In this document: one piece after another, positions 1-64,000 of the stretch
Position numbering within the stretch: position 1 is the stretch's first letter
Layout: each line of letters opens with the position of its first letter
IMG/VR virus record: IMGVR_UViG_3300017991_000003
Coordinates: 129,019-193,018 of that record
DNA from: a virus
Length of the DNA: 64,000 nucleotides
Direction: 5' to 3' (one strand)
Notes under the pieces: generated by a model
Seen by the model: only the letters and a program-made list of their open reading frames with translations
Told to the model about the DNA's origin: nothing
Database searches by the model: none
Translations under genes and position numbers: made by a program

Positions 1-512
1 TCGGGGTTGGCCGGCCGTGCCGGCGGGACCTTCCAGCCCAAGTTGGTGAAGGGTAGCAGCCTGTCGGCCACCTCCCAGTTCCAGATGCGGGCGTACCGGT
101 CAGACGTCCACGAACGCAGCGTCAGGACGTCCTCCCCGTCCTGGTGGAAGAGGAGCTGCTTGACGGGTTCGTCGTCGACGTCCTGGGCTTGGAGGTTGTA
201 GTTGAGGTTCTGCGCGGCCATGGAAGTCGGCAGCCGGCGCATGTAGTCGGCAGGAACCCGCATGGATCGGCACAACTGCCCAAAGGCGTAGTGCGTCATC
301 ATCGCGGGCTGCCCGTTGGCGCCGACTAGGCGTAGGTCACGCTGGCCTTCGTCGCCCACCTCCCGCACACGCAGGACGCTGGGACGAGCAGCTGATTCGA
401 TAGCACGCTCGGCGTGCTCGTAGGCGGCGACGCGCGCTTCTTGAATGGTCCAGAAGCGCTCATCGTCAGGGCGGGTGAGCCATTGGCTCGCCGCGGTCAT
501 GATCTCGGTCAT
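1..512 (-). CDS. hypothetical protein, runs off the left edge of the window (C-terminus not in window)
   Basis: Reverse-complement translation from ATG at 510-512 gives an open frame to position 1 (MTEIMTAASQWLTRPDDERFW...HYAFGQLCRSMRVPADYMRRLP...). GC3-rich codons. Faint resemblance to DUF932-type mobile-element proteins, unverified. Confidence 0.5.
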   Translation of the reverse strand, partial: MTEIMTAASQWLTRPDDERFWTIQEARVAAYEHAERAIESAARPSVLRVREVGDEGQRDLRLVGANGQPAMMTHYAFGQLCRSMRVPADYMRRLPTSMAAQNLNYNLQAQDVDDEPVKQLLFHQDGEDVLTLRSWTSDRYARIWNWEVADRLLPFTNLGWKVPPARPANP

Positions 513-524
513 ATTGTCCGTGGG

Positions 525-1055
525 TTAGATATCACAAGGACCCCAGTACAGCCGCTTGCGACGACGTGTTGAGAGGCCTGGGGGCGGTCGCAGTGTGGGG
601 TCTTGCTGTAGCGCGTCGTACATTAGGTCTTGTACCTGCTCGCCTAGCTTGATTTCTGTGACCCCGTTCCTGGAGCAGAAGAAACCAGAAGCGCCCTGCT
701 CGTAGGTTTTCAGGACTGCGGTGTAGCGCACCGCGATGAAGGTCACGACATCCGGAAGATCAAAAGTCTTCAGGAAGTCGTGGATGAGTTGAGCGGCAAA
801 CTGAGCTACGCCGTGTTGATCACCGTCGATACGTAGCCAGACATGTTGTGGGAGTGGCCTCTTGTCTTGATCGAGCATGGTAGGCTCAATAGTGATGATC
901 AGGTCTTGCTGCGGCGTGCCCGCTCTTGGAGTCGCGCTGACGGAGTGCCTTTGATCTGTGCCGGGCCGCCATTGAGCGATCTGTTGCTGCCACCACTGAA
1001 CGTGCGCTGGCGCTGGGGCGGGTACGGAGGTGCAGAGCTGTGTGTACCTATTCAT
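525..1055 (-). CDS. hypothetical protein (176 aa)
   Basis: Complete ORF in the track; stop/start overlap with the upstream gene at 1048-1055; same strand as neighbours. Confidence 0.5.
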   Translation of the reverse strand: MNRYTQLCTSVPAPAPAHVQWWQQQIAQWRPGTDQRHSVSATPRAGTPQQDLIITIEPTMLDQDKRPLPQHVWLRIDGDQHGVAQFAAQLIHDFLKTFDLPDVVTFIAVRYTAVLKTYEQGASGFFCSRNGVTEIKLGEQVQDLMYDALQQDPTLRPPPGLSTRRRKRLYWGPCDI

Positions 1056-1500
1056 TGACCTGCTGCTGCTGTTGCCGGGCCTGCTCGCGTTGATTCAGGA
1101 TGTACCGAACCCCGGCATCGCCTAGCTCGTGGATGCTCTTGAACTCGACCCCTTCTCTGCTGATGAGGGCGACGGACGCTACCTGCTCATTGAGTGCCGG
1201 CTTAGAGCACCATCCCACGACGATCACGTACCTGACGTCGTTGCGGTTGAAGTACTCTAGAAACTCGCTGACCTTGTTGGCGGCGGGCTCTAGCTCCGAG
1301 CCCTGGTCGTCACAGTAGAACCACACCTGTTGCGTCTCGATCTCGAAGTCGAACCGCCACTCGTCATCGATGTCGTAGTCCACCGCGTCGGCGTGCTCGG
1401 CGTGCTCAGCCTGCTGTGCCTTTACGTCGTACCACCAGTCGAGCTCCTCTTGATCGGTTACGGGGATCTCGAAGGAGAACTGGGAATAGTACTCAGCCAT
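1048..1500 (-). CDS. hypothetical acidic protein (150 aa)
   Basis: Complete ORF; Asp/Glu-rich; overlaps neighbours by 8 nt on both sides, consistent with translational coupling. Confidence 0.5.
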   Translation of the reverse strand: MAEYYSQFSFEIPVTDQEELDWWYDVKAQQAEHAEHADAVDYDIDDEWRFDFEIETQQVWFYCDDQGSELEPAANKVSEFLEYFNRNDVRYVIVVGWCSKPALNEQVASVALISREGVEFKSIHELGDAGVRYILNQREQARQQQQQVNE

Positions 1501-1777
1501 CAGCCGGCGCCTCCTCGGGCTTGTTCTTCTCGAGGAAGTCCTCGACGTACTCGTTGATGATGGTCATGGCCGACGCGGTGTCACCGGTGTCCTTGATGAG
1601 ATCGCTTGCCTTGAAGAGCACGTTGATCGGGCCCATGGCGTCGATCTTGTCGCGCGCCTCCATGAGCTCGCAGATCCAATCCACGATCTGGTCGTGGCGT
1701 TGGCGGACGATGGTGGTGCACCCGAGGATCTCGGAGAGGCGCTTCTCGACTTCGGCTTTGTGCTTGCTGTTGGTCAT
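1493..1777 (-). CDS. hypothetical protein (94 aa)
   Basis: Complete ORF; overlaps downstream gene start by 8 nt. Confidence 0.5.
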   Translation of the reverse strand: MTNSKHKAEVEKRLSEILGCTTIVRQRHDQIVDWICELMEARDKIDAMGPINVLFKASDLIKDTGDTASAMTIINEYVEDFLEKNKPEEAPADG

Positions 1778-1779
1778 GA

Positions 1780-1941
1780 CTAATCGGCCTCGGTGACGTC
1801 GACGGCCATGTGTACGGTGAGGGTGGAGGGGTCGTCTCCGCCGAGAATCTCTCGGATGGCCGCTTGCTGGTTCTCGGTCGGGACGAGCGTGACAGCGTCG
1901 TCGGTGTTGTTGAGGATGACGATGGAGTAGATGATTTCCAT
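1780..1941 (-). CDS. small hypothetical protein (53 aa)
   Basis: Internal ATG (MEIIYSIVILNNTDD...) of track ORF 1780..2412, whose N-terminal 157 aa are Arg/Pro-rich read-through of the upstream gene in another frame. Fills the gap between 1777 and 1944. Confidence 0.3.
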   Translation of the reverse strand: MEIIYSIVILNNTDDAVTLVPTENQQAAIREILGGDDPSTLTVHMAVDVTEAD

Positions 1942-1943
1942 GA

Positions 1944-2474
1944 CTACATCTGGATCTTGACGGCGGCGATGAGCCCGGTGAGGACCGGGTCGCCCAGCTG
2001 GGCGGCGTACGTCTCGAGAGCCTCGAGGAGGGACGGCAGCGCGTCCGCGCTCTGGCCGTTGGTAGCGGGAGCGGCCTTGGCCGGCTTGTCGAAGTCGAGC
2101 TGCCCCTGCTTGGCGCCGGCGTAGCGCAGCGGGTCCGCGATGCGGCCGGCGTCCTCGGGCGAGTTGCCCTCGGCCAGGGCCCGCAAGTACGGCCACGCGA
2201 GCCTGTTGCGGTTGCGGTTGCGGTCGATCAGCGTCTGGCCAAGCTCGGTCAGCTTGACGTTGTGGAAGCGCGAGTACTCGATTGCCCCCGTCTTGCGGAT
2301 CTGATCCCGACGCGAGCCGGCGCTGCTCAGTCGGCGGAGCGGGTCGTCGGGGATGGAGAACTGCATGGCGTGGTTGTCCGGCCAGCTTCCGGTCATCTCC
2401 TTGTGGTGCCACATGAAGAGCAGGGCGGTCAGCAGGTTCTGGGTCACGGGCTTGGGCTTGTCTTGAGTGGTCAT
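1944..2474 (-). CDS. hypothetical protein (176 aa)
   Basis: Complete ORF; non-repetitive composition; 4-nt overlap with upstream gene. Confidence 0.5.
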   Translation of the reverse strand: MTTQDKPKPVTQNLLTALLFMWHHKEMTGSWPDNHAMQFSIPDDPLRRLSSAGSRRDQIRKTGAIEYSRFHNVKLTELGQTLIDRNRNRNRLAWPYLRALAEGNSPEDAGRIADPLRYAGAKQGQLDFDKPAKAAPATNGQSADALPSLLEALETYAAQLGDPVLTGLIAAVKIQM

Positions 2475-2809
2475 AGGTGGTCGGGGTTCGGGACGGTGTT
2501 GGTGAGGAGGATGTGCATCCAGGTACGTAGGGACTGCCAGCAGGGGTCGATGTGCTTCCCTTGCTGTCTATCCCACGTCGCCAGGGCGTGGAGCGTGTTC
2601 ATCAGATTCATGGGAGGGCCCGGCAGGTACTCATCATCTTCGAGATGCTTGGGGCGCGCCCCCTCGACTAGGGCGTCGTAGCCCTTCTCGGTCACGAAGG
2701 TGATTTCTTGGAGGGCTACTCCCTCCCAGGTCTCGCCTCCGAAGTCGACCTGGACCGGGATGATCGGCGTACCCGGCTCGAGGTTTTGAAAGGTGAGGCT
2801 CATACCCAC
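2471..2809 (-). CDS. hypothetical protein (112 aa)
   Basis: Complete ORF; coupled by overlaps to both neighbours. Confidence 0.5.
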   Translation of the reverse strand: MGMSLTFQNLEPGTPIIPVQVDFGGETWEGVALQEITFVTEKGYDALVEGARPKHLEDDEYLPGPPMNLMNTLHALATWDRQQGKHIDPCWQSLRTWMHILLTNTVPNPDHL

Positions 2810-3339
2810 TTCTCCTCGATGAGCTTACGGAGGGCCTTCAGGCACATCCGCTGCCGACCGGCGGTCATACGCATCTTCGTGAATCGGTGACTATCGATCA
2901 ACCGATCAACAAGGATCAGGGCGAGGCCCTTGTTCTCGTCGCCCGCTTGAACAGGGATCGACATCTTCTTGGGCTTCTGCGCCTTCTTACGCCCTTTCTT
3001 GAGGGCCTTCACCGCAGCGGGCTCCGAGGCGTAGCGCATGGCGTGCTTGATGACCGGCCACTCGTCCGGGTGAGCTCCGACTTGCTGAGCCAGGCGTTTA
3101 CCAAGCTCGGTCAGCTCGCCACGGTCCCGGCCCACCGTACGCATCAGGCCCATGTTCTTGAGCTCGGCCTTGTAGGTTCCGACGGTCGACGCCTTGAGCA
3201 GCGTCTTACCAGTCCCGCGTGGGAACCGGCGTGTGATCTGAACGCAAGGCCATCGCTTGACCTGCTGCTGGTAGTGGTAGTAGAAGGCTAGCAGGTCCTG
3301 CTGCCGCTTGCTCAGCTCTCGGATTGTTTCGACAAGCAT
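2800..3339 (-). CDS. hypothetical basic protein, possible DNA-binding regulator
   Basis: Complete ORF. N-terminal LSKRQQDLLAFYY resembles the sigma-70 region-4 / LuxR-type HTH pattern; Lys/Arg-rich segment KKGRKKAQKPKK. First gene of the leftward operon. Confidence 0.45.
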   Translation of the reverse strand: MLVETIRELSKRQQDLLAFYYHYQQQVKRWPCVQITRRFPRGTGKTLLKASTVGTYKAELKNMGLMRTVGRDRGELTELGKRLAQQVGAHPDEWPVIKHAMRYASEPAAVKALKKGRKKAQKPKKMSIPVQAGDENKGLALILVDRLIDSHRFTKMRMTAGRQRMCLKALRKLIEEKWV

Positions 3340-3985
3340 GGGTAGGTGGTGGGGTAGAGGTGATCGACATGAGACTTATGCCACAGTCCCTGGTCTAAAA
3401 AGAGAGCCCAACCCGAGGGGGTTGAGCTCTCTGGAAGTGCCCGGGCCCGCCCCTTTCATCGCAGTCCAACGAGTGGGACAAGGGGGATGCCGTAAGGGCC
3501 CGGGCTTGTAGGTGCGGAGCCGTGCCAGGATCACGGCCCCGCGGTGCTGTGGAAGTAGCTTGGCCCCCCAAGGAGGTGGGATGAGCCGCCGTAGCTACGA
3601 TGAGGCTCGCAGTCGGGCATGGTGCTACCCGGCCAACAGCGTGGCGATACGCCGAGACCCGGATCGCCGCCGGATAAGGTGGCCCCCGTCGTGACGTGCT
3701 CAGCTCACGCTCGAGGGGTTGGAAGACCTGCCATCTAGGATCAGTGGGATCCCCATCCCTTTGCACTCCTCGGAGAGTGTGCCGCTCCTGCGGCTGATGT
3801 GATGGCAGGTGGAAGACACCCACAGGTAGCAAGAACCGGCCTGGATGACCTCTTCGTTGCCCTAGGACCGGGGTCAGAGCCTTCCGGGCGCGCCTGTGGG
3901 TGATTGGGAAAGCCGAGCACGTCATCAACGCCGCTTGTGCGTCTGCTTGGTTGGTGGAGACGTGTGACGCTGCTCGGCTTTTGTA

Positions 3986-4072
3986 TGGTGCAGGAAGGGG
4001 GACTCGAACCCCCACGCCCGGGTGGGCACGTGGACCTAAACCACGGGCGTCTACCGATTCCGCCACTCCTGC
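3986..4072 (-). tRNA. tRNA-Leu (anticodon TAG), CCA encoded
   Basis: Reverse complement reads GCAGGAGTGGCGGAATCGGTAGACGCCCGTGGTTTAGGTCCACGTGCCCACCCGGGCGTGGGGGTTCGAGTCCCCCTTCCTGCACCA. 7-bp acceptor stem with one G-U pair, anticodon loop TTTAGGT, long variable arm, T-loop GGGGGTTCGAGTCCCCC. Confidence 0.85.
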
Positions 4073-4146
4073 ATGTAAAGGCATCGATGACCCGTGGGAG
4101 AGTTTCCCCACTCTGTGTTGAGCCCACAGATCATCGATGTGATTGA

Positions 4147-4232
4147 TGGTGCGGGAGGAGGGACTCGAACCCTCACGCCCGAAGGCAGTGGATTTTGAAT
4201 CCACCGTGTCTACCGATTCCAACCACCCCCGC
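4147..4232 (-). tRNA. tRNA-Leu (anticodon CAA), CCA encoded
   Basis: Reverse complement reads GCGGGGGTGGTTGGAATCGGTAGACACGGTGGATTCAAAATCCACTGCCTTCGGGCGTGAGGGTTCGAGTCCCTCCTCCCGCACCA. Anticodon loop TTCAAAA, long variable arm, canonical T-loop. Confidence 0.85.
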
Positions 4233-4446
4233 AGAGGGAGTGCCCCGCCGGCCGGAGCCGACGGGGCGAGTGCCTGTCTTTCCAGACTGTCCGCCCCGTT
4301 CGTATCATGCGCTAGGGGCTCTCGACAGTTCACTACGCCGCCATGCGGACGTCGGTGTTGGCATTTGAAAGCCAGAAGGTACAGACGCCACCGGGCAACT
4401 ATTCTCTGCTCGTAACTATACCCGCGAGCACGTCGGGTTGAAAGGT

Positions 4447-4475
4447 GGGCTGCCGAGGACGCGCCTCGACAGCCC
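4447..4475 (-). terminator. candidate terminator hairpin downstream of the leftward lipoprotein operon
   Basis: Nested inverted repeat GGGCTG-C-CGAGG-acgcg-CCTCG-A-CAGCCC about 12 nt past the stop of gene 4487..5107; no clean U-tract. Confidence 0.3.
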
Positions 4476-4486
4476 GTGGGGGATCA

Positions 4487-5107
4487 TCAGAAGTCGGGAC
4501 GCAGCGTGTCTGCCGCGATCAACGTCAACTCCGGAGCGGACGGAGCTCCGGTCACGACAGCCTGGGGATCCATCTGCGCCACGGAGTGCAGCTCGTGCGT
4601 CTCCATGAGTCTAAGTAGCGCAAAGAATCCGTAGGCGCGCAGCTCGTCCTCTTCTGAGTCGGAGCGCGGCGCGTGCCTGATGAGGGCCCCCGGGACGAGG
4701 TCTGCGTCGGACAGCACCACCCAGTGATCTGTCCAGACAATCGGCTCCAGTTGAGGAACCAGCTGCGAAGCCACCAGGTCGGCTAGCCCTTCACTCAGCG
4801 GGAAGGGACGCTGAGGAGCGCACAGGTGCGTAAGCTCATGTGCGATCACGAAGCGCTGCCGGTACGGCGGCTGATCAAGCCAGTTCGGATGGAGCACGAG
4901 GTAGACCTCGTCCGCGGCATGGGCCACCAGAGCAAGCCTGTCGATCTCACTCGACACGCACACCTGGGGGACCACACCTCGGTCATGCCCGATCATCTGC
5001 ACCACCTGTGGACGCAGTTCATCGAGCAGACCCTCAGCACGCTCGACGGCTGGGTGAGCGCTGGCGCAGGCAGCCAGCGGCAGGCAGGAGATGATCAAGG
5101 ACTTCAC
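4487..5107 (-). CDS. putative lipoprotein with HExxH zinc-metallopeptidase motif
   Basis: GTG start at 5107 (GTGA overlap with upstream stop) gives VKSLIISCLPLAAC with a lipobox-like LAAC; HELTH motif in FVIAHELTHLC. The longer track ORF 4487..5257 has an Arg-rich N-terminus that looks spurious. Confidence 0.55.
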   Translation of the reverse strand: MKSLIISCLPLAACASAHPAVERAEGLLDELRPQVVQMIGHDRGVVPQVCVSSEIDRLALVAHAADEVYLVLHPNWLDQPPYRQRFVIAHELTHLCAPQRPFPLSEGLADLVASQLVPQLEPIVWTDHWVVLSDADLVPGALIRHAPRSDSEEDELRAYGFFALLRLMETHELHSVAQMDPQAVVTGAPSAPELTLIAADTLRPDF

Positions 5108-6006
5108 GGGATCGGAACCCCCTGCTTCTCGATGGTCAGCGGGGTCACGAACCGCTCGCCCTGCGCGTACTGCATCAGGTCGAAGCGGATGCTCTCGAGC
5201 AGTCCCTCGCTGCCGAGGGGTAGGAGGCCGGCGTCGATGACGACCTCGCTGCCCCACAGCGCGGAGCCGGCCCGGGTCTTGGACCAGGCCAGGGCGTGCT
5301 GGCTGCCGTCTTGGTAGCCGAGGCTACCGCTGGCGACCATGTCGGAGCTGTCGTTCAGCGCCCGGATCAGGAGCTTGCCCTGCCCGTGGTCGACGTAGGC
5401 GGTGACGGTGTAGGCCCAGAGAACGTCGTCGATCAGCTGGTTGATGGCCCAGTCCTCGCCGCCTGTGAGGTACCAGGCCTGCACGATGGCGTGGGCCTCG
5501 ACCTCGCTGGCGGCGGTCACCAGGAACTCACCGTAGGCGTCCATGTCGTCCTGGTGGTCGTAGGCGTCCACGGACGTCAAGGAGACCAGGAACTGCTGGA
5601 GCTCGTGGGGCTTGCTGAGATCGATGATCACCTGGTTGCCGCCGAGGGGACCGGACGTGGGTCGGCCGACGAGCTCGAGCTGCTGGGTCGCGTCGGCCAA
5701 GGTGCCTGAGAAGGTGGTGACCACGGAGCCCTCCGGAAGGAGGACCGCCGTACCGGGGGCGTACACCCCGGCGTAGCGGGCGCCGGACTTGGTGATGACC
5801 TCGACCCGGAGGTTGGTCGGGATGTCGGCCGGCACGTCACCTTGGAGGGTGCCGTCACCCTTCTTCTCCAGGCTGGCTTCCCAGCCCGAGAGCTGGACGG
5901 TGATGCCGTCACCCTCTTCGAGGTCGAGGACTTCCTCAGTCGCCGTACAGGCGACGAAGCTGAACATCAGCAGGATGAGGAGGATGAACGTGTGTTGGAT
6001 GCGCAT
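5104..6006 (-). CDS. putative secreted lipoprotein (301 aa)
   Basis: Internal ATG at 6006 gives MRIQHTFILLILLMFSFVACTATEE, a signal-peptide-like hydrophobic stretch ending in a lipobox-like VAC. The upstream 35 aa of the track ORF are not signal-like. Confidence 0.55.
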   Translation of the reverse strand: MRIQHTFILLILLMFSFVACTATEEVLDLEEGDGITVQLSGWEASLEKKGDGTLQGDVPADIPTNLRVEVITKSGARYAGVYAPGTAVLLPEGSVVTTFSGTLADATQQLELVGRPTSGPLGGNQVIIDLSKPHELQQFLVSLTSVDAYDHQDDMDAYGEFLVTAASEVEAHAIVQAWYLTGGEDWAINQLIDDVLWAYTVTAYVDHGQGKLLIRALNDSSDMVASGSLGYQDGSQHALAWSKTRAGSALWGSEVVIDAGLLPLGSEGLLESIRFDLMQYAQGERFVTPLTIEKQGVPIP

Positions 6007-6091
6007 GGCGTCTCCTGTTGGGTTGGGTGGGAACAGTGGAGGCTCGAAGCCTCGGGGTATCAGTAGACTCGTGACACAAACCCGATAAGGT

Positions 6092-6532
6092 TTACAGCGA
6101 ATCCAGGGCATCTAGGGCGTCTGTGAGGCCCTCAGCAGCCTCTTGAGCAGCGTCCGCCTTGGCGCTCTTCTTCCGCTTCTTCCCCTTCTTCTTGTGATGC
6201 AGGGCGGCCAGGCGAGCCCCCTGCTCCCGCTGAGCGTCCGTCACGGACTCCTCGCATAGGGTCTTGTACTCCGCCTCGGTGGGGATGACGCCCTCGGGTC
6301 GCGTCTTGGTGTCCGCGTAGGGGCGGTGGGCCCAGAAGAAGCAGACGTGGTCCGGGCAGTTCTTGATGGCGTCCCGGTAGCCCTCGTTGCCGACACAGGC
6401 TCGGCAGTTGAGGTCGACAGCGGATCGGAGGCTGCTACCGTGATCAGCTTTGACGGCGACGGTGGGGCGGGCGAGGCGGACGTCGTTCTCGACGCAATCG
6501 ATGATGTCAGGCTTGGTGGTCATGTGTGGCAC
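6092..6532 (-). CDS. hypothetical Cys-rich basic protein (146 aa)
   Basis: Complete ORF; six Cys including CRAC and CPDHVC; Lys-rich HHKKKGKKRKKSAK near the C-terminus suggests nucleic-acid binding. Divergent from the rightward operon starting at 6608. Confidence 0.5.
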   Translation of the reverse strand: MPHMTTKPDIIDCVENDVRLARPTVAVKADHGSSLRSAVDLNCRACVGNEGYRDAIKNCPDHVCFFWAHRPYADTKTRPEGVIPTEAEYKTLCEESVTDAQREQGARLAALHHKKKGKKRKKSAKADAAQEAAEGLTDALDALDSL

Positions 6533-6607
6533 TGGCTAGGAGTGTCAGGGTGGGAAAACTGTCTCCATATCTTGACAGAGGGGCGCCGGCTAGGCACGAT
6601 CCCTGGC
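6533..6607. promoter_or_regulatory. divergent intergenic region with inverted repeat CTGTC-N10-GACAG and TTGACA hexamer
   Basis: 75-bp gap between divergent gene starts 6532 (-) and 6608 (+); contains ctgtctccatatcttgacag. Promoter elements not confidently assignable. Confidence 0.3.
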
Positions 6608-7123
6608 ATGGAAACGACAACGACAGAGGCCCGCCCTGAGCTACAGCTTCGGCCGTTGGCCGGGCGGGTGATGATTCGAGTGGACGAGGCCCCCACGATG
6701 AGCGCAGGTACGCGAGGCCGTCAGGTCTATCTACCCGAGAGCGTCCAGAAGGAGGAGAAGGCGAACTACCGGTTCGGTACGGTCGTGGCCCTAGGGGACC
6801 CCGCGCTGCATCCGAAGACCGGCAGGCCGATCCCGTGGGCTGTGCATGTAGGCACCAAGGTCTGCTTCCAGTTCGGGGCTGACCTTACAGGTGAGCGAGA
6901 GCTCCAGTACACAGGAGGCGTGGCCCATGCGGTGTGCTTTGCTGAGGATCTGATTTACGCCATCGAGGATGATTATGAGATTCAGCCGACTCCCGTATGC
7001 CCCAACAGCGTAGGGGTTGCGCTACGCCGCGCTCTGATGAACGACGACTGGCTGACCGAGGAGCAGGTTGACACCCTGAGCCGGCGGCTCGCGTGCACGA
7101 TTGCCGGGGTTGTGCCCGCGTGA
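6608..7123 (+). CDS. GroES-like co-chaperonin (Cpn10 family) with C-terminal extension
   Basis: ATG at 6608; LRPLAGRVMIRVDEAPTMSAG...FGTVVALGDPA...PWAVHVGTKVCF...AEDLIYAIED aligns by eye with GroES (IRPLHDRVIVKR..TKSAGGIVL..GEVLAVGNG..VKVGDIVIF..ESDILAIVE). Confidence 0.6.
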   Translation: METTTTEARPELQLRPLAGRVMIRVDEAPTMSAGTRGRQVYLPESVQKEEKANYRFGTVVALGDPALHPKTGRPIPWAVHVGTKVCFQFGADLTGERELQYTGGVAHAVCFAEDLIYAIEDDYEIQPTPVCPNSVGVALRRALMNDDWLTEEQVDTLSRRLACTIAGVVPA

Positions 7124-7758
7124 GAATCGGCCGCACTTCCGATCTAGCGCCCTGGCCGCTCTTCATCGGCTTCTACACCCCGGAGTACGAGGAAGAGGCC
7201 GGGGAGCTTCGTAAGACCCTGGACGCGTTCGGGCTGCCACACGAGATCGAACCCGTCGAGTCCACGGGTAGCTGGTGGCTCAACACGCAGATCAAGGCTC
7301 AGATCATTTTGCTCAAGCTACGGGATCACCTGGGTCGACCGCTGGTCTACCTGGACTGCGATGCCCGAGTCAGGCAGGCTCCTACCTTGTTCCGCTCCCT
7401 GCATCACCAGTGCGACTTCGCGGCTCACTTCCGACCGGATCGACGATTCGAATGCGGTCGAGAGCTTTTGAGCGGGACGCTGTACTTCAGCGGCTCGCCG
7501 GCTTGCCAGGGCCTGGTACAGGCTTGGATCGATGAGAATGAGCGCCAGGCTGCGATCAAGAGTAGCAACAAGCTCCGCCTCATGGATCAGAGAACCTTGC
7601 AGACGGTCCTGGCTAAGGAGATCGAGGAGTACGGTCTTATGTTCACCGAGCTCCCTGCTACCTACGTTCAGATCTTCGACATCATGCGCGACGCCGGCGA
7701 CCCGGTGATCGAGCATCTCCAGGCCAGCCGCCGATTGAGGAACAAGGTTGGTCACTAG
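7120..7758 (+). CDS. putative glycosyltransferase (nucleotide-diphospho-sugar transferase-like, GT-A fold)
   Basis: GTG at 7120 overlaps the upstream TGA (alternative GTG at 7093). LVYLDCDARV and overall pattern resemble DxD-type sugar transferases; weak. Confidence 0.4.
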   Translation: MRIGRTSDLAPWPLFIGFYTPEYEEEAGELRKTLDAFGLPHEIEPVESTGSWWLNTQIKAQIILLKLRDHLGRPLVYLDCDARVRQAPTLFRSLHHQCDFAAHFRPDRRFECGRELLSGTLYFSGSPACQGLVQAWIDENERQAAIKSSNKLRLMDQRTLQTVLAKEIEEYGLMFTELPATYVQIFDIMRDAGDPVIEHLQASRRLRNKVGH

Positions 7759-7770
7759 ACTCATGACTCA

Positions 7771-8529
7771 ATGAAGCGACTGATCTACCAGGTCTGCGTT
7801 GGCCCGCCTGACCCGCTCTACGACAAGTGCACGCGCACTGTTGCGGCCTACTGCAAGCGCCTCGGCATCGCGTACATCAAGCAGACCGAGCCGGTCCTGA
7901 AGATCCGCCCGAACCCCGCTACGAGCGGGAGAAGCCAGAACGCTGTTGAACGACTAGGGTACCTGCCGATCTTCGAGAAGGAGAACGCACTCGCCCACCT
8001 TGGTGAGTTCGATCAGGTGGCCATTATCGACTCCGATATCTGGATCAGGGAGGAGGCACCCAACATCTTCGAGGAGCTCGAGGAGGGTGTTGACTTCATG
8101 GGGGTGGTCGAGCGAACCGCACCCATCACGCCGCAGTATGATCGGAAGCTCAAGAGCTACGCGCGCGGCCAGTACGGTCGTCCGGACTTCCCCTTCATGA
8201 ACATGGGGCTCATGCTCATGAACAAGAGCCTGCGCCGCTTCTGCCCCGAGCCTCCTCGGGAGTTTCTGGCGCGTCCGGAGTTCCAGGCCTTCGTGGATGG
8301 GCGGGGGGCCTACAAGTGGAGCACGGACCAGACCCTGCTCAACACCTGGTTGACCAGCGATCCCGACATGGTCGTGAAGCCTCTCGACTGGCGGTGGAAC
8401 GCCCTGTACGGGGCGCTGGTGCCCGGGTCGATAGAACAGGCCCACTTCGTTCACTTCTTCCTCAAGAACCACCTGGATAGCCAGGATCCCGACAAGCTCC
8501 TTCAGACACAAGGCCGCAAACGCGTTTAG
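7771..8529 (+). CDS. glycosyltransferase family 8-like protein
   Basis: AIIDSDIWI (DxD), FMNMGLMLMN, STDQTLLNTWL and HFVHFFLK match the order of conserved GT8 motifs. Confidence 0.55.
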   Translation: MKRLIYQVCVGPPDPLYDKCTRTVAAYCKRLGIAYIKQTEPVLKIRPNPATSGRSQNAVERLGYLPIFEKENALAHLGEFDQVAIIDSDIWIREEAPNIFEELEEGVDFMGVVERTAPITPQYDRKLKSYARGQYGRPDFPFMNMGLMLMNKSLRRFCPEPPREFLARPEFQAFVDGRGAYKWSTDQTLLNTWLTSDPDMVVKPLDWRWNALYGALVPGSIEQAHFVHFFLKNHLDSQDPDKLLQTQGRKRV

Positions 8530-8533
8530 CCCC

Positions 8534-9211
8534 ATGAGCAAAGTACCACCCCTATTCATTCACGTACCGAAGACCGGTGGCATGTCCGTGCACCATGGAC
8601 TAGGCCGCCTGATCCGAGAGACGCTGTCTCGAGACAAGCTGAAGTCTCTGGACTACGCGGCGACGATCGAGCAGCACATGCGCTCCAAGGGTGAGCCTAC
8701 TCCGGGGTACCGTCATGCCCGGTGGCGTGACGTCAAGCCGGGGTGGCGGGATAAGGGCCGCTGTTTCACGGTGCTGCGCAATCCGTGGTCCCGTGTGGTC
8801 AGTCGCTACCGGTTCGGACTCAATACCTGGGCGACGCGTCCCTACAACTACACGAACTTCGAGGAGTTTCTTGCGGAGCATGAGGAGTGGGGCCAAGAGC
8901 CGTACTACTGGCACCGCGCCGTGCGGGGCTGGTACCCTGCGGTGGATCACGTGACGGACGGCCAGGGCAACCTCAAGTGCGATGTTCTGCGTACGGAGCA
9001 CCTGGACGATGACATCTGGGCCTACTTCGGGAAGCGGCTACCTCCGCGCCGACGCAACGTCACGCGCGGCGATGCCGTGGACTACAAGACCTTCTACGAC
9101 GATCGAACCATCCAGCTGGTGGCAGACTGGTATGCCGAGGACATTGAGATGTTCGGCTTTGACTTCGACACGCCGGCGACGAAGAACCTGTGGGAGGGCC
9201 TAGGAGCATGA
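8534..9211 (+). CDS. sulfotransferase (PAPS-dependent, carbohydrate sulfotransferase-like)
   Basis: N-terminal LFIHVPKTGGMSV matches the 5'-phosphosulfate-binding motif (PKTGTT-like); TVLRNPWSRVVSRY matches the 3'-phosphate-binding motif (RDPxxRxxS). Confidence 0.65.
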   Translation: MSKVPPLFIHVPKTGGMSVHHGLGRLIRETLSRDKLKSLDYAATIEQHMRSKGEPTPGYRHARWRDVKPGWRDKGRCFTVLRNPWSRVVSRYRFGLNTWATRPYNYTNFEEFLAEHEEWGQEPYYWHRAVRGWYPAVDHVTDGQGNLKCDVLRTEHLDDDIWAYFGKRLPPRRRNVTRGDAVDYKTFYDDRTIQLVADWYAEDIEMFGFDFDTPATKNLWEGLGA

Positions 9212-9765
9212 TGGTTGGCAAGAACCAGGGCAGTCTCCTGGTTGTGCAGCAGATCCCAGAGAACAGCGTGGGTGCCGAGCTCGGCGTCTGGCGCGGGGAC
9301 ACATCAGCCCGCTTCCTAGCTAGCGGTAAGATCAAGCACTTGCACCTGGTGGATGCTTGGAGTCCCGACCCTTACTACGGCATCGAAGGCTACCGAGAGA
9401 AGTACGCCAAGCTGGTCGGATCGGGTGATCTCGACGCCTTTCGCGCCTACTACGACGCGGTCCTAGCCGGTGTCCGCAGGCGGTTTCAAGGCCAGCCCGT
9501 TACGATCCACCAAACCACTGTGCACGAGTTTCTGACTGAGCCCCCGGAGGATCTCGACTGGGTCTACGTGGACGCGAGTCACGAGTACCTCGACGTCCTT
9601 GATGATCTCGAGCGCTGTGCCCGTCACGTGGATCTGATCTTTGGGGATGACTACGGCAACAAGCCAGGGGTGGTTCGCGCTGTCGACGAGTTTGATCGGA
9701 CGCACCCCGAGTGGCACCTCCAGGTCCTGGGCAAGAACCAGTACCGCCTCGATAGGAAGGTCTGA
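9208..9765 (+). CDS. class I SAM-dependent methyltransferase (O-methyltransferase, Methyltransf_24-like)
   Basis: ATG at 9208 overlaps upstream TGA (ATGA). GAELGVWRGDTS glycine-rich motif, VDAW, DLDWVYVDASHEY and GDDY resemble the TylF/MycF-type fold. Confidence 0.55.
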   Translation: MMVGKNQGSLLVVQQIPENSVGAELGVWRGDTSARFLASGKIKHLHLVDAWSPDPYYGIEGYREKYAKLVGSGDLDAFRAYYDAVLAGVRRRFQGQPVTIHQTTVHEFLTEPPEDLDWVYVDASHEYLDVLDDLERCARHVDLIFGDDYGNKPGVVRAVDEFDRTHPEWHLQVLGKNQYRLDRKV

Positions 9766-10271
9766 TGCACCCATCAAGCAAGGCCAATATGAGGGAGGCC
9801 TGGGCACTCGTTCCCGACCCCCACCGCGTCGGGGACGTCCTTGATGTAGGCGGCGGTCGTGGCGGGGAATACCAGGAAATCTGGAAAGGGTGTGCTAGCT
9901 ACCGAACGGCTGACATTGCAGGTGACTGCGACCTCTTGATGCCTGGTGAGTACGAGATTCCACTTCCGGATGATTCGATCGATGTGGTGATTAGCGGCCA
10001 GACACTGGAGCATGTCCGCAACCCTTTCCGCCTCGTCACCGAGATGCGCCGGGTACTGAAGCCCGGTGGCTACGTGGTGATCATCGCCCCGTCCGCGGGC
10101 CCGGCCCATTTCAAGATCGACTGCTGGCGCTTCGTCCGGGATGCGTTCCGGGCCATCGCCCACGAGTGCGATCTAGAGGTTGTTGCCGATTGGATCTATA
10201 CCGGGGACTCTGGCCGAGGTCCTAACAAGCAGTGGAACGATCACACCTTCGTGGGGAGGAAGCCCGAGTGA
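9765..10271 (+). CDS. class I SAM-dependent methyltransferase (Methyltransf_11-like)
   Basis: VLDVGGGRG (motif I), DVVISGQTLEHV and LKPGGYVVI (motif III-like); 1-nt overlap with upstream stop. Confidence 0.6.
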   Translation: MHPSSKANMREAWALVPDPHRVGDVLDVGGGRGGEYQEIWKGCASYRTADIAGDCDLLMPGEYEIPLPDDSIDVVISGQTLEHVRNPFRLVTEMRRVLKPGGYVVIIAPSAGPAHFKIDCWRFVRDAFRAIAHECDLEVVADWIYTGDSGRGPNKQWNDHTFVGRKPE

Positions 10272-10969
10272 ATGCGTATGCCATCACGCTCTTCGGTAAC
10301 GAGACCAGCACCCAGAGCGTTGACAAGCTCTTTGAGTCCCATGTGGCGCTTGAGCAGCATTTCGATCTGATCCGCTTCCCGGCCATCACTCCTGACCAGA
10401 ACCAGGAGATCATGGCGGAGGAGCGCCTGGTGTGGACCTATCCCTGGGAAAACAACCGGCTGGATGGGATCACTGGCTTGAAGCTGCATCCCTACGCCAC
10501 ACGTGATCGGGGTGCGCGGATCGCCTGCTTCCTATCGCACTACCACCTCTGGAAGCTGGCCTGCGAGACTGGGGAGTGGGTGATGATCCTGGAGGACGAC
10601 ACGGTATTCACCAAGCACCTAGACCTAGACAGCCTGCCTTACCGTGAGTGGAGCGCCGTCGGCATCAACAACCCACTAGGGGCGACGCGTCGAGCGCCTG
10701 TGTTCCACGACAAGGTCGTGGCGCAGCGTCCGACTCCGATCATCGAGACCCCGTGGGTTGATGATGAAGTCAGGACCCCGCAGGGGCTGGCCGGCCACAG
10801 TGCCTACATGATCAGCCCTGAGCTGGCTAAGGACCTGATCCATCGAGCCCGTCATGCGGGTTGCTGGCCTAACGACGCATTGATGTGCAAGCAGCTGTAC
10901 CCTGGGAAGCTCGGGGTCACAACCGAGTTCTACACCCGAGTCCAGCAGACCCCGAGTACTCTGGCATGA
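10268..10969 (+). CDS. glycosyltransferase family 25-like protein
   Basis: GTG at 10268 (GTGA overlap). AYAITLFGNETS, IACFLSHYHLWKLA and VMILEDDTVF match GT25 (LPS/LOS glycosyltransferase) signature order. Confidence 0.55.
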   Translation: MNAYAITLFGNETSTQSVDKLFESHVALEQHFDLIRFPAITPDQNQEIMAEERLVWTYPWENNRLDGITGLKLHPYATRDRGARIACFLSHYHLWKLACETGEWVMILEDDTVFTKHLDLDSLPYREWSAVGINNPLGATRRAPVFHDKVVAQRPTPIIETPWVDDEVRTPQGLAGHSAYMISPELAKDLIHRARHAGCWPNDALMCKQLYPGKLGVTTEFYTRVQQTPSTLA

Positions 10970-11628
10970 AGGCGCGCGTCATCACCCTGATCCACAACAA
11001 GCGATCTGTTCAGGTAGCGAATCGGTGCATTGAGAGCGCTGCAAGGTTCGGCGTTGAGGTTGATATCTTCCCGGCCATCAGGGCGGCGGATAACCCCAAG
11101 GCCCTGATGTTCGAGCGGAAGTTCTCGATGAAGGGGTTTGAGGACAATGAGTACTCGCGTCTTGAGCCGTGCCTGGCTACGTTCCTCTCCCACTCTCGCC
11201 TATGGGAGCTTGCGGTGCTGCTAAAGGAGGCAGTCCTGATCCTCGAGCACGACGCTGTGTTCCAGGCTCCGCTCCCGGAGATGATCGAGGAGCGGGTGAA
11301 GATGCTCTGCAATCTGGGCAAACCGAGCTTCGGCTCCTTCAAGACCCCGAAAGAGGGGCTAGGCCCGTTCGTGTCCAAGCCCGGCGGCTATCTAGGCGGC
11401 GCCCACGCGTACCTGGTCCAGCCTGAGGCCGCTGAGGTGATGTTGGAGAAGGCCAAGACAGAGGCGGAGCCGGCCGATGTGTTCATCCAGAAGAAGCGCT
11501 TCCCCTGGATGACTGAGTACTACCCGTGGCCGGTGATCTGCGATGACTCCTTCTCCACCATCCAGAAGCCCGCAGGTTGCACGGCCAAGCACAACAAGGT
11601 CGAGATCATCGATCAGGATGAATCGTGA
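10966..11628 (+). CDS. glycosyltransferase family 25-like protein (second copy, divergent)
   Basis: ATG at 10966 (ATGA overlap). MKARVITLIHNKRS, ATFLSHSRLWELA and VLILEHDAVF mirror the GT25 pattern of the adjacent gene. Confidence 0.55.
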   Translation: MKARVITLIHNKRSVQVANRCIESAARFGVEVDIFPAIRAADNPKALMFERKFSMKGFEDNEYSRLEPCLATFLSHSRLWELAVLLKEAVLILEHDAVFQAPLPEMIEERVKMLCNLGKPSFGSFKTPKEGLGPFVSKPGGYLGGAHAYLVQPEAAEVMLEKAKTEAEPADVFIQKKRFPWMTEYYPWPVICDDSFSTIQKPAGCTAKHNKVEIIDQDES

Positions 11629-11861
11629 GGCTGCTAAGTCGCGCCTACTGGGCGGAGGTCGTCGAGTGCGACTACTGCCCTAATCCTGAAGAACCGCCCG
11701 CGCTTGTTTGTGGTGTCTGCGGCGATACGGGGAAAGCCCCGCGATGGCGTCGGGCTTGGCGCGATGTCTTCCGGTGTAGTGCTCTGGTGGGCCATCCTGA
11801 TAGGAGCCCTGCTTGTGGGGGCGTTGGCTCAGTAAAAACAACGCGTTGTTTTGTCGGGTAG
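11625..11861 (+). CDS. small Cys-rich protein, possible zinc ribbon
   Basis: GTG start overlapping upstream stop; CDYC...CGVC pair of CxxC motifs; last gene of the rightward operon. Confidence 0.35.
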   Translation: MRLLSRAYWAEVVECDYCPNPEEPPALVCGVCGDTGKAPRWRRAWRDVFRCSALVGHPDRSPACGGVGSVKTTRCFVG

Positions 11862-11884
11862 GTAGCTAAAACAACGTGTTGTTA
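11835..11884. terminator. pair of AT-rich palindromes between convergent operons (candidate bidirectional terminator or operator)
   Basis: Perfect palindrome AAAACAACGCGTTGTTTT (11835-11852) and near-copy AAAACAACGTGTTGTT (11868-11883), conspicuously AT-rich in a GC-rich genome; sit between the 3' ends of the plus operon and the minus gene 11922..12179. Confidence 0.4.
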
Positions 11885-11921
11885 GGCACCCCAGCGCCCG
11901 AGGGCGCCGGGGGCCTGGTTC

Positions 11922-12179
11922 TCAGGGGCGGAGCCGCAGCCCCCGAGAGGTGACCAGCACCTTACGGTGCGGGACCTTGGGGAGCTTCGGCAGGGGCGGG
12001 AGGTCGACGTCGGTGTCGACGACCGCCTCCACCAGGGACTCGCCGTCCGCCCCGCTGATGTGGAGGCGGCGGTGCTCGCTGTTCTCGGTCACGTGGACCG
12101 AGCCCAGCGGGGTTTTGACCTTGGCGATGGTTCGCTCGGGGGCGATCCACGCCAAGATCTCGTCGAAGAACCCCATCAC
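11922..12179 (-). CDS. hypothetical protein (85 aa)
   Basis: Complete ORF, last gene of the leftward operon, coupled to the upstream gene by a 4-nt overlap. Confidence 0.45.
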   Translation of the reverse strand: MMGFFDEILAWIAPERTIAKVKTPLGSVHVTENSEHRRLHISGADGESLVEAVVDTDVDLPPLPKLPKVPHRKVLVTSRGLRLRP

Positions 12180-12358
12180 TTGCAGAGCAGCGGGTTCTTC
12201 CCCCGCTGCTTGATGCGGCGCACCCTCGCGCGGAGGGTGTGCTCGATGGAGAGGGGCTGCCCGCGGAGGCGGGAGGTGACGGCGATGTCTAGGCCGCGCA
12301 TGGGGGAGATCTTCCCCCGGCGGACCTTGAGCATCACCTGGCGACTGAGATTGCTCAT
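12176..12358 (-). CDS. small basic hypothetical protein (60 aa)
   Basis: Complete ORF; Arg/Lys-rich; 4-nt overlaps on both sides. Confidence 0.4.
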   Translation of the reverse strand: MSNLSRQVMLKVRRGKISPMRGLDIAVTSRLRGQPLSIEHTLRARVRRIKQRGKNPLLCK

Positions 12359-12555
12359 GTGGTCAGGTGGTCGGCGAAGGCCCAGGTGACGGCCTCCGCG
12401 AAGTTGGGGGTGAGGGTGGCGTAGCCCGTCTCTACGTGGGAGACGTGGGACTGACTGAACCCGATACGCGCAGCGAACTGCGCTTGGGACAGGCCCAGCC
12501 CCTTCCTGATCCAGCGGACCAGGCGGGGGCTGAGCTCGACGGTGGTGGCGATCAC
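12355..12555 (-). CDS. helix-turn-helix transcriptional regulator (XRE/Cro-CI family)
   Basis: LGLSQAQFAARIGFSQSHVSHVETG is a classic HTH_3 motif; 66 aa. Confidence 0.6.
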   Translation of the reverse strand: MIATTVELSPRLVRWIRKGLGLSQAQFAARIGFSQSHVSHVETGYATLTPNFAEAVTWAFADHLTT

Positions 12556-12839
12556 GACGCCTCCTCCGCGTCCGCCCAGGCTCGGGCGATCTGACGCATG
12601 GGAGCCCTCTGGGAGAGGGGCCGGACGGTCACGAGAGTGATGAGACGCTTGTGGCCGATCGTGATGAGCGGCTGCTCGTAGCCGCCCCGCGAGGCGGCCT
12701 CACGCACCTTCTTTTTGAAGGTGGTGAGCTGCGGGCTGTGAGCAGGCAGGCCGATCAGGGATTGACCTACTTCCTCGAACACCTCGCAGATGACCTCGGG
12801 CATGAGGGGCCGCAGCGGTTCTCGCATGGGGTTCTTCAT
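12552..12839 (-). CDS. hypothetical protein (95 aa)
   Basis: Internal ATG (MKNPMREPLRPLMPEVICEVFEE...) of track ORF 12552..13226; ATGA overlap with the stop of the upstream gene. The upstream 129 aa of the track ORF are Arg/His/Pro-rich read-through. Confidence 0.45.
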   Translation of the reverse strand: MKNPMREPLRPLMPEVICEVFEEVGQSLIGLPAHSPQLTTFKKKVREAASRGGYEQPLITIGHKRLITLVTVRPLSQRAPMRQIARAWADAEEAS

Positions 12840-13180
12840 CGGATCTCGAACCCCAGCTTTTCGGCGAGTTCGACCGTGGCGGTGCGGCTCGTGTGGTGGC
12901 GGGAGAACGCCACCTCGCCGGTGGCGAGGTCCACGTACCAGCGGTTGCCGCCGCCAATGCCGTAGATCGTCACGTGACCGGACTGGCCACGCATACGCAG
13001 GGCGTGGCCCCACGTGTATTGAGAGGACTCGGGGTCCTCGATGGAGTCCATCTGGCTCAGGAGCCAGGCGACCCCGTTTGCGTCGCGGCGCTCCTCGTCG
13101 TAGGTCGACGAGAAGCCCTCGACTTCTGCCATGTCGATGAGCGTCTCGGCGCTCATGATACGACCGGTCAGGGTGGTCAT
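12836..13180 (-). CDS. hypothetical protein (114 aa)
   Basis: Complete ORF, non-repetitive composition; first gene of the leftward operon, directly preceded by the 42-bp repeat. Confidence 0.5.
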   Translation of the reverse strand: MTTLTGRIMSAETLIDMAEVEGFSSTYDEERRDANGVAWLLSQMDSIEDPESSQYTWGHALRMRGQSGHVTIYGIGGGNRWYVDLATGEVAFSRHHTSRTATVELAEKLGFEIR

Positions 13181-13183
13181 GGT

Positions 13184-13225
13184 GTTGGGTGGTGAGGGTG
13201 TCTCCGGGTAGACATCCCCGGATCA
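13184..13225 (-). promoter_or_regulatory. 42-bp conserved upstream element, copy 1 (identical to 14851-14892)
   Basis: GTTGGGTGGTGAGGGTGTCTCCGGGTAGACATCCCCGGATCA, 3 nt upstream of the start codon at 13180. In gene sense it contains hairpin TCCGGG-gatgtcta-CCCGGA and a C-rich tract CACCCTCACCACCCAAC before ATG. Confidence 0.6.
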
Positions 13226-13339
13226 TTAGACTTATGCCCTAACCTCTCCCCCTCCTGGCGCTTTTGGTCCATACTGGGGGCACAACTTGACGCCCTTCGG
13301 GGCCGTCTCCCACGGATAACACAACTCCAGGAGAAGAGC

Positions 13340-14044
13340 ATGCTGCTCAACAACTTCAGCGTCCGCGTGCCTGAGGGACGCGAGCACCACCAGTACGTGG
13401 AGCTCCAGCACGACACCAAGTACAGCCTCGTCCTCGCCAACAAGAACACCGAGGACTGCGACGCCCGGGTAGAGATCGATGGGCAGGCTGTTGGGACCTG
13501 GCGGATCAAGGCCAAGTCCACGGTCCGGCTCGAGAGGCCGGTTGACTCGGAGGGTAGGTTTACCTTCTACAAACAAGGCACCGAGGAGGCGAGCAAGGCT
13601 CAGCTCGAGGCAGTCGGCGAGGACAAGCTCGGCCTGGTCTGCGTGTGGTTCACCCCGGCTAAGCGACAGCAGGTACCGCAGTGGATCAGTACCCCGCAGT
13701 GGGGCAGTCACTACCCGTCGCCTACGCCCCCGCCGATCCCCTTGGATTACCAAGTCGACTGCAACACGATCCAGACGGCTTTCTTCTGCGCGAGCTCTGC
13801 GGATATGCCTTCGATGAGCCAGAAGAGCGTGGGCTCGATCACGCGAGAGGCGCGCCTTATGTCTTCAGGAGGCACGGGCCTCTCGGGTAAGAGCACACAG
13901 CAGTTCGTTGAGGCTCAAGAGCTCGACCTAGACATGGATCGACAGACCTTCATCGCCCTGCGCCTCGTGTGCGTGGAGAAGGAGGAGTCGGACATCCGTC
14001 CTCTGGTGCAGCGAGCCACCCCTGTACCGCCGCCCCTGAAGTGA
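13340..14044 (+). CDS. hypothetical protein (234 aa), stand-alone rightward gene
   Basis: Complete ORF with GGAG 10 nt before ATG; flanked by leftward operons on both sides; Pro-rich segment PSPTPPPIPLDY. Confidence 0.5.
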   Translation: MLLNNFSVRVPEGREHHQYVELQHDTKYSLVLANKNTEDCDARVEIDGQAVGTWRIKAKSTVRLERPVDSEGRFTFYKQGTEEASKAQLEAVGEDKLGLVCVWFTPAKRQQVPQWISTPQWGSHYPSPTPPPIPLDYQVDCNTIQTAFFCASSADMPSMSQKSVGSITREARLMSSGGTGLSGKSTQQFVEAQELDLDMDRQTFIALRLVCVEKEESDIRPLVQRATPVPPPLK

Positions 14045-14058
14045 GGCAAAAAAGAAGG

Positions 14059-14081
14059 CTGGCACTGGCTCCCAGTGTCAG
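14059..14081 (-). repeat. inverted-repeat element copy E (CTGACACTGG-gag-CCAGTGCCA in minus orientation), terminator-like
   Basis: Plus strand reads ctggcactggctcccagtgtcag; on the minus strand it is followed by CCTTCTTTTTT (U-tract). Lies about 16 nt beyond the stop of gene 14097..14465 and shortly after the stop of plus gene 13340..14044. Confidence 0.5.
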
Positions 14082-14096
14082 TCTTCTTCTCGCGGC

Positions 14097-14465
14097 TCAC
14101 TCGGAGACGGCTCCAGCGGCTCGCATGGCCAGCGAGTGCAGGTAGTCGTACCGGTCCTTGAAGACATCGAAGGCCACAGTGCGGAGCTCGGCCTGGACCC
14201 AGGTGGCGTACTCGACCGGCGGTTCTTTCTGGATCAGCTCTTCAACGATCTCCCGAGGGAGGTAGGCGATGATCCAGTTCATGTCGTCCACGCGTCCCCC
14301 AGATCCCGGAGGTCCGAAGCCCAGCTGGTGCACAGCGTACTGAGCGCTTTCGATGAAGTCCTCGGGAACGTCGAAGTCGTCTCGCCGGCCAGCAGCGAGC
14401 ACCATGGCGGCCCAAGCCGCGTGGATACCTTGCCGGTACCCGCGCAGGTATTCGTCTTTAGTCAT
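14097..14465 (-). CDS. hypothetical protein (122 aa)
   Basis: Complete ORF; 8-nt overlap with upstream gene. Confidence 0.5.
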   Translation of the reverse strand: MTKDEYLRGYRQGIHAAWAAMVLAAGRRDDFDVPEDFIESAQYAVHQLGFGPPGSGGRVDDMNWIIAYLPREIVEELIQKEPPVEYATWVQAELRTVAFDVFKDRYDYLHSLAMRAAGAVSE

Positions 14466-14850
14466 GGTTAGGAGGGGTTTGGCAGGTCTGGTAGATGCGG
14501 GCCATCTGGTCGAGCGCCGTCAACCGGATGGTGATGATCTTGCGGGCCACGTTTGCGACGGTCGCGCCACTGCCCTGCCGCATCGACAGCTTGTGCGGCC
14601 GGGTCTGAAGGAGCTCAACGAGGTCCGTGTGAGCGAGGCGCTCGCGGAGGTCGGTGACGTACTCCGTGAGGAAGCCCTGAAGCTCCCCCGGCGGGTTGGC
14701 GGTCAGGACTGCCTTGGCCCTCGTGGGCGCGGTCCCGTCGAGCTGGCTCTGGAGGCGATCCCCGAAGGGAATCTGGGAGACCAGCTCGGCCCAGAGCCAG
14801 TCCCGGGCCAGGACCGCTGCCTGGCTGTAGATCTTGTCGGCGTGCTTCAT
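14458..14850 (-). CDS. hypothetical protein (130 aa)
   Basis: Complete ORF; start codon immediately adjacent to the second copy of the 42-bp element. Confidence 0.5.
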   Translation of the reverse strand: MKHADKIYSQAAVLARDWLWAELVSQIPFGDRLQSQLDGTAPTRAKAVLTANPPGELQGFLTEYVTDLRERLAHTDLVELLQTRPHKLSMRQGSGATVANVARKIITIRLTALDQMARIYQTCQTPPNHD

Positions 14851-14892
14851 GTTGGGTGGTGAGGGTGTCTCCGGGTAGACATCCCCGGATCA
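14851..14892 (-). promoter_or_regulatory. 42-bp conserved upstream element, copy 2
   Basis: Exact 42/42 match to 13184-13225, abutting the ATG at 14850. Similarity continues weakly for about 13 more nt (aaggactcatgac vs ttagacttatgcc). Confidence 0.6.
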
Positions 14893-15032
14893 AAGGACTC
14901 ATGACAGACCCAAGAGATGGGTTTGGCCCGCTAGTCCCTGGCACACATCCCGGCCTAGGCCCTAGACTTAGGACGAACCCTAAGGGCTCTTTCTGGGCCC
15001 CAAGTCCCCTTCTAACCGGATCCTGAGACACC

Positions 15033-15302
15033 ATGGACGCCGCCACTCTGTTCGAATCCCAGCTCCGCGAGAGCCTGGAGCGCCACAACACCCCCTCCAT
15101 CATGGACAAGATCGCCGCTTTCCACGCGGAGCAGGGCGATCTCGTCGAAGACGTTGTTGAGGAGCTCCCCCTGGAAGACCGACTCGCCAAGGTCGCTGAG
15201 GCCATCTCTGCTCGCCTGAACAGCGAGCCCGAGGAGCCCGAGGAGCCCGGGGAGGTCGAGGAGACCCCCGAGCAGAGCCTGCTCGAGCGCCTCCGCGGCT
15301 AG
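15033..15302 (+). CDS. small acidic hypothetical protein (89 aa)
   Basis: Complete ORF; Glu/Asp-rich with EPEEPEEPGEVEE; first gene of the rightward structural operon. Confidence 0.45.
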   Translation: MDAATLFESQLRESLERHNTPSIMDKIAAFHAEQGDLVEDVVEELPLEDRLAKVAEAISARLNSEPEEPEEPGEVEETPEQSLLERLRG

Positions 15303-15306
15303 ACCG

Positions 15307-15711
15307 GTGGATCTGGGGGTCGTTCAGGTCTCTGATCAAGTCCTGACCCCGGGCCTGGGGGACGCTCCGGTCCGGGTGTCAGGTCTTCGTGCCCTCGTAC
15401 AGCAGGCGGTCATCGAGCTCATCTCGAACCCCCTGCCGGAGCGAGGGCGCGGGGCTGGGCTAGCTCAGCTCGTTGCAGCCCTGCCTCCCCAGAACCAGGC
15501 ACAAGCTCGTGGCACCTTTGCGCAGGCCGTGAGCTCCGCCAAGACGCACATCTTGGCCAACCAGCGCTACGCTTCCAACCTCACCGCGAACGAGCGGCTG
15601 CAAGACATGACCCTGCTTCGGGCCGAGCTCAATGGGCTCGTCTGGGAGATCGACATCAGGATCACCAACGTAGCCGGCGAGTCCGCCACCTTTGCCCTGC
15701 CGGTCAGCTGA
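15307..15711 (+). CDS. hypothetical protein (134 aa)
   Basis: GTG start 4 nt after upstream stop; 1-nt overlap with the next gene. Confidence 0.45.
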   Translation: MDLGVVQVSDQVLTPGLGDAPVRVSGLRALVQQAVIELISNPLPERGRGAGLAQLVAALPPQNQAQARGTFAQAVSSAKTHILANQRYASNLTANERLQDMTLLRAELNGLVWEIDIRITNVAGESATFALPVS

Positions 15712-16778
15712 TGACGTCCCACAAGAGTACCCACAAGGACAAACTACCCGGCGGACTTGCGGACAAGATGCGAGATGCCGTCTTCGCGGCCTCCGCCCTC
15801 AAGGCGGGAACCAAGGTGGAGATGGAGCATACTGATGATCCGCAGCTAGCCAAGGAGGTAGCTAAGGACCATCTCGCCGAGGATCCGCAGTACTACAAGA
15901 AGCTGCGGAAGATGGAGAAGAAGGCCGGTGGCTACGCCACCGGCTCGGTTGAGGTCGCCTCGCAGGTAGGTCGTAGGGTCTTGCCCGCCTGGAGCCGGTC
16001 GAAGAAGATTCCCGCGGGAGCGAAGCGTGCCGCAGGTATGGTTAGGCAGCAGCCGTTCGCCCCTGGTGGGAAAAACAGCCTGATCCCCGCTTCGTCGACG
16101 ACTCGCAAGCCGCTCCCGACCTTCACCTCGACATCCAAGCCGATGAGCATGGCCAAGGCCGCGATGCTGCAAGGCATGGTGAACACGCTGGCTAAAGAGG
16201 CGGGGTGGGTGGATAAGCTCAAAGGCGGAGCCAAGAAGGCTCCCGGTGTGATCGCCCGAGAGGGCGCAGGCATCGCAACGTGGGGAGTCGGGGAAGGGGT
16301 GGCCAACAAGCTCATTCCCCGGTGGAAGCCCCCGACCCCGCGCGTGAAAGTGGCTGGGGTTGATAAGGAGGCCATCCTTCAGGCCTTGCTATGGGCGCCG
16401 GCCCTGTATGAAGGGGCCAAGGCCGCCGGCCGCGTAGCGGCTAAACCGTTCAAATCCCTCAAGCGTGGGCTAGCCCCGAAGAGCCCCAAGATCCAAGGAC
16501 CGCACCCTGAAGTGCGCGCTGCGAACACCCCTGAGGTGGCTAAGGTCGCGGTATGGGGGACGCTCGCCCGTGTGGCTACTAAGCTGGCCCCTCGATTGGC
16601 TAAGGTGGCTCCGAAGACGAGTGCCCGTCTAGCGACGGCTACGCCGCAATCTACCAAGGCGCTCGCAGGACGCGCCGGTAAGGCGGCTGCTAGGGATGCG
16701 GCGCTGGGAGCCGGTACGATGGGCGCAGCTAACGCGGCAAGCCACGTGGCCCGACCGAAACGCCCTAACCCTCTGTAG
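15711..16778 (+). CDS. Lys/Ala-rich basic protein (355 aa), possible internal virion or DNA-associated protein
   Basis: Complete ORF; repeated AKxxxK segments; conserved-looking N-terminal block KVEMEHTDDPQLAKEVAKDHLAEDPQYYKKL. Confidence 0.5.
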   Translation: MTSHKSTHKDKLPGGLADKMRDAVFAASALKAGTKVEMEHTDDPQLAKEVAKDHLAEDPQYYKKLRKMEKKAGGYATGSVEVASQVGRRVLPAWSRSKKIPAGAKRAAGMVRQQPFAPGGKNSLIPASSTTRKPLPTFTSTSKPMSMAKAAMLQGMVNTLAKEAGWVDKLKGGAKKAPGVIAREGAGIATWGVGEGVANKLIPRWKPPTPRVKVAGVDKEAILQALLWAPALYEGAKAAGRVAAKPFKSLKRGLAPKSPKIQGPHPEVRAANTPEVAKVAVWGTLARVATKLAPRLAKVAPKTSARLATATPQSTKALAGRAGKAAARDAALGAGTMGAANAASHVARPKRPNPL

Positions 16779-16787
16779 GGATTAGAG

Positions 16788-19700
16788 ATGGCTGAGTTCA
16801 AGGACTGCCAGAGCCCGAGCCCCCTGACCGGGCGGATCGGCCCCGATCTGATCGAAGAGGTTGGCGGGGTCTCTCTGGCAGGTGTGTTGGCAGGCACGGA
16901 GACGCTGCCGGTTGGTGCAATCCCTGTCACAGCCCCGCTTTATGACAGTCCGAGCCCTACAGGTACGGCTATTGGACTGCGGTTGGATTCGAGCCTGACG
17001 GTTGATGCCCAGGGCCGGCTCAGTATTGCTGGAGCCCCATCGCCCGCGGCCCACGCCTCGAGCCACGAGCCTGGCGGGTCTGATCCGATCACCCCTGCTG
17101 CCTTTGACGGGCTTATCACCCCGCCGGTCGCCACGACGGTTGTCCTTGGCGGTGTCAAGGACGGTGACGGCGTCTCGATCGCCGGTGACGGCACCCTGAC
17201 CCTCGATCTGGCCGCCGCCAGTGGCCTCGAGATCAGCGGCGGGACCCTGAGACTGGCACTGGGTACCGGTGTCAGCTTCAGCGGCAACGATCTGGTCCTG
17301 GACGAGGCCACGGACTCCACGCTGGGCGGCATCATCGCCGGCACGGGTCTATCAGTCAGCTCGGGTACGGCGAGCCTCAACGCCCCCCAAGTCACGGGAG
17401 CCTCCCTAGCGGGCAGCACTCTGGTCTGGGATACCAGCCCGAGTGCCCAGAGTCCCAGCCCTGCTCTGAGGCTTCCGGCGAGCTTCACGTACACCAAGGC
17501 GATCCCGCAGTCGCAGCTGCCGACCGCGGCCTACGGCAGCCCGGGCAGCTCGAGCCCCAGCCCGCAGCTCGGCCTTGTCCGCATCTATGGCCCGAGCGAG
17601 GGCCTGACGCTTAGCGATGGGCTCCTGTCGCTGGCGACTCCGATCAGCACGGATCACCTACCCACCGCTACTGGTCTAGGTGGGCGAGGCATCGTCCGCG
17701 CGGGCCTACTTGACGGTACGGGCGTCTACGTCTCCAACAGTACGACCGGCCAGCTGGCGATCCTGATTGACGCCACGTCGGACACGTTGGCGTTGTCGTC
17801 GAGCGGGATCAAGGTCAAGTCCAATCGCTTCCTGGCGCTGACTGGCACCGGTAACCTCCCCAGCCCCGCGGCGAGCCCGAGCCCGGGGACTGACGGCTGG
17901 ATGACCGGGTCGGTTCGATTCACCAACGACCTGGGTGAGCCTGCGATCCGCACCGGTAACCAGCGGATCCGCTACGAGTTCGGGGCCAGCCCGTCTCCCG
18001 GGGCGATCCTGGCATCGGCTGATCTAAGCGATCTACTAACGTACCAGGAGATCAGCACACTCATCTCCCAGGCTGAGCTTGGTGTCGAGGTTTGGACTCC
18101 TGGGCGACCTGTGCAGGCAGAGCCGGGTACGAGCCTAGGTGCGTTGGCGGAGCTCTCGGCCGGGGATCGGTTCCTTACGAGCACGTCGTCCAACACCAAC
18201 CCCGGCGGTGACTGGAATGCGCACAACTGCGTGTTCGCGGTCTGGACGGAAACGGCTCCCGATACCTTTACCTGGGTCTATGAGACCCCCACGGTCAACA
18301 CCTGGTTCACAGACGACGTAACTGGGGACACGTGGGCTGTTGTTGTCGGCTCCCCCTCCCCGAAGTCGCCCTCACCGAACCCGTCGCGAGAGGCTTTCCG
18401 GTATCGCGCTCGTCAAGATGACACAGCATCGACGGCCCGAGCTGGTCGCGTGCGTGTCCCGACGACCAGTGGCCTCGTCATGGACGGCGAGGATATTCGG
18501 CTATCCCTCGCCTCGGACATCGGGGTCAGTACGGGCCTGCGTCTGATCACCCGAGCTCGCAACAACGCGCTAGCTCTCGATCTCAGCCGGTCCCAAGGGA
18601 TCTTGGAGCTCAACTCCGACGGGCGCCTTCAGGTTGCCGCGTCCTCGATCCAGGCCACGGAGATCGCGGACAACACCATCGTCCTCGACAACCTGGCCGC
18701 GGATCAGGTGACAGGCGGTACCAAAGACTTCATCGCCACGCAGTACGACGGGCTATCCGTCCGGCTGGTGGGGGACTCGGAAGACTTCCGCGTCACTGGG
18801 GCGCCTGTCAGCACGGCTACGACCATTCTGATCCACACCGAGGACGGTATCGGTGTGGCGGAGGAGTCGATCAACACTGACGCTCTCTCGGACGAGGCGG
18901 TTAGCTACAGCAAACTCCTGATGCCCACGGCCTCCGGTCTGGAGGACAACGGGCAGGACAAGGTCCGGGTCAAGCTCCAGACCCGCAGCGGCCTCGAGCG
19001 AACGGTGGATGGCCTGGCGGTCAACATCCATGACGTGGTGGACGATGCCACGATTGAGCTCGACACATCCACGGGCGGCTTGCGCGTCAAGACAGGTAGC
19101 CTGACGTCGTCGTACTTCGCGTCGGGCCTGGCGATCTCGGCCTCGGTCCTCACGCTGGGAGCCCCTATGCTCTCGTCGAGCGGGCTCCTGACCTTCTGCT
19201 ACCAGAGCCCTCTGGTCCTGACCGGCAGCCCCGGCTGCTTGACGATCGGCGAAGGCTTGATCAGCTCGCCGTATCTCGGCACCGGGTCGGTCAGCTACGC
19301 CAAGCTCAAGCTGGCGAGCCCCTCCGGCATCACGCAGACGGCCGGCGGTATCAAGGTCGACATCTCGACGGGTCTCGCCTTCAGCGGCAACCAGATCGTG
19401 GTCGACCAGGTGCCGGCAGACGCGATGGCACTGGATGCGGATTCGGCGTTGTACGCCGCTAGCCCGACCAGTCCGCTGACGCAGCTGGAGCTGAGCATCC
19501 GGGTCAGCAGCCCGTTCACGCAGACGGGTGGTACGCTGGATCTAGCGGACGAGGGTGTTCAGGTGAGTCACCTGGATCGCTCCAAGCTGCGCGGTAGCTT
19601 CCTGGCCAGCGGCCTCGAGGCCGGCCTAGGTACCCAGACCAGTCCCTTCGACTCTTGGGTCACGAGCCCGGCGTTCTACACCGGCTCGGACGCCCCGGGT

Positions 19701-20576
19701 ATGCGGGTGGCTACGCGGACGCGATCCGATCACGACTACCTGGATGCGGCGGGTCAGGGACAAGGCACGTTCGAGCCCTATAGCTTGACGCTGCTTCAAC
19801 TTGGTGGCACGCCCTCGGGCAGCGACTACCAGAACCGACTGGCCCCGACGCTCAACAGCATCGGTCTTCCGCACCTAGCCCTCGGCAACGAGACCCTGGC
19901 CCCCACGGACTCCGATCGGCTGCCGACTGGTTTCGGTAGCTACAAGGCGCTGGTCCAGAGCGGGAAGCTGCCCACGAGCCCGGTGACGAGCCGCGGCTGG
20001 GCAGTGGCTAACCTGTCGGAGAACATCCCAGCTGTCCGAGTCGGTCCGGGCCTCAGCATCACGGCTGCGGGCTTCGTGGTTCCGAGCGATGTCCAGGCGG
20101 ATCAGATCCTCCTGGGCACCACGTCTCGCGAGACCAGTCCGCGCGGGGTCTCGAGTCTTGCGCTTGTGCGTGACGGGGGATTGAGCAGCCCGGTCACGGA
20201 TGGGGCGCTGGCGCTCGGCTACGACGTATCGGACTTCGAGGTCACCTCGGCGCTTGGCCTTGGCCGACGTCAGGCGTACCAAGAGGAGTACACGGGCGCC
20301 TCGGTTCCCGCAGCGGCGAGCGGGTACTACACCTTCGCTCTGACGCTGGGGAGCTCGCAAGGCCTTGTGCCCGGCACGGTGTCGGTCCACGTCAACGGCC
20401 TACGTCTCGAAAGCCCCTTCTTCAGCTACACCAGCCCCTCGATCACCTCGAAGGAGGTGTACCTCAACGAGTCGGCAAGCCCTGGCCCCAACCTGGCCTA
20501 CACGTTGAGCCAGTCTACTAGCCCGGACGTTCTTGACCGGGTTGTCATTCGCTATCGAACCCGTCCGACCTCATGA
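16788..20576 (+). CDS. large fibrous structural protein (1262 aa) with recurring SPSP motifs
   Basis: Uninterrupted 3.8-kb ORF with Ser/Thr/Gly/Ala/Leu-rich fibre-like repeats (GTLTLDLAAASGLEISGGTLRLALGTG...) and at least eight S-P-S-P motifs with varying codons. Confidence 0.6.
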   Translation: MAEFKDCQSPSPLTGRIGPDLIEEVGGVSLAGVLAGTETLPVGAIPVTAPLYDSPSPTGTAIGLRLDSSLTVDAQGRLSIAGAPSPAAHASSHEPGGSDPITPAAFDGLITPPVATTVVLGGVKDGDGVSIAGDGTLTLDLAAASGLEISGGTLRLALGTGVSFSGNDLVLDEATDSTLGGIIAGTGLSVSSGTASLNAPQVTGASLAGSTLVWDTSPSAQSPSPALRLPASFTYTKAIPQSQLPTAAYGSPGSSSPSPQLGLVRIYGPSEGLTLSDGLLSLATPISTDHLPTATGLGGRGIVRAGLLDGTGVYVSNSTTGQLAILIDATSDTLALSSSGIKVKSNRFLALTGTGNLPSPAASPSPGTDGWMTGSVRFTNDLGEPAIRTGNQRIRYEFGASPSPGAILASADLSDLLTYQEISTLISQAELGVEVWTPGRPVQAEPGTSLGALAELSAGDRFLTSTSSNTNPGGDWNAHNCVFAVWTETAPDTFTWVYETPTVNTWFTDDVTGDTWAVVVGSPSPKSPSPNPSREAFRYRARQDDTASTARAGRVRVPTTSGLVMDGEDIRLSLASDIGVSTGLRLITRARNNALALDLSRSQGILELNSDGRLQVAASSIQATEIADNTIVLDNLAADQVTGGTKDFIATQYDGLSVRLVGDSEDFRVTGAPVSTATTILIHTEDGIGVAEESINTDALSDEAVSYSKLLMPTASGLEDNGQDKVRVKLQTRSGLERTVDGLAVNIHDVVDDATIELDTSTGGLRVKTGSLTSSYFASGLAISASVLTLGAPMLSSSGLLTFCYQSPLVLTGSPGCLTIGEGLISSPYLGTGSVSYAKLKLASPSGITQTAGGIKVDISTGLAFSGNQIVVDQVPADAMALDADSALYAASPTSPLTQLELSIRVSSPFTQTGGTLDLADEGVQVSHLDRSKLRGSFLASGLEAGLGTQTSPFDSWVTSPAFYTGSDAPGMRVATRTRSDHDYLDAAGQGQGTFEPYSLTLLQLGGTPSGSDYQNRLAPTLNSIGLPHLALGNETLAPTDSDRLPTGFGSYKALVQSGKLPTSPVTSRGWAVANLSENIPAVRVGPGLSITAAGFVVPSDVQADQILLGTTSRETSPRGVSSLALVRDGGLSSPVTDGALALGYDVSDFEVTSALGLGRRQAYQEEYTGASVPAAASGYYTFALTLGSSQGLVPGTVSVHVNGLRLESPFFSYTSPSITSKEVYLNESASPGPNLAYTLSQSTSPDVLDRVVIRYRTRPTS

Positions 20577-21112
20577 CTCTCAAGCGCGTCACTTGGGTAG
20601 GTGATCGTCACCGCCCCCGTCCTCGCTACCGCGGTTTCCGTCGCGGCGTCCCTCAGCTAGTGACCAAAGAGGTTGCTGATCTCATGATTCGGGATCACGG
20701 TCCTGATGTGATCGTGGCTGATCGACTAACTAAGGTGGCTGAGCATGTGGGCGTTGATGTCGAGCGTCGCGAGTTTGAGCAGACTACCCGCGGCGAGGGC
20801 GATGAGCGTCCGCGGTGGCGCGGTCCTGAGGCTAACGCTCCCGCGTACCGAGGCACCCCATCGCACCGGATCAACTTCTCGTGGTCGGCTCGAGGAGCTA
20901 CCTTTCGGCCTGTGCAATACCGAGTGTACCGCGGGACAAGCCTGGATAACCTCCAGCTCCTGACCACGCAGGACGCTGACTCAGCTCGAGTGAGCGTTGA
21001 TACCACAGTCGCGGGCCGCACGACGTACTACTACGGTGTGTCCTATGTCGACAACCGCGGCTTCGAGAGCGAGATCACGATCGCTGGATCAGCCACCACA
21101 CCCACTTTCTGA
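20573..21112 (+). CDS. hypothetical protein (179 aa), paralog A with FN3/Ig-like C-terminus
   Basis: ATGA overlap with upstream stop. Shares KRVTWVGDR, DLMIRD..VIVADRLTKVAEHVG, RWRGP, YRVYRGT and TYYYGVSYVDNRGFESE with the next gene. Confidence 0.5.
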   Translation: MTLKRVTWVGDRHRPRPRYRGFRRGVPQLVTKEVADLMIRDHGPDVIVADRLTKVAEHVGVDVERREFEQTTRGEGDERPRWRGPEANAPAYRGTPSHRINFSWSARGATFRPVQYRVYRGTSLDNLQLLTTQDADSARVSVDTTVAGRTTYYYGVSYVDNRGFESEITIAGSATTPTF

Positions 21113-21131
21113 CCTCTAACCCCACAGACTC

Positions 21132-21674
21132 ATGACGACCTCTATTCGAAAGCGGGTGAGCTGGTTCGGTGACCGGACCACGCGCATCCCCAAGCATCGC
21201 GGGCTTCACCCGAGCGGTACTCCGACGGAGATGCCTGAAGATGATGCCAACGACCTGATCCGAGACTATCCCAGTCACCTCGTGGTGGCTGACCCGATCA
21301 CGTTGGTTGCGGAGCACATCGGTGAAGAGGTGGACCGGAAGGAGTTCTACGACGCTGGATACCGCTCCTACGGTACGCAGCCTGTGAAGTGGAAAGGCCC
21401 TGCGGTGACCTCGGTCACGCCGACGGCCAGCCCGGCTACGTCGCCTACGATCGTGTGGGACGCGATGCCCGCTCGGTTTGCTCCTCAGAGCTATCAGCTG
21501 TACCGAGGTACCGCGGCAGCGCCGAAAACGACGCTGGTGGGCTCGACTACCCTCCTGACGCTCAGCGAGGCCCCGCCGGCTCAAGGCACCTACATCTACA
21601 GCGTGACCTACACGGATCCCCACGGGTATGAGAGCGACGTCGGTACGTCGGTGTCTCACTACTCGTCTCCGTGA
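21132..21674 (+). CDS. hypothetical protein (180 aa), paralog B
   Basis: KRVSWFGDR, DLIRD..LVVADPITLVAEHIG, KWKGP, YQLYRGT and TYIYSVTYTDPHGYESD; clear tandem duplicate of 20573..21112. Confidence 0.5.
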   Translation: MTTSIRKRVSWFGDRTTRIPKHRGLHPSGTPTEMPEDDANDLIRDYPSHLVVADPITLVAEHIGEEVDRKEFYDAGYRSYGTQPVKWKGPAVTSVTPTASPATSPTIVWDAMPARFAPQSYQLYRGTAAAPKTTLVGSTTLLTLSEAPPAQGTYIYSVTYTDPHGYESDVGTSVSHYSSP

Positions 21675-21697
21675 TACGATCCCACTAACGACACGTC

Positions 21698-22720
21698 ATG
21701 GTCCACATCAAACAGGTTCGTGGGGTCCCCAGCTATCTGAGCTTGGCGACCCCGCTCACCCCGCAGGGTGACACGGTGACCCAGGTCATCACTGGGCAGA
21801 AGACGTGGACCACGAGCGCGAGCACTAACGACCGTAGCGCGCTGGCCGCTAGTGTCCCCGGACGCTTCGACTCGAACGGTACGGACGAGGCTGCTGCGGC
21901 GTTGTTCGGGGCCTCAAGCGGTATCTTCCGCTCGACGCTCGGGTTCTGGGGTAACAGCGAGGCCAATGGCATGCTGTCCTGGGCGCCGATCGCCACCCCG
22001 GTCAATCAGGACTTCGGCCGGTTCATGATCACCAACAGCCGCACGGCTACTGGTGATGCTTGGGACCCCGCGACTAATGGTGGTGCGGATACCGGCGTCA
22101 GCGGCTTGGTGCAGTACTACGCGGAGTTCCCGGCGCTGCGGCAGTCCGTGCCTGTGGCTTCGCCATCTGACTACGCAGATGAGACGGGGCTACCGGCGCC
22201 TCCTCTTACTTTCGGCCACCTCAAGCTGTTCGCTCGTCAGGGCAACCCAGCCTACGGGTATGAGGCAAGCCCTGGGCGGGAGTTCGGGCTTAGCTACCTG
22301 TCCTACAGCGTTCCTTCGGGATCGATCGAAGAAGACATCGCGACATATCAGCGCGCTGATGTGCGGTACGGGGCGGCTCAGGTATCGCACATCCATGTGG
22401 ACACGTGGAGCCCGTCGACCACGATCTACCCCTTCGTGGCTCCGGGAGACGTTCGCATCACGCAGCTTGCTCTCATCGGGTCAGCAACCGTAGCCACATC
22501 TACCCTATCTGGCTACAACCACGCGCAGGTGAGTCCGGGCTACCTCTTCTCCGCAAGCCCTGTGTCGGCTATTGGCGCCGGCTCCCCGGTGAGCTACTCG
22601 CCTGATCAGTACCGAACGATGGCCCAGGGGGATTGGCTCAGCCTTAGCTGGGCCGGCTCCTCGAGCCCCCTCACCAACCTGACGATCAGCGTCTCCTATA
22701 ACCCCATCTATCCGAGCTGA
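21698..22720 (+). CDS. hypothetical structural protein (340 aa)
   Basis: Complete ORF; Ser/Thr/Gly-rich; within the structural operon. Confidence 0.5.
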   Translation: MVHIKQVRGVPSYLSLATPLTPQGDTVTQVITGQKTWTTSASTNDRSALAASVPGRFDSNGTDEAAAALFGASSGIFRSTLGFWGNSEANGMLSWAPIATPVNQDFGRFMITNSRTATGDAWDPATNGGADTGVSGLVQYYAEFPALRQSVPVASPSDYADETGLPAPPLTFGHLKLFARQGNPAYGYEASPGREFGLSYLSYSVPSGSIEEDIATYQRADVRYGAAQVSHIHVDTWSPSTTIYPFVAPGDVRITQLALIGSATVATSTLSGYNHAQVSPGYLFSASPVSAIGAGSPVSYSPDQYRTMAQGDWLSLSWAGSSSPLTNLTISVSYNPIYPS

Positions 22721-22722
22721 CT

Positions 22723-25011
22723 ATGTCGAAGAACCCCCTGAACCTGGGTAAGCACGCGGCACACTACGGTCAGATCGAAATGATCGACGGGGCCTACCTG
22801 CTGAAAGGCACCGCCACCACGTACATGGTCCTGTACGGTGCCGGCACTGCGCTGGATCGGGGTCAGGTGACTGTGCTGGACGCTATTTCCGGTTACGCAG
22901 TGATCGACCGAGCTCTGGTAGGGGTACGCGGGGCTGGTAAGCTCAAGCCCGCAGCGCCGGTCGCGGCGATAAGCCATGAGGTCAAGGTGAGCGCTAAAGG
23001 CCCCATCCTGTCGACCTTGTATGAGGATGTCATTGACGGCATCACCCGCCGCCGGGAGCACGCCTACTGGGTTGAGGGTAACTGCGTGCATGTGCTGATC
23101 TCTCAGCAGGGCGCGGGATCAACCGAGTATGAGTCCAACTACTCAGGGGTCTACGGCGGTCGCTTTGATGATGAGCTCGCCGCGGATCTGGTGGAGATGA
23201 CGGGCACGCTGACGGTCCCCACTGTGTCGGCGATGATCAAGGAGTCGGGAGAGCCCGAGAAGCCGCGGTTCTTCTCGCACATGATGGACCTTGGCTGGTC
23301 ACACGCTTCGGCGTTTGATCTGCCTAACCCAGCTGTGGTCGAGGATCCACACGCCTGGACGTACTCTACTGCGGGTAAGTACAAGAAGAACACCGCTGGA
23401 GCCCTGCAAGGGCCTCTTCAAGAGATGCTGCTGGGGTCCGCGTCGTATGACATCGTCGACTGCTTGGTCCACCCAGCACAGTCCGCTCCCCGTATTCCCA
23501 AGCGATCACTACAGCCTTGGACGCTCTTGACCAGTCGCGGCGAGTCGTGGGATCACTTCGAGAAGTACCTCGAGTGGCGTGCGGAGATGGGTATGACCAG
23601 TGGGGTGATCTACCCCATGTTCTGGTGGCAGGAGATCAACTACCCTCCGAGCGTGGTTCAGGCCAACGGCCAGCACTGGTATCCCGCCGGCGATCACGAG
23701 GGTTTCGCCAGCTTCTGCGCTATGGCCCGTGCGCTTGGCTTCGACGTCGGCGGCTACACCTTGTGGGGCATTCAGAAGGAGACTGTCCCTAACTACAACC
23801 CAGGTGATCGGGTACTCGAGAGCAGCGGTGCCCCGCGCCCGTCGGTGTGGGAGTCCAATGTGTGGCTTAGTCGGGAAGAGCAGACGCAGAAGTACATGGA
23901 CCTGTACCTGCCTAAGCTTCGAGATGAGTACCACTGGAGCATGATCTTCTACGACGTGGAGACCTACGCAGATCCCACGCACGGCAACGGGGATCACGTG
24001 GACATGACGGCCGGCAGCCTGTGCGGAACGCTGGCTGGCTGCATCGCTGCGCGTCGAGAATGGATGCAGTACGGACAGGACGTCCTAGGCCCGGACGCGT
24101 TTGCTCATGGCGAAGGTAGTCGAGGCGGCTACCTAAATGATCAGGAGTACCTGTGGGCCGGTGTGATGACTGGCTTGAACAAGTCGATCAACACCAACAG
24201 CGGTAAGGAGGAGATCCAGACCACCGACCCTGATCGCACGATGCTCAGCTGGCCTATGGCTCTTGAGTACGTGTGGGCCGTGGAGAACCAGGTGTTCGCT
24301 CATACGCCTAACTTCCCAGGACGCACCTTCTCCCCCAACGACGCGAGTCTCCAAGACCCCGGAGTCGGCGGCCTCTTCCCATTCAGTGTGAAGATGGTGG
24401 ATGCGCTACGAGCTGTGAACTTGATGCACGGCCGTATGGGTGCTCTTCCGATCAATGGACAAGGGCACGAGGCTTTCCTGTCAAAGCGCGAGCAGGTCAA
24501 GGAGTACTACATCGCCTCGGCGATCTCAGCCTTCACGCGTGACCTCAGCGTCCCCACGATCCACTACCACAGCGACGAGCACGGCTATGAGACCTTCTCG
24601 CAGCGCTACGCTCGTACAGGTCTAGACGGCTTCCGCCGTACACGTGTACGCCTGGTCTTCGAGTCAGGTCTCGAGGTCTATGTGAGCCTGGACAAGCAGC
24701 CGTGGGTTCTGCCTGACCGGTTTGGTGTGACGATCGAGGAGTTCGGCTACTTCTGCTTTGGGTCGGTCAACAACACGCTGGTGGTGGGCGGTAGTTGCTC
24801 CGCTCCCGTCACAGGCAACAAGCGGGTTGACTTCGTCATGATCCCCGGCGTGCTCACGGCGGTGGATGGTCGCGGTGAGGTGACGAACTTCCTCGGCATG
24901 CCCGTGCCCGGAGGCCGGCTAGTGGTGCGCGACTACAAGAGGCAGTTCGTGATCAATGAGGGCACTGACGGGGTGCTGCACAAGTCGCTGACTACCTCGC
25001 ACGGGTTCTAG
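22723..25011 (+). CDS. large hypothetical protein (762 aa), possibly enzymatic (glycosidase-like) structural protein
   Basis: Complete ORF. Aromatic-rich central region (GVIYPMFWWQEINYPP, GGYTLWGIQKE, HWSMIFYDVETY) unlike the fibrous neighbours; function unverified. Confidence 0.5.
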   Translation: MSKNPLNLGKHAAHYGQIEMIDGAYLLKGTATTYMVLYGAGTALDRGQVTVLDAISGYAVIDRALVGVRGAGKLKPAAPVAAISHEVKVSAKGPILSTLYEDVIDGITRRREHAYWVEGNCVHVLISQQGAGSTEYESNYSGVYGGRFDDELAADLVEMTGTLTVPTVSAMIKESGEPEKPRFFSHMMDLGWSHASAFDLPNPAVVEDPHAWTYSTAGKYKKNTAGALQGPLQEMLLGSASYDIVDCLVHPAQSAPRIPKRSLQPWTLLTSRGESWDHFEKYLEWRAEMGMTSGVIYPMFWWQEINYPPSVVQANGQHWYPAGDHEGFASFCAMARALGFDVGGYTLWGIQKETVPNYNPGDRVLESSGAPRPSVWESNVWLSREEQTQKYMDLYLPKLRDEYHWSMIFYDVETYADPTHGNGDHVDMTAGSLCGTLAGCIAARREWMQYGQDVLGPDAFAHGEGSRGGYLNDQEYLWAGVMTGLNKSINTNSGKEEIQTTDPDRTMLSWPMALEYVWAVENQVFAHTPNFPGRTFSPNDASLQDPGVGGLFPFSVKMVDALRAVNLMHGRMGALPINGQGHEAFLSKREQVKEYYIASAISAFTRDLSVPTIHYHSDEHGYETFSQRYARTGLDGFRRTRVRLVFESGLEVYVSLDKQPWVLPDRFGVTIEEFGYFCFGSVNNTLVVGGSCSAPVTGNKRVDFVMIPGVLTAVDGRGEVTNFLGMPVPGGRLVVRDYKRQFVINEGTDGVLHKSLTTSHGF

Positions 25012-25013
25012 CT

Positions 25014-25035
25014 AAAAAAGAGCCCCGAAGGGCTC
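25014..25035 (-). terminator. intrinsic terminator (hairpin plus U-tract on the minus strand), possibly bidirectional
   Basis: Plus strand AAAAAAGAGCCCCGAAGGGCTC; on the minus strand GAGCCCTTCGGGGCTC is followed by TTTTTT. About 20 nt beyond the stop of leftward gene 25057..25560 and a few nt after the stop of plus gene 22723..25011. Confidence 0.55.
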
Positions 25036-25056
25036 CTAGACCTTGTTCGGGCCTAA

Positions 25057-25560
25057 CTAGGGCGAGCTCTCGTTGATGCGTAGCTGGGCTACGATCGGCC
25101 AGTACAGGCAGTTCGAGACGCTGTTGTAGACGACATACGAGATGTGATCTCGAGGCTCAGCTCGTCGATTGACGCTCTGCGCAATGAAGCGAGCTTGTCG
25201 GCAGTCTGCACGCTGTAGCGCGGGAAGCAGCCAACCAGCAGGCTCTGTGCGGGATCCCTCTTTCCGTGGGACGCGTCCGGCTTCGATCGTGGCGACGACC
25301 GTACCTGTTCGACGACCTGTCTTGGACGAGGGTCGCCAAACCACCTGATCCCCTACCGCGAAGTCCGCGTAGCCACGCAAGGCTGGGAGGATCGGAACAG
25401 GTTGAAGGTACCAATACACGGTGGCGTCTGTGGCGTAGCGCGGGTTCGTTTCGTAGTAGCGCTTCTTGGCCATGTCCAGGCGGCGGATGGCCGCGGCCTC
25501 TGAGTACAGAACGACACCGATGGGGGTGTCGTTCTGCATCAGAACGTATGCGAGCTTCAT
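25057..25560 (-). CDS. hypothetical protein (167 aa), paralog of 25956..26513
   Basis: Complete ORF. Shares VGDQVVWRPSSKTGRRTGTVVATIEAGRVP and RDHISYVVYNSVSNCLYWPIVAQLR with VGSRVTWKSSSSGYTTQKTGQVVAIVPAGVRP and RNHVSYLVLVGNHLYWPRVSALR. Confidence 0.5.
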   Translation of the reverse strand: MKLAYVLMQNDTPIGVVLYSEAAAIRRLDMAKKRYYETNPRYATDATVYWYLQPVPILPALRGYADFAVGDQVVWRPSSKTGRRTGTVVATIEAGRVPRKEGSRTEPAGWLLPALQRADCRQARFIAQSVNRRAEPRDHISYVVYNSVSNCLYWPIVAQLRINESSP

Positions 25561-25712
25561 CCTTGATCAGCGTCGCAGTTGGTGCACAGCTTGACCGGAG
25601 CGGTCTTGCAGCCGTCGTCGACCGCAGCGTCCTCCTCTACGTGCCCGCAGTACAGGCACTTGAAGACGAGGACCTCGTAGTGGTCTTCCGTTCGGATGGT
25701 GTCGAGGTACAT
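25557..25712 (-). CDS. small zinc-ribbon-like protein (51 aa)
   Basis: Hand-translated, below the track's size cutoff: MYLDTIRTEDHYEVLVFKCLYCGHVEEDAAVDDGCKTAPVKLCTNCDADQG with CxxC...C...CxxC. Stop overlaps the ATG of the downstream gene (ATGA). GC3-rich. Confidence 0.4.
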   Translation of the reverse strand: MYLDTIRTEDHYEVLVFKCLYCGHVEEDAAVDDGCKTAPVKLCTNCDADQG

Positions 25713-25735
25713 GGGTGGTGTCAAGGGATGGGCGG

Positions 25736-25966
25736 TCAGAGGGAGTACCGACTCGGCCGGCCGCAGTGCTTGCAGTACATCTGGCTGTACAGCCGGAACT
25801 TGAGCATGACGAGCTCGCCTGAGTCACCGGGCCGCGGCATCTCCGCCCCGGAGGGTTGGATGCCTTCGTCGGCCTTACAAGTCCAACTGTGGTTGCCGAA
25901 CAGACAGCCAAGGGCGACTCCTAGGCGTTTGATGCGCGCCCAGAGCCTGGTGAGCCTAGCAGACAC
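25736..25966 (-). CDS. small Cys-containing hypothetical protein (76 aa)
   Basis: Track ORF with C...C...CxxC (YCKHCG); overlaps the upstream gene end by 11 nt; true start uncertain. Confidence 0.3.
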   Translation of the reverse strand: MSARLTRLWARIKRLGVALGCLFGNHSWTCKADEGIQPSGAEMPRPGDSGELVMLKFRLYSQMYCKHCGRPSRYSL

Positions 25967-26513
25967 GATCGACCTCCTTCATGTAGGGCTCCTTGTGAGT
26001 GTGCCGGCCGGTCATGGTCTGGCAGTCGATGAGGCGAGCAGGCCTGAGAGCCGATACACGCGGCCAGTACAGGTGGTTACCGACGAGGACGAGGTAGGAC
26101 ACGTGATTGCGTCCGTACCCGCCTCCGAGCTTGGCAGTGCTGTAGCGATCGAGGCCCAATCTCTTGAGCTTGTCGTTCAGCAGCCCGCCGTGAGAGCACT
26201 GACCACGTGTCGGACGCACGCCTGCCGGGACGATCGCAACGACCTGTCCGGTCTTCTGAGTGGTGTAACCACTTGAGGAACTCTTCCAGGTCACCCTGGA
26301 CCCGACGATGAAGTCAGACTGCAACTCCTCTGTGTGCTGCTTAGCCAGAAGGAGGAGCTTCTCGACACCGCGCGGAGCGTGCTTCTTGAGGAACTCATCG
26401 AGCTCTCGTAGGTGTATCGTCTCGGTCGCGCAACCAGTAGCTGCGATCGTGAGGCGGGGAGGCAAGATCACATCGTCTTGGATGTGAACTTGGTCAGTGA
26501 AGTGGTGCTCCAT
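25956..26513 (-). CDS. hypothetical protein (about 185 aa), paralog of 25057..25560
   Basis: Internal ATG (MEHHFTDQVHIQ...) of track ORF 25956..26888, with GGAGG about 11 nt upstream. The N-terminal 125 aa of the track ORF are Arg-rich read-through. Confidence 0.5.
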   Translation of the reverse strand: MEHHFTDQVHIQDDVILPPRLTIAATGCATETIHLRELDEFLKKHAPRGVEKLLLLAKQHTEELQSDFIVGSRVTWKSSSSGYTTQKTGQVVAIVPAGVRPTRGQCSHGGLLNDKLKRLGLDRYSTAKLGGGYGRNHVSYLVLVGNHLYWPRVSALRPARLIDCQTMTGRHTHKEPYMKEVDRVC

Positions 26514-27127
26514 CAGAAGCCTCCGAACAGGGAGTTGGCATTGTCGATCCGCAGCGCCGCGGCCACGGTTTCGAAGCCTCCGGAGAACTCGCTTAGGGCG
26601 CGAGCGATCAAGGCATCGGCATCGGCGGCAGTCATGGGGCTGTTGAGATCCCGACAGATAAACACGCCAAAGAAACCACCGCCATCCTCGAAACTGGAGA
26701 ACGTCAGCCGCGTGACGCCGCTGATGTTGTTGTAGGTGACCAAGGCGCGCTCCCGCTGGGACTCGGTCAGCAGCGGGTTGAGGGGGCGGGCGGCCATCAG
26801 GAGCAGTCGGGGCACCTCGTTCTCTACCTGAGGCTCGTCGATCGCGCCGCTGAGGAAGAAGAGGGTGCCTTCGACTCGTTCGGTCCACCCGAAGGCGGTG
26901 CTCTGGTCTTCTCCCTCGGTGATGGGGATGACGGCCTCGCGGTGCTTGAAGGCTTTCGAGATCTCGCGAGCGTTGGCCTTGGTCGTGAAGTCCTCGTTGT
27001 AGTAGTAGGTGTCCTTCTCAGCCGGCACGACTGCCAGCTGACCTTGGAGAGGCGACTTCTGGTCGGAGGACAGGCAGGTGATGAAGAGCGAGGCGACGAG
27101 CGTCAGTGCGAGGTTGGTGTATTTCAT
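26513..27127 (-). CDS. putative secreted lipoprotein (204 aa)
   Basis: N-terminus MKYTNLALTLVASLFITCLSSDQ is signal-peptide-like with a possible lipobox Cys. Confidence 0.5.
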   Translation of the reverse strand: MKYTNLALTLVASLFITCLSSDQKSPLQGQLAVVPAEKDTYYYNEDFTTKANAREISKAFKHREAVIPITEGEDQSTAFGWTERVEGTLFFLSGAIDEPQVENEVPRLLLMAARPLNPLLTESQRERALVTYNNISGVTRLTFSSFEDGGGFFGVFICRDLNSPMTAADADALIARALSEFSGGFETVAAALRIDNANSLFGGF

Positions 27128-27168
27128 GGTTGGGTAGTGTTGTTAGGCGTTGGGGTTTACTGTGTGGG

Positions 27169-27354
27169 TCACGGCCTCACCCCACGGATCTTGTAGTAGG
27201 CCAAGGCGCAGGCCCCGAGGGGCCATAGCGCGACGGCACTGAAGGTCGGGGTGCCCTTCATCCGGGCACGGTCACAGGTCTTGGCGAGGGCCAGGAGTTC
27301 GTGGGAGACGACGGCTCCAAGGGCGTAGAGGGTGGTGAGGGCGAGGTAGATCAC
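27169..27354 (-). CDS. small membrane protein (61 aa, two predicted TM helices), holin-like topology
   Basis: GTG start overlapping upstream stop (GTGA): VIYLALTTLYALGAVVSHELLALAKTCDRARMKGTPTFSAVALWPLGACALAYYKIRGVRP. The longer track ORF 27169..27600 has an implausible Arg/Pro-rich N-terminus. Confidence 0.35.
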   Translation of the reverse strand: MIYLALTTLYALGAVVSHELLALAKTCDRARMKGTPTFSAVALWPLGACALAYYKIRGVRP

Positions 27355-27743
27355 GGCTTGTCCTCCGGTGCGGGTGTAGGTGGGGCGGGGATGGGGAGGT
27401 AGCCGACGTACCAGGAGTCGTCCGCGTTGAAGTACTCTCCGTAGCGACAGGTAGATGTCCATTCGGTTCCGTCCCACCGGGCGACAACACAGGCCAGGGA
27501 GTCGCGCTCGCATAGCAAGACCTCGCGCCCGTCCCGAGGCGCACTCTCCATGTCCCGCCACTCGGTAGCCTCGGCAAGCTGGCGGCGGGCCTCGCGCCAC
27601 ATCTTCATCGCGGCCCTCCGGCGCTCTTGGTCGTGCTGGGCGTCGGCCTCCAGGTCGGCCACTAGGGCCAGGAGGGCACCGCGGCGCCCCGTGAACATGG
27701 TGGCCTTGGCCAGCAGCGCCCGCGCCTCGTCGAGCCTACTCAT
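27351..27743 (-). CDS. hypothetical protein (about 130 aa)
   Basis: Track ORF 27351..27788; start taken at MSRLDEARALL (alternative ATG at 27788); Trp-rich C-terminal half. Confidence 0.4.
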   Translation of the reverse strand: MSRLDEARALLAKATMFTGRRGALLALVADLEADAQHDQERRRAAMKMWREARRQLAEATEWRDMESAPRDGREVLLCERDSLACVVARWDGTEWTSTCRYGEYFNADDSWYVGYLPIPAPPTPAPEDKP

Positions 27744-28395
27744 CGCTTCCTCCCAGGCCAGCGGCCCGTGCGGCGGCGCGGGCTTCAAAGAGACTGTTGT
27801 AGTGGATGTGGGGTTCGTCGAGCCACCGCTCGACCTTGCCGAACAGCTCCTCCCCCGCCGCGACCTTGGCCCTCAGGGCGGCCCAGGCTTCACGCGGGTT
27901 GGCGTTGGGGCACAGGTCTTCGTGCATCACGGAGTCGCAGCCGTCCAAGCAGTCAGGCCCCTCGTTGATGATGGCGGTCAGCCGTTCGACCTCGGCGCGG
28001 GTTTCGGCAAGCTGCGCGGAGGCTTTGACCGCTTCGTCCCAGCCGCGCTCGGGCTCGGTGTGGGCGAGGGCGGCGTCGATGTCGTCGATCCTCCCGGTGT
28101 CGTCGTCGCAGAAGTCGCACTCGTAGAACTTGGCGAGGAGCCAGCGAACGTCCTCCTCTAGCACCCGGACGCGCTCGGCCAGGGCGTCGCGATCGCGCCA
28201 GAGCCCGGCCAGAGCCTCATTGGAGATCGGGGACTCGACGACCCGCTCGCGCTCGGTGGATTCGCGGGCGATAGCGTCTCGGAGGGCCCGGCGATCCGAC
28301 GCCATCTCGGGCGAGTCCTCGTCGTAGTTGATCGCGGTGCAGATCAGGTTGTCGATGCACTCCTCGACGCTCGGGGTGGAGTGATTAGTGGTCAT
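27736..28395 (-). CDS. hypothetical acidic Cys-containing coiled-coil protein (219 aa)
   Basis: Internal ATG (MTTNHSTPSVEECIDNLICTAIN...) with GGAG about 12 nt upstream; contains CDFC and CLDGC motifs; upstream part of the track ORF is Pro/Ser/Arg-rich read-through. Confidence 0.45.
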   Translation of the reverse strand: MTTNHSTPSVEECIDNLICTAINYDEDSPEMASDRRALRDAIARESTERERVVESPISNEALAGLWRDRDALAERVRVLEEDVRWLLAKFYECDFCDDDTGRIDDIDAALAHTEPERGWDEAVKASAQLAETRAEVERLTAIINEGPDCLDGCDSVMHEDLCPNANPREAWAALRAKVAAGEELFGKVERWLDEPHIHYNSLFEARAAARAAGLGGSDE

Positions 28396-29359
28396 TTTGA
28401 ATCTCCGGGGCGGTGTGGTCAGTACAGAAACGGCTACCCTCAATGGTGTCGGCGTTGCACCGGGGCTCCCCGATAGGGTGGACGGGACACTTGCCCGGGG
28501 CGGCGGGCTCGGTGCGGGCGGCCTCCTCGTCGAGGCGCTCCTCGTCGTCCACGAACTTGCACGACGGGCAGAACGGGCCGGGGTGGTTATGCCCGGCGGT
28601 GAACGGACCAACCGTGTCGTCGCAGGACACGCAAGTCAGGGGCCCATCCGGGGCGGCGGGGCGGTTATCCCACCATGCAGCACCTTTCGGGTTGCCGTGG
28701 CCGCACCCATCCTCCGAGGAGCCGCACTCCTCACAGAAGGTGTCGCCCGGCAGCGGCTGATCATGCAGGTCGCACGGCCCCGCCTCGAACGGTAGGCGTT
28801 TGAAGCGGGTGGCGTTCACCGCCTCGATGGCTCGCTCGGACCACGGGTTGACCTCGGGCTCGGTGCGGGCCAGGGCGGTGTCGAGGCGTTCCCAGAAGTC
28901 CCCAGGCGCGGGGCGGGAAAAGTAGCTCATCTTGGGCGACCGGGAGTGCTGTTTCATCTCGGCACCAAGCGCCTCCAGCGCCCGGATCCGCTCGGCCAGG
29001 GCGTTGCGCTCGGCTTCGAGTTCCCGCTCGCGCTCGGCGGACTCGACGCGGAGTTTGACGTACCCAGCGCCCACCTCTTCGAGCTTGCGTTGGAGGTCGG
29101 CCTCGCGTTCGGCGGACTCCTCGACCTGTACGGCCATGACCTTCACGCAGTCGTTCACGTTGTCGTGCGGGCAGTCGCCGGTCGCGCAGCCGTGCCATTG
29201 GGGCTCGCGCTCGGCGGGCTCGCGGCCAGCACGGATCAGGCGGGCGGCATTGTGGTAGTTAGCCTGGTCCTCCGTGTTGCCTTGTAGGCGCGACTCCTCC
29301 TCTCGGAGCGCCAGGAACTCCAGCGTCCACTCGAGGCTCGGGGTGGGGTGGTTACTCAT
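28385..29359 (-). CDS. hypothetical coiled-coil protein with Cys-rich C-terminal domain (324 aa)
   Basis: Internal ATG (MSNHPTPSLEWTLEFL...) with GGAG upstream; central Glu/Arg/Ala-rich heptad-like region; C-terminal CxxC clusters (FCEECGSSEDGCGHG, CVSCDD, FCPSCK). Confidence 0.45.
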   Translation of the reverse strand: MSNHPTPSLEWTLEFLALREEESRLQGNTEDQANYHNAARLIRAGREPAEREPQWHGCATGDCPHDNVNDCVKVMAVQVEESAEREADLQRKLEEVGAGYVKLRVESAERERELEAERNALAERIRALEALGAEMKQHSRSPKMSYFSRPAPGDFWERLDTALARTEPEVNPWSERAIEAVNATRFKRLPFEAGPCDLHDQPLPGDTFCEECGSSEDGCGHGNPKGAAWWDNRPAAPDGPLTCVSCDDTVGPFTAGHNHPGPFCPSCKFVDDEERLDEEAARTEPAAPGKCPVHPIGEPRCNADTIEGSRFCTDHTAPEIQNDH

Positions 29360-29516
29360 CGGTCTGCTCCGGTGTGTAGGGGTTGTCGGTCGGGTCCTGG
29401 CCGAAGGCGTGGTTCCACCCCAAAGCGTACGCCTCGGCCTTCGCGGCCTGGATCGCGGCGTAGAGGGCGGACTCGGCGGCGTCGCGGTCCCGCATCCTCC
29501 AAGGGCGTGGGTCCAT
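29352..29516 (-). CDS. possible small protein (54 aa)
   Basis: Internal ATG (MDPRPWRMRDRDAAESALYAAIQAAKAEAYALGWNHAF...) of track ORF 29352..29894; fills the gap between flanking genes; weak. Confidence 0.25.
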   Translation of the reverse strand: MDPRPWRMRDRDAAESALYAAIQAAKAEAYALGWNHAFGQDPTDNPYTPEQTDE

Positions 29517-29574
29517 GCAATACTGCGACTGCGCCGAGATGGCCTGGCGGACCTCCTTCTCGCACGGTCGGGGG

Positions 29575-29898
29575 CTATCCACGGGCGGCCTCCTGCGCGG
29601 CCCGACGGACCGCATCCAGCTCCTTCTTCCTGGTTGCCGCCCAGTCCTTCGCTTTGAAGTAGGCGGACTCGGCCACGCGCAGCGCCCGGTCCCACGCCTC
29701 GGCCTCCGTCGGACACCAATCCTCGATCGAGACCGTGGTGAGGTGCTCGGTGGCGCGGCACCGCTCCACGCGGATCTGCTTCGCGGTCCGCTTGAGGACG
29801 GGGACGACGAAGCACTTGGGTGTCGGGTCGTTGTAGCTCGCGGACCGCACAACGTAGTGGAACTCTTCGTCTTGGTTCGGGGTCGGTTGGTCACTCAT
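29575..29898 (-). CDS. hypothetical protein (107 aa)
   Basis: Internal ATG (MSDQPTPNQDEEFHYVV...) with AGGAGG 8-13 nt upstream; the 5' end (ATGAGTGACCAACCGACCCCGA) is nearly identical to that of gene 28385..29359. Confidence 0.45.
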   Translation of the reverse strand: MSDQPTPNQDEEFHYVVRSASYNDPTPKCFVVPVLKRTAKQIRVERCRATEHLTTVSIEDWCPTEAEAWDRALRVAESAYFKAKDWAATRKKELDAVRRAAQEAARG

Positions 29899-29935
29899 CG
29901 GTCTTGTCCTCCTTGGGGTCGAGCCAGGGGGCGGC

Positions 29936-30133
29936 TCATTGGAAATCCTCATGCCCCGAGTCGCGGAGCCTCTTGATTTCGCCCTGTGCCCAGTCCAGGC
30001 ACTCACGAGAGTGGGCAATCAGCGCTTCAGCCTTGTGAATCGACTCCCTGTGCTTCTTGACCCATGCTGTGAGGCTGTCACGTATGGATTCGTCGCGCGG
30101 GCGAAGCCCATGGAATCTGTAGAAGGCGATCAT
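29936..30133 (-). CDS. hypothetical protein (65 aa)
   Basis: Complete ORF; 4-nt overlap with upstream gene. Confidence 0.4.
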   Translation of the reverse strand: MIAFYRFHGLRPRDESIRDSLTAWVKKHRESIHKAEALIAHSRECLDWAQGEIKRLRDSGHEDFQ

Positions 30134-30375
30134 CGCGGGCCCTCCTGCTCCAGGTGGGCGTCGATCAGGTCCAGCATTTCCAGGGCATCCTGGAGGGCTT
30201 CCTCCTTAGAGTAGCGCCACTCCCTCTCCCCGCTGTAGGAGAGGAAACCCTGCCAGAACCCGCCGGCCATGCGGTCGAGGCGGTCTCGGCGGACTTCTTT
30301 CGGAGATTGAGGGGCCGGCAGGACCCCCTCGGCGACGAGGTTCCTCACGACAAACTCAATGTCATTGCTATTCAT
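30130..30375 (-). CDS. hypothetical protein (81 aa)
   Basis: Complete ORF; coupled by overlaps on both sides. Confidence 0.4.
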   Translation of the reverse strand: MNSNDIEFVVRNLVAEGVLPAPQSPKEVRRDRLDRMAGGFWQGFLSYSGEREWRYSKEEALQDALEMLDLIDAHLEQEGPR

Positions 30376-30739
30376 CGCTTCCCCCCTGCTCCCCGAGGAG
30401 CGCGGCGAGGCGAGTTGAAACGGTAGCGGTGTGGTTCGTCTTCATTGGATACCCCACGTGGTGCAGGAAGGGTTGCAGCTGGAACAACACCTCCCGGGCC
30501 TCAAGGGCGTAGGCCAGGAGGGCGGGGGCGGCGGCAAGAAGTGCGACGAAAGCGTCCAACTCTTTACGAGGCACATCATGAGGCGCACTACACGACGCCA
30601 TGAACTTGTTCTCCTTCGTGGGCTTGTCTAGCCGCACGGAGTCGCGAAGCGTGTAGATCAGGCGGTCTTCGACAAGGAGTTCGGGTATGTGTCCGGCCAG
30701 TGCGTCCAGGTCGAGCTCGTTGTAGTGGGTGGGGTTCAT
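30368..30739 (-). CDS. hypothetical protein (about 123 aa)
   Basis: Internal ATG (MNPTHYNELDLDALAGH...) of track ORF 30368..30808; the longer form would overlap the upstream regulatory region. Confidence 0.45.
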   Translation of the reverse strand: MNPTHYNELDLDALAGHIPELLVEDRLIYTLRDSVRLDKPTKENKFMASCSAPHDVPRKELDAFVALLAAAPALLAYALEAREVLFQLQPFLHHVGYPMKTNHTATVSTRLAALLGEQGGSDE

Positions 30740-30801
30740 TGTTCGGTCCGTGGTAAGAGAAACAGGCGTCAGTGGACTTATGCCACGGACGCCTGCTCTA
30801 T

Positions 30802-30824
30802 CTGGCACTGGTACCTAGTGTCAG
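30802..30824 (-). repeat. inverted-repeat element copy F (CTGACACTAG-gta-CCAGTGCCA in minus orientation)
   Basis: Plus strand ctggcactggtacctagtgtcag; the TGA stop codon of the HTH gene 30821..31021 is the TGA inside the element. Confidence 0.45.
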
Positions 30825-31021
30825 CCTTCGTACAGCTTCTGGACCGATGTCCCCAGCGCCTTGGCGATCTTGCTCATGGTCGGCCACTTAGGGATGAAGC
30901 GGCTGTGCTCGGCAGCGTTGATGTACTGACGCTCTTTACCTACACGTCGACCCAGCTCAGCTTGGCTCATATTTTTAGCCTCGCGTAGCTGGGCGATTCG
31001 ATCTCCGGGGGAGTCACTCAT
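30821..31021 (-). CDS. helix-turn-helix transcriptional regulator (XRE/Cro-CI family)
   Basis: MSQAELGRRVGKERQYINAAEHSRFIPKWPTMSKIAKALG is a typical HTH_3 motif; 66 aa. Confidence 0.6.
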   Translation of the reverse strand: MSDSPGDRIAQLREAKNMSQAELGRRVGKERQYINAAEHSRFIPKWPTMSKIAKALGTSVQKLYEG

Positions 31022-31025
31022 GGGG

Positions 31026-31883
31026 CTACAGCAGGCTCGAGAACTTCAGTTGATCACCCGCGATGCTGACCGTGGGCTCAACGCCTGTGATCTCTGCGTA
31101 GGCAGAGACCATTCCAGCTAGCTCCATCACAGGTAGTACGTCCTTGTCGTTGTGGACCCAGGCCTGAAGACATAGGCGCCGGGTCCGGTTTTCTCCATGA
31201 ACACCCGCGACCGTGGTCTGAAGGACGATCGACGGGCTTAGGAGGCCTAGATCGGCCAGCTGTCCCAGAATATTGCGAAGGACTCCTGCGAGGTCCTTCT
31301 CCTCCGTGTTGGCAGGTTCCGCAGTATCGGGATCTTCCGCCTCGGTGTCCCACGAGCTGAGAGCGTCAAGCGTGTCCTCAGCGGCCAGAGGCTCGTCATC
31401 CTCGTCATCAGCCGGACCCAGGTCTGGGACAGGCCGGCGATCGCCAAGCTCGTTGAGCCACAACCACGTTGTGGCGTAGGCAATAAGGACCCCCGTGTGG
31501 AACGGATGCTCCTCGAGCCTGCCGATCGTGTCTGCGATGCCGGGGAAGGCCTCGATCATTGCCTGAGCCAGCGGAGTCGAGGTCTCGGAGTGGCTTAGCT
31601 GATCATCGGCCTCGGCTTGATCACTGAGGGTAGGGCCTTCGACGCCGAGGCTACCGAAGGGGTTATCTCCAAACTCGGCCTCGAGGGCGCCGTGAATGTG
31701 TTGGAAGCCGGCAAGCCGTCCGCGGGTCTCATCATCACCGTCAGGACCGAAGCCCTTGGCAATCTGCCCGAGCAGAGGGAAGTCCTGACTGGTGAGCGAG
31801 ATATCGAGAGAATCGAGCTCGTGCTCGGGATTACGCGGCGGGTCCGCCAGGGCGATGGCGTTGATGAGTGGTTGGATGTCCAT
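31026..31883 (-). CDS. hypothetical acidic protein (285 aa)
   Basis: Complete ORF; strongly Asp/Glu-rich (DDEDDEPLAAEDTLDALSSWDTEAEDPDTAEP); first gene of the leftward module, divergent from the structural module. Confidence 0.5.
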   Translation of the reverse strand: MDIQPLINAIALADPPRNPEHELDSLDISLTSQDFPLLGQIAKGFGPDGDDETRGRLAGFQHIHGALEAEFGDNPFGSLGVEGPTLSDQAEADDQLSHSETSTPLAQAMIEAFPGIADTIGRLEEHPFHTGVLIAYATTWLWLNELGDRRPVPDLGPADDEDDEPLAAEDTLDALSSWDTEAEDPDTAEPANTEEKDLAGVLRNILGQLADLGLLSPSIVLQTTVAGVHGENRTRRLCLQAWVHNDKDVLPVMELAGMVSAYAEITGVEPTVSIAGDQLKFSSLL

Positions 31884-31941
31884 GGGCTGGTCTTAGGAGG
31901 AAGGCCTGGCTCGCAGTGCAAGATAGACACCGCTACGAGGC

Positions 31942-34029
31942 TTGTCAACATTCCTATACGACCTTCTAGGCATGGTTCCTGGCCGACTCGGTGTCTATAA
32001 TCCGTTGAGCCTGCGCACCTTAGACCCGGAGCACGCAAACAAGATGGCGGCCGAAACTCCGAATAGGTTCAGTGTCCCAGTTGAGACGCTGATCCTTCAA
32101 CTGCTCGAGGAGCAGCACCCTCAACTACATGTCGCCCCCGGGTCGGCTACCTATGACACCCTCGTCACCCCGATGGCGTTGGTGCTTCAGCCGTTCCGCG
32201 ACTACCTGCGCGTGATTCAGAGGAACCAGAGCCTCAAGAACGCGCAGACCATGCTGCCCGAGGAGCTGGACCGCCTGGCCAGTAACTTCCTGGTCGACCG
32301 TCGCCAAGGTACCAAGGCACTCGGGGTTCAGCGGGTGCTTTTCCCCACGCTCCAGCAGGTGTCCGTGCCGGCTTCCGCGCGCTTCACGGACGACAACGGC
32401 AACAGGTACCAGCCGGTGACCTCGGTTCAGGTGAGCACCACCACCTTGGCTAATAACGTGGTGGCTGCTACCGGGGAGTACTACGTGGATGTCCCGGTCA
32501 TCGCTGAGCAGCCTGGGGAGGGCAGCGCCGCCCTCGCCGGGGCTGTGACCCAGTTCAGCGGTATTCCCGGAGCGGCACGTACGTTCAACGCGTCTGACTA
32601 CTTCCAGGGCTCGGCTGGCGAGAGCAACAGCCAGCTCGTGGCCCGCATCAAGAGCAGTGTGGCTAACCGAGAGCTGGTCAAGGCCGCCTCGATCGAAGCC
32701 CTCCTGCTTGAGACTTTCCCCAGCATCAGGGACCTGGCTGTCCGGGGCTATGGGGATAGTCTGATGACCCGCGATACGGTGGATGTGGTCCTGGCCAGCC
32801 ACAAGCTGTTCGAGCAGAGCTTTGCCCAGAAGGTGAACCTACCTCTGGACTCTGAGGGCGAGGTTCAGTGGATCACGGACGCTGGAGAGGAGATCACGGC
32901 CCCCATCGGCGGGTTCGTGGGCGCTGTCTACGACCTGACGGGTAAGGACTTCAACGCCCTCAACGTCACCTTGGACGGCCAGATCTACGAGGTCGTGAGT
33001 GCCCAGCCGGGCAACAAGCTCCGCTTCCTGAACTCGGACGACCCCGACGCGGTCAACAACGATTACCGCATCACCCGCGTCGAGGAGGTGCCTGTGGCCC
33101 CCGGCGGGGACGCTGTGAAGGTCTTGCGGCTCGATCGAGCGCTCTCTGATACCGCTGAGGTCGACGTCTCCACCAATCTCGACAGCGTGCCGTATACCGT
33201 GATCGGCCGGTTCAATACCAGCCGCTTCCATGTGGGCGGTAAGGTGGATGTCTACGTGGACTCCACAGCTGATATCGAGCAGACGGTCACGGTCAGCAAC
33301 CTACCCGCGGTCAACGACCAGACCCTGGATGTGGGCGAGATCCCGCTGACTCAGAGCTTCATCAACGACAACGGCGCCAACCTTTTCGAAGGTAACACAG
33401 GCTTTACAGCTCCGGTAATCGCTGTGACCAAGGTCGAGCAGCTGGATCCCACCAACAGCAGCGTAGTGATTCGGGAGCTCACCCCTGACGTCCACTACGT
33501 CCAGGTCACCGCAGCGAGCCGCGGCCGCTTCACGCAGGCCACCAACGACGTACTGGTCATCCGAGGTACCGAGGTTGACCCAGTCACCGGCGAGGAGGTC
33601 CCTCTCTTCGTGGGGCAGCGGCTCAAGGTCACCTACATCACCAACCCGGACATTCCTTTGATTCAGGACTTCGTAGATGCCTCGGATCAGAGGGACTTGA
33701 CCAAGGACATTCAGATCCTCACGCCGACCGTGGTGCTCTTGAATCTGGATCTTGAGTACGCAGGTACCTTGCCTGTGGGTGATGTTCAGACGATCATCAG
33801 GGAGTACATCGAATCCAAGGGCCTCGGCGCCTCGGTCTCGGTGAACGAGATCGTCACGGTCCTCTCTTACTTCGGGGTTACGGACGTCACCATGCCGGTA
33901 CGCCTACGCAGCCGACAGGCCACAGGAAGCGGCTCCTTCACTTTCAACGAGAGCGAGGATCGCCTCTCCGTCGACAGCAACTCGGTGTTCGTGCCTGACT
34001 CGGGCCTGAACATCACCAAGGTCGGGTAA
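31942..34029 (+). CDS. structural protein (695 aa), possibly baseplate or tail component
   Basis: Complete ORF at the head of the long rightward structural operon; beta-rich composition; no specific motif verified. Confidence 0.5.
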   Translation: MSTFLYDLLGMVPGRLGVYNPLSLRTLDPEHANKMAAETPNRFSVPVETLILQLLEEQHPQLHVAPGSATYDTLVTPMALVLQPFRDYLRVIQRNQSLKNAQTMLPEELDRLASNFLVDRRQGTKALGVQRVLFPTLQQVSVPASARFTDDNGNRYQPVTSVQVSTTTLANNVVAATGEYYVDVPVIAEQPGEGSAALAGAVTQFSGIPGAARTFNASDYFQGSAGESNSQLVARIKSSVANRELVKAASIEALLLETFPSIRDLAVRGYGDSLMTRDTVDVVLASHKLFEQSFAQKVNLPLDSEGEVQWITDAGEEITAPIGGFVGAVYDLTGKDFNALNVTLDGQIYEVVSAQPGNKLRFLNSDDPDAVNNDYRITRVEEVPVAPGGDAVKVLRLDRALSDTAEVDVSTNLDSVPYTVIGRFNTSRFHVGGKVDVYVDSTADIEQTVTVSNLPAVNDQTLDVGEIPLTQSFINDNGANLFEGNTGFTAPVIAVTKVEQLDPTNSSVVIRELTPDVHYVQVTAASRGRFTQATNDVLVIRGTEVDPVTGEEVPLFVGQRLKVTYITNPDIPLIQDFVDASDQRDLTKDIQILTPTVVLLNLDLEYAGTLPVGDVQTIIREYIESKGLGASVSVNEIVTVLSYFGVTDVTMPVRLRSRQATGSGSFTFNESEDRLSVDSNSVFVPDSGLNITKVG

Positions 34030-34035
34030 CCCTAC

Positions 34036-37000
34036 ATGACTTCGGACAAGGTCTTTCAGTCGGACTCGCTCTTCGACTACCTCCCCAGCTACTGGAAGAG
34101 CTCGTTCGGCGACCGCCCGGTCCTCGAGACGGTCTACGAGGCCCTCGTGCGGTCCATGGACGTGGACTGGGTGCGCCTATTCGCTGCTAACGACACGCGC
34201 GAGCTCGCCACCACTCCTGTCACCACCACCCACACGCTAGTCCACCAGCCTCTGGGCAGCTGGACGAGCCTAGAGGTGGCTCACGGTCACTACCATACGT
34301 GGCTGGACTGGCCGGCGGCCACTGGGAGCCCCGAGACCTATGTGATTCGACTGGAGGACCACGTCCTCACGCGTCCGCGGCTGTTCTTCGACGGCCGGGC
34401 CATCCCCAGCTTCCTCTATCGCCTGGATACGAGCCACTGGTCTAGTGGCGGCTCGGTGGTCTACGGCACCACCATCACGTTCGACAAGGCTCAGCTCGAT
34501 TCCTTCCTCGACGGTAGCTATCTGAGCCTGCAAGGCCAGTCAGGCGAGAATACGAGCCAGGAGTGGACCCCTGCTGATGTCATCGAGCGGCTCGGGATCC
34601 TCGCCTACAGGGATCAGCGCCCCTTCACGGGGTCTGGAGACGCCTCCACCACCGCGTTTGAGTTCACGATCGGAGGGTCCGCGGCTGTCGTAGAGGCTTT
34701 TGACGCAATGGCTTACGTCGAGAGCATCGACGTCACAAGCCGTGTCACGGTCGCCGCCGTTACAGGCGGTTTCAGCATCACTCCCAAGCCCGCAGGCGGC
34801 TTTGGGGCCGGGATGCTGCTTCAAGCCACGTTTGACGACGACTCCCAGCAGCTCGTTGAGCTCGACAGCGGTACCGGTTCTGTGACACTACGAACCAGTG
34901 CCAGCTCCGTGACTGGGGTTCGGCTCTTCGTGAACATCCCCCTGGGGGAGCAGCACTACACCGTCACCTCGAGCGCTGTTGAGCTGCTCGGTGGCGCTGT
35001 GTTCCCTGGCGGTACGATCCTCAGAGTCAAGGACGCCAAGGGCATCCAGTCCAAGACGCTCACCGAGCCGCGCTCCCGGGTCACCTTTGACCGGGACATC
35101 GACACCAACAGCGCTCAGGTCCTCTACCAGGGCACCGATGTGCTCGCCACCGAGGTCTCGACCAGCGGCATCACCTTCGAGCGCCCCCTCAATAGCGGCG
35201 CCCGATGGCGTGTGGATGCTCCTGTGGTGGTGGATCACGACCACGCCCTCTACCGCACAGCTACGGACGGTACGGCCAACATCGCTATCCCCACGGCCCG
35301 CCCGCTGACACTGGCAGGCAGTGCCACAGATGAGGATTACCCCATCCTCCTGTTCGTGGACGGCGTGCTTCAGGACCCGAGCACCTACAGTCCCAGCTCC
35401 ACGGTCAACCTGGTCCTCCAGTCGCCGCTCCCCTCGGGAATCCCAGTGGATGTGTGGTACGTGGACCAGGAGGAGCCGGCTGAGCACCTGCACAGCGAGC
35501 TCAGTGATGTGGTCCCCCTCTCGGTCCCCGAGCAGTACAGCGTCAGCTACAGTCAGGCTGAGACCTTCGACGACACCACCTGGCCCCTCACGGTCTTCAG
35601 GGACGGCTTCCTGGAGAACGACCCTGACCAGATCCGCACGGTCGACGGCCAGTTCCTTCAGTTCACTGACGCGCTGACCCCGGGCATCAGGGTGGCGGCC
35701 GACGGTCTGCGCACAGAGTTCCGGTACGCCCACACCATCCCCCATAGGGAGGACCTGGACTACGGCTACCGTGGGGACATCCAGGAGATCGGCACGCTCC
35801 AGGACGGGGTGATGAGCCCCAGCTCGGTCAAGAGCCCGGACACCGGCTTCAGCCTCACCCCAGCGGCCAGCCCGGCTGAGACAGCTACCCTCAAGGCGTC
35901 CATCACCTGGGACGAGGCGTGGCTAACCGGTGTGAAGGTGGATGAGCACCTGCTCGAGACCACCTGGGGTGATCCTGTGGGTATCAAGCGACCGGTCAGC
36001 TCGACCCGCTACCGCAACCTGCTCATGGCTGTGTACGCAGCCTACCGCGGCCCCAGCTTCGTCGACAGCCTCGTCAACGTCAGCTCTATCCTCCTAGGCT
36101 CGGCCTTCCTACCCACCGCTGGCGTGAGTGGGGGCATCACGCGCTCCTCCACCGGCGTCCAAGTCCTCATCGAGCCCACGGACCCCAAGGAGAGCCCGTA
36201 CACCGTTGACCTGCTCCCTGGTGAGGAGCATCGCATCCTGCCGGCTCCCCGTGAGATGTCTCGGCTCCGCGCGGTCAACAGCCTCGCCACTGTTAGTGAC
36301 CGTAGTCTGGACGACATCCCCTGGCTCGCCTTCATGGCCCAGGACGTGGCTGAGGACTACTCGTACGCCAAGCGGCTGGATGTCAGGAGCTCGAGCAGCT
36401 TCAGCAGCATCCCGGCCGGCTACGACAAGACCACCGGCCACCTCACCGACTACAGCGTCAACTACAACGACCAAGAGGTGTGGGTCGGTGATCTCATCAA
36501 GCTGACACTGGTTGCCAGTGCCAGTCCCACGTCTATCATTCAAACCTACACGAGTGATGGCACGTCTCCTCAACAGGTGCAGCGGCTCGTCTACGACTCG
36601 AGCCAACCGACAGCCCGCCTCAGGGCGCATGTCGCCTCACCGGCGGTAAGTACTTACAAACCCGGCCATTACGTCAATCTAGAGGGTGCTGGGAGCCCCT
36701 GGGACACCCTCACCGGCGAGTACTACCAGCTCACCAACGTCAGCCCCGGCTACGCAGCTAGCACTACCAGGCTCACGGCTGAGTGGATCAGCAGTCACGC
36801 TGCTCCCACCATCACGGCTGTCGACTACACGGCGTCTCCTTATCCCGAGCTCCAAGGCTACAACCTCAGCCAGAGCACGAGCACGCCTGACTTCCAGTCC
36901 TACACGCAGTTCACCACGGTGCAGGAGGTCCTCGGGGATCACACCATCCGGGTGAGCTTCGACGCTACCAGTGAGGTCACCGGCTACGGCGATGAGACTT

Positions 37001-40000
37001 ACGGTGAGCTAGGCTTCGGCGGTGGGGTGCTGGACCCTGTGCCCTCGGCCTACACCATCTGGAGCCGGCGCACCCGCCAGCTAGACACCTACCTATCCCT
37101 GGACCAGGCGCTCGATGAGAGCGTGGCCCTGGTCCCTGGTGAGACGGTCCAGATCCTCAACGAGGAGCTCAGCGCTCTCCTGTCCACCCACGTCTTCGCC
37201 ATGGAGCTAGCGTGGGATCGGATGACGGACCGGGAGACCCTGGAGGACCTCAAGGTCGTCATCGACCGCATCCGGCCTGCTGAGACGCGCGCCCTGGTCT
37301 ACACCGAGGGCTTCCCGACCCTCAGCCTGGAGATGACTGGCTCGCTCATCGGAGGCAGCCCCGACATCACCGAGACCCTGGCCGACTCGCTCTTCCTGGA
37401 GGAGAGCTGGATGGGCACGGGGTCGACCGCACTGCTCACCCCGGAGCTCAACTACCTCTACCGCCCCTGGCAGCACCGCTTCGGTCCTCGCCTCGAGTCC
37501 CAGCTCAAAGAGCCGCCGGCAAGTCCTGTGGTGGGTGGCTTCTACGCCGTGGCTCCCGTAGGCCAGGCCAGCCATCTTGGCGTGTGGGCCAGTGTGTACG
37601 GATCCAAAGGCCTGGAGGGCCAGGTCCTCCGCCGCGGGTCCCCGGATGAGTGGTTGGTTGACAGCGGCTTCAGTCCCGCTCCGGGGTGGGCGCTCGATTT
37701 CAGCTCGGGTGTGCGCCGGCTCAACTCCGGCCCCTTCACCCACAACGAGGGCAGCCCGCTCACCATGCGGGCCCTGGTCTACGTCCCCAGTGGTAGCTAC
37801 AGCGAGGCAGGCACGGTCTATGTGGGCCAAGCGAGCCCCATGCTGCCCTTCGGCTTCGAGGTCCAGAGCCCTGGCCTGACCCTGGCGCCCTTCTTCCAAG
37901 TCCACAGCAGTGAGACCAAGGCACTGGGTAGCCCCACCAACTACTACGACCGCTGGCTGGATCTGGTGGGCGTGTACCGAGAGGGTGCGGCCAGCTACTG
38001 GTACACCGACCTGTACCTGGATGGGACGCTGATCGCCACGAGCAGCCCCACGGGCGCCGCGTCTCTGACACTGGCTCCCAGTGCCACATTCAGCCTCACG
38101 CTGGGTGGCACGACCCAGTCGACCCCCACCCAGAGCCCCAGCTTCAAGGGCTACCTGGACGAGTACCGCCTGTACCTGGGTACCGAGCTCTCGAGCCCCG
38201 AGATCACGACCCTGTACAACGCCGGCTCCCCTGTGATGCCCTCGATCGGGGTCACGGACGCTGGTAGCCCCATCGCACCGGCCGGGATCACCGCCTGGTA
38301 CGTGGGCCAGGAGCATGATCCGGCTACGGTCATCGATCTGAGCGGTAATGGGTACAACGCTAGCCGCCAGACGGCCACGCTGGGCGACGAGAACCAGGAC
38401 TGGCGGGTGGCCGGGTACCTTCAGACCCGCTACCGCCTCTTCGGCGACACCTACGAGATCAAGCTGGGCGGCTACTACGTCGACCAGGGCAAGCTCACGA
38501 CCACGCTGCTCGGTACGCCCCCGAGTCTGCTTAGCGACTCGCCTGACTCGCAGACCGCCGCTATCGATGCTGGCGGCCAGCCTCTCCTGATCCCCGGGGT
38601 CTTCGGCTTCAAGGACGTGGTCTACACGAACCAGACCCGCTGGCTGCACTACAAGGACCTCGAAGGCTGGATCATCACCCTGGCTAACCCCCAGGCGCCA
38701 GGCTCGGCTATCTCGGTGGACCAGGAGGGCAACCTAGGCTCCCAGAGCCCCACCACGGCCCTTGCCTCGCCCCTGAGCATCACCGGTAGCCGCCTGACCC
38801 TCACCTGCGCCGCGGGTAGTGGTGGTGCTGTGACCCAGCTGGAGCTCGATGGTAGCCCGCTGCTGGTCAACACCCTCAAGGGCCAGCTGACCCAGTGGTC
38901 CTGCCGCTACCTGGGCAGGGGCTTCGAGCGTACTGTGAGCGAGGCCGGCAAGATCAGCCGCCCCGTGGCTCAGCCGTCCAACTCCGACTTCATCTCCAAG
39001 GAGTCCGGGGACACGGCGATCCGCACGGCGAGCTACCTCGGCAACATCCAGGGCACGATGACCTACGACGGGACGCTCTACGACTCGAGCGCCACCCGCC
39101 TGGACAAGCTCATGGAGGTCGGCTTCAACGCCAACCCCAACGTGATCCGCGTCGACGCCATCTTCGATCGGGATCAGAGCACCAAGGACGGCTCCTGGTA
39201 CAGCCAGTTCACCATGAGCCTGGTCCCGGAGCTCAACGTGGCCTGGCTCTACCAGCCTGGGGTCGACTCCGTGCCGCTCCCCGCCGTGTTCAACGGCGAC
39301 GTGAACTACCAGACCAACTGGGTGGGTGGTGCGATCTACACCAACGCGGCCCAGGACAAGGCTGTGGGCGTGTTCCACCGCCGGCCGAACACGGATACGG
39401 GCTGGTTCCAGTCCCAGGTGCTCCCGGCCCCTGCGTCGGCTGTTTCCAAGAGCAGCCCGGGCAGCACGTCGTATTCGGTGCTCAACGATCAGGAGTTCCT
39501 GGGTGATTACCCCGGCGCGGCTGACAGCATCTGGCGCACGGAGCGCTACATCGTGTCCGGTACGCTCACAGAGGTCGTCGGGGGGTTCAACCAGCTCGCC
39601 TATGAGCTGGAAGGCATTGAGCCCATCGTTACGGGGCCCGAATCGGCCACCTACATCGAGTTCACAAGCCTCCCGGACCCTCTGACGCTCGGCGACACCT
39701 TCTCGGTGACCGCTCAGGCCTTTGGTCCGGGCGGGTTGATCGACCCGAACTTCGATCGGCAGGCCTATCTGACCCTCCTGACGCCTGGTGGCACGCTCAC
39801 GGGCACCACTACGGGTACGTTCGCCTCCGGTGAGGTCACGTTCAGTGGTCTCGAGGTCTCCCCGGGCGGTACCTGGTTCCTCCAGGTCGACTCGGGCGGC
39901 CTAGCGCCAGGCCAGGCAGCCATCCAGGTCAACAACCCCGCTCCGTACGCCTCGAACCCCACGGCTTGGGCCATCAGCCCGGCCCAGGTGCCTCTCACGC

Positions 40001-43000
40001 TGTACGGTACGGACTTCCTGGACACCTCGTTCGTGGTCTACTCGAACTGGGGCGGTACTCCGAGCCCCTATCCGTCGACGCTGACCTACGTGAGCCCGGG
40101 TGAGGTGCAGTTCACGCCTCCCCAGGAGATCCTGGACAGCTACCCGAACACGCTGACGCTCTCGGTCCACAACCCCGGGCCTGGTGGCGGCTCTACGGGT
40201 GAGCTCCCGCTTACGATCGGCAGCCCCGGCGTACCGAGCCCGGTTGTCCCGAGCCCCGTGGCCGACTTGCTGCTGTTCACGGCCCCGCCTAGCCTGCCCA
40301 TCACCCCGCGCGTGGGTGAGAACACGCTGATTGGCGGTTATGCGGCGGACTCCACGCTGTCTCTGGCGCTGGATGTGGACGCTACGGGCGCCGTGACGGT
40401 CAGCCCGAGCGCCCAGCCGGCGGGTTCGAGCATCGGCGGCACCCTGACCCAGTCCCTGGGCGCCTCGATCCCCGGTTACGTGTTCTTCCCGAACCTAACC
40501 TTTGATACCGCAGGCACTTACACGCTCAACCTGGTCCACGAGAGCCCCGCGGTCATCGCCCAGACGCCGTTGGCGCTCAACCTGAGCGTCCTGAACCCGG
40601 TCCCGACGCTCACTAGCATCGACCCGGACAACATCGACCAGGGTGCGCAGACCCTGACGCTACGGGCGCTGGGCTCGAACTTCGTGAGCGGTGACTCCAG
40701 CATCTACTGGAACGGTCTCCAGCGGACCACGACCTATGTGAGCCCAGGTGAGCTACGTACTACGCTGACCGCGGCGGACTTCCTGGTGCCCCAGGTGGTG
40801 GGTGTGAAGGTCAACACGGCCCAAGGCGGTGGTGACTCGAGCACGATCCCCTTCACCATCAACGGCGCGCCTGGCTCTGGCCTCACTGAGGAGGACCTGA
40901 GCCCCACGATCATCGTCCTGAGCCCCTCGGCGTACCAGCGGGTGCTGCCCACGCAGGGTCCTGTGATCACTACCGAGGAAGGTGTGTCCCTGCACCGGGC
41001 CTTGGAGCAGACTGGCCTCGCTACGGCAGGCACTCCTATCCACGCCTACGACGGATCGGTGGGCGCTATCGAGGTCGTCGAGGTCCGAGCCGGTGCCTAC
41101 AAGGCGATGGCCACCGGTGACGACGTCTTCAAGAGCGACAAGAACCGCAACGTGGCGGTCCCGCACGCGCCTGATTCCGACCACCCGCTCATCATCCGAG
41201 CGGCCAAGTGGTCCGCGGCTCGTGCCCCTGAGCCGGACATGGTGGGTGATCCTGAGCCGTACGTGCTCGTGGCCCGTTTCCCTGACTTCGGTAGCGAGGA
41301 CGTGATCTTCCACGACCGGTCGCTCGAGAGCAGTCATTGGCACTGGTACGACCCGATCCTGTTCCTGGGTAGCCGGGGCGGGATGCTGATCGCCGACAAC
41401 AAGATCTACGGCGCCAACGACCCCACCATCCCGTGGCTGGGCTGGCACATGTACCGGCCGAAGGTCCTGGGCCGCTACGACCACCGGGTGTACCGCCTGG
41501 ATTCGGATCGCTGGATCGTGGGCCCGGGCCCTGACACAGCCTCGATCACCCAGTACGACACCACGGGCGTCGAGATCAGCCCCAAGTCCTGGGACCTCGA
41601 TGACCTGCACCGGGCTCGCTTCGGCAAGCGCCTGACCAGCTCCAACGGCATCACGTCGGGCTTCGCTTCGCTGACCTCGGTGCCTGCGGGCCAGATCACG
41701 GCCACCCACGTGGGCGTGTTCGGCAACGATGCGGACACGCTCTACCGCGTGGGCGTGGCTAGCACGGCCGGCGGCCTGATCCAGACCGATCTGGGTCTCC
41801 TGAGCGTCTTCTCGTCTGATGCGGCCCTGACGACTAGCGACTTCATCGCCTCGGCGCCCTTCGATCCCATCACGAGCCCCAACCAGTACGCCAGCCCTCC
41901 GTCCCTGAGCTACAGCATGGACGTGACCTGGCAGTCCAGCAGTACGTTTGATGCTGTGCCCGGGGCCGGGGGTACGATCCAGTTCTACGACCGCAAGGAT
42001 GACGAGACCCTGTCGCCCAGCACGCTGCTCACCGCGGGCGGTACGGTCAACGTGCCCCTCGAGCAGGGCATCGGCGCCGCTTTCATGGCCTTCACGGGCC
42101 GTGGCTGCTACGTCCTCAAGACCACGGTCAAGGACGAGTGGGGCAACCCGGTCCCCGACCCGGAGGACCCGGATAAAGATCTGACTCGGAACAGCATTAT
42201 CCAGGTCACGAACCACGGGATGAGCGACAGCCCGACGAGCCTGGAGGTGGTCTATGACCTGCCTGATCAGGAGATGCTGTGGTTCTCCAACATCACCTGG
42301 GCCGCAGGGCAGAACATCGGCTTCATGGGCCCGTTCAGCCTGCTGCTGGAGGCGCGCACGAGCTCGGGCGCCCTCTCGATGGAGGTGGACGGTACGGTCC
42401 AGGTTCTGATCGACAGCTTCGAGACCGTGGAGGGCACCGCCATCGGCACGCCCTTCCTCTCCTCGAACGAGATCACGCACATCATGCGCGGCGGGGTCTG
42501 CCACATCCGGGACCTGCACCCCTACATCACGAGCATCAACCCCGAGTCCTTCCAGGCGTTCCTGGATCAGAACTCGGCCTCCAACTACGCGATCCTCACC
42601 CTCACCCTCACGCCGTTCGGCACGGGCACGGGGCTAGACAGCCAATCTACTACTTACCAGATCGGCGTGTGGCCTCCGGGGGCCCAGCGCGGTGAGAGCC
42701 CGGGCTCGATCCCTGTGCCCTTCTCGGTCTATCCGTGGGGCGCGCGTCTGACGGACAAGGAGTGGCTAGGCCCGAACCTCAACGAGTTCGCGCTCACTCT
42801 GGCGCCCTCGGACACGATCCAGGGCATGGAGAGTGGTGCACCGGTCAACGCCAAGGTCAAGACGGCTATCGGCCTGCCCTTCTGGGCCGGCTGGCCGGGC
42901 TCGCCTGGGCACCCCAACTACCGCCCGGGTTACGAGAACATCTGGCCCAAGCCCGAGCACACGCCTGGGCTCGAGTACATCGGCTACCCGACCTTCGACG

Positions 43001-44256
43001 TCCAGCCCAAGTGGGGTCTCGCGCCCTTCTACACGAGCGACTGGATTTTCGACGGCGGTGTGATCATGAACGTGGGCGTCGAGCATGGCGTCTACCTCCA
43101 CAACACGGTCGGCGACACGCGCTTCAGCAACACGATCATCACTCGCGTGGGTCGGACGGCCATCCAGAAGGCCGATCGACGCATCGAGAACCCCTACGAC
43201 CCGGTCCTTGTCGGCACGGGCGGGGACACGGGCGGCCCAGGTCAGGGTCAGGTCATCTACCGCAACGTGCAGGCATCCGAGACGGCGCTGAACGACGGTG
43301 GCGGGTCCTACACCATCGTGGGCCACGGCCCCGACGGGCAGATCACGATGGAGAACTGCTCCATCCGGCAGGGCTTCGACGACCAGCTTGCCGCTCACCG
43401 CTACATCAGCGGCAACGGCATGTTCGGCACCATGTTGACGGTCTGGGGCGGCTGGTTCCCGGGCTACTCGGACCATAGCTTCTGCCTGACGGGCATGGGC
43501 TATCAGTTCGACGGCCTGCGCCGGTGGCATCCGTTCTTGCGTAAGGCCGACGGTAGTTCGGTGTTCACCAACGACGAGTACCTCACCCACCTGACCAACA
43601 AGTACGACGTGCTGGGTCTTTCGGGCGTGCTTGGGGACTACGGTGGTGTCCCGGTTCCGACACCTCCCCACTACACCAACCTGCTCTACGGCGCCCCGAT
43701 GTTCTCCTACGGGGGCGTGCAGGACCTGGGCCTGACTCTGGGCCAGGAAGCGGCCGGTATTCGCGAGCCCGTCTTCACGGGTACGGACGCGACCTACGGG
43801 ATGGGTAGCCCCACCTACGCGAGCTTCCATCAGACGGGCACGCTCACGATCACGGGGTGCCTCTTCGAAGCTAACCACCCGAACGCCACGAGCGACGCCG
43901 AGGTTACCTGGTCGCAGCCCCTGCCCAGCCTCAACCCCTACGGCTCGATCTACAAAGGCGGTACCTACAGCTCGGCGCCGGCGCTGCTCGTCAGTGACGT
44001 GCGCATCCTGACCCTCCAGGACAACATCATTCACCAGACGGGCAACCAGGCGATCCAGTTCGACGAAGTGGCCTACGTCTGGGACAGCCCCCAAGCCAAG
44101 GCCACGGGCAAGGCGACGAAGCTCATCACCAAGAACGCCGCTATCTGGCAGATCCTGGGCGGCAACAACGAGCTGATCTCCGCCGCGGTGGTCAAACGCT
44201 ATGGCCAAGACGCTCCGGCGGAACTTGTGAGTCAGCTAACGAGCCCGAGCACCTAA
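34036..44256 (+). CDS. giant fibre/adhesin-like protein (3406 aa) with Ig-like (IPT/TIG-like) and LamG-like segments
   Basis: Single 10.2-kb open frame with GC3-rich codons. Two IPT/TIG-like segments (PTLTSIDPDNIDQGAQTLTLRALGSNF...TYVSPGEL...; APYASNP...TLTYVSPGEV...) and a LamG_3-like signature (SFKGYLDEYRLYLGTELSSPEITTLYNAG). Antisense ORFs inside are artefacts. Confidence 0.65.
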   Translation: MTSDKVFQSDSLFDYLPSYWKSSFGDRPVLETVYEALVRSMDVDWVRLFAANDTRELATTPVTTTHTLVHQPLGSWTSLEVAHGHYHTWLDWPAATGSPETYVIRLEDHVLTRPRLFFDGRAIPSFLYRLDTSHWSSGGSVVYGTTITFDKAQLDSFLDGSYLSLQGQSGENTSQEWTPADVIERLGILAYRDQRPFTGSGDASTTAFEFTIGGSAAVVEAFDAMAYVESIDVTSRVTVAAVTGGFSITPKPAGGFGAGMLLQATFDDDSQQLVELDSGTGSVTLRTSASSVTGVRLFVNIPLGEQHYTVTSSAVELLGGAVFPGGTILRVKDAKGIQSKTLTEPRSRVTFDRDIDTNSAQVLYQGTDVLATEVSTSGITFERPLNSGARWRVDAPVVVDHDHALYRTATDGTANIAIPTARPLTLAGSATDEDYPILLFVDGVLQDPSTYSPSSTVNLVLQSPLPSGIPVDVWYVDQEEPAEHLHSELSDVVPLSVPEQYSVSYSQAETFDDTTWPLTVFRDGFLENDPDQIRTVDGQFLQFTDALTPGIRVAADGLRTEFRYAHTIPHREDLDYGYRGDIQEIGTLQDGVMSPSSVKSPDTGFSLTPAASPAETATLKASITWDEAWLTGVKVDEHLLETTWGDPVGIKRPVSSTRYRNLLMAVYAAYRGPSFVDSLVNVSSILLGSAFLPTAGVSGGITRSSTGVQVLIEPTDPKESPYTVDLLPGEEHRILPAPREMSRLRAVNSLATVSDRSLDDIPWLAFMAQDVAEDYSYAKRLDVRSSSSFSSIPAGYDKTTGHLTDYSVNYNDQEVWVGDLIKLTLVASASPTSIIQTYTSDGTSPQQVQRLVYDSSQPTARLRAHVASPAVSTYKPGHYVNLEGAGSPWDTLTGEYYQLTNVSPGYAASTTRLTAEWISSHAAPTITAVDYTASPYPELQGYNLSQSTSTPDFQSYTQFTTVQEVLGDHTIRVSFDATSEVTGYGDETYGELGFGGGVLDPVPSAYTIWSRRTRQLDTYLSLDQALDESVALVPGETVQILNEELSALLSTHVFAMELAWDRMTDRETLEDLKVVIDRIRPAETRALVYTEGFPTLSLEMTGSLIGGSPDITETLADSLFLEESWMGTGSTALLTPELNYLYRPWQHRFGPRLESQLKEPPASPVVGGFYAVAPVGQASHLGVWASVYGSKGLEGQVLRRGSPDEWLVDSGFSPAPGWALDFSSGVRRLNSGPFTHNEGSPLTMRALVYVPSGSYSEAGTVYVGQASPMLPFGFEVQSPGLTLAPFFQVHSSETKALGSPTNYYDRWLDLVGVYREGAASYWYTDLYLDGTLIATSSPTGAASLTLAPSATFSLTLGGTTQSTPTQSPSFKGYLDEYRLYLGTELSSPEITTLYNAGSPVMPSIGVTDAGSPIAPAGITAWYVGQEHDPATVIDLSGNGYNASRQTATLGDENQDWRVAGYLQTRYRLFGDTYEIKLGGYYVDQGKLTTTLLGTPPSLLSDSPDSQTAAIDAGGQPLLIPGVFGFKDVVYTNQTRWLHYKDLEGWIITLANPQAPGSAISVDQEGNLGSQSPTTALASPLSITGSRLTLTCAAGSGGAVTQLELDGSPLLVNTLKGQLTQWSCRYLGRGFERTVSEAGKISRPVAQPSNSDFISKESGDTAIRTASYLGNIQGTMTYDGTLYDSSATRLDKLMEVGFNANPNVIRVDAIFDRDQSTKDGSWYSQFTMSLVPELNVAWLYQPGVDSVPLPAVFNGDVNYQTNWVGGAIYTNAAQDKAVGVFHRRPNTDTGWFQSQVLPAPASAVSKSSPGSTSYSVLNDQEFLGDYPGAADSIWRTERYIVSGTLTEVVGGFNQLAYELEGIEPIVTGPESATYIEFTSLPDPLTLGDTFSVTAQAFGPGGLIDPNFDRQAYLTLLTPGGTLTGTTTGTFASGEVTFSGLEVSPGGTWFLQVDSGGLAPGQAAIQVNNPAPYASNPTAWAISPAQVPLTLYGTDFLDTSFVVYSNWGGTPSPYPSTLTYVSPGEVQFTPPQEILDSYPNTLTLSVHNPGPGGGSTGELPLTIGSPGVPSPVVPSPVADLLLFTAPPSLPITPRVGENTLIGGYAADSTLSLALDVDATGAVTVSPSAQPAGSSIGGTLTQSLGASIPGYVFFPNLTFDTAGTYTLNLVHESPAVIAQTPLALNLSVLNPVPTLTSIDPDNIDQGAQTLTLRALGSNFVSGDSSIYWNGLQRTTTYVSPGELRTTLTAADFLVPQVVGVKVNTAQGGGDSSTIPFTINGAPGSGLTEEDLSPTIIVLSPSAYQRVLPTQGPVITTEEGVSLHRALEQTGLATAGTPIHAYDGSVGAIEVVEVRAGAYKAMATGDDVFKSDKNRNVAVPHAPDSDHPLIIRAAKWSAARAPEPDMVGDPEPYVLVARFPDFGSEDVIFHDRSLESSHWHWYDPILFLGSRGGMLIADNKIYGANDPTIPWLGWHMYRPKVLGRYDHRVYRLDSDRWIVGPGPDTASITQYDTTGVEISPKSWDLDDLHRARFGKRLTSSNGITSGFASLTSVPAGQITATHVGVFGNDADTLYRVGVASTAGGLIQTDLGLLSVFSSDAALTTSDFIASAPFDPITSPNQYASPPSLSYSMDVTWQSSSTFDAVPGAGGTIQFYDRKDDETLSPSTLLTAGGTVNVPLEQGIGAAFMAFTGRGCYVLKTTVKDEWGNPVPDPEDPDKDLTRNSIIQVTNHGMSDSPTSLEVVYDLPDQEMLWFSNITWAAGQNIGFMGPFSLLLEARTSSGALSMEVDGTVQVLIDSFETVEGTAIGTPFLSSNEITHIMRGGVCHIRDLHPYITSINPESFQAFLDQNSASNYAILTLTLTPFGTGTGLDSQSTTYQIGVWPPGAQRGESPGSIPVPFSVYPWGARLTDKEWLGPNLNEFALTLAPSDTIQGMESGAPVNAKVKTAIGLPFWAGWPGSPGHPNYRPGYENIWPKPEHTPGLEYIGYPTFDVQPKWGLAPFYTSDWIFDGGVIMNVGVEHGVYLHNTVGDTRFSNTIITRVGRTAIQKADRRIENPYDPVLVGTGGDTGGPGQGQVIYRNVQASETALNDGGGSYTIVGHGPDGQITMENCSIRQGFDDQLAAHRYISGNGMFGTMLTVWGGWFPGYSDHSFCLTGMGYQFDGLRRWHPFLRKADGSSVFTNDEYLTHLTNKYDVLGLSGVLGDYGGVPVPTPPHYTNLLYGAPMFSYGGVQDLGLTLGQEAAGIREPVFTGTDATYGMGSPTYASFHQTGTLTITGCLFEANHPNATSDAEVTWSQPLPSLNPYGSIYKGGTYSSAPALLVSDVRILTLQDNIIHQTGNQAIQFDEVAYVWDSPQAKATGKATKLITKNAAIWQILGGNNELISAAVVKRYGQDAPAELVSQLTSPST
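38065..38086 (+). repeat. inverted-repeat element copy A (CTGACACTGG-ctc-CCAGTGCCA) inside the giant CDS
   Basis: In frame within the LamG-like region, encoding SLTLAPSAT; 25 of 28 nt identical to copy B including flanks. Confidence 0.5.
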
Positions 44257-44304
44257 CCTCTGAGTACGGCTTCCCTTACACTAACCCCCGGTAGGCACCA
44301 GTCT

Positions 44305-44326
44305 CTGACACTGGTAGCCAGTGCCA
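44305..44326 (+). repeat. inverted-repeat element copy B (CTGACACTGG-tag-CCAGTGCCA) downstream of the giant ORF
   Basis: Begins 48 nt after the stop at 44254-44256 and about 20 nt before the next start at 44346; 10-bp stem with 3-nt loop. Confidence 0.5.
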
Positions 44327-44345
44327 CACTCCTGAGAACGACCCA

Positions 44346-45785
44346 GTGAAGAAGCTCCGATTCGCCGATGGCCTGAAGCCGCTCACGTCGGACATGGACT
44401 CCATCCATGACCTGACGGAGGATGCGCTGGGTACCGTGATCCAGGCCCTTACCAGCGGCTCCAGCGGTAAGGTGCTGTTCGACAACGTACCGCCGTCCGG
44501 TACGTATGACTCGGGAACCGGTACGATCACGGTCACCGTCCAGGCGCAGTACTATGCGGTGGGTGGTGTGGTGCTTCAGCAGCCCGAGACCGAGATCAGC
44601 GTGGCGGCCGGCACGACAGACATGCAGATCGGCGTCTTCCTCGTGGCGGGGACGGAAGGCACTCAGGCTCTGCGGAACTTCCTCTCGATCGACCCCGATA
44701 CCGCTCAGGTCATCCAGCAAGACCTCAACCATGAGATCTTCGTCTCGGACGCCTCCCGAGTGGTCCTGACAACGGTCTCCGATCTTGTGTCCAGCGTGCC
44801 GGAGCCTACTCTGGCGGCTGACGACAGCGGCTGGGTCCGTGTGGGCACCCTCCGCTTTACCGTGGCTACGGGTGCCATTACGGTGTCGAAGAACACGACC
44901 GACGTGTACACCCTGCCGGGTGGTACGACGGTCCCGGTCGCAGACCATGGTGAGACCCACCTTCCGGATGGCGCTGATCCCCTCCCTGTGAGCGCCTTGA
45001 GTGGCGGAGCTTCGGGTGGTAGCACCGCTGGTCTACTCCCGGAGGGTGGTCTCACCGCTTTGCTAGACGCTGTGCAGTCCGTGCTCCCTGCGGACTCGGC
45101 GCCCTACATCCAGGTCCTGACGACCGGCGACAACTCGGTCGACGGCTCGGACATCGACTCCAAGACGGTCACCCTCGACCTCAAGCTGCACGAGTCGATC
45201 ACCACCAAGGACTCTGGTGGCACAACCAAGCTCGCCGTCAACCACGCCCCGGCCTCTGCGCTGAAAGGCACGAGTGACAGGAGCGCGCGTGAGGACCACA
45301 TCCACCCCCTCGTGGAGTCGGGGTTCATCTTCCAGCAGATCACCCTGGACCTCACCACGGACAAGCTCGGCACGGTTATTCCCTACACGGTGACTGCCGC
45401 GGCTTCCGGTCAGCCCACCGCGACCGTGGCCAAGATCCTCTCGGTCACGGCCATGTGGCAACCACCCAACATCAAGGCGGGTTACGAGAACCGCAGCGTG
45501 GATAGTGGCTGGAACGTCGTGAGCTACGCTGGCTCCCTGGGGACGCTGGGATGCCGCGCCCTTGTGACTGGCAAGAACACCTTCGAGCTCGAGGTCGGCA
45601 CTCTCGGTGCTGCGCACGCCTCAGATGCGGCCATTCAGGCCATCAACGACTCGGACGGCGACGGCTCTGACGCCTGGACCAACCCCATCTACCCCACAAG
45701 CGGCGAGTTCGCCAAGACCGGCAAGATCTTCCTCTTCGTGCTTGCCTTGCGGGCCGGCTCGGTGGTCCTTGAAGACGGTCAGTGA
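44346..45785 (+). CDS. tail-fibre-like structural protein (479 aa)
   Basis: GTG start; Thr/Ser/Gly/Val-rich; follows the giant ORF. Confidence 0.5.
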   Translation: MKKLRFADGLKPLTSDMDSIHDLTEDALGTVIQALTSGSSGKVLFDNVPPSGTYDSGTGTITVTVQAQYYAVGGVVLQQPETEISVAAGTTDMQIGVFLVAGTEGTQALRNFLSIDPDTAQVIQQDLNHEIFVSDASRVVLTTVSDLVSSVPEPTLAADDSGWVRVGTLRFTVATGAITVSKNTTDVYTLPGGTTVPVADHGETHLPDGADPLPVSALSGGASGGSTAGLLPEGGLTALLDAVQSVLPADSAPYIQVLTTGDNSVDGSDIDSKTVTLDLKLHESITTKDSGGTTKLAVNHAPASALKGTSDRSAREDHIHPLVESGFIFQQITLDLTTDKLGTVIPYTVTAAASGQPTATVAKILSVTAMWQPPNIKAGYENRSVDSGWNVVSYAGSLGTLGCRALVTGKNTFELEVGTLGAAHASDAAIQAINDSDGDGSDAWTNPIYPTSGEFAKTGKIFLFVLALRAGSVVLEDGQ

Positions 45786-45786
45786 C

Positions 45787-46086
45787 ATGGACATCTACTG
45801 GTACAAAATCCCGGCCATTGAGAACTGGTTCGGGATGATCCCTAAGAGCGCTGTCCCGCCCTCCATGCTCGATGACGTTATAGACGCCGCTGAGGCTGCT
45901 TTTTCGGCAAATGGGTGGGATATGAGCATCAAGAGTGGGCCGTACTTCTTTGCCATCCCTGCGCCGACGTATGTGGGGATCGGCTACCTAGTCCAGCAGG
46001 CGGATGGGCTAGTGTACGTGGGCTCGGAGTACCCGTTCACACATCTAGAGAGCGCGGCCATCGCTCACGGAGTAGAGACAGTCTGA
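45787..46086 (+). CDS. hypothetical protein (99 aa)
   Basis: Internal ATG (MDIYWYKIPAIENWFG...) 1 nt after the upstream stop; the track's longer form has a Pro/Ser/Thr/Arg-rich N-terminus overlapping the previous gene. Confidence 0.45.
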   Translation: MDIYWYKIPAIENWFGMIPKSAVPPSMLDDVIDAAEAAFSANGWDMSIKSGPYFFAIPAPTYVGIGYLVQQADGLVYVGSEYPFTHLESAAIAHGVETV

Positions 46087-46634
46087 TGGACGCCTCCTCC
46101 AGCATTCAATCGGCCATGACTGGTCGGTTGCGGCTCTACAAGAGCACCGAGCGGCCAACGCTGGACGGTTGGGAGGACCTGGACCTCGTCCTTGACCGAC
46201 CCAACCTCGTGGTGGATACCGCTCAGACGGCCCTTCTGGGCCTTCTTCAGCGTCAGTTCACTGACTACGCCCCGGCGTACATCGTTCTGGGAGCGGGTGG
46301 CGACCTTGAACAGGTCTCGAAACAGGACTTCGGATCTCGCGTTGCCCCTGCGGTCACCGATACGGAGGTCCGAGAAGTCGTCGCCCGTCTTCCTATCCTT
46401 CAAATCACCCCAGACGACTCTGACGACACGAGCTGGGACTACGTGACCATCGCGCGGCCCCACGAGGCCAACACCACAAGCCTCAATGAGCTGGGGCTGG
46501 AGACGGCGAACAACACGCTGATCGCCCACGTGGTCACTGATCCTGACGCCGGCGAGTCCCGCGCCAAGAAGTACGTCAAGAGCAGCCTCGAGTACCTCGT
46601 GGTCCGGTGGACCATGACCTTCACCCTGAGCTAA
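46086..46634 (+). CDS. hypothetical protein (182 aa)
   Basis: Internal ATG (MDASSSIQSAMTGRL...) overlapping the upstream TGA by 1 nt (TGATG). Confidence 0.45.
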   Translation: MDASSSIQSAMTGRLRLYKSTERPTLDGWEDLDLVLDRPNLVVDTAQTALLGLLQRQFTDYAPAYIVLGAGGDLEQVSKQDFGSRVAPAVTDTEVREVVARLPILQITPDDSDDTSWDYVTIARPHEANTTSLNELGLETANNTLIAHVVTDPDAGESRAKKYVKSSLEYLVVRWTMTFTLS

Positions 46635-48976
46635 TGTCCCAGTCGATCTCCACTGCCTATCACGCGCTCGACACGTCGAGGCTCCAGAACACGCGCTTCG
46701 ATGGCGTGGTGCAGCCCGGGGTCTATGAGGGCTACAGAGCGCGCGCCAACTCGGGCCAACAGAACCTGATCGACCTCACGACCGGAGACGATGACGCGAG
46801 CGTCCTTGTTACCTCCGAAGGTGTGCGCGTTGAGGAGAGCGCTACGGTCTTTGCCGCGGTCCAGGTCGATTCGGCCGATCCGAGCCTGACCCGCATCGAT
46901 CTGCTCGTGGCTGAGTACCAGTACACGACGGACACGACGCAGACGCAGACCTACAAGCTCATCAAGGGCAAGAACCAGACGAACCTGAGCGCTGACCCCG
47001 TGCGCCCCACGGTGGAGAGTGACTATCAGGTGGCCCTGGCTTGGATCACGGTCCGTCCCCAGAAGAGCACTGGCGGGGCCATCCAGGCGAAGATCGAGAA
47101 CACCGACATCATCCACGTCCCCAAGGCGGCGTGGGCAGAGGCTCCTTCGGAGCTGTCGGGCCTCAAGCCGGAGATCGATCCCAACGACGCGCGCCGGCTC
47201 TTCGTCCATCAGGGTGTGATGCCCAACGTGGACGGCACCCGGGTCATCCAGTTCCTGGGCGGCTACAGCGACGTCATCGACCCGGACACCCTCGATAACC
47301 TCCAGGAGTACTGGTACACGTTCGGCGTCGATGATCAAGGCGATGTGGAGGTCATCGGCTCGGCGGCCACCCAAGCGGCTCTGCCTGACCTCACCAACAG
47401 CAGCCTGCCTGTGGCTCAGGTGCGGGCGCAGAAGATCGGTGGCCAGATCCAGCTCCAAGAGCTGGTGGACATTCGCTTCTCGTTCAGCCGTCAACTGGCC
47501 CAGGACCAGGAGGGCTACAACTACCGGGACCTTCTGGCCAACTCCGTCTTCCGGTACCTGCGGGTCGACACGTTCACGGACGACTCGCTGCTTGATCTCG
47601 ACTCCGTGGAGCTAGCCACAACTGAAGATGCTAGTGACCTCACGGCTGAGATTGATAGCAGCGACACCAGCCTGACCGTCACGTGGTCAGGAACGACGTC
47701 GGTGCCGTCCGAAGAGGTGGCTATCGTCACCACGAACCTGCTCTCCGGCACTGCGATCTCCAAGATCGAGCACTTCATGCTTGCCGTGGAGGCCGGCTTC
47801 GAGAACCTCGAGTTCCGCTACAGCACGAGCTCGGCTACGAGCGGGTTCAGCACTACGCGGCACAGCCCCGGCGAGATCGTCCGCATCCCGTTCAACGGCG
47901 CGACCAAGCTCTACATCAAGTTCCTGATCCCCGTCTCGGGGTTCAGCTCGGGCGAGGCCAAGATCTTCAGCTACGGCGCCCTGATCAACTTGAGTGGTGG
48001 CGCTGTCAACGCGACGACCCTGGGTGACCTAGGTCTCCTGGCTTTCCCCTACTCGGTCAACAACCTGGTGGCCAACGGCAGCTTCTACTACTGGAGCCGG
48101 CCGCTGTCCGACGGGACCGAGCCTGACCTGACCAGCCAGGATGAGCAGAGCTTCGCGCTCAGCTCCGAAGACGACTATCCGCTGGTGGCCGACGGCTGGC
48201 AGATGACCAAGTTCCCGACCCCTGTGGCCGGTGAGGTGGTCAAGCGCATCATTCGGGACCAGGGCGATAACACCGCTGCTACGGCGATCGAGATCACGAC
48301 CTCGGCCGCTGACGAGGCTGGCGCGGTCAACGTCATGGAGTACCGGATCCCGGTGGGCGCGGAGATGCAGGGGCAGTACCTGACCCTAGCCGCGGCCTTC
48401 GAGACCACGACGCCCCAGTCCCTTGCTGTGGGGCTCGCCATGTACCGGCGCACCTCCAGCGGCCTGACGCTCAAGGAGAAGGACGAGACCTACGCCAAGA
48501 CAACCAGCGGCGAGATCTACGTGCGCTCCAGCTCTGCCATCGGCCCCGACGTGGACCAGATCAGCGTCTACGTGCTCATGATCGCCAGCACGGCCGAGGT
48601 CACGCATAGGCTCTGGGATGTGCGCACGGCGGCTGGTGAGTTCTCGAGCCTCCCGATGCTCAAGGTGGTCGATGCCCCTGACGTCCTGCGCCAGTACTAC
48701 GAGCGTGGGCGCATCTACACGGCGCAGAACGTCACCGAGAACGTCCAGGTAGGCGCCGCGACCCAGTTCGGGGCCACCAAAGCCGAGAGCCTCGGCACCC
48801 TGGTGGGGCGCACGGTGCCTGTGAGTAGCGCCAACCGCTCGACCAACGTCGGCGACCTCATCTACTCGGCGGATCGTCACGGTCTGCTCATCACCGCAAC
48901 CTCGAGCTCTTCGGGCGTGTCCACTGTGGACGCTGATTGGGAGAGCTTCGTCAAGTTCGAGTCCAGCGTCCTATGA
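46634..48976 (+). CDS. tail-fibre-like structural protein (780 aa)
   Basis: ATG at 46634 overlapping upstream TAA (TAATG); large beta-rich protein. Confidence 0.55.
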   Translation: MSQSISTAYHALDTSRLQNTRFDGVVQPGVYEGYRARANSGQQNLIDLTTGDDDASVLVTSEGVRVEESATVFAAVQVDSADPSLTRIDLLVAEYQYTTDTTQTQTYKLIKGKNQTNLSADPVRPTVESDYQVALAWITVRPQKSTGGAIQAKIENTDIIHVPKAAWAEAPSELSGLKPEIDPNDARRLFVHQGVMPNVDGTRVIQFLGGYSDVIDPDTLDNLQEYWYTFGVDDQGDVEVIGSAATQAALPDLTNSSLPVAQVRAQKIGGQIQLQELVDIRFSFSRQLAQDQEGYNYRDLLANSVFRYLRVDTFTDDSLLDLDSVELATTEDASDLTAEIDSSDTSLTVTWSGTTSVPSEEVAIVTTNLLSGTAISKIEHFMLAVEAGFENLEFRYSTSSATSGFSTTRHSPGEIVRIPFNGATKLYIKFLIPVSGFSSGEAKIFSYGALINLSGGAVNATTLGDLGLLAFPYSVNNLVANGSFYYWSRPLSDGTEPDLTSQDEQSFALSSEDDYPLVADGWQMTKFPTPVAGEVVKRIIRDQGDNTAATAIEITTSAADEAGAVNVMEYRIPVGAEMQGQYLTLAAAFETTTPQSLAVGLAMYRRTSSGLTLKEKDETYAKTTSGEIYVRSSSAIGPDVDQISVYVLMIASTAEVTHRLWDVRTAAGEFSSLPMLKVVDAPDVLRQYYERGRIYTAQNVTENVQVGAATQFGATKAESLGTLVGRTVPVSSANRSTNVGDLIYSADRHGLLITATSSSSGVSTVDADWESFVKFESSVL

Positions 48977-49608
48977 GCCAGGTTCAGCCAGTTCGCAGCG
49001 GTACTGTCGTACTAAGCGGCGTCTTCGAGAAGATCACCACGGAGGGTGACAGCTCGAACTTCCTAGGCTCCAACGCGGGCCTCAGCCAACTTTTCCGTGC
49101 CACTGAGGACACTGGGAGCTCGGTCGACCACAGCTACGGCGTGCTGGTCACCGATGTTGACTCGGTTACGGACGGGTATGGCAACACCCTCTACACCTAC
49201 GACTTCACGCTGGACTTCAACTACTTGGTTGGTGCCAAGCAGCTGATCGTGCAGCTCAAGACCACGCCTACGGCCACCCAACCGGTCGCAGGCTTTGTGA
49301 CGCTCCCCTCCAAGGAGCTGATCGACACGGACCCCGCAGCCAATGCTTGGGATCCCTACTACGAGGAGATCGACTCGACCACCGTGCGGGTTCACAACAT
49401 CCTCGACTCGCGCATCATCCTTGCGCTGATTCCGCACACGGCCATCCCGGCTACCAACAAAGAGAAGATCACGGTCCAGAATCAAGGCAACAACGAGGCT
49501 ATCGAGCTCGAGGGTGCTGGTGACGGCGTGATCTTCCGAACGCCTAACGGGAGCCGCTGGTTGTTCCGAATCGATGATTCTGGAACCACTGCCATCGTGC
49601 CCCGGTAA
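48973..49608 (+). CDS. hypothetical structural protein (211 aa)
   Basis: ATG at 48973 (ATGA overlap), MSQVQPVRSGTVVL... Confidence 0.5.
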   Translation: MSQVQPVRSGTVVLSGVFEKITTEGDSSNFLGSNAGLSQLFRATEDTGSSVDHSYGVLVTDVDSVTDGYGNTLYTYDFTLDFNYLVGAKQLIVQLKTTPTATQPVAGFVTLPSKELIDTDPAANAWDPYYEEIDSTTVRVHNILDSRIILALIPHTAIPATNKEKITVQNQGNNEAIELEGAGDGVIFRTPNGSRWLFRIDDSGTTAIVPR

Positions 49609-49611
49609 GTC

Positions 49612-50328
49612 ATGTGCGACGTCATCGCCCCTCTTGGAGTCAGCCTGTTCTTGATGACGGCTGCTTTCATCTATGCTGTTTTTCAGAACAAGAAACTACG
49701 GCAGGCTCCAAGGTGCATATTCCCCTCGTCGGCCTGCCCGCATGACGGTCACAAGAACAAGGTGATGCGTGAGAAGGCCGTGGCCTTCGAGGCCGCTTTC
49801 AACAACGCGGCACACGGCATGGCGGTCGTCGACATCGACGGGAGCTGGGTACGCGTGAACGATGCCCTTATCGACATGCTTGGGTACACGCGAGAGGAGC
49901 TCGTGTCCGGGATGACGTTCCAAGACGTCACGCATCCGGACGATCTCGACAAAGACCTGAAGCTGATGCAAAAGCTCCAGGACGGTCATATTCGGAAGTA
50001 TCACCTGGCCAAGAGGTACATCCGCAAGGACGCTCACGTGATCTACATCATGCTGTCCGTCAGCCTGATCCGTAACCTGAGTGATCATCCGCTGTTCTAT
50101 GTCTCGCAGATTATCGAGCGCACCGCAGACCAGGTGGAGCTCGATCGACTGCGGGAAGAGGCCCGCCGGTGGCGTTCTGAGGCGCTTTTGTGGGAGCAGC
50201 GCCTAGAGTCTACCCGGCAGCGCCATAACGAGGCGTTGGATCGGCTGATCCAGCCCTCGAGTGCTCCCTCCGTCGAAGAGCCGAGCACGTCTCAGCCGTC
50301 CACTAAGCCGCACCAGGATCATGACTAA
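49612..50328 (+). CDS. membrane-anchored PAS-domain protein with C-terminal coiled coil (238 aa)
   Basis: N-terminal hydrophobic helix (APLGVSLFLMTAAFIYAVF); PAS-like core FEAAFNNAAHGMAVVDIDGSWVRVNDALIDMLGYTREELVSGMTFQDVTHPDD...KDAHVIYIMLSVSLI...FYVSQIIERT; 5' region looks lower in GC than neighbours by eye. Confidence 0.6.
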   Translation: MCDVIAPLGVSLFLMTAAFIYAVFQNKKLRQAPRCIFPSSACPHDGHKNKVMREKAVAFEAAFNNAAHGMAVVDIDGSWVRVNDALIDMLGYTREELVSGMTFQDVTHPDDLDKDLKLMQKLQDGHIRKYHLAKRYIRKDAHVIYIMLSVSLIRNLSDHPLFYVSQIIERTADQVELDRLREEARRWRSEALLWEQRLESTRQRHNEALDRLIQPSSAPSVEEPSTSQPSTKPHQDHD

Positions 50329-50743
50329 CGAACCGGCCTCAAGACAACAAGTGGATACGCTGATCAAAGCTGTAGAGGGGCTCGCAGCCAAGGTAGACGC
50401 AAATACCGTGGCCATCGCCGAGCGTGGTTCGGACTTCCGAGCTATGAAGGCGGAGCTTGAGCGTGTGCGCCAGCAGGTGCATGACACCCATCAGTACATC
50501 CACACAGGCAATGGTCGTGAGGCCTTGTCGACGCGGATGCTTGTGGCGGAGCGTGAGTTGGCCGAGCTTGTGGCCAAGGCGCTAGCCAGGGAGCAGCTGG
50601 AGGCTGAGGAGCGCCTCACCAAGGACGCGGAGGCCCGGGCCTACGCCCGCAGCATCCGAATCGCCATCTTGACGAGTGCTGCGGCCCTACTAGGGGTGGG
50701 GATCAACATCGTGTACTTGATGGCGTCCGGGGGCGCGTCGTGA
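50321..50743 (+). CDS. coiled-coil protein with C-terminal transmembrane anchor (140 aa)
   Basis: ATG at 50321 (8-nt overlap with the PAS gene); heptad-like Ala/Glu/Arg-rich region; C-terminal IRIAILTSAAALLGVGINIVYLMASGG. Topology resembles XhlA-type phage membrane proteins, unverified. Confidence 0.45.
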   Translation: MTNEPASRQQVDTLIKAVEGLAAKVDANTVAIAERGSDFRAMKAELERVRQQVHDTHQYIHTGNGREALSTRMLVAERELAELVAKALAREQLEAEERLTKDAEARAYARSIRIAILTSAAALLGVGINIVYLMASGGAS

Positions 50744-51063
50744 TTGAGCACCTGCTAGCTGGCCTACTCGATGGACTCGAGAAGGAGGCCGGCCGTGCGC
50801 CGCGTGCTCCTGAGTACAAGGTCCTCGATAAACATCGAGTTGCCTTGACGCCTGGCGAGCGCGCCTACGTCATGGACAACAAGGCCGTCTGGCACCGCGC
50901 GTGGAAGAACGGCAAGCAGGTGCCCAGTCCTGCTGTCTGGAAGGCTGTCATGCCCGACGGTAAGGTTTGGTACGTGACCAACACGCATCGGGTTATGAAC
51001 GCGCGCCCCACGGTGCGTGGGGCTGTTAGCCGCTACCACAAGTTCATCAAGACCACGGCATGA
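50740..51063 (+). CDS. hypothetical protein (107 aa)
   Basis: GTG start overlapping upstream TGA; Trp/Lys-containing small protein. Confidence 0.4.
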   Translation: MIEHLLAGLLDGLEKEAGRAPRAPEYKVLDKHRVALTPGERAYVMDNKAVWHRAWKNGKQVPSPAVWKAVMPDGKVWYVTNTHRVMNARPTVRGAVSRYHKFIKTTA

Positions 51064-52142
51064 GCCAGCGCTTCGCCACCACCCACCAGGCGGTCAACCT
51101 CCTGCGTAACGGGAGCCTCGAGATGGTCGAGGCCCTGGACAGCGGTGCGCAGAAGCCCCATTTCTGGTCATTCGACGCCCTGATCCACGAGGCGCTTCAA
51201 GATGCGGTCGTGGTAAACACCTTCGAGGTCCTTCAGGAGGATCCTGGACCGGCCCCGGCTAGCCGGTTTCGTGTGGAGCTTGTCACGGGCGAGCCCTCCA
51301 AGCTCTATCAGGACACGACCCGGGACGCCTCGGTCCACGTCCAGGATTTCCCGGTCCCGCTAGCGCCGTCGTTGAAGCCGGCGCTGCCGCAGGGCCACTT
51401 TTCTACCGAGGTCCACGCCCTCCCCAAGGGGGATTACACGCTCTCCTTCGATGTTCGGGCCTACCAAGGCACCGTGTCGATCGATCCAGCTGCTTGGGAC
51501 CTCGTCGGAGCGGTGCAGACGCCGACCTACCCCACTGGCCAGACTTCCGTGACACTGGGAGCTAGTGCCATCTGGCGCCGGATCACCATCCAGTTCTCGG
51601 TCGACTACGCCCTGGGCGGTGTCGGGCTCCAACTAGAGCGCACAACGTCCTCCGGTCTGGCTGTGGTAGAGATCGGCAACGTCATGTTGGCTCAGGGGCA
51701 CTACCGCTACCTTCCGTACACCGGCGACCCGCTCCTCTCGGCCATCCCCAAGGGGGCGATCATCCTCACCATGGGGTCTGTGTGCCCTCCTGGCTTCGAG
51801 GAGATCGGCGAGGATGGTCTTGAGCCTCTGCCTGAGTGGGTGGCTGATGAGCCCAACATCCTGGCACGCAAGGGTAACTACCCGCGCGAGGGCACGGAGC
51901 TAGTGGGAACGACCTCGCATACTGTGGATGCTGTCGAGATCACTCCGGGCACCACGGATGCGCTCGAGTTCTCCGGTCCCGACAGCAAGGTGGTTGATGG
52001 GACTCTCGTCGACACCTCCAAATCCAATCCGGCGACGGACGAGCCCGGCGGGTCTCAGGGCGTCCCGGAGCATGATCACACGATTGAGACGGCAGGTACG
52101 CGGCCGGTGAGCCGCGGCTACCTCCTTTGCCGGCGCATCTGA
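51060..52142 (+). CDS. tail-fibre/receptor-binding-like protein (360 aa), member of a three-gene paralog set
   Basis: N-terminal NLLRNGSLEMVEA; C-terminal AIILTMGSVCPPGFEEIG followed by PEHDHTIE and an ending GYLLCRRI, shared in pattern with 52142..56359 and 56363..57481. Confidence 0.55.
   Translation: MSQRFATTHQAVNLLRNGSLEMVEALDSGAQKPHFWSFDALIHEALQDAVVVNTFEVLQEDPGPAPASRFRVELVTGEPSKLYQDTTRDASVHVQDFPVPLAPSLKPALPQGHFSTEVHALPKGDYTLSFDVRAYQGTVSIDPAAWDLVGAVQTPTYPTGQTSVTLGASAIWRRITIQFSVDYALGGVGLQLERTTSSGLAVVEIGNVMLAQGHYRYLPYTGDPLLSAIPKGAIILTMGSVCPPGFEEIGEDGLEPLPEWVADEPNILARKGNYPREGTELVGTTSHTVDAVEITPGTTDALEFSGPDSKVVDGTLVDTSKSNPATDEPGGSQGVPEHDHTIETAGTRPVSRGYLLCRRI
51549..51570 (+). repeat. inverted-repeat element copy D (degenerate, GTGACACTGG-gag-CTAGTGCCA) inside a CDS
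   Basis: In frame within gene 51060..52142, encoding SVTLGASAI; same phase as copy A. Confidence 0.4.
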
Positions 52143-55100
52143 TGGAAGTGAACACCCTCAACCAGCGCAACGCGCTGAACCTCCTGCGTAACGGCTCCTT
52201 CTCGCAAGGAGTCGCGCACTGGTGGGGGAGCTATCTACGCCACAAGCGCAGCTCCGGAGGCCAGACGCTGGGCTCCAATGCTCCTGAGTATGCTCTGGAG
52301 GTCTTCCAGGCCCAGGACACGAGCTATCCAGACTCGGTGACGCCCGGGGCGCATCAGTGGGTGGATCGCCCGGATCTATTCACCTATCCCAGCCAGCGGC
52401 TGGTGAGCGGCCTGCGCCTCATTCCTTTTACGGATGATCGAGCGCTGCTCCAGGTCGTGCCGGAGCTGACGGCGATGGATGGGGTCGTCCTCGCTGAGCC
52501 GGACGCTGCGGAGATCCCGACCTACTCCGATATCTTCCAGCACCCGTTCGTGCACCTGGAGCCGGATGGGACGCGTGTGAACATCGAGGCGGGTTCGGTC
52601 CTGCCTCTCACGGATACCCGGCGCCCGGAGTCGAGCGGCCTGTACCGTGTGGGCTCCTTCCTGGAGAACCGGAATGGAACCGGTGTGGCGTCGGACTATG
52701 ACCCGTCCAACTACCACGAGTACACCTACCACGGCCTGGAGATCAATCCGCTGAGCGGAGGCTCGTACAAGGCTCTGATGACCCACGAGACGAGCGGCGT
52801 GGTCACGGCCGCCATCACCGCGGAGGCGTCGGGCCTGTACACCGTGGTGACGATCTCGGTCGACAAGGACGTGGTGCGCGGCTTGGATCGCGAGCAGCCT
52901 GGGTACACCCCGGAGCTTGGCTTGGCGGTCGGTGATGTGTTCACCATGACCGAGCCGGTGCTGCGCTCGGGCGTGATCACTCAGGTGGCGATCTCGGACG
53001 ACCAGACGGTCGTGACGCTCATCCCACTCGCTAACTATGGCGACTACGTGGTCACCCCGTTCGTGGAGGACGTGACCCCGGAGGCCTGGTCGATCTACGC
53101 CACGTCGGTCGCTACGGTGCGGCGCACCATGCCGCTGTACGCCTACGACTTCACCCTGGGCTACACCTGCCGGATCAACGACGGCTACTCAGCCCCGGCC
53201 GAGACCTCGATGGTGGCCCGGACTCTTTCGGGCACGGGGACTCTTGTGGGCACAGGCACGGTCGGCGCTGAGATCCCGCGCATCGGCGGCAAGCGCAAGA
53301 TCGTCAACCTCCTAATCGACGAGGACACGGTCGACGGGGCGTGGCAACGCCGGCTCGAACGTCACTTCCGGGAGGCCTCGGCTCCGCTGGAGGGGCGTAT
53401 CGACCTCTCGGTCCTGCCCCCGGCCGGCTCCGAAGACAGCTACCCCACTCCAACCAGCAAGCTGCCTGACTCGGTCTACTGGTACTTCTTCACGGACCTG
53501 GATGGGGAACTTCCGAACCTCAACGATCCGCCGGAGTCGATCGAGGACACGCCGCACTTCCAGATCAACATCCCGGTCGACGAGAACAACCTGCCTCCGG
53601 CTGAGTGGCTGGCCGGCAACAAGGAGTTCACGGTCACGCCCTTCGGCGACACGTCCGAGCTCGAGGAGCAGTTCTCCTGGATCATTCCGCTGCTGCTCGT
53701 TCCTAGCTTCACGGCGCAGGCAGCGCTGCTAGAGGTCCCCGACGAGACCTATCCGGCTCTGCTGAAGCTCTACGTCGCCTGGGATACCGACGAGTTCGGC
53801 GCCTTCCCTAGCGTGGATGGCTTCAACATCGGCTGGAACAGCACAGTGACGGCTACCTGGGGCTTCAACGTCAAGGGTCTGAACGGCTCTGGTGCGCGCG
53901 CTCTGGTCTCGGACGTCTTCATGACCCACGGGGATCAGGCGCAGCGGCTCGAGAAGCTCGATGACACGGCCCTGCCTGTCACAGGCCCGCTCACCGATGA
54001 TGTCTCGATCGATCCCCTGCGCCACGGGGTCGATCTCTTGGAGAACGTGATCCCGCCCGGGGCGGTGGTCCTCTACGCCGGCGGCGGTACCTGCCCTCCG
54101 GGCTTCAAGCGAGTGGAGAGCTTCCCCGACGCCGCTGTAGCGGGAATCGGCTCGGACGCTGATCTGACCCTCACTGACGCAACCGTCGTCTACGACACGG
54201 CCCGTGATCGGACCAAGATCACCTGGACGGGTCGGGAGTTCCCGCTCTATGACGATGACGGGGGTGTGATCCCGATCCCTGAGCTCGCTCTCTCGGTCAG
54301 CAAGCCGATTCCAGGCATCCCGGACTCTCTCCAGGAGGTCAAGTTCACGCCGAGCCAGCAGGTGGTACAGCCGGGCATGGCGGTTCGTGTCCCTGAGTTC
54401 CTCATGGACTCGACGATCACCGAGACCGACCCGCTGTTCTCTTCGGAGACCCTCGGCAAGGCCATGCGCGCTGTAGGTGGCTGGGCGCAGCTGCATCGCC
54501 CCGAGGAGCCACTATTCAGCCGACTCGGTGTCGAGCTGTGGTTCCAGACCCAGAGCAGCATCACGACTTCTGGCGATGAGCGCCTGTCGTGGATCTTCCG
54601 CCAGGCCAAGAAGGTCGGCGATGATGTGATCAGCTGGGGCCTTCTGTACGTCACGTCTGGCACGGACGGGGGCAAGCTCGAGTGGCGTGTCGAGACGGTC
54701 GGCTCCCTGGGTGCCCGCACAGACGTCTATCGCATGACCACGGCGGCCCTTCCGGTTAGCGGATTCGCCGGTGACTGGATGCACATCATCGTGGAGTTCA
54801 GCGCGCCCAACTCCGGTACGGTCGGCGAGCCGGGCCAGGGCGTGACCCCTGATGTGCGCATCACCTTCAGCGATACGGAGGACTCCTACGGCACGCTGAT
54901 CGAGAGCCACAACTTCGGCGTGGTACAGGCAGGGGCTGATCTGGCCAAGGGCGCCGTGCTGCGGCTAGGCCACACCCCCGAGGTAGATGGCGCGCTGGGG
55001 ACGAGCTCCTATACCGACCCGGTGACCGGGAACCTGATCACCCTGGCCGCCAAGCACATCGACAACTTCCGCGTCTTCGATCTCTCTAGTCAGGAGATGA

Positions 55101-56359
55101 CCGAGTCGGAGCGTGTGGCTCTGTGGAATAGCGGGAAGGGTCTGGCCCTGGCACCGGCCGAGCTCCAGAGTCGTCTTGTCACCGAGGTGCGCTTCGATGA
55201 GGGCTACGGCTCCACGGCTGTGGACTCGGCCCCGGTCAACTGGACAGAGCCCGTCCAGCTGCAAGGCGCCGCCTCGTGGACTACGGGTCACGTGCTGGCC
55301 TTGGGCGGCTCAGACTTCGGGACGGACGACTACCGCGCGCCCTTCGAGGACAAGGCGCGTAGCTACCTCGTCACCAAGGTCGAGTCGATTCTGGTCGAGG
55401 CCGAGGGCGCCTTCGCCAGCGGCATCCCCTACAACCCCTCGGCCAACCCGGTTGGTAACGGGCTCGGGGACGTGCTGTACCCCTTCTCGGTGTCTGAAGA
55501 CGATCTGATGGAGGGGGATAAGACCATCATGCCGCTCGGCCCGGGCCTCACAGGCCAGTCGGCCACCTTCGATGGTGGGGCGGTGCTTTCTGGGCAGTTC
55601 TGGAACGGCACGTCGAGCGGAGGGCTGTTCTCGACGATCACGATGCGGAACTTCGGATCGCAGCCGTCAGATTGGAACCCGCAGGTGGGCGACGTCTACT
55701 TCCTCCAGTGGGAGAGCTCAGACAACCCCGGCCTGGCCCTCGGATGGTTCCCGGCACGTCTGACCGACATCACGATCGAGACGGGTATCCCGGTGTACCG
55801 CTACTACACCTTCCAGCGGTATGACGGGCGCAAGATCCAGCTGACCCCGGCCGAGTACCAGCAGCTCAGTTACGAGGACGCGTTGTCCGGGGACAAGGGC
55901 ACGATCACGGTCCGCCCGGTCAAGCTCTTTGGCGACGGGGAGCAGGTTGTGGCATCGGAGACCGGTGCCATCACTCCGCAGGCTGTGACCATCTCGGAGA
56001 CCTTCTACAACTCGACGCGCTACTGGGTGGTACGCCGGCTGAGCAACAACCTCGAGCTCGAGGTCAAGGGCGACCTATCCATCCCCACCGGTCAGACTGA
56101 GATCCATGTCGAGGCCACGGGCTATCTGCGCTACGATGATCCTGAGGACAAGATGGACTACGGCGCAGGCGGACACAGTCACCGGGTGGGTGGCGCTCTC
56201 ACGGCTACCGACGATTTGATCCCCAGGATCTCCGAGACCGGTTCCCTGGCGTCCGAGCCCTATCAGGCTGTGGCGCAGGATCACGACCATGGGTTCCAGA
56301 GCGTCTTCCGGTTCCCGCTGCCCAAGTTCCGCCTATTCACGGCCTGCCAGAAGCTCTAG
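52142..56359 (+). CDS. giant tail-fibre/adhesin-like protein (1405 aa) with LamG-like signature
   Basis: ATG at 52142 (TGATG overlap). N-terminal NLLRNGSFSQGVAHWW; LamG_3-like signature (HIDNFRVFDLSSQEMTESERVALWNSG); C-terminal VVLYAGGGTCPPGFKRV, GGHSHRV, QDHDHGF, ending FTACQKL. Confidence 0.6.
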   Translation: MEVNTLNQRNALNLLRNGSFSQGVAHWWGSYLRHKRSSGGQTLGSNAPEYALEVFQAQDTSYPDSVTPGAHQWVDRPDLFTYPSQRLVSGLRLIPFTDDRALLQVVPELTAMDGVVLAEPDAAEIPTYSDIFQHPFVHLEPDGTRVNIEAGSVLPLTDTRRPESSGLYRVGSFLENRNGTGVASDYDPSNYHEYTYHGLEINPLSGGSYKALMTHETSGVVTAAITAEASGLYTVVTISVDKDVVRGLDREQPGYTPELGLAVGDVFTMTEPVLRSGVITQVAISDDQTVVTLIPLANYGDYVVTPFVEDVTPEAWSIYATSVATVRRTMPLYAYDFTLGYTCRINDGYSAPAETSMVARTLSGTGTLVGTGTVGAEIPRIGGKRKIVNLLIDEDTVDGAWQRRLERHFREASAPLEGRIDLSVLPPAGSEDSYPTPTSKLPDSVYWYFFTDLDGELPNLNDPPESIEDTPHFQINIPVDENNLPPAEWLAGNKEFTVTPFGDTSELEEQFSWIIPLLLVPSFTAQAALLEVPDETYPALLKLYVAWDTDEFGAFPSVDGFNIGWNSTVTATWGFNVKGLNGSGARALVSDVFMTHGDQAQRLEKLDDTALPVTGPLTDDVSIDPLRHGVDLLENVIPPGAVVLYAGGGTCPPGFKRVESFPDAAVAGIGSDADLTLTDATVVYDTARDRTKITWTGREFPLYDDDGGVIPIPELALSVSKPIPGIPDSLQEVKFTPSQQVVQPGMAVRVPEFLMDSTITETDPLFSSETLGKAMRAVGGWAQLHRPEEPLFSRLGVELWFQTQSSITTSGDERLSWIFRQAKKVGDDVISWGLLYVTSGTDGGKLEWRVETVGSLGARTDVYRMTTAALPVSGFAGDWMHIIVEFSAPNSGTVGEPGQGVTPDVRITFSDTEDSYGTLIESHNFGVVQAGADLAKGAVLRLGHTPEVDGALGTSSYTDPVTGNLITLAAKHIDNFRVFDLSSQEMTESERVALWNSGKGLALAPAELQSRLVTEVRFDEGYGSTAVDSAPVNWTEPVQLQGAASWTTGHVLALGGSDFGTDDYRAPFEDKARSYLVTKVESILVEAEGAFASGIPYNPSANPVGNGLGDVLYPFSVSEDDLMEGDKTIMPLGPGLTGQSATFDGGAVLSGQFWNGTSSGGLFSTITMRNFGSQPSDWNPQVGDVYFLQWESSDNPGLALGWFPARLTDITIETGIPVYRYYTFQRYDGRKIQLTPAEYQQLSYEDALSGDKGTITVRPVKLFGDGEQVVASETGAITPQAVTISETFYNSTRYWVVRRLSNNLELEVKGDLSIPTGQTEIHVEATGYLRYDDPEDKMDYGAGGHSHRVGGALTATDDLIPRISETGSLASEPYQAVAQDHDHGFQSVFRFPLPKFRLFTACQKL

Positions 56360-56362
56360 GTC

Positions 56363-57481
56363 ATGGCGACTCCAGACGTACCCACGTACCACAACCTCGC
56401 TGCCAGCAGCCGTAGCCGGCTGAATCTGGTGAGCAACGGGGGCTTCACGGCCTACTCCGGGGGGTTGGGCGTCGTGGAGGACACGTTGGCGCTTCGTAAG
56501 GGCGGGGATGCCGAGGTCGTGCGGCAGGATCTGATCGACAAGCGGCTCTACCAGGACGTGAGTGCCTCGTTCTCGGTCCCTGCGGAGGCTGGTGGAGAGA
56601 ACATCCTGGGCCATTGGGACATCTACGGCACCGATGGCGCTCTCGAGGTCGCCCCTGTCGACGACCAGACCGACCAGGTGATCCCTTCGCAGGACGGAGG
56701 CAACCTGATGCGGGTTTCCTTCACGTCCGCGGGCACGATCACCATGGATCAGCGGCTCGAGGACACCGCTCCGCTGCGTGGACAGATCCTGAGCGTCACG
56801 TACACGGGTCGCAGCTTCACTCAATCCGTGCTGGTCGACGCCCAGGTGGTCGTTGACGGCGAGGTGGTCTCCAATCTACAGCAGCAGTCCAAGACCTTCG
56901 GTGCCCGGCGCCGGCCGCTCTTCACAGCGACCATTCCGAGCACTGCCAAGGAGGTCCTGATCCGCTTCGAGCTCTCTGGAGGGCCTGGAAGCGCGGTTGG
57001 ATTCGCTGGAATCGCCGTTTTCCTGGGGGATACGGGCCCGACGGCGGCCTACACCCCTAGCGTGGCTGATCTCACAGTGTCCTCGGGCACGGTGATCCTG
57101 TGGAGTGGTGAGACCTGCCCGGCGGGGTACCGTACCCTGCCTGGGAGCACGGAACGCATGGCCTTGCTCACGGGGGGACCGGCAAACTTTATGTCGGCCG
57201 GGGGCGAGGCCACCTTCACCGGTGGTCAGGACACCCATGATCACCACCCTGATGGGGCCGCAGATACTCTGGAAGCCCCTTTGACAAGCGCACACGACAC
57301 CGACACGCCGATCCCCTTCGAGAAGCAGACCGCGGTCCACGGTGTGGAGTTCGGATCTCAGGATCAGTACCCCGGTGAGAAGCCCGTGTACGCTCTAGGC
57401 GTCGAGCACACCCACAAGACGCGCTCGGACATGACGTCGATCCCACCCTGCTTCCCGGTGCGCTACTGCGTCAAGATCTGA
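56363..57481 (+). CDS. tail-fibre/receptor-binding-like protein (372 aa), paralog set member
   Basis: N-terminal SRLNLVSNGGFTAYSG; C-terminal VILWSGETCPAGYRTLPG, DTHDHHPDG, EHTHKT, ending VRYCVKI. Confidence 0.55.
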   Translation: MATPDVPTYHNLAASSRSRLNLVSNGGFTAYSGGLGVVEDTLALRKGGDAEVVRQDLIDKRLYQDVSASFSVPAEAGGENILGHWDIYGTDGALEVAPVDDQTDQVIPSQDGGNLMRVSFTSAGTITMDQRLEDTAPLRGQILSVTYTGRSFTQSVLVDAQVVVDGEVVSNLQQQSKTFGARRRPLFTATIPSTAKEVLIRFELSGGPGSAVGFAGIAVFLGDTGPTAAYTPSVADLTVSSGTVILWSGETCPAGYRTLPGSTERMALLTGGPANFMSAGGEATFTGGQDTHDHHPDGAADTLEAPLTSAHDTDTPIPFEKQTAVHGVEFGSQDQYPGEKPVYALGVEHTHKTRSDMTSIPPCFPVRYCVKI

Positions 57482-57750
57482 TGGCCCGTCCTGCTGTAAC
57501 CCTCTACTACCAGAGCAACTGCGGTTTCTGCCCAGATGCGATTGAGGGGTGTGCGGGCCTCGTAGAAGCCCTGGGTGCTCCTATCCTTATTCGTAAGCCG
57601 ACTTTGCAGGAAATGAAGTCCGGGCAGATCCCTGGCTATCCCGCCCTGTTCGTGCCGGCTGGGGTCCGAGGCCTCACCCGCCCCTATCTCCTGGTAGGTG
57701 CGGCCCTCCCCGACCTCCTTGACCAGTTGCTGAGCTCCACGGATGGCTGA
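57481..57750 (+). CDS. glutaredoxin/thioredoxin-fold protein (89 aa)
   Basis: VTLYYQSNCGFCPDAIEG has a CxxC active-site motif at the position expected after beta-strand 1; 1-nt overlap upstream and 8-nt overlap downstream. Confidence 0.5.
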   Translation: MARPAVTLYYQSNCGFCPDAIEGCAGLVEALGAPILIRKPTLQEMKSGQIPGYPALFVPAGVRGLTRPYLLVGAALPDLLDQLLSSTDG

Positions 57751-60700
57751 CCTCCGGATTCTCACCGAACTCCTTCCCCTGGCCTTCGCCGGCGAGGCGT
57801 ACTCTGTGCGCCTTCAGGCGCGGGGCGGGACCGCTCCGTACACCTGGTCGGTTCAGTCGGGCACCCTGTTCACCGGGATGTCGCTGGATTCGAGCACTGG
57901 AGAGCTCACCGCGGCTGCCAGCGCGCTACTAGGTACCGAGGTAGGGGATCGTACGATCACGTTCCGCGTCACGGACAGCCTAGCGGCTACGCATGACCTC
58001 GAGGTGACGCTGACGCTGCGCCCGGCGAACTACCGCCGAGCCACGGCGCTCATGCTGGACCCGCGCCTGGAGCGCATGCTGTCCATCTGGGATGTCGGCG
58101 TGGCCACCCGCGCTCAGATCACGGCACACTTCGCCCAAGGGCCGAAGTTCACCAGCATCACGCCGGCGGGGACATTCAAAGAGGACGTCTGCGTTCACTA
58201 CGCGGACCAGATCTGCTACGGCCAGACTCCCGCCAGCCCCGCGAGCCCCGGTGCGAGCCCCGGCCAGACGGTCTGGGACAAGATCCAAGAGCTCGATGGC
58301 GGCGGTAAGGTCCTCGCCGAGCCCAAGATCATCACGGTCAGCGCCTACAGCTCGACCGAGATCAATACGAGCCCGCAAGAGGTGGTGGGTTTTGGGCCTG
58401 ACGACGATCTCTTGGGCGAGGGCCTGGGTGTGCGCGTCGTCGGTATGGACGAGGGTCCGGTCTACGGTAGCCCTGAGAACACGCTGGGCTATTTCGCCCT
58501 GGGCCAGCGCTTCACGCTTCCGGCTGAGGCGAGCCCCTCGAGCGTCACCCTGTACCTCAACCGGTTCAGCAGCCCCGCCAGTCCGGGTAACCTGACCGTC
58601 GGCCTGTCGCTGGCGAGCCCGGGTAACATCCAGATCCCCGCTGGTTCGTCCTACGCTGCGTTCGGCGACGGCTCCGCGGTGGTGGCCTCCGGTACGCTGA
58701 GCCTTGCGACGGTCTCGAGCGACGCCTCCCGAACCAGCTGGACCTCGGCGCACGCCTACGACATCCCCCTCACGCTTCAGAGCCCTTTCACGGGTCTGGA
58801 TGCGAACCGCAACTACTACCTGACGATCGCTGCTGACTTCGCCGGCAGCCCGTTCCTGGAGATTGCGGCCAGTGTGGACGACGTGACGAGCCTTGTGGCG
58901 GGCAGCGAGGCCATCGCCCTCACCACGGCCTTCGCCACCTCGAGCCCGTACTACAGCCCCACCTCGGCGGCGAGTCCTGCCCTCAAGGCGCCCTTCGAGC
59001 TTGCTACTAGCCCGCAAAACGTGACCGGGTTGGCCTTCGGTCTCAACGCTGGCTGGACCGGTGCGACTGTCGGCATCGTCACGCTTGCCGAGGTGGATCC
59101 CTACTCCGGGAGCCCGGCGACCAACGACCGGTACTGGGTGGGTGAATCCACGGCCACGGCCGCCGATGTGCGGGCCATGGCCTTCCAGTTGATCGACGGC
59201 TACGACCGCACCGGCTCGAGCCCGGTCCTGGACAAGACCAACTTCAACGAGTACGTCGATGCGTACGGCAACCAAGCCAGCATCGTCGAGGCTCAAACCA
59301 CCGCAGGGGCTGAGATCAACCCCAGCGGCGGTGGACAGACAGACGCCGACGGCTTTCTCTCGTCCGGTGGCGCGAAGCTCAGGGTCCAACTTCTTCCCAA
59401 CTCTCGCGGTACTGTTCCTGAGCTTCCCTTCCGAGTGCTTGCGGGAAGCCGTCGGCTGCTTTCCAACCTAGGCGCGGACAGCCTGATCCGCACCGCCAAC
59501 AAGACCGGCTCGACCGATGCTGAGGTCCTGGCGGCGCTGAACCTCACGAGCGCTTCCAACCCGCTTCTCAGTCTCAGCCAGACGCTCAAGCCTGACTCCT
59601 CGGGCAACCTGGAGCTCACGGTCAACAGCGGTGCGTTGGCGTGGAACCTGAACCCCGGCTCCTACACGGCTGAGCTTCAGTTCAACGCCCAGCTCCGGGC
59701 GGCGGCTCTTGGAAGCCCCTCCGGCTCGGTCGACTTCGACAGCAACGGTGTTCTGACTCTGGACGCGGCGGACAGCACGATCACGCTGACACCGGTTCCC
59801 GGTTCCAACAAGATCCAGATCGCTGCCCAGGTCGGCATCACGACCCTCAACACCGTCGACCCCGACGGCTCGGGCAACCTGACCCTGGTGGCGGACGAGG
59901 ACTCGAGCCACGCAGGCCAGACCTTCATCACGGTCTCGGCTGGCTCGGCCCCCAACACCGTCGAGATCGGCACCGCCATTCCGGACGCCACGACCAGCCT
60001 CGCTGGTCTGCTCTCCACCACGGACAAGCAACGCCTGGACGCGCTGTACGCTGGTAGCGACGACGTGACGACGGCAGGCACTGGTGCGCTGGCTGGTGGT
60101 CATGCCCACGAGGCCACTGCGCTCAACCTGGGCCGCACGCTGACCGGCTATTCGACGCTCCTGAGCTCGATGAACATCGCCGATGCGCTCGAGGCCCTGA
60201 ACATGGTGCTCTACGCCCAGTTCAGCCCGGCGTCCGAGGCTCCGAACCTCGCCACGGCGACCACGAGCTTCTCGGCCTTTGCTACCGGCTACCTAGCGGA
60301 CGACTCGAGCACCATCGACTACTCGAGCCCCGGCTACGCGGCTGGTGATCTAGTCACCACGCTGGTCGAGAGCACCGCTGCGACGGTCTTCACGGTCACC
60401 AGCGCCCCCTTCGGTAACCCGGGCAACTCCGGTACGGTCAAGGCCCAGCTCTATGACAGCCCCGGCGCTACGAGCCCTTGGGTCACGCTAGACACCATCG
60501 ATCTGGACCAGACCTACTCGAACTCCCTGTCGGCGATCGGAGGCAGCCCGCCGAACTACACGTCGGTGGCGAGCCACATGCAGGCCAACCCGCTCAACGA
60601 GGCGGGCAGCCCGACCACCAAGATCAGCTTCCAGGCGGTCTCCTATAGTGGCCTGAGCACGGCCGGCGCCCCTGTCTTCCAGCTCCAGGTCAAGACGACC

Positions 60701-62281
60701 CCGGTGCTGTCGGACATGCAGAACGCGCTTGGCTACAACCAGGTGCGCCTGTTCCAGGACACCGGTGCGACGACCCATGCCTCGACCGCGGTCACGCTGG
60801 TCAAGGACAACTACCAGGGTGTGAGCGATCCGATCATCAACCAGTCGGACCTCGTACCGCTCTCGAGCGTCACTCCCGTGTGGGTCAGTGGTGTGCCGCA
60901 CTACGCCGCGGCGACCGATCCGGCTTTCCGCGTGGATGCGGACAGCTTGTTCGACATCGCGTACATCCAGCAGCCTGTGCGGGTCTGGGATACGGCGGAC
61001 AGCCCGACCGAGATCACGTTCAACTACTACGATGCGGCTGCTGCCAGCCCGTCGGACGCTACCTGGATCCCGAGCCCCTCGACGCCCTTCCGTCTGGGTG
61101 TCGTGGGTGAGCCGTATGCGGTGACCGCTGAGGACATGACCTTCCTGGTCGGTACCGATGAGGTCTCGAGCCGGCTCCTGACCCTGGAAGTCTCCGATCC
61201 GCACGGCGTCCAAGCCTCCCAGGCCTTCGCCTACTTCGATGCGGCGTCCAGCCCGGGCCGCCTGATGCACTTGGGTCGTGGCGGCCTCTCGAGCGGCAAC
61301 CTGACGACCGAGTACTTCACCAACGAGAAGTACCGCCTGGACATCAATGACTACGCCGGGGTCGACTTCGCAAGCCCCGTGGCTAGCCCGAGCTTCACGT
61401 CGATCACCGTCCAGCCCTCTGGCAACGGCACGACCGATGCGGACACCTACGGCTGGCCCAACGAGTACGCGCTGACCACCTTCTCGGCCACGAACACCTG
61501 GAACGCGACGACCGGTAGCCCCAGCGCCGAGTTCCGAAGCGGTGTGAGTGTGACCTACGCGGCTGGTACTCTCAGCAGCCTGCCTGCTGCGGTGACCGAC
61601 TTGGGTCTTGTGCACCCTGGCTACTGCTCGCTCTACAACTTCGACGAGAACCTGTACGCCCCGGCGGCTGCGAGTCCCTACAACACGTACGCGGCCCACA
61701 GCAGCCCGCTGGGCTACTACGACGCTTACAGCGCGCAGGGCTCGGTGGTCTACCACCGCCTCTTCCAGAGCTCGACGGCCACCAACCAAGGGCGTCTCAG
61801 GATCTACGGCTACAAGCGCGGTACGGCCAGCCCGACGCCGACGGTCCTCTCCTATGAGAACGTCGGCAGTCCGATCACGCTGAGCGACTTCACGGGATCC
61901 TTCCTCAATGTCGGCCCGGCTTCGAGCCCGACCCCGACGATGAGCGGTATCAGCCTTGAGGTCAAGTTCCCGAGCGCCACCAAGACGCCCAAGGACAACC
62001 CTGGCGCGACTGGCTGGCTCGACATGCTGACGACCCCCGGCTCGAGCCTCTACGCGCTCGGCGAGGACGGCTACGGGTGCGCTGACACCTCGGTCCACAG
62101 CCCCGGCATGGTCCAGGGCGCTGGCTACGTGGATGTCTACTGGCGCTCCGGCTCCTTCACCACCGGCCTGAGCAGCAACCAGGCGGTGGTTCGTGTGGGC
62201 ATCCACGACAAGGAGTGGGTGATCACCAACATGCAGATGCTCAACCAGAGCACGGACACCCCCTGGACCAACGGCGCCTGA
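57743..62281 (+). CDS. giant fibre/adhesin-like protein (1512 aa)
   Basis: Single 4.5-kb open frame; Ser/Thr/Ala/Gly/Pro-rich with many ASP/SPxSP motifs; antisense ORFs inside are artefacts. Confidence 0.6.
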   Translation: MADLRILTELLPLAFAGEAYSVRLQARGGTAPYTWSVQSGTLFTGMSLDSSTGELTAAASALLGTEVGDRTITFRVTDSLAATHDLEVTLTLRPANYRRATALMLDPRLERMLSIWDVGVATRAQITAHFAQGPKFTSITPAGTFKEDVCVHYADQICYGQTPASPASPGASPGQTVWDKIQELDGGGKVLAEPKIITVSAYSSTEINTSPQEVVGFGPDDDLLGEGLGVRVVGMDEGPVYGSPENTLGYFALGQRFTLPAEASPSSVTLYLNRFSSPASPGNLTVGLSLASPGNIQIPAGSSYAAFGDGSAVVASGTLSLATVSSDASRTSWTSAHAYDIPLTLQSPFTGLDANRNYYLTIAADFAGSPFLEIAASVDDVTSLVAGSEAIALTTAFATSSPYYSPTSAASPALKAPFELATSPQNVTGLAFGLNAGWTGATVGIVTLAEVDPYSGSPATNDRYWVGESTATAADVRAMAFQLIDGYDRTGSSPVLDKTNFNEYVDAYGNQASIVEAQTTAGAEINPSGGGQTDADGFLSSGGAKLRVQLLPNSRGTVPELPFRVLAGSRRLLSNLGADSLIRTANKTGSTDAEVLAALNLTSASNPLLSLSQTLKPDSSGNLELTVNSGALAWNLNPGSYTAELQFNAQLRAAALGSPSGSVDFDSNGVLTLDAADSTITLTPVPGSNKIQIAAQVGITTLNTVDPDGSGNLTLVADEDSSHAGQTFITVSAGSAPNTVEIGTAIPDATTSLAGLLSTTDKQRLDALYAGSDDVTTAGTGALAGGHAHEATALNLGRTLTGYSTLLSSMNIADALEALNMVLYAQFSPASEAPNLATATTSFSAFATGYLADDSSTIDYSSPGYAAGDLVTTLVESTAATVFTVTSAPFGNPGNSGTVKAQLYDSPGATSPWVTLDTIDLDQTYSNSLSAIGGSPPNYTSVASHMQANPLNEAGSPTTKISFQAVSYSGLSTAGAPVFQLQVKTTPVLSDMQNALGYNQVRLFQDTGATTHASTAVTLVKDNYQGVSDPIINQSDLVPLSSVTPVWVSGVPHYAAATDPAFRVDADSLFDIAYIQQPVRVWDTADSPTEITFNYYDAAAASPSDATWIPSPSTPFRLGVVGEPYAVTAEDMTFLVGTDEVSSRLLTLEVSDPHGVQASQAFAYFDAASSPGRLMHLGRGGLSSGNLTTEYFTNEKYRLDINDYAGVDFASPVASPSFTSITVQPSGNGTTDADTYGWPNEYALTTFSATNTWNATTGSPSAEFRSGVSVTYAAGTLSSLPAAVTDLGLVHPGYCSLYNFDENLYAPAAASPYNTYAAHSSPLGYYDAYSAQGSVVYHRLFQSSTATNQGRLRIYGYKRGTASPTPTVLSYENVGSPITLSDFTGSFLNVGPASSPTPTMSGISLEVKFPSATKTPKDNPGATGWLDMLTTPGSSLYALGEDGYGCADTSVHSPGMVQGAGYVDVYWRSGSFTTGLSSNQAVVRVGIHDKEWVITNMQMLNQSTDTPWTNGA

Positions 62282-62284
62282 TCA

Positions 62285-62306
62285 CTGACACTGCTGGCCA
62301 GTGCCA
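62285..62306 (+). repeat. inverted-repeat element copy C (CTGACACTGc-tgg-CCAGTGCCA) immediately after the 1512-aa ORF
   Basis: Begins 3 nt after the TGA at 62279-62281. Read in the upstream gene's frame, the post-stop sequence encodes SLTLLASASYQPS then TGA. Confidence 0.5.
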
Positions 62307-62349
62307 GCTATCAACCCTCTTGATATCCTCCGGATATACCGAAAACGCT

Positions 62350-62580
62350 ATGAAACACGTTGATCAACTCCTCTTCGGCTTCGTCGACGGTCTGGAGAAG
62401 CTAGCTCTAGATGAAGACGGCGGCTCCGACACCATGATGCCTCCCTCGACCAAGACCATGGGCGAGGAGAAGGAGTCCAAGCTCAAGCGCAAGAAGCGCA
62501 AGCAAGAGGACGAGATGAAGGGCAAGCAGACCAAGGAGACCGAGGTCGAGGACGAGGAGGAGCGTGGCGACGATGACTGA
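62350..62580 (+). CDS. small highly charged Lys/Glu-rich protein (76 aa)
   Basis: Internal ATG (MKHVDQLLFGFVDGLEKL...) of track ORF 62215..62580; preceded by palindrome ATATCC-tcc-GGATAT. Confidence 0.45.
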   Translation: MKHVDQLLFGFVDGLEKLALDEDGGSDTMMPPSTKTMGEEKESKLKRKKRKQEDEMKGKQTKETEVEDEEERGDDD

Positions 62581-63010
62581 TCACGACAAGCAGAAGGCCA
62601 AGAAAGACGCCTATCGAGGTGCCGCAGGCGCCGTTGGTGGGGCAGGCCTAGCCGCCGCGAGCTGGAAGGGTCTTTCCAAGCTGTACGAGAGCGGGCGGGT
62701 CGGGAAAACCATGCAGCGCGGTATGCGGGGCTTCTCCCCAAAGAAGCGGAGAGCCGCGATGGCCGCTGTGATGACTGCTGGGGCTGTGGACGGTACTCGG
62801 TGGGCTGCTCGTCAAGCGGCCAAGGACAGCGAGAAGACCGCTGCCCTACTCGAAGGCTTCCTCTCCAAGCTGGCCGAGGCCGTGGGGGAGGAGGAGACGA
62901 CTGAGTCCGTGACCGAAGGCGCTCCTACTACGCCAGAGCCTGAGAAGGCCAAGCCGAGTGAGGATCCCGCCGCGCTCGAGAAGCTGAAGAAGCAGAAGAA
63001 GGCCAAGTAA
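62573..63010 (+). CDS. Lys/Ala-rich basic protein (145 aa)
   Basis: ATG at 62573 (alternative GTG at 62564); C-terminal KKQKKAK; composition similar to 15711..16778. Confidence 0.45.
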   Translation: MTDHDKQKAKKDAYRGAAGAVGGAGLAAASWKGLSKLYESGRVGKTMQRGMRGFSPKKRRAAMAAVMTAGAVDGTRWAARQAAKDSEKTAALLEGFLSKLAEAVGEEETTESVTEGAPTTPEPEKAKPSEDPAALEKLKKQKKAK

Positions 63011-63023
63011 CCTTTCATAACCC

Positions 63024-63953
63024 ATGGCCCTGTCCGACCTTACGCTTGAGTCCTATGTCACGAGCCTCATCAAGAGGGCTCAGGGGCAGGGGCATACCTC
63101 GGAGTCTTTCGGGCTCTACGAGGACCCTGCTCCGCGGGGTGGTGCTGGGTCGACGATCCCGAGTCACCCGGTCCTGCACGCCAACCAGATCATCGGCGAG
63201 ACCCTGGTTCTTCCCCCGCCGGATCTGGGGCACCTGGGCGACAACGGGACCATCAAGCAGTTCGGCAACCAGTTCGTGACGACGCCCTGCGTCTGCCTGT
63301 CCCTGACAGAGCTGACGACGGTGGGGGACAGCCGGGCATGGCTGGCTCTAGACGGTACGGACTTCACCACGGATGAGCTGTGGGCGCTCAAGGACCCGGG
63401 CGTGGGGTTCCTCGATGCGTGGGTCAACGGTGATGTCGACCCCTCCACGGTCGCCAACGCCAACGGGGAGACCTACAAGGCGCGGTTCTGGTGGGGGGAT
63501 CCTGAGCCCATCAATGAGATCGACTTCGCGGTCCACCCCAGCAAGCCCTTCTGGGATCCCAGCACGGGCATCTTGGTCTGGGCCAAGGGCAGCCCCTACG
63601 ATTCGATCATCGCCCCGGGCTCGACCCTGTGGTTCTCGGGGTACCTCTACACGGGCTCGACGGTCAAGGATCTCCTGAACGCCGCTGGGGGTACGGGAAA
63701 CCCCTGGACGCGCGTGATCGGCTGCATCAACGGCGGCACAGCCGGCGTAGGCATCCAAGGTACGGGTGTGACCTACGACCTCTCGACCGAGGTCATCAAC
63801 ACGTCCACGGCGCTGGTGTTCCAAAACGGCCTTTTGCTCAAGCCGACGGCCGACTACACCTTCCCGACCACCACCTCCATTCGTTTTACCCAGACTCGGC
63901 GTCTGCTGGCGGGCAACGACGAGATCCAGATCCAGTACGAGGTGGCGTCCTGA
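63024..63953 (+). CDS. hypothetical structural protein (309 aa)
   Basis: Complete ORF; Gly/Thr/Trp-rich beta-type composition; last complete gene in the window. Confidence 0.5.
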   Translation: MALSDLTLESYVTSLIKRAQGQGHTSESFGLYEDPAPRGGAGSTIPSHPVLHANQIIGETLVLPPPDLGHLGDNGTIKQFGNQFVTTPCVCLSLTELTTVGDSRAWLALDGTDFTTDELWALKDPGVGFLDAWVNGDVDPSTVANANGETYKARFWWGDPEPINEIDFAVHPSKPFWDPSTGILVWAKGSPYDSIIAPGSTLWFSGYLYTGSTVKDLLNAAGGTGNPWTRVIGCINGGTAGVGIQGTGVTYDLSTEVINTSTALVFQNGLLLKPTADYTFPTTTSIRFTQTRRLLAGNDEIQIQYEVAS

Positions 63954-64000
63954 CCCCGTAGGGGGCCAGTACACTCTCATTGAGGGCCCAAGGACATGAC

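Follow-up and report, generated by a model that had tools for sequence, protein, structure and literature searches.

We found that this stretch of DNA, a 64-kb window analyzed at its full length, carries a tandem pair of loci that, judged by sequence and predicted fold, are genuine bacterial-type class II leucine tRNA genes. The function of the pair is predicted. On balance we lean, by a little, towards an accessory tRNA-Leu pair that would supplement the host tRNA pool of a large tailed phage, a reading in which the tRNAs are putatively expressed from one transcription unit, putatively charged and putatively of benefit to translation. More specifically, the pair probably helps to translate the phage's unusually frequent CUA codons.

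Across the window, ARAGORN called two tRNA genes and no others, each encoded on the minus strand (Table 1). An earlier note on this DNA had placed tandem tRNA-Leu(TAG) and tRNA-Leu(CAA) genes at 3986-4232, and the ARAGORN check returned the same coordinates, isotypes and anticodons. Both loci scored above the Rfam gathering score of 29 for RF00005. That note had also claimed an encoded CCA end for both tRNAs, with the strand left unstated; we confirmed the CCA, which reads as tgg on the plus strand at 3986-3988 and 4147-4149. An A discriminator precedes the CCA in both genes; this A73 is the feature by which bacterial LeuRS chiefly recognizes its tRNAs. Each tRNA has a 7-bp acceptor stem with a single G-U pair, the T-arm is GGUUCGAGUCC, and the variable arms, GCCCACCCGGGC and GCCUUCGGGC, are long and each form a stem-loop. 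The anticodon loops are canonical (UUUAGGU in tRNA-Leu(UAG) and UUCAAAA in tRNA-Leu(CAA)). Alignment with bacterial tRNA-Leu located A73, G18G19, the T-loop and the long variable arm in both phage genes.

tRNA-Leu(UAG) has a regular class II architecture, and its D-arm is regular as well (a stem of 3 bp and G13-A22, and a loop that contains G18G19). For tRNA-Leu(CAA), both Rfam and the alignment revealed one more U in the 5' strand of the D-stem than in bacterial tRNA-Leu(CAA). The phage genes share with bacterial class II tRNA-Leu the D-loop AAUCGGUAGA, the anticodon loops, the long variable arm, the T-loop, A73 and the encoded CCA, but differ from it in the extra D-stem U of tRNA-Leu(CAA). 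Identity was 84% between the phage and Pseudomonas tRNA-Leu(CAA), and 75% between the phage and Ruegeria tRNA-Leu(UAG). Positions 1-16006 of the window were 100% identical in an independent assembly (JGI 3300018080, locus L006), and such identity over 16 kb argues that the tRNA genes are not an assembly artifact.

The two tRNA-Leu genes are merely 70% identical to each other, which rules out that one is a recent duplicate of the other. In a blastn search of the 72,556 plasmids and chromids of PLSDB, the best matches were at 86% (Pseudomonas Leu-CAA) and 79% (Euzebya), and matches were spread across phyla. We observed no near-identical copy of either tRNA-Leu gene in the bacterial genomes or plasmids searched, and an exact 37-nt tRNA-Leu(CAA) pattern had no match in 185,579 species genomes. 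With PLSDB matches of at most 86% from several phyla and no match to the 37-nt pattern, host assignment via tRNA identity failed. Relatives were no better a guide: the sole genome_contigs match was a 189.9-kb phage-like contig in a MAG labeled 'uncultured Rhodobacterales'; this contig (50% baseplate identity, 51% GC) was too distant and uncertain to indicate a host. The same two-tRNA tandem gave no matches in metagenome_contigs, with a pattern that does match the window itself, and the tRNA-Leu(UAG) pattern gave none in IMG/VR. A Euzebya plasmid seemed to carry a similar Leu(CAA)-Leu tandem, but this proved to be Leu(CAA)-Leu(CAG) within a 32-tRNA array that is unrelated to the tRNA-Leu slot of the phage.

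Gene content and contig context place the window in the genome of a large uncultured tailed phage (∼175-193 kb), with a GC content of 63% over the window. We base this assignment on a 695-aa baseplate wedge ORF at 31942-34029 (phrog_6 match, E = 1.4e-17), homologues of which were labeled 'phage protein gp47/JayE' by metagenome annotators; on the giant ORFs of 3406, 1410 and 1512 aa that come after it; and on a DUF932/phrog_1362 protein just beyond window position 1. Contig sizes point the same way: the exact 695-aa product is found on contigs of up to 193,018 bp, among them a recorded one of 174,660 bp, and relatives at 50-80% baseplate identity lie on contigs of 119-191 kb, one of which is in IMG/VR. 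Almost nothing else among the window ORFs matched Pfam or PHROGs. Neither megablast with 12 kb nor tblastn with the baseplate protein and a 1262-aa protein found a cultured relative among 50,697 GenBank phages.

Integrating elements often insert at tRNA genes, and the region contains XRE/CI-like HTH genes, so we considered whether the pair might mark the attachment site (attB/attP) of such an element. No integrase or recombinase domain was detected in the ORFs scanned against Pfam and PHROG, precomputed Pfam calls over 10 kb on each side of the tRNAs contained no integrase, and no recombinase lies adjacent. The 26-nt 3' ends of the tRNAs recurred nowhere else in the window, with up to 3 mismatches allowed, which leaves no duplicate tRNA 3' segment of the kind expected at an attachment site. 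Furthermore, the flanks are phage-like and on both sides syntenic with related phage contigs, and no bacterial housekeeping genes are present. We regard an attachment site as largely refuted and give it next to no weight. The absence of an integrase and of att-like tRNA repeats, on a contig that is phage-like, instead supports the view, already put forward in the earlier note, that the tRNAs are phage-encoded cargo.

The surroundings of the tRNAs on the minus strand are ordered as listed in Table 1. The 300-aa lipoprotein shows weak similarity to the protein encoded at the equivalent position in a relative, hereafter relative A (34% identity by blastp against that locus, L008), and a search of 5.8 billion proteins returned only the lipoprotein itself. 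The HExxH lipoprotein marks the upstream edge of the slot that holds the tRNAs and has orthologues at 38-39% identity in L008 and in L011, the locus of a second relative (relative B). A non-coding leader separates its gene from the first tRNA, tRNA-Leu(CAA). The spacer between the tRNAs folds with a minimum free energy of -34.1 kcal/mol (z = -5.9; none of 200 shuffled sequences reached this stability), and its hairpin may be a processing or stability element. Past tRNA-Leu(UAG), ∼590 nt of non-coding sequence, linker included, also fold better than expected, with a z-score of -5.1 on the minus strand and -3.0 on the plus strand.

Table 1. Features of the tRNA-Leu locus, in the order of the minus strand (coordinates are those of the window)
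Feature	Coordinates	Strand	Description and evidence
Promoter-like motif copy	6061..6078	-	Lies 55 nt ahead of the start codon (ATG) at 6006; motif search, 3 mismatches; putative role
Predicted lipoprotein, 300 aa	5104..6006	-	Opens the putative unit; translation shows a lipobox
Predicted HExxH lipoprotein, 206 aa	4487..5107	-	Weak Peptidase_M78/IrrE match (Pfam, E = 1.4e-4)
Non-coding leader, 254 nt	4233..4486	-	Two strong hairpins, fold z = -2.6; no ORF with a coding signature
tRNA-Leu(CAA)	4147..4232	-	86 nt, CCA encoded; ARAGORN, Rfam (46.0 bits), bacterial tRNA-Leu alignment
Inter-tRNA spacer, 74 nt	4073..4146	-	One long hairpin, arms 4082-4098 and 4123-4139 (inverted repeat I2)
tRNA-Leu(UAG)	3986..4072	-	87 nt, CCA encoded; ARAGORN, Rfam (49.4 bits), bacterial tRNA-Leu alignment
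Variable linker	3819..3985	-	Directly 3' of tRNA-Leu(UAG); unaligned to relative B (nhmmer), non-conserved
Candidate structured non-coding RNA, ∼427 nt	3392..3818	-	Homologous to L011 5812-6232 (421 nt; nhmmer, E = 5.6e-7)
Terminator-like hairpin	3395..3432	-	14-nt arms with one mismatch, then UUUUUAG; inverted repeat I4, fold
Promoter-like motif TGTGGCATAAGTCTCATG	3368..3385	-	Ahead of the next gene, 2800-3339

Downstream of the slot, the hairpin with its TTTTTAG tract keeps its position in all four related phages, and the unit from which the tRNAs are predicted to be transcribed likely ends there. The motif ahead of the next gene is likewise kept in all four phages, and five related minus-strand sites were found where 0.17 would be expected. 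The copy at 6061..6078 is a possible promoter of a lipoprotein - lipoprotein - tRNA - tRNA - structured RNA unit. From these elements, we infer a transcription unit that would run from the motif through the lipoprotein genes, the tRNAs and the folded RNA to the terminator-like hairpin. A CCCACAG palindrome, examined as a dispersed repeat, was not enriched (8 sites, 7.6 expected).

We compared the locus with the syntenic regions of three relatives (A, B and C), which were fetched via the DUF932 protein. An orthologue of the HExxH lipoprotein is kept in all three (38-49% identity), as are the downstream hairpin and motif; the tRNA content between these edges varies. The slot of relative B, on a 145-kb contig of 61.5% GC, holds a single tRNA-Thr(UGU) (70 bits, CCA encoded). 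Relative A (57% GC, 78% baseplate identity) has no tRNA in the slot, including in a permissive Rfam search, and relative C has none in the ∼330 nt of slot sequence covered. With two leucine tRNAs here, Thr(UGU) in relative B and empty slots in relatives A and C, the slot tRNAs are, by this comparison, recently exchanged accessory cargo.

The pair resembles the phage tRNA genes of the T4 and T5 tRNA regions, of large myoviruses and of mycobacteriophage cluster C1 in consisting of complete bacterial-type tRNAs. It also resembles them in its setting, a non-coding cluster in a virulent-looking large tailed phage with a content that varies between close relatives, and in that at least one anticodon (UAG) matches a codon used well above the level of GC-matched bacteria. 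It differs from them in comprising only two tRNAs, both for leucine, in the 69 kb examined, and in a phage that has no sequence relative among the 50,697 GenBank phage records. The tRNA pair is an ordinary addition to the known class of phage-encoded tRNAs.

To set the anticodons against codon usage, we counted codons in 48 ORFs picked by their GC3 coding signature (18,816 codons, phage GC3 of 0.80). Leucine makes up 9.2% of all codons, and its codons occur per 1000 at 36.9 (CTG), 31.9 (CTC), 9.5 (CTT), 8.0 (CTA), 5.7 (TTG) and 0.1 (TTA, a single codon in the 18,816). CTA thus provides 9% of phage leucine and is the most frequent A-ending codon despite a GC3 of 0.80; the share of A in the CTN box is 9.3%, versus 7.3% in the other four-fold boxes (p = 0.006). 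For comparison, two arbitrarily chosen GC3-matched bacterial replicons, which may not resemble the host of the phage, were treated in the same way. A Paracoccus denitrificans plasmid (GC3 of 0.80) uses 0.8 CTA and 9.2 TTG per 1000, and a Euzebya pacifica plasmid (GC3 of 0.85) uses 1.2 CTA and 7.6 TTG per 1000, with CTA at 1% of leucine in each. Relative to these two arbitrary replicons, phage CTA is 7-10 times more frequent and phage TTG is less frequent. The proposal of the earlier note that the two tRNAs match codons over-represented in the phage is therefore plausible for CUA (8.0 per 1000, versus 0.8-1.2) and does not hold for UUG (5.7 per 1000, versus 7.6-9.2).

The same note had suggested that such codons are those of late or acquired genes and had pointed to the TTG codons of a PAS gene. 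CTA is in fact lower in the giant structural, presumably late, ORFs (6.1 per 1000) than in the small genes at 1-31.9 kb (10-11 per 1000; Fisher p = 0.011), and TTG did not differ between these two sets of genes. The PAS gene (49612-50328) is unremarkable, with only 3 TTG among its 23 leucine codons. Since CUA is richer in small non-structural genes than in giant structural ORFs, both arguments fail. CTA is also frequent in relatives A, B and C, at 9.9-14.2 per 1000 and with the empty-slot phages included (slot regions covered); high CTA is a trait of the lineage. A parallel came from relative B, the carrier of tRNA-Thr(UGU), in which ACA provides 17% of threonine codons, versus 6% here at a similar GC3 (p = 1.7e-9); against the syntenic 16 kb, the excess of ACA in relative B had a p value of 0.02.

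Codon compensation is the classical explanation of phage tRNAs (PMC10264068; PMC11555353). On this model, which we prefer, the tRNA-Leu pair would lie in the untranslated 3' part of a unit begun by the two lipoprotein genes and ending at the terminator-like hairpin, ∼590 nt past the second tRNA. The tRNAs would be processed out of the phage transcript and then charged by the LeuRS of the host. tRNA-Leu(UAG) would add capacity to read CUA, a codon ∼10 times commoner in the phage lineage than in the GC3-matched bacteria. In bacterial decoding, tRNA-Leu(UAG) can read CUA, CUG and CUU through a modified U34, and the phage tRNA would likewise read other CUN codons by U34 wobble. tRNA-Leu(CAA) would read UUG and, because TTA is virtually unused, the two tRNAs together would cover every leucine codon that the phage uses.

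Supplementation of the tRNA pool is best supported by the CUA excess and by the parallel of tRNA-Thr and ACA. It is weakened in that UUG is not enriched, that structural genes are low in CUA and that two arbitrary replicons stand in for the host in the codon comparison. Several observations count against it: CTA is equally frequent in relatives without a slot tRNA, its minimum falls in the giant structural ORFs, which one would expect to be heavily translated, and the D-stem of tRNA-Leu(CAA) is irregular, with its extra U. In addition, the tRNA set was seen in 64 kb plus 4.9 kb of a genome of ∼175-193 kb.

The leucine tRNAs might instead serve counter-defense, taking the place of leucine tRNAs of the host that become depleted or cut as infection proceeds, whether through host shut-off, anticodon nucleases or other tRNases. 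This would account for tRNA-Leu(CAA), which codon compensation does not explain since UUG is not enriched in the phage. Coverage of all the leucine codons used, by anticodons UAG and CAA and for an amino acid whose codons rank among the most frequent, would also amount to self-sufficiency. The turnover of slot tRNAs between close relatives is as expected for arms-race cargo, and the relatives carry defense- or counter-defense-related domains (Acb2/Tad1 hairpin, AbiEi_4 and KwaA). There is precedent in T5 tRNA-Tyr and in tRNA-Lys, which protect phages from PtuAB and PrrC, respectively (PMC11555353), and a counter-defense role of phage tRNAs has been proposed more generally (PMC10264068). Against this, no escape mutation is visible in the anticodon loops, which match exactly those of ordinary tRNA-Leu from Ruegeria and Pseudomonas, although the tRNA-Leu of the host may differ from these. 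The literature examined also names no defense tRNase for these leucine isoacceptors, with RelE and tRNA-Leu(tta) as the sole leucine case. Weighing both sides, we treat counter-defense as a possible but doubtful role for the pair.

We also considered that the tRNAs, or at least the irregular tRNA-Leu(CAA), are non-functional copies that hitch-hiked from a host or another phage and have still to be lost. The slot is variable, being empty in two relatives, and the additional D-stem nucleotide of tRNA-Leu(CAA) and the ordinary use of UUG could be read in this way. Both genes, however, score well above the Rfam threshold and retain intact acceptor, anticodon and T arms, A73 and the encoded CCA. 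Moreover, with 70% mutual identity and 75-86% identity to their best bacterial matches, they have evolved independently for long and the cloverleaf is nevertheless preserved, which implies purifying selection. Non-functional copies are thus very unlikely.

The three contents of the slot in close phage lineages, Leu(CAA) with Leu(UAG), Thr(UGU) or nothing, provide a clean natural comparison, and for threonine, usage of the A-ending cognate codon goes with the presence of the tRNA. Given a host, this contrast could separate codon compensation from counter-defense.

On the 3' side of the tRNAs, we identified a folded non-coding RNA candidate (3392-3818), the homologue of which in relative B follows tRNA-Thr. 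The metagenome pipeline had called a 177-aa 'gene' at 3395-3928, which has no coding GC3 signature: GC by codon position is 0.70/0.61/0.63 in this call, versus about 0.62/0.45/0.80 in real genes. A 185-aa call after tRNA-Thr in relative B likewise has no coding signature. RNAalifold on the candidate and its L011 homologue gave 77 pairs, 23 of them compensatory, for a structure derived from the same two sequences. Compensatory pairs fell to 1-4 when the partners were slid by 1-3 columns, again with two sequences only; single helices contained up to five such changes (three in one 10-bp helix and five in another). Conserved G-U pairs and the better fold z-score favor the minus strand, that of the tRNAs, for the RNA.

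No Rfam family, GOLLD and ROOL included, matched window positions 3200-5200 at E <= 1 or L011 4800-6500 at E <= 5. Covariance models of the two best-conserved modules (R1 and R2) detected no additional copy, whether in relative A, in relative C or in the rest of the window. Neither the structured RNA nor the promoter-like motif turned up again in motif scans of IMG/VR, and blastn against phages gave no match. A metagenome scan for the same two elements recovered only the known relatives plus two chance matches at 47% GC. As a side observation, the structured RNA is common to the two tRNA-carrying phages only and is missing in the two without a slot tRNA.

That distribution raises an alternative in which the tRNAs are one module of a tRNA and structured-RNA cassette with a main role tied to the ∼425-nt RNA; the tRNAs could act as RNase P or 3'-end processing signals that release or stabilize this RNA, or could be its cargo or partner. 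The RNA shares its strand with the tRNAs, follows them directly on the 3' side and precedes the terminator-like hairpin, and the compensatory changes, G-U pairs and strand difference in fold z-score are consistent with a minus-strand RNA. GOLLD and ROOL, moreover, are phage-encoded RNAs often found near tRNA islands, with tRNAs sometimes embedded in GOLLD (PMC12286853). However, the comparison involves two independent sequences, a co-occurrence of two phages versus two, and covariation counted on a structure derived from the pair itself, and the RNA matches neither GOLLD, ROOL nor another Rfam family. The tRNA isotype also differs between the two phages, which disfavors a specific tRNA-RNA partnership. 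We consider it improbable that the tRNAs belong to such a cassette and retain supplementation of the host pool as the preferred role.

Like GOLLD and ROOL in their setting (PMC12286853), the region at 3392-3818 is a folded non-coding candidate of several hundred nucleotides beside tRNA genes in a phage. Unlike them, it matches no Rfam model and is known from two phage lineages, with a structure drawn from two sequences; the likeness is one of setting only and not of family membership. We tentatively raise, as a rather long shot, that 3392-3818 represents a new class of large structured phage RNA that is co-transcribed and travels with swappable tRNAs in a single cassette, the leucine pair being one such module, and that in GC-rich environmental phages it is functionally analogous to GOLLD and ROOL. 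If so, the still unexplained association of large ornate RNAs with phage tRNA islands would extend to a new GC-rich phage lineage.

The non-coding stretch that follows the two tRNA-Leu genes on the minus strand is strongly folded. Over ∼425 nt, this stretch has a homologue after the tRNA-Thr of relative B, a syntenic phage contig that carries tRNA-Thr(UGU) in the same slot, with numerous compensatory base-pair changes between the two; we did not find the homologue in either of the two relatives whose slot is empty of tRNAs, and a search of the stretch against Rfam returned no family match. A 177-aa ORF that a metagenome pipeline had called on the folded stretch looks spurious. The 74-nt spacer between the tRNAs also folds, as one hairpin of ∼22 bp (dG -34 kcal/mol, z = -5.9), which may be a processing or stabilizing element.

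Coordinates, strand and position or content of features in the window
Feature	Window coordinates	Strand	Remarks
Motif TGTGGCATRAGTCTNATG	3368-3385, 6061-6078, 7753-7770, 13224-13241, 30770-30787	minus (all)	recurrent
Strongly folded non-coding stretch	3392-3985	minus	immediately 3' of the tRNAs; counterpart at L011 (relative B) 5422-6232
Inter-tRNA spacer	4073-4146		
Two adjacent predicted lipoproteins	4487-6006	minus	lipobox signal peptides; upstream of the tRNAs
Modification-type enzyme cluster	7093-11628	plus	sulfotransferase-like protein, two SAM methyltransferases, two GT25 glycosyltransferases
Inverted-repeat arms	13183-13225, 14850-14892		43 nt, perfect
Giant ORF, 1262 aa	16788-20576		
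Giant ORF, 3406 aa	34036-44256		
PAS-domain protein, 238 aa	49612-50328		
Giant ORF, 1410 aa	52127-56359		
Giant ORF, 1512 aa	57743-62281		

An array of 32 tRNA genes occurs at 345-359 kb of L023 (Euzebya pacifica plasmid pEDY32-46I, a "plasmid" of 572 kb), where the array adjoins genes for a CCA-adding enzyme, NAD salvage, LigA, RuvB, sigma factors, and an HNH endonuclease. This array is unrelated to the window locus and had surfaced solely as a tRNA BLAST match.

The first of the predicted lipoproteins matched only itself among 5.8 billion proteins; the second has an HExxH motif and a weak Peptidase_M78/IrrE match. Motif TGTGGCATRAGTCTNATG occurs at five sites with three or fewer mismatches, versus 0.17 expected, and is kept across four related phages, with at least three sites lying directly upstream of minus-strand gene starts. 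A phage promoter or operator is the probable identity of this motif. Although similar to the sigma-54 -24/-12 pattern, it does not fit that pattern because the GC of the -12 element is missing.

The modification-enzyme cluster and the proposed tRNA unit are transcribed in divergent directions, and the cluster is kept in relatives. Elsewhere in the window, the arms of the perfect inverted repeat enclose a segment of ∼1.6 kb with short ORFs on both strands. In relative A, the closest relative, proteins with an Acb2/Tad1 hairpin, with an AbiEi_4 domain, and of KwaA-like type are encoded near the syntenic region (L008 14699-14950 and 17066-17692; L003 7970-8542), the first belonging to a family of anti-CBASS/anti-Thoeris sponges. 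The gene content of this neighborhood points to a hotspot of defense and counter-defense.

The four giant ORFs gave practically no matches to Pfam or PHROG; the largest alone showed a TIG domain, and a weak one. This 3406-aa ORF immediately follows the baseplate gene, has a homologue of 3435 aa in relatives, and is presumably a fiber or host-recognition protein. A clear PAS domain (E = 8e-11) was found in a protein that sits amid large structural phage ORFs, an unusual location for a sensor domain. A relative of the baseplate protein, at 50% identity, is encoded on L007 (CAZCPY010000001.1; 189.9 kb, only 51% GC), a phage-sized contig binned in an "uncultured Rhodobacterales" MAG. L007 probably belongs to a phage and was mis-binned as bacterial; it provides the sole, weak hint at a host for this phage group.

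Follow-up and report, generated by a model that had tools for sequence, protein, structure and literature searches.

The 64,000-nucleotide stretch of viral DNA analysed here (the window) carries a pair of adjacent genes, A and B, which probably form a moron-like, envelope-acting cassette of a likely tailed phage, B being a lipid-anchored gluzincin and A an accessory lipoprotein. During infection, the cassette would most plausibly remodel or degrade host envelope proteins. This reading builds on the gene structure, lipobox patterns, family conservation, predicted fold, conserved pairing and mobility obtained here, from which we infer lipidation, zinc binding, proteolysis, an envelope target and the biological role of the two proteins.

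A preliminary description of the region had reported two coupled leftward genes, both with lipoprotein-type signal peptides and the downstream one with an HELTH motif. These features are all present, the gene limits being exact to the base, and both genes were also called by the JGI gene caller on the source contig. The elements of the transcription unit are:

5104-6006, minus strand: gene A, 300 aa, start ATG at 6006 and stop TGA at 5104
4487-5107, minus strand: gene B, 206 aa, start GTG at 5107 and stop TGA at 4487, a predicted lipoprotein and gluzincin-type zinc metallopeptidase (sequence and model)
6011-6016, minus strand: Shine-Dalgarno-like AGGAGA, 4 nt 5' of the gene A ATG, read directly from the sequence
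5104-5107, minus strand: GTGA, 4 nt shared by the end of A and the beginning of B, indicating translational coupling

An RTGA stop/start overlap joins A and B in 9/9 distinct cassettes and would allow A to be made in fixed proportion with B. All nine distinct homologous loci keep both lipobox cysteines, the HExxH motif and the 4-nt overlap at protein identities of only 28-41%, and these features are therefore more than chance. The earlier view of a coupled lipoprotein gene pair is thus upheld among homologues, for the overlap and for the lipoboxes alike.

Bacterial lipoproteins, the substrates of Lgt and LspA, have a basic n-region, a hydrophobic h-region and a lipobox ([LVI][ASTVI][GAS]C) with its cysteine near position 15-35; the PROSITE-type and G+LPP-type patterns were applied in their generally known form. 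The N-termini of both products conform to this layout:

5947-6006, minus strand: signal peptide of A, lipobox F-V-A-C, Cys20 at 5947-5949 (pattern match)
5066-5107, minus strand: signal peptide of B, lipobox L-A-A-C, Cys14 at 5066-5068 (pattern match and family conservation)

The gene A product begins with MRIQHTFILLILLMFSFVAC, Cys20 included, and matches the PROSITE-type pattern; the gene B product begins with (M)KSLIISCLPLAAC, has Lys2 and Cys14, and matches the relaxed G+LPP pattern. Every homologue of A and B with an intact N-terminus matches at least one lipobox pattern. The B signal peptides are short throughout the family, 12-15 residues preceding the cysteine (Cys at 13-16). The lipobox cysteine of A is invariant (alignment A3), and the mature N-terminus that it opens is conserved as C(T/S)(A/S)x(E/G/Q)(E/Q/L/H)(I/V)(P/L). 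The sole hydrophobic segment of each protein is the N-terminal one, and the mature proteins are acidic. By these features A and B both qualify as putative bacterial lipoproteins: they would be exported and lipid-anchored through the N-terminal lipobox cysteine and, being so anchored, would both face the periplasm or cell envelope.

The data support B as a genuine HExxH metallopeptidase of an undescribed family, for which zinc binding and proteolysis are predicted. Three elements would make up its active site:

4826-4840, minus strand: HELTH, residues 90-94, with H90 and H94 as putative zinc ligands and E91 as putative catalytic base, invariant in alignment A1, on predicted helix 81-96
4778-4795, minus strand: SEGLAD, with E106 (4790-4792) as putative third zinc ligand, E106, L108 and A109 being invariant, on helix 102-116
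4724-4726, minus strand: His128, invariant in alignment A1, a candidate transition-state-stabilising residue by analogy

Zinc would be held by H90 and H94 of HELTH and by E106 of SEGLAD, with E91 activating the water; the role of His128 would be analogous to that of His231 of thermolysin. SEGLAD is similar to NEGFA/EGxA, a motif found in M1 and M9 gluzincins. Word-indexed protein searches with A and B returned self matches only, so that an exhaustive phmmer search was needed to find the relatives of B: eight clear full-length proteins and a multi-repeat protein (P0011). Across nine sequences, H90, E91, H94, P98, E106, L108, A109, P118, H128, R157 and A158 are invariant. An HExxH motif followed by a glutamate on the next predicted helix is the signature of gluzincins (clan MA(E)), and B has both. 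Eight cassette-linked members were checked and have 11-12 residues between the two, and P0010 has 13; to our knowledge this gap is shorter than in known gluzincins (18 or more for M1 and M4). The structure of B is predicted with confidence and has a gluzincin fold with the two subdomains of thermolysin-like enzymes, a beta-sheet with the active-site helix followed by a helical lower subdomain. The BFVD fold search found no close viral structural relative, and the PADLOC search gave only HExxH-level matches.

The invariant catalytic residues and the confident model bear out the earlier assignment of the downstream gene to the HExxH metallopeptidases; a signal peptide and a metallopeptidase fold, whose absence had been named as grounds for dropping the proposal, are both predicted. 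The families then suggested, M48 and DUF4344, did not hold: close members have no M48 match, and DUF4344 was matched by 1/9 members (E 0.14). Membership of peptidase family M1 was likewise rejected. M1 enzymes carry a GxMEN exopeptidase motif, are spaced as HExxH-x18-E, and have a beta domain N-terminal and a helical domain C-terminal to the catalytic one; no member of the B family has GxMEN, and B consists of the catalytic domain only, with a gap of 11-13 residues and no Peptidase_M1 match. B would be a minimal gluzincin zinc metallopeptidase of ~190 residues and, because the M1 exopeptidase motif and flanking domains are missing, its likeliest chemistry is that of an endo- or oligopeptidase acting on envelope polypeptides.

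Protein A has a beta-rich N-terminal and a C-terminal domain, joined by a variable Gly-rich linker, and has no match in Pfam, PHROG, NCBIfam, PADLOC or PDB; its single-sequence AlphaFold model is poor (pLDDT 44). Its homologues adjoin those of B directly upstream in other loci, at 32-36% identity. The mature N-terminus is the best-conserved linear segment of the A family, and one locus, L007, keeps A as a 37-aa remnant corresponding to this part. A homologue or remnant of A lies directly upstream of B in 9/9 distinct loci found, which include related phage-like contigs and bacterial chromosomal contigs. A has decayed beside an intact B in three lineages, one of which (L010/L011/L021) occupies apparently bacterial chromosomal contexts. 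We picture A as accessory to B, whether as modulator, adaptor or substrate, and not as an obligatory subunit. The chromosomal copies of the pair adjoin housekeeping genes and, as the pair also occurs in bacterial chromosomes, its role need not be phage-specific.

Two further elements bracket the pair in the window and in several other loci, though not in all:

6065-6078, minus strand: conserved 14-nt motif TGTGTCACGAGTCT (consensus TRTGKCAYRAGTCT), 59 nt 5' of the start of gene A, a candidate phage promoter/operator
4447-4475, minus strand: 12-bp GC-rich hairpin, then ACCUUUCA, directly after the B stop, terminator-like, fold energy -24.7 kcal/mol

The 14 nt recur exactly before A in L007, L017/L019 and L010/L011/L021; in the window they occur a second time, again exactly, at 3372-3385, and further copies precede other genes in L007 and L017. 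The motif contains TGGCAC, but a sigma-54 promoter was rejected, the -12 element of the generally known consensus being absent or mis-spaced. Equivalent hairpins follow B in L010, L007 and L017. The cassette is mobile: the same 1,828 bp, at 99.8% identity, are found in two contigs whose flanks differ on both sides. Comparison of synonymous and non-synonymous changes between the near-identical copies was uninformative because of too few differences. Phage morons have their own promoter and terminator around one or more accessory genes and a patchy distribution through horizontal transfer. The cassette may be of this kind: a recurrent upstream motif and a downstream hairpin, as candidate promoter and terminator, bracket its genes, and copies 99.8% identical are found in two contexts. 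We propose a self-contained unit, running from the upstream motif through gene A and gene B to the terminator-like hairpin, that would be moron-like and common to a clade of large phages and to bacterial chromosomes.

A scan of GTDB genomes gave a single match, in Roseateles, which is spurious (antisense inside an outer-membrane protein gene); a metagenome scan added one new short locus only, and IMG/VR contained no relative of A or B. Window positions 3395-3985, downstream of the tRNAs, are not conserved in relatives and match nothing in Rfam.

That the genes are phage-encoded, as first assumed, is favoured by a baseplate-wedge PHROG match (E 1.4e-17), by synteny of the window with contigs carrying Acb2/Tad1, DNA_pol_B_exo2 and CI-repressor-like genes, and by the tRNAs in the window; against it stands the lack of a similar known phage. 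No similar phage was found in GenBank or IMG/VR, and GenBank phages gave no DNA match and no protein match for B, the baseplate-like gene or a conserved neighbour. Judging from sequence, the source genome is probably that of a large, very divergent tailed phage with few and weak hallmarks.

Several more specific roles must be weighed. In a protease-inhibitor (immunity-like) pair, the lipid-anchored A would silence B in the producing cell, in the manner of the Tpi immunity proteins of T6SS periplasmic metallopeptidase toxins or of TIMP-like metzincin partners. The invariant A-B juxtaposition and stop/start coupling, which imply a fixed A:B stoichiometry, agree with this, as do the lipobox patterns, which would direct both proteins to the same compartment, and adjacent envelope-targeted neutralisers of periplasmic metallopeptidases have been published (PMC6899460). 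We nevertheless hold it unlikely: A has decayed with an intact B in three lineages, one of them in chromosomal contexts, where an uninhibited toxic protease should be counter-selected, and A is larger than B, has two domains and resembles no known inhibitor. A might also be a substrate, B cutting the tether after the lipid anchor (C-T/S-A/S-x-E-x-I-P-D-L) and freeing the domains of A from the membrane. Cleavage of a lipoprotein partner by a phage-origin metalloprotease is known (PMC8235301), and the strong conservation of the mature N-terminus, which is the part kept in the L007 remnant, fits such a cut. This seems quite unlikely to us: it is reached by deduction throughout, the L007 N-terminus may reflect a deletion endpoint and the need for translation up to the B start, and the conservation of B where A has decayed means that A is not its only substrate. 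The preliminary description put forward superinfection exclusion or cleavage of a surface receptor or matrix protein. In the form weighed here, the anchored protease would destroy or trim such a protein and so block superinfection or keep progeny from being trapped on debris. This role is compatible with the predicted envelope location and peptidase chemistry and with a moron-like cassette bearing its own upstream motif and hairpin, an arrangement typical of lysogenic- or lytic-conversion genes. It is also unlikely, as neither protein has homology to Llp, Cor, Ltp or Sie, Pfam, PHROGs and PADLOC gave nothing beyond the HExxH helix, and the chromosomal copies beside housekeeping genes point to a broader role in the envelope.

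A lysis accessory is a very unlikely option, in which B would cut outer membrane-peptidoglycan tethers or other scaffolds and replace or assist spanins. B is a predicted envelope lipoprotein, and the Listeria protease/lipoprotein pair of phage origin enhances lysis (PMC8235301). However, no holin or endolysin was identified nearby, neither A nor B has a C-terminal membrane segment or a spanin-like architecture, and the cassette sits among early-looking small genes and tRNAs. Spanins are either a small o-spanin lipoprotein, paired with or embedded in an i-spanin that has its membrane helix at the N-terminus, or a u-spanin, in which this helix is C-terminal; A and B, at 300 and 206 aa, have no hydrophobic segment beyond the signal peptide, and B has an enzyme fold, so that spanin identity was rejected. 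Finally, B scored 22.1 bits against Pfam Peptidase_M78 (PF06114), just over the cut-off of 22, and had weak capP and PHROG regulator matches, as might a cytoplasmic ImmA/IrrE-type (M78) regulatory protease with a fortuitous signal peptide. We rejected this extremely unlikely assignment: the 22.1 bits come from 19 residues of a 123-position profile, B has a lipoprotein signal, no IrrE/ImmA structure ranks among its top fold matches and no XRE-type neighbour is present.

We therefore retain the moron-like, envelope-acting cassette as the best explanation. Should this be confirmed, B would be the first of a new family of minimal gluzincins with a lipid anchor, in which the M1/thermolysin core is cut to ~190 residues with a compressed zinc-binding motif, and A would be a lipoprotein family without a known fold. 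The pair would be a compact, experimentally tractable envelope-acting accessory module of very large uncultivated phages, and its sharing with bacterial chromosomes could help to link these phages to hosts. It has no bearing on a major open question, and phage-borne metallopeptidases and lipoproteins are each common singly. It is tempting, if rather a long shot, to imagine a mobile, phage-spread envelope-remodelling module in which B recognises the A tether (C-T/S-x-x-E-x-I-P-D-L) as a substrate or pseudo-substrate, thereby freeing or gating A, and cuts proteins of the host envelope as well. Were this true, it would define a new peptidase family, marked by a zinc site (HExxH-x11-13-E) that is unusually short, together with a new lipoprotein fold, and give a direct example of the exchange of a near-identical cassette between a large phage and the chromosome of its host.

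Among known enzymes, B is nearest to the catalytic (thermolysin-like) domain of M1 aminopeptidases and to other clan MA(E) gluzincins, namely M30 lugdulysin/hyicolysin, M9 collagenase and M4 thermolysin, but identity to the M1, M30, M9 and M4 enzymes is 9-19% only and B has no Pfam match to these families. Unlike the M1 enzymes, B, at ~190 residues, has neither the N-terminal beta domain nor the C-terminal domain and is predicted to be lipid-anchored. Minimal scaffolds of the minigluzincin or M48-M56-like kind have a catalytic domain of ~100-110 residues and are closest to M48 and M56. The minigluzincins (selecase MJ1213, projannalysin and proabylysin) are soluble archaeal proteins of ~105-110 residues and align with the N-terminal half of B only (~90 residues), whereas B has an extra helical subdomain of ~90 residues with the invariant H128, R157 and A158. 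The superinfection-exclusion lipoproteins T5 Llp, Cor and Ltp are phage-encoded envelope proteins from accessory units; they act by binding, not catalysis, and neither A nor B resembles them in sequence or domains.

Two-gene systems offer further parallels. Tpe/Tpi (the VgrG2b C-terminal domain and PA0261) pairs a T6SS periplasmic metallopeptidase with an adjacent envelope-targeted immunity protein (PMC6899460). As in A-B, the zinc metallopeptidase Tpe always lies beside the gene of a partner that is targeted to the envelope and, in some species, is a lipoprotein (PMC6899460). Tpe is, however, delivered by the T6SS as a VgrG fusion, not as a lipoprotein, and no homology to it was detected; in A-B, the partner gene is upstream, A is larger than the protease and A has been lost repeatedly. 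In Listeria, Mtz/Tim combines a phage-derived metzincin with a TIMP-like lipoprotein that the protease cleaves, and its action sensitises the wall to lysis (PMC8235301). Mtz is a metzincin and B a gluzincin, with no sequence relationship; Mtz is secreted, in a Gram-positive host, whereas B is predicted to be lipid-anchored. The function of Mtz/Tim was shown by experiment, that of A-B being predicted here from sequence and model. The likeness lies in the design: both would be two-gene units of phage origin in which an exported zinc metalloprotease and a lipoprotein partner act on the envelope.

Two minus-strand ORFs fill the interval 4487-6006 exactly, and JGI gene calling on the 38-kb and 193-kb source contigs gave the same pair:

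6006 (ATG) to 5104 (TGA), minus strand: gene A, 300 aa; AGGAGA stands 4 nt before its start codon
5107 (GTG) to 4487 (TGA), minus strand: gene B, 206 aa

The stop codon of A and the start codon of B overlap as GTGA. The N-termini of A (MRIQHTFILLILLMFSFVAC) and B ((M)KSLIISCLPLAAC) each show a basic residue 2, then a hydrophobic stretch and a lipobox cysteine; this is the only hydrophobic segment of either protein, and both mature proteins are acidic. HELTH occupies residues 90-94 of B. Given the ORF coordinates, the lipobox N-termini and the motif, the preliminary description of two coupled leftward genes with lipoprotein-type signal peptides, the downstream one carrying HELTH, is therefore confirmed as written.

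The family libraries recognise only the HExxH helix of B: Pfam Peptidase_M78 reaches 22.1 bits over just 19 residues, the weak PHROGs and PADLOC matches fall on the same helix, and NCBIfam gives no match. A word-indexed search of 5.8 billion proteins returned B itself only, while phmmer, run exhaustively on 1.84 billion cluster representatives, recovered nine proteins besides B. Eight are clear, full-length relatives (29-41% identity); the ninth, a multi-repeat, M48-like protein, matches B around the motif only. The alignment of B and the eight relatives yields 14 invariant positions (A59, H90, E91, L92, H94, P98, E106, L108, A109, P118, H128, L142, R157 and A158) and the signature HExxH-x3-P-x7/9-E-G-L-A-(D/N). 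An EG(L/F)A motif with the third zinc ligand is a hallmark of M1 and M9 gluzincins. The spacing is tighter in the B family, with HExxH and the Glu 11-12 residues apart in the eight cassette-linked members and 13 in the relative P0010. More distant B-like lipoproteins (P0012-16), with HELVH and EEGLADY, occur in bacteria.

An AlphaFold2 model of B built from this small alignment is confident (pLDDT 90.9, pTM 0.87) and shows, after an N-terminal helix, three strands followed by the HExxH helix (81-96), the Glu helix (102-116) and lastly a helical subdomain. Its fold matches were ERAP1 (M1; score 11.3, 175 residues aligned), other M1 enzymes (8.5-11.1), lugdulysin (M30; 10.7), collagenase (M9; 9.7), thermolysin (M4; 8.0) and minigluzincins (6.2-7.5). 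Foldseek returned the same families with weak E-values, the top PDB sequence-profile match was the minigluzincin selecase (E 0.04), and BFVD held no close viral structure. Assignment to M1 was rejected (GxMEN and the flanking domains are absent and the spacing is wrong), as was M78, which gave no meaningful match. With both memberships failing, B was therefore filed as a new sequence family with a gluzincin fold. The metallopeptidase reading of the downstream gene is thus borne out by the invariant residues and the confident model: B is a real metallopeptidase of an undescribed family, predicted to bind zinc and to be catalytic, and most likely an endo- or oligopeptidase.

A, in turn, matched nothing in Pfam, PHROG, NCBIfam, PADLOC or the PDB, singly or as a five-member profile. 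On the contigs carrying B relatives (L handles below), an A homologue or its remnant lies directly upstream of every close B homologue, with 32-36% identity (E 2e-41 for the L002/L004 copy) and an RTGA overlap of A stop and B start in every close case. Nine distinct cassettes can be told apart: window/L001, L002-4/L022, L007-9, L010/L011, L021 (a near-identical variant of the preceding one), L012, L013/14, L016 and L017-20. In the A family the lipobox Cys is invariant and the mature N-terminus is conserved as C(T/S)(A/S)x(E/G/Q)(E/Q/L/H)(I/V)(P/L); the members also share a beta-rich N-terminal domain, a Gly-rich linker whose length varies, and a C-terminal domain that is likewise conserved. 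One of P0012-16 also has an upstream lipoprotein, whose N-terminal domain is weakly A-like (hhalign probability 73%); BLASTP detected no similarity of this lipoprotein to A.

The cassette is bordered in the window by the following features:

6092-6532, minus strand: 143-146-aa protein gene just upstream of A
6065-6078, minus strand: 14-nt motif TRTGKCAYRAGTCT
4447-4475: GC hairpin directly after the B stop
3986-4072 and 4147-4232, minus strand: two tRNA-Leu downstream of the cassette, anticodons UAG and CAA
3395-3432: strong intrinsic terminator (-25.5 kcal/mol, z -5.7)
3372-3385, minus strand: second exact TRTGKCAYRAGTCT, ahead of gene 2800-3339

The motif precedes A by 40-60 nt in the window, L007, L017/19 and L010/11/21 and is absent from L012 and L013. 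Like the window, L007 (7819-7832, 10071-10084) and L017 (6940-6953, 8887-8900) have a second exact copy preceding another gene; L010 has it at 5022-5035. In the window and related contigs every copy is in coding-strand orientation and 30-60 nt ahead of a gene start, and it occurs in phage-like relatives as well as upstream of the cassette in bacterial-context contigs; chance would give an estimated 0.015 or so exact matches per 64 kb. It was read as a putative promoter or operator of the phage; a sigma-54 promoter was rejected, as the spacing does not fit. The hairpin (12-13 bp, with a short U-rich tract) recurs after B in L010, L007 and L017. The leftward unit may read on through both tRNA-Leu genes and would then end at the terminator. 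The stretch 3395-3985 (~590 nt), which ends at this terminator, may be non-coding: its sole long ORF is an Arg/Pro-rich frame (a JGI-called 177-aa gene) for which the syntenic relatives have no homologue and Rfam no match. The 6092-6532 protein is Cys-rich (C-x2-C ... C-x4-C, zinc-ribbon-like) with a Lys-rich tail and no family match; a homologue (44% identity) is present in L007 and absent from L017.

L010 (4996-6823) and L011 (959-2786) share 1,828 bp at 99.8% identity, comprising the motif, A, B, the hairpin and a tRNA, with different flanks on both sides. In L010 these are dnaX-ybaB-recR-rpoN-truA (left) and an integrase-core (rve_3) gene (right); in L011, a homologue of the window Cpn10-like gene (45% identity) and hpf-ptsN-HPr-pilM...secretin. 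Such a segment points to a mobile cassette, to a prophage junction, or to assembly chimeras formed at a repeat that phage and host share. This leaves two readings: the cassette is present both in the chromosome of a bacterium and in a related phage or prophage, or a common repeat has made the assemblies chimeric. Each of the two would mean that a diderm bacterium and a phage related to that of the window exchanged sequence not long ago. The tRNA directly after B (L010 6696-6779, L011 2659-2742, L021 1701-1784; Rfam 55 bits) has, according to ARAGORN, a CUA (amber-reading) anticodon and could be a suppressor; its anticodon arm holds 14 nt against 7 expected and may contain an extended stem or mini-intron.

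The window is densely coded (63.5% GC) and consists almost entirely of ORFans, large ones including 3,406, 1,512, 1,410 and 1,262 aa. Landmarks outside the cassette are:

6698-7123, plus strand: Cpn10/GroES-like gene (Pfam E 6.6e-6), divergent from the operon
7093-11628, plus strand: two unassigned, one sulfotransferase-like, two SAM methyltransferase and two glycosyltransferase-25-like genes
31942-44256, plus strand: baseplate-wedge match (phrog_6, E 1.4e-17), directly followed by the 3,406-aa ORF
49612-50328, plus strand: clear PAS domain (Pfam E 8e-11) in a 238-aa protein, unusual for a phage-like genome

The 3,406-aa ORF, matched by no family other than IPT/TIG at a sub-threshold score, presumably encodes a giant tail fibre or a protein for host recognition. 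DUF5661 and the two tRNAs were also counted as phage evidence. Synteny extends to L007 (145 kb) and L017 (119 kb) at 40-80% protein identity; these contigs carry DUF7694, DNA_pol_B_exo2/RNase H-like, Acb2/Tad1-hairpin (an anti-CBASS/Thoeris sponge family; L017 15358-15609) and weak CI-repressor-like genes. No GenBank phage or IMG/VR contig resembled any gene tested, and the identity of the window as a phage is therefore probable, not proven. The Cpn10-like gene is kept in L007 and L017 (55-61% identity) and adjoins the cassette in L011; the plus-strand block beyond it is also syntenic in L007 and L017 and may serve as a module for glycan or surface modification.

A is apparently damaged in three lineages where B is intact with all its catalytic residues. 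In L007-9 an in-frame 37-codon remnant survives (signal peptide, CSSTQEIPPLPEG..., ...IP stop), still overlapping the B start. In L002-4 no start codon precedes the A lipobox, and a transposase-like ORF ending in ...NGYHNRARFRDAIMFHLGGLDLYP (L002 1-135, at the contig edge) runs right up to the truncated 5' end of A. In L010/L011/L021 the signal-peptide coding region is kept with no ATG, GTG or TTG before it. By this pattern A is dispensable and B not. Retention of the short in-frame ORF in L007 is compatible with a need for translational coupling; a function of the tether peptide could explain it just as well.

The identity of the two products is held with high confidence and any particular target of B with little. 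In the best-supported reading, A and B would be exported and lipid-anchored, B as an active zinc peptidase on the periplasmic or envelope side and A as an accessory partner co-produced with it, in a moron-like module through which the phage, or a bacterium carrying the cassette, would cut envelope polypeptides. A could instead be an inhibitor or immunity protein of B, for which Tpe/Tpi is a precedent (PMC6899460), or a substrate released by B, as in Listeria Mtz/Tim (PMC8235301). The decay of A beside intact B in three lineages disfavours A as an essential antidote in bacteria, as the sole substrate and as an obligatory subunit. Receptor destruction for superinfection exclusion, proposed in the preliminary description, and an accessory role in lysis are further rivals. 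A cytoplasmic ImmA/IrrE-type protease was rejected.

The general kind, a lipoprotein zinc metallopeptidase as an accessory phage gene, is familiar. In the libraries and literature searched, four things appear undescribed: the B sequence family, a bare M1/thermolysin-like core with a compressed HExxH-x11-13-E site, a partner lipoprotein that is conserved yet dispensable, and the phage-to-bacterium distribution of the cassette.

Follow-up and report, generated by a model that had tools for sequence, protein, structure and literature searches.

A modular phage cassette that packs four glycosyltransferases, a sulfotransferase and two methyltransferases into one operon

What does a phage build with four glycosyltransferases, two methyltransferases and a sulfotransferase, and on which acceptor? 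The question is raised by a large uncultured phage (IMG/VR record IMGVR_UViG_3300017991_000003) that carries these genes as one tightly packed operon (Table 1). Is the product destined for the virion, or for the envelope of the host? Here we investigate the operon within a 64,000-nucleotide stretch of the phage sequence, called the window below, and compare it with related loci (numbered L) from other phages.

Table 1. Features of the operon and its borders, in window coordinates
Feature	Position	Strand	Length (aa)	Description
Promoter-like element CATATCTTGACA	6566-6600	+		-35 TTGACA 6572-6577, 17-nt spacer, CACGAT 6595-6600
GroES-like (Cpn10) leader	6608-7123	+	171	C-terminal extension of ~80 aa
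g1 (NT1)	7120-7758	+	212	Nucleotid_trans-like GT-A glycosyltransferase, DxD motif LDCDARV
g2 (GT8c)	7771-8529	+	252	GT8-like retaining GT-A glycosyltransferase, DxD motif IIDSDIW
g3	8534-9211	+	225	PAPS-type sulfotransferase, family 2
g4	9208-9765	+	185	Methyltransf_24 class I SAM methyltransferase
g5	9765-10271	+	168	Methyltransf_11 class I SAM methyltransferase, SAM motif VLDVGGGRG
g6 (GT25a)	10268-10969	+	233	GT25 glycosyltransferase, motif LEDD
g7 (GT25b)	10966-11628	+	220	GT25 glycosyltransferase, motif LEHD
'Zinc-ribbon' ORF	11625-11861	+	78	CxxC...CxxC; doubtful gene
Palindrome AACAACGYGTTGTT	11837-11883	+		Two copies pairing as a 17-bp hairpin

The seven genes run rightward directly after a GroES-like gene. 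The initial annotation had them joined by overlaps and translationally coupled, which stands for most junctions but not for all. Overlaps are present at 7120 (GTGA, the g1 start with the stop codon of the GroES-like gene), 9208 (ATGA), 9765 (TGATG), 10268 (GTGA) and 10966 (ATGA), but g1 and g2 are separated by 12 nt and g2 and g3 by 4 nt. The GroES-like gene was correctly placed at the head of the operon. Its product matches Pfam Cpn10 (6.6e-6, 26.5 bits against a cut-off of 21.1) and, weakly and below their cut-offs, the NCBIfam GroES models. It leads the operon in all four high-GC relatives, and heads the cassette in L004 (53% identity), L008 (63%) and L006/L026. The element upstream of it resembles a sigma-70 promoter with a perfect TTGACA -35 box, and would function as one. 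CTTGACA-N15-19-ACGAT has a single occurrence in the window, where 0.01 would be expected by chance, and the element is kept in the window, L004 and L008 despite diverged flanking DNA. Only 7 nt lie between its CACGAT and the ATG of the GroES-like gene, which implies a near-leaderless transcript.

A zinc-ribbon protein had been proposed to end the operon, and this we could not support. The ORF overlaps g7 (GTGA at 11625), has a GC3 of 0.57 against 0.72-0.83 in the neighbouring genes, was left uncalled by the JGI and ENA gene callers (L001, L002), and has no syntenic homologue in the relatives and no family match in Pfam, PHROG or NCBIfam. The terminator-like palindrome makes up the 3' end of the ORF. 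As the ORF is probably not a gene, the functional unit would consist of the genes up to 11628 and the hairpin beyond. The hairpin itself is likely to be an operon terminator or an operator. The AACAACGYGTTGTT motif is found at this site alone (0.19 matches expected by chance), and the RNA folds at -24.6 kcal/mol (z = -1.96), with no T-run after the hairpin.

Profile searches confirmed the enzyme families named in the initial annotation; neither a lack of matches nor matches to unrelated folds was the outcome. Two of the four glycosyltransferases, g6 and g7, match GT25 (PF01755) directly, with 49.1 bits (8.2e-13) and 38.4 bits (1.6e-9) against a cut-off of 24. They are 47% and 42% identical to their respective counterparts in L012, and the motif is kept as E[HD]D in 113 GT25a homologues and as EHD in 96 GT25b homologues. 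The other two, g1 and g2, have no direct Pfam match and were placed through their homologues and by fold search. For g1, 185 homologues were found and Nucleotid_trans (PF03407) was matched by 28 of the 38 tested; for g2, with 2012 homologue clusters, GT8 (PF01501) was matched by 17 of the 40 tested. Residues D79 and D81 of g1 and D87 and D89 of g2 are invariant across the homologues. The AF2 models (pLDDT 93.9 for g1, 92.2 for g2) both match retaining GT-A enzymes. The top PDB match of g1 is A64R (2p6w), a capsid-glycan glycosyltransferase of the virus PBCV-1 (E 1.6e-8, TM 0.65), followed by XXT1, GlyE, glycogenin, alpha-1,3-galactosyltransferase and LH3. Those of g2 include XXYLT1, the UGGT catalytic domain, A64R, WbbM and LgtC.

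Both methyltransferases exceed the Pfam cut-offs for class I SAM families: g4 matches Methyltransf_24 (PF13578; 2.4e-8, 35.2 bits against 26.3) and g5 Methyltransf_11 (PF08241; 7.4e-14, 52.6 bits against 21.2). The positional counterpart of g4 in L006 also matches RMNT_CmcI, a rhamnosyl O-methyltransferase family, and g4 is predicted to be of the sugar or small-molecule O-methyltransferase type. In NCBIfam, g5 has sub-threshold matches only, to small-molecule methyltransferases. Neither protein matches a DNA-methyltransferase Pfam family or contains a DPPY-type motif; the sole label of that kind comes from phrog_2675, a 'DNA methyltransferase' by name, which matches the Methyltransf_24 core of g4.

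The remaining enzyme, g3, is a PAPS-type sulfotransferase as first annotated. It matches Sulfotransfer_2 (5.9e-6, 27.0 bits against 22) and phrog_3347 (4e-9), and its family profile matches human SULT1C2 (1.7e-5) over the region of the 3'-phosphate motif. FIHVPKTGGMS (the 5'-phosphosulfate loop), VLRNPWSRVVSRY (the 3'-phosphate motif) and H61 are invariant in 38 homologues, and the PAPS-binding motifs are intact. An APS-kinase signature was found neither in the window nor in 185 related loci.

Is a sulfotransferase in a phage glycan cassette unusual, as had been suggested? Among deposited genomes it is, with 2 weak matches in 50,697 GenBank records, but not in IMG/VR: there the family was found in 310 or more viral contigs, nearly always as part of the cassette. 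The sulfotransferase is therefore rare in GenBank phages and common in environmental ones. Among the best 79 sulfotransferase contigs, 76 also carry GT8c, 71 MT24 and 68 GT25a.

The operon represents a variant of a modular cassette that is essentially confined to phages and occurs in hundreds of their genomes from the environment. The core of the cassette consists of the GT8-like, GT25a, GT25b and Nucleotid_trans-like genes, and between these lie swappable tailoring genes for the sulfotransferase, methyltransferases and extra glycosyltransferases. The hallmark core gene is GT8c, present in at least 546 IMG/VR contigs. A scan of 185,579 species genomes found GT8c in 13 MAG contigs and in no isolate genome, using two peptide patterns only, which divergent bacterial homologues could escape. 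The carriers range from 32 to 65% GC. Among them are marine T4-like myophages that have nothing else in common with the present phage; their RNase H is 42-46% identical to that of Melnitz, HTVC008M and cyanomyophages. No close homologues of the cassette proteins were found in cultured phages, and the GT8-like, sulfotransferase and GT25 proteins had no or marginal matches in the 50,697 deposited phage genomes.

The enzyme families and their catalytic motifs, the layout of the operon and the distribution and modularity of the cassette are shown by these data, whereas the product, the order of steps and the acceptor are inferred. A sulfated, O-methylated oligosaccharide would be its natural product, and the most likely function is the cytoplasmic assembly of a short oligosaccharide capped with methyl and sulfate. 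Each of the four Leloir GT-A glycosyltransferases would draw on the nucleotide-sugar pools of the host to attach a single sugar; g1 and g2 have the retaining GT8/Nucleotid_trans-type fold, and g6 and g7 are GT25. The sugars would be O-methylated by g4 and g5 using SAM and sulfated by g3 with PAPS that probably comes from the host. The weakly conserved NT1/NT2 is the best candidate for a lineage-specific initiating step. With a conserved core of four glycosyltransferases and swappable methyl- and sulfotransferases, related phages would share a core oligosaccharide but differ in its caps.

As acceptor we tentatively favour a surface protein of the virion, either fibre or capsid, served by a phage-encoded line of soluble enzymes. 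The enzymes are soluble and self-contained, and the cassette is phage-specific, with a conserved core and a variable centre. Long hydrophobic runs are absent from all seven proteins. Pfam calls for five lineages show no flippase, polymerase, lipid-carrier glycosyltransferase or nucleotide-sugar synthase in the operon itself or up to ~10 kb away. The best structural match of g1 is itself a viral enzyme of capsid glycosylation, and XXYLT1, UGGT, GlyE, glycogenin and LH3 act on protein-linked glycans.

The genomic setting speaks on both sides. A conserved block comprising a 134-aa protein, DUF5661 and a protein of ~1250 aa is found 3-4 kb downstream of the operon in all four high-GC relatives. 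The large protein is enriched in [ST]P (z = 6.8) and contains 8 SPSP motifs, with six of the positions kept in L004. L006 has the core glycosyltransferases, but its homologue of the large protein is without the SPSP motif, which counts against a virion acceptor. The large downstream proteins are putative virion components, judged from size, composition and a single PHROG match, to a baseplate wedge protein (31942-34029). Of 158 loci of the T4-like lineage, 47 have the late-promoter core TATAAATA on the sense strand in the 1.5 kb preceding GT8c, and none has it on the antisense strand; the exact motif is absent from 70% of these loci. The neighbours of the cassette in that lineage are replication and auxiliary genes (RNase H, PhoH, lysozyme) rather than structural ones, again a point against the virion. 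In the window a leftward regulatory block separates the operon from the structural genes, and with this separation and its own sigma-70-like promoter, early or middle expression fits as well as late.

To our knowledge, virion glycosylation is the one role that experiments have demonstrated for a soluble set of several glycosyltransferases in tailed phages. Freeman et al. (Cell Host Microbe, 2023) are said to have shown that mycobacteriophage glycosyltransferases, in some phages with methyltransferases, modify virion proteins; we know of no sulfotransferase reported there. Those genes lie inside the structural operon of actinobacteriophages, unlike the present ones with their own promoter 3-4 kb from the putative structural block, and GenBank phage searches gave no sequence relationship to the cassette. 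The autonomous capsid glycosylation of PBCV-1, which also uses A111/114R and A075L, is similar in that soluble virus-encoded GT-A enzymes work with a sugar methyltransferase. A064R has two rhamnosyltransferase domains and a 2-O-methyltransferase domain, and across related chloroviruses, too, a conserved glycan core bears variable decorations (PMC7826918). Domain 1 of A64R is the best solved-structure match of g1 and the seventh of g2. However, PBCV-1 is a eukaryotic virus with multidomain enzymes, whereas those of the operon are separate and single-domain; sequence identity between the glycosyltransferases is only 11-13%, PBCV-1 has neither the GT25 pair nor a sulfotransferase, and its acceptor, Vp54, is proven.

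A serious rival, which we consider somewhat less likely, is the host LOS/LPS. Working on the cytoplasmic side of the inner membrane, the GT8-like and GT25 enzymes would extend lipid A-core or a different glycoconjugate of the envelope, methyl and sulfate would cap the new chain, and the altered surface would block superinfection by competing phages or the adsorption of progeny to infected cells and debris. GT8 and GT25 are classic LOS/LPS outer-core families, and PF01755 is named 'LPS biosynthesis protein'; this favours the envelope and weighs against the virion. LgtC and WbbM are among the fold matches of g2. The bacterial LOS enzymes (LgtC in GT8; LgtB, Lic2A and LpsA in GT25) share Pfam/CAZy families or clan, the GT-A fold and a DxD-type motif with those of the phage, and are likewise small, soluble or peripheral, with no need of their own flippase. 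The phage GT8-like protein, however, is itself below the Pfam GT8 threshold, and the phage GT25 motif is mostly EHD, not EDD. Further support comes from the consensus -35 box, as expected of early transcription by host RNA polymerase, from the auxiliary and replication neighbours in T4-like relatives, and from the resemblance of a conserved core with variable centre to O-antigen and capsule loci under diversifying selection. Several observations argue against the envelope. The GT8-like family is virtually absent from bacteria in the two-pattern scan, the core enzymes are 42-51% identical across phages of 32-65% GC, whose host envelopes must differ greatly, and the proteins are mostly acidic or neutral, without membrane-association features. 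Nor are we aware of experiments in which a lytic phage remodels LOS through a soluble cascade of several glycosyltransferases. Marine T4-like 'LPS-related' clusters with GT8, GT25 and other glycosyltransferases, of putative function and often in hypervariable regions of large phages, have been interpreted as modifying the host O-chain, both for the GT8-rich clusters of pelagimyophages (PMC7029224) and for those of cyanomyophages such as P-SSM2, S-SCSM1 and S-SCSM2R (PMC12801897). The present cassette is carried in its canonical form by uncultured T4-like myophages, and neither paper describes the fixed core GT8c-GT25a-GT25b-NT or a sulfotransferase.

Some other acceptor, such as a cytoplasmic protein of host or phage (toxin-like or regulatory), a self-glycosylating glycogenin-like primer, a small molecule or a glycolipid, seems improbable. 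Glycogenin, a GT8 enzyme, is among the fold matches of g1, and the sulfotransferase homologues of Stappia and Roseibium are orphan genes outside glycan clusters. However, a set of seven enzymes with a diversifying tailoring module is more suggestive of a glycan that is exposed and recognised than of a regulatory mark, and no positive evidence favours any specific alternative.

Very unlikely is a glycan on hydroxymethylated DNA bases, evading restriction or CRISPR and further decorated with methyl and sulfate. No base hydroxymethylase lies near the operon, and in the lineages with Pfam calls the ~10 kb around the cassette show no thymidylate-synthase-like hydroxymethylase, TET/JBP dioxygenase, DNA cytosine methyltransferase or base kinase. 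Both g4 and g5 fall into families of small-molecule or sugar O-methyltransferases. NT1/NT2, the candidate for the initiating step, shows the lowest conservation of all components, which would be unexpected for a universal acceptor. We also know of no precedent for four to six sugars and a sulfate on DNA. In its favour, such an acceptor is common to all phages and would suit the wide distribution of the cassette, and an NT5C deoxyribonucleotidase gene often precedes GT8c in the T4-like lineage. Sulfotransferase and glycosyltransferase genes co-occur with nucleotide-metabolism genes in viromes (PMC10829341), and phage glycosyltransferases put mono- to oligosaccharides on 5hmC in a study that mentions neither sulfotransferase nor GT25 (bioRxiv 10.1101/2023.12.21.572611).

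Sulfotransferases also occur in viral glycosylation clusters elsewhere. In Moumouvirus australiensis a predicted sulfotransferase lies within the fibril-glycosylation cluster ma457-ma468 and has been proposed to sulfate virion-fibril sugars (PMC10117803). The Megavirinae, however, are giant viruses of eukaryotes, and their clusters hold nucleotide-sugar synthesis and sulfate adenylyltransferase/APS kinase genes. The huge phage LR756500.1 (462 kb, an unannotated deposit) differs in its GC content of 22%, in being without GT8c or the GT25 core, and in its capsule-like KdsA, KdsB, KpsC/S-like Capsule_synth, pyruvyl transferase, GT2, GT1 and GT29 genes. Its Sulfotransfer_2 gene (23% identity) lies ~3 kb from a g1-like domain (34%), with glycosyltransferases and methyltransferases around them.

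Eight closely packed rightward genes make up the glycan operon of the window, a GroES-like leader followed by seven enzyme genes (g1 to g7). From the leader to g7 the junctions are, in order, GTGA, a 12-nt gap, a 4-nt gap, ATGA, TGATG, GTGA and ATGA. The GC3 of all eight genes is 0.70–0.83, the range typical of real genes, in a window of 63.5% GC, and the operon is predicted to be a single transcription unit. Directly 5' of the leader lies a sigma-70-like element, CATATCTTGACA-N17-CACGAT, followed after 7 nt by the ATG of the GroES-like gene. The element has a perfect TTGACA and a 17-nt spacer, occurs once in the window, and is kept in the window and in the high-GC relatives L004 and L008 despite diverged flanking DNA. 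This suggests that the operon may be expressed as a near-leaderless or leaderless transcript from a sigma-70-type polymerase. The weak -10 box hid it from the consensus promoter/terminator scan, which returned no sigma-70 site; the element is detectable only by comparing relatives. In L008 it places the true start of the GroES-like gene 57 nt upstream of the called start.

The initial annotation ended the operon with a zinc-ribbon gene, which has not survived. The ORF has a GC3 of only 0.57, is uncalled by two independent pipelines on identical contigs and has no counterpart among the relatives, and is therefore treated as non-coding. It runs into two copies of the palindrome AACAACGYGTTGTT, found nowhere else in the window. 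The pair folds as a 17-bp hairpin, which we treat as the end of the operon. Between the operon and the downstream rightward genes is a leftward block of small genes that includes an HTH_3/HTH_31 regulator, and the palindrome pair could be the operator of this regulator instead of a terminator.

Features of the window and of related loci, with their positions
Sequence	Feature	Position	Strand	Match or remark
Window	312-aa ORF	3395-4333		spurious, since it overlaps both tRNA-Leu genes
Window	two adjacent tRNA-Leu genes	3986-4072, 4147-4232	-	anticodons TAG, CAA
Window	promoter-like element	6566-6607		sigma-70-like
Window	operon, leader to g7	6608-11628	+	
Window	GroES-like gene	6608-7123	+	Pfam Cpn10
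Window	g1	7120-7758	+	Nucleotid_trans-like glycosyltransferase
Window	g2	7771-8529	+	GT8-like glycosyltransferase
Window	g3	8534-9211	+	Sulfotransfer_2
Window	g4	9208-9765	+	Methyltransf_24
Window	g5	9765-10271	+	Methyltransf_11
Window	g6	10268-10969	+	GT25
Window	g7	10966-11628	+	GT25
Window	zinc-ribbon ORF	11625-11861		treated as non-coding
Window	palindrome pair	11837-11883		17-bp hairpin
Window	leftward block of small genes	11922-13226	-	
Window	regulator within leftward block	12355-12555		HTH_3/HTH_31
Window	355-aa protein	15711-16778		DUF5661
Window	1262-aa giant ORF	16788-20576		eight SPSP motifs
Window	baseplate-like protein	31942-34029		PHROG baseplate wedge protein
Window	3406-aa giant ORF	34036-44256		no Pfam/PHROG match
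Window	1410-aa giant ORF	52127-56359		no Pfam/PHROG match
Window	1512-aa giant ORF	57743-62281		no Pfam/PHROG match
L004	counterpart of 1262-aa protein	17693-20642		
L008	counterpart of 1262-aa protein	16978-20633		
L006	counterpart of 1262-aa protein	16985-20587		
L012	u197	11726-12319		MptE-like/DUF115, marginal (E 0.055)
L012	DUF3920 gene	12355-12840		
LT629784.1 (L010)	Stappia sp. ES.058 sulfotransferase locus	1106985-1123728		
LR756500.1 (L106)	capsule-like cluster	126000-146000		

The families proposed for the seven enzymes in the initial annotation were all borne out, by Pfam for g3 to g7 and by the Pfam matches of homologues together with predicted folds for g1 and g2. Profile HMM searches placed five enzymes and the leader above the Pfam gathering thresholds, and structure prediction with fold searching matched g1 and g2 to retaining GT-A enzymes. 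Family matches were found for all seven proteins or their homologues and no unrelated fold, such as that of a DNA methyltransferase, emerged; no NCBIfam model exceeded its cut-off.

For g1 there was no Pfam match to the protein itself; 28 of 38 homologues match Nucleotid_trans (PF03407, GT77-like; best E 1.1e-7). Its AlphaFold model (pLDDT 93.9) has a GT-A fold, and the best solved-structure match is A064R, the capsid-glycan glycosyltransferase of the chlorovirus PBCV-1 (E 1.6e-8), followed by XXT1, GlyE, glycogenin and LH3. Because g2 itself has no Pfam match at E <= 0.1, it is filed as GT8-like and not as a member of the family, GT8 (PF01501) being matched by 17 of 40 homologues (best E 9e-7). 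The AF2 model of g2 (pLDDT 92.2) predicts a retaining GT-A fold with a DxD motif; the top fold matches (E 2.5e-9 to 1.7e-6, TM about 0.5–0.56) are XXYLT1 (GT8), UGGT (GT24), A064R and LgtC (GT8), and WbbM is also matched. The DxD motifs, D79-x-D81 in g1 and D87-x-D89 in g2, are invariant among the respective homologues. Sequence searches of solved structures with g1 and g2, by single sequence and by profile, gave nothing useful. The other two glycosyltransferases, g6 and g7, score 49.1 and 38.4 bits against a GT25 (PF01755) cut-off of 24, the g7 match being confined to positions 24–111 of the 199-position profile, its N-terminal half. Their acidic motif is LEDD in g6 and LEHD in g7, the canonical GT25 form being an EDD-type DxD. 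EHD variants are the commonest among homologues, with LEHD in 93 of 113 members of the g6 family (GT25a) and the EHD form in all 96 of the g7 family (GT25b). On the aligned sequences, then, the motif is conserved yet unlike the canonical form.

The sulfotransferase g3 scores 27.0 bits against Sulfotransfer_2 (PF03567; cut-off 22), with residues 7–210 aligned to profile positions 12–252 of 252. PF03567 is also present in most g3 homologues, and the PHROGs match is to a 'galactose-3-O-sulfotransferase' family. Carbohydrates are the typical acceptors of family-2 sulfotransferases. Both PAPS-binding motifs are present: HVPKTGGMS for the 5'-phosphosulfate loop (PKxGxT/S) and LRNPWSRVVSRY for the 3'-phosphate-binding motif (R-x-P-x-x-R-x-x-S). 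Residues P12, K13, G16, R82, N83, P84, W85, S90 and R91 are invariant in 38 sequences, and the family profile aligns to human SULT1C2 over the region of the 3'-phosphate motif (1.7e-5). The invariant H10, H61 and H127 are candidate catalytic residues. Matches to designed TIM barrels were compositional, with zero qualifying stretches, and were discarded. A regex motif scan of the window and 185 loci (2.46 Mb) found no credible APS-kinase or ATP-sulfurylase signature, so PAPS is presumed to be supplied by the host. Cellular homologues of 45–52% identity occur in Roseibium, Stappia, Breoghania and Rhodobacter. The closest, in Stappia sp. ES.058, is an orphan gene outside polysaccharide loci, with propionyl-CoA carboxylase genes on one side and an HTH/Peptidase_M78 (ImmA-like) gene on the other.

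Both methyltransferases exceed their cut-offs, g4 against Methyltransf_24 (35.2 bits, cut-off 26.3; SAM motif ELGVWRGDT) and g5 against Methyltransf_11 (52.6 bits, cut-off 21.2; SAM motif VLDVGGGRG). Neither matches a DNA-methyltransferase Pfam family or contains a (D/N/S)PP(Y/F/W) or PCQ motif. The sole 'DNA methyltransferase' label is the name of phrog_2675, aligned to the Methyltransf_24 core of g4 only; relatives in Methyltransf_24 include rhamnosyl O-methyltransferases. The leader protein matches Cpn10 at 26.5 bits (Pfam cut-off 21.1), scores only 17–21 bits on NCBIfam GroES models with cut-offs of 96–142, and has 171 aa, about 80 of them in a C-terminal extension. The protein resembles GroES but is not its orthologue.

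The cassette is widespread in environmental phages. At least 546 IMG/VR contigs carry the g2 family (GT8c) and at least 310 the g3 sulfotransferase family. A scan with two peptide patterns only, which divergent homologues could escape, covered 185,579 bacterial and archaeal species with one genome each. It found GT8c at 13 loci, every one of them on a MAG contig and with taxonomic labels that are scattered and implausible, and in no isolate genome. The cassette is essentially phage-only. The initial annotation regarded a phage sulfotransferase as unusual, and this holds for deposited phage genomes, in which there are two g3 matches of 23–24% identity, both in unannotated huge phages. It does not hold for environmental phages, in which the sulfotransferase is a standard option of the cassette.

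How is the cassette organized? Its components were mapped onto 172 loci, in which the canonical order is [NT5C] - GT8c - [tailoring genes] - GT25a - GT25b - NT2 - u197 - [DUF3920]. The genes that occupy the tailoring slot between GT8c and GT25a are the sulfotransferase, Methyltransf_24, Methyltransf_11 or 12, and extra GT8-like and GT25-like genes. Among the best 79 of the sulfotransferase loci, GT8c is present in 76, Methyltransf_24 in 71, GT25a in 68 and GT25b in 59, and the sulfotransferase lies immediately downstream of GT8c in 46; it is present in 16 of the best 80 GT8c loci. The GC content of cassette loci ranges from 0.32 to 0.65, and the cassette is therefore long resident and ameliorated within each lineage. 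NT2 has a weak Nucleotid_trans match and remote similarity to g1. In a contig of 65% GC (L108) the place of NT2 is taken by a g1-type gene; g1 is therefore the positional equivalent of NT2, and the window operon is a rearranged high-GC variant of the cassette with the NT gene shifted to the front and a GroES-like gene added. The two genes after NT2, u197 (197 aa) and DUF3920, belong to the conserved core in about 50 T4-like loci and are absent from the window lineage.

One such locus, the 150-kb marine contig L012, illustrates the spread. Its sulfotransferase, GT8c, GT25a and GT25b are 45%, 51%, 47% and 42% identical to those of the window, it also has a Methyltransf_24 gene, and the two phages have nothing outside the cassette in common. 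The RNase H of L012 is 43–46% identical to those of OM43 myophage Melnitz, cyanomyophages and pelagimyophage HTVC008M, which places it in an uncultured T4-like lineage. In low-GC loci the T4 late-promoter core TATAAATA occurs upstream of GT8c on the sense strand in 47 of 158 and on the antisense strand in none. Across these 158 loci (a subset of L011 to L185) it was counted 209 times in sense and 36 times in antisense orientation, with a peak 460–780 nt upstream of GT8c.

The window itself seems to come from a tailed phage that is large and highly divergent. Against 50,697 GenBank phage records, neither blastn of positions 7000–12000 nor tblastn of g2, of the 1262-aa protein or of the baseplate-like protein returned a match, and tblastn of g6 gave three marginal matches. 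The giant ORFs and ten genes neighbouring the operon yielded almost nothing in Pfam and PHROG searches, the baseplate wedge match being the only one of its kind in the presumed structural region, and PDB sequence searches of three neighbouring proteins were empty; a virion role for the downstream block is therefore weakly supported. Metagenomic contigs as long as 193 kb encode identical proteins. A haloarchaeal virus, considered for the high GC, was ruled out by proteins that are not acidic and by the GroES-like gene, and host assignment from MAG labels was unreliable, with scattered taxa and mismatched GC contents.

Three high-GC lineages (L004/L005, L008/L009 and L006/L007/L026; contigs of 119–183 kb) share the order GroES-like, g1, g2, variable middle, GT25a, GT25b. 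All seven enzymes are present in L004 at 53–75% identity to the window. L008 is without the sulfotransferase and the Methyltransf_11 gene, and in L006 these two are replaced by another methyltransferase and extra GT8-like and GT25-like genes. In each lineage a conserved block, comprising a 134-aa protein, DUF5661 and a protein of about 1250 aa, lies 3–4 kb downstream of the operon. In the window the last of these is the 1262-aa protein, encoded about 5 kb past the end of g7; it contains eight SPSP motifs in an otherwise non-repetitive sequence, with 71 [ST]P dipeptides against 37 expected (z = 6.8). The adjoining DUF5661 protein is Ala/Lys-rich (domain match 4.3e-12) and is conserved in L004, and L008 has a gene of equal size at that position.

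As read from sequence, the operon encodes seven soluble enzymes with intact donor-binding motifs, four conserved glycosyltransferases plus exchangeable tailoring enzymes, and very probably they act as a glycan-building and capping line. Each glycosyltransferase would add a single sugar, so that the core would have at most four residues, and the methyltransferases and sulfotransferase would then cap it. NT1 (the g1 type) or NT2 would be the best candidate for a lineage-specific initiating step because it is the least conserved core component, and the well conserved GT8c, GT25a and GT25b would act on sugar acceptors.

What is the glycan attached to? A virion or other phage protein is a plausible acceptor, which we hold at somewhat less than an even chance. 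It is favoured by the phage-only distribution, by a cassette that carries no lipid-carrier or export functions, by a nearest fold match to the viral capsid-glycan enzyme A064R with many other fold matches acting on protein-linked glycans, and by the sense-strand T4 late-promoter cores. The high-GC operon is also linked to a GroES-like gene and lies near large S/T/P-rich proteins, of which the 1262-aa protein is a candidate O-glycosylation acceptor: six of its SPSP positions are kept in L004, three in L008 and none in L006, a comparison of four sequences that is confounded by phylogeny. That L006 has the core glycosyltransferases yet no SPSP motifs points to the host envelope (LOS/LPS), an acceptor we regard as possible and rather unlikely. 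GT8 and GT25 are the textbook families of the LOS outer core, the operon has a promoter of its own with a consensus -35 box, T4-like phages carry the cassette among auxiliary and replication genes, and GT8 clusters of pelagimyophages have been read as modifying the host O-chain (PMC7029224). Some other acceptor seems improbable. DNA is a most unlikely one. The NT5C gene next to the cassette, and the fact that every phage offers DNA as an acceptor, are weak hints in its favour. Against it, no base kinase lies nearby, and neither a base hydroxymethylase nor a TET/JBP dioxygenase is encoded within about 10 kb of the cassette in the lineages covered (that of the window, L004, L006, L008 and L012).

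The operon is real and coherent and lends itself to experiment; what would make it remarkable is a putative function, the sulfation of virion glycans. Tentatively, and with considerable doubt, the cassette may give virions a coat of a short O-linked oligosaccharide with methyl and sulfate caps, its swappable module making it a 'glycan serotype' system that is common among aquatic phages. A phage-made sulfated glycan would then be the first of its kind, and such a system would adjust the charge of virions, how readily they stick to marine polysaccharide gels, or their escape from host defences that recognise glycans, in hundreds of uncultured T4-like myophages and the dark high-GC jumbo-phage lineage of the window. 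Phage virion glycosylation would then extend from actinobacteriophages to abundant aquatic phages, and sulfation would join phage biochemistry. A glycan on the host surface would instead be the product of the first defined LOS-editing system of a lytic phage. Few 'auxiliary' genes of large marine phages are as common as glycosyltransferase clusters, and the LPS annotation that these routinely receive is unsupported. Here one fixed phage-specific core is defined (a GT8-like, two GT25 and a Nucleotid_trans-like glycosyltransferase, plus exchangeable sulfo- and methyltransferases), present in at least 546 viral contigs of unrelated phage lineages over a two-fold GC range. The seven-gene cassette is a concrete, portable unit for experiments that would choose between virion protein, LOS/LPS and DNA.

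Phage glycosyltransferase clusters and virus-autonomous glycosylation are known kinds of system. As far as our literature searches reach, the combination of a fixed phage-specific core, an exchangeable sulfo/methyl module and breadth over unrelated lineages is undescribed. The Gtr systems of seroconverting phages consist of the membrane proteins GtrA (flippase), GtrB (bactoprenol glycosyltransferase) and GtrC, whereas in the window operon there are no such Pfam families and no long hydrophobic run in any of the eight proteins; the isoelectric points of the enzyme families, taken as a proxy for membrane association, gave no decisive signal. The eukaryotic virus Moumouvirus has a predicted sulfotransferase in a fibril-glycosylation cluster and its own PAPS synthase (PMC10117803), in contrast to the window and related loci with no APS-kinase signature. 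A different, capsule-like cluster with Sulfotransfer_2 is present in the published, unannotated huge phage LR756500.1 (462 kb, GC 22%), one of the two deposited phages with a g3 match. It encodes KdsA (Kdo-8-P synthase), KdsB (CMP-Kdo synthetase), a pyruvyl transferase, a GT2, two methyltransferases, a KpsC/S-like protein, an 836-aa multidomain glycosyltransferase and a GT29-like protein.
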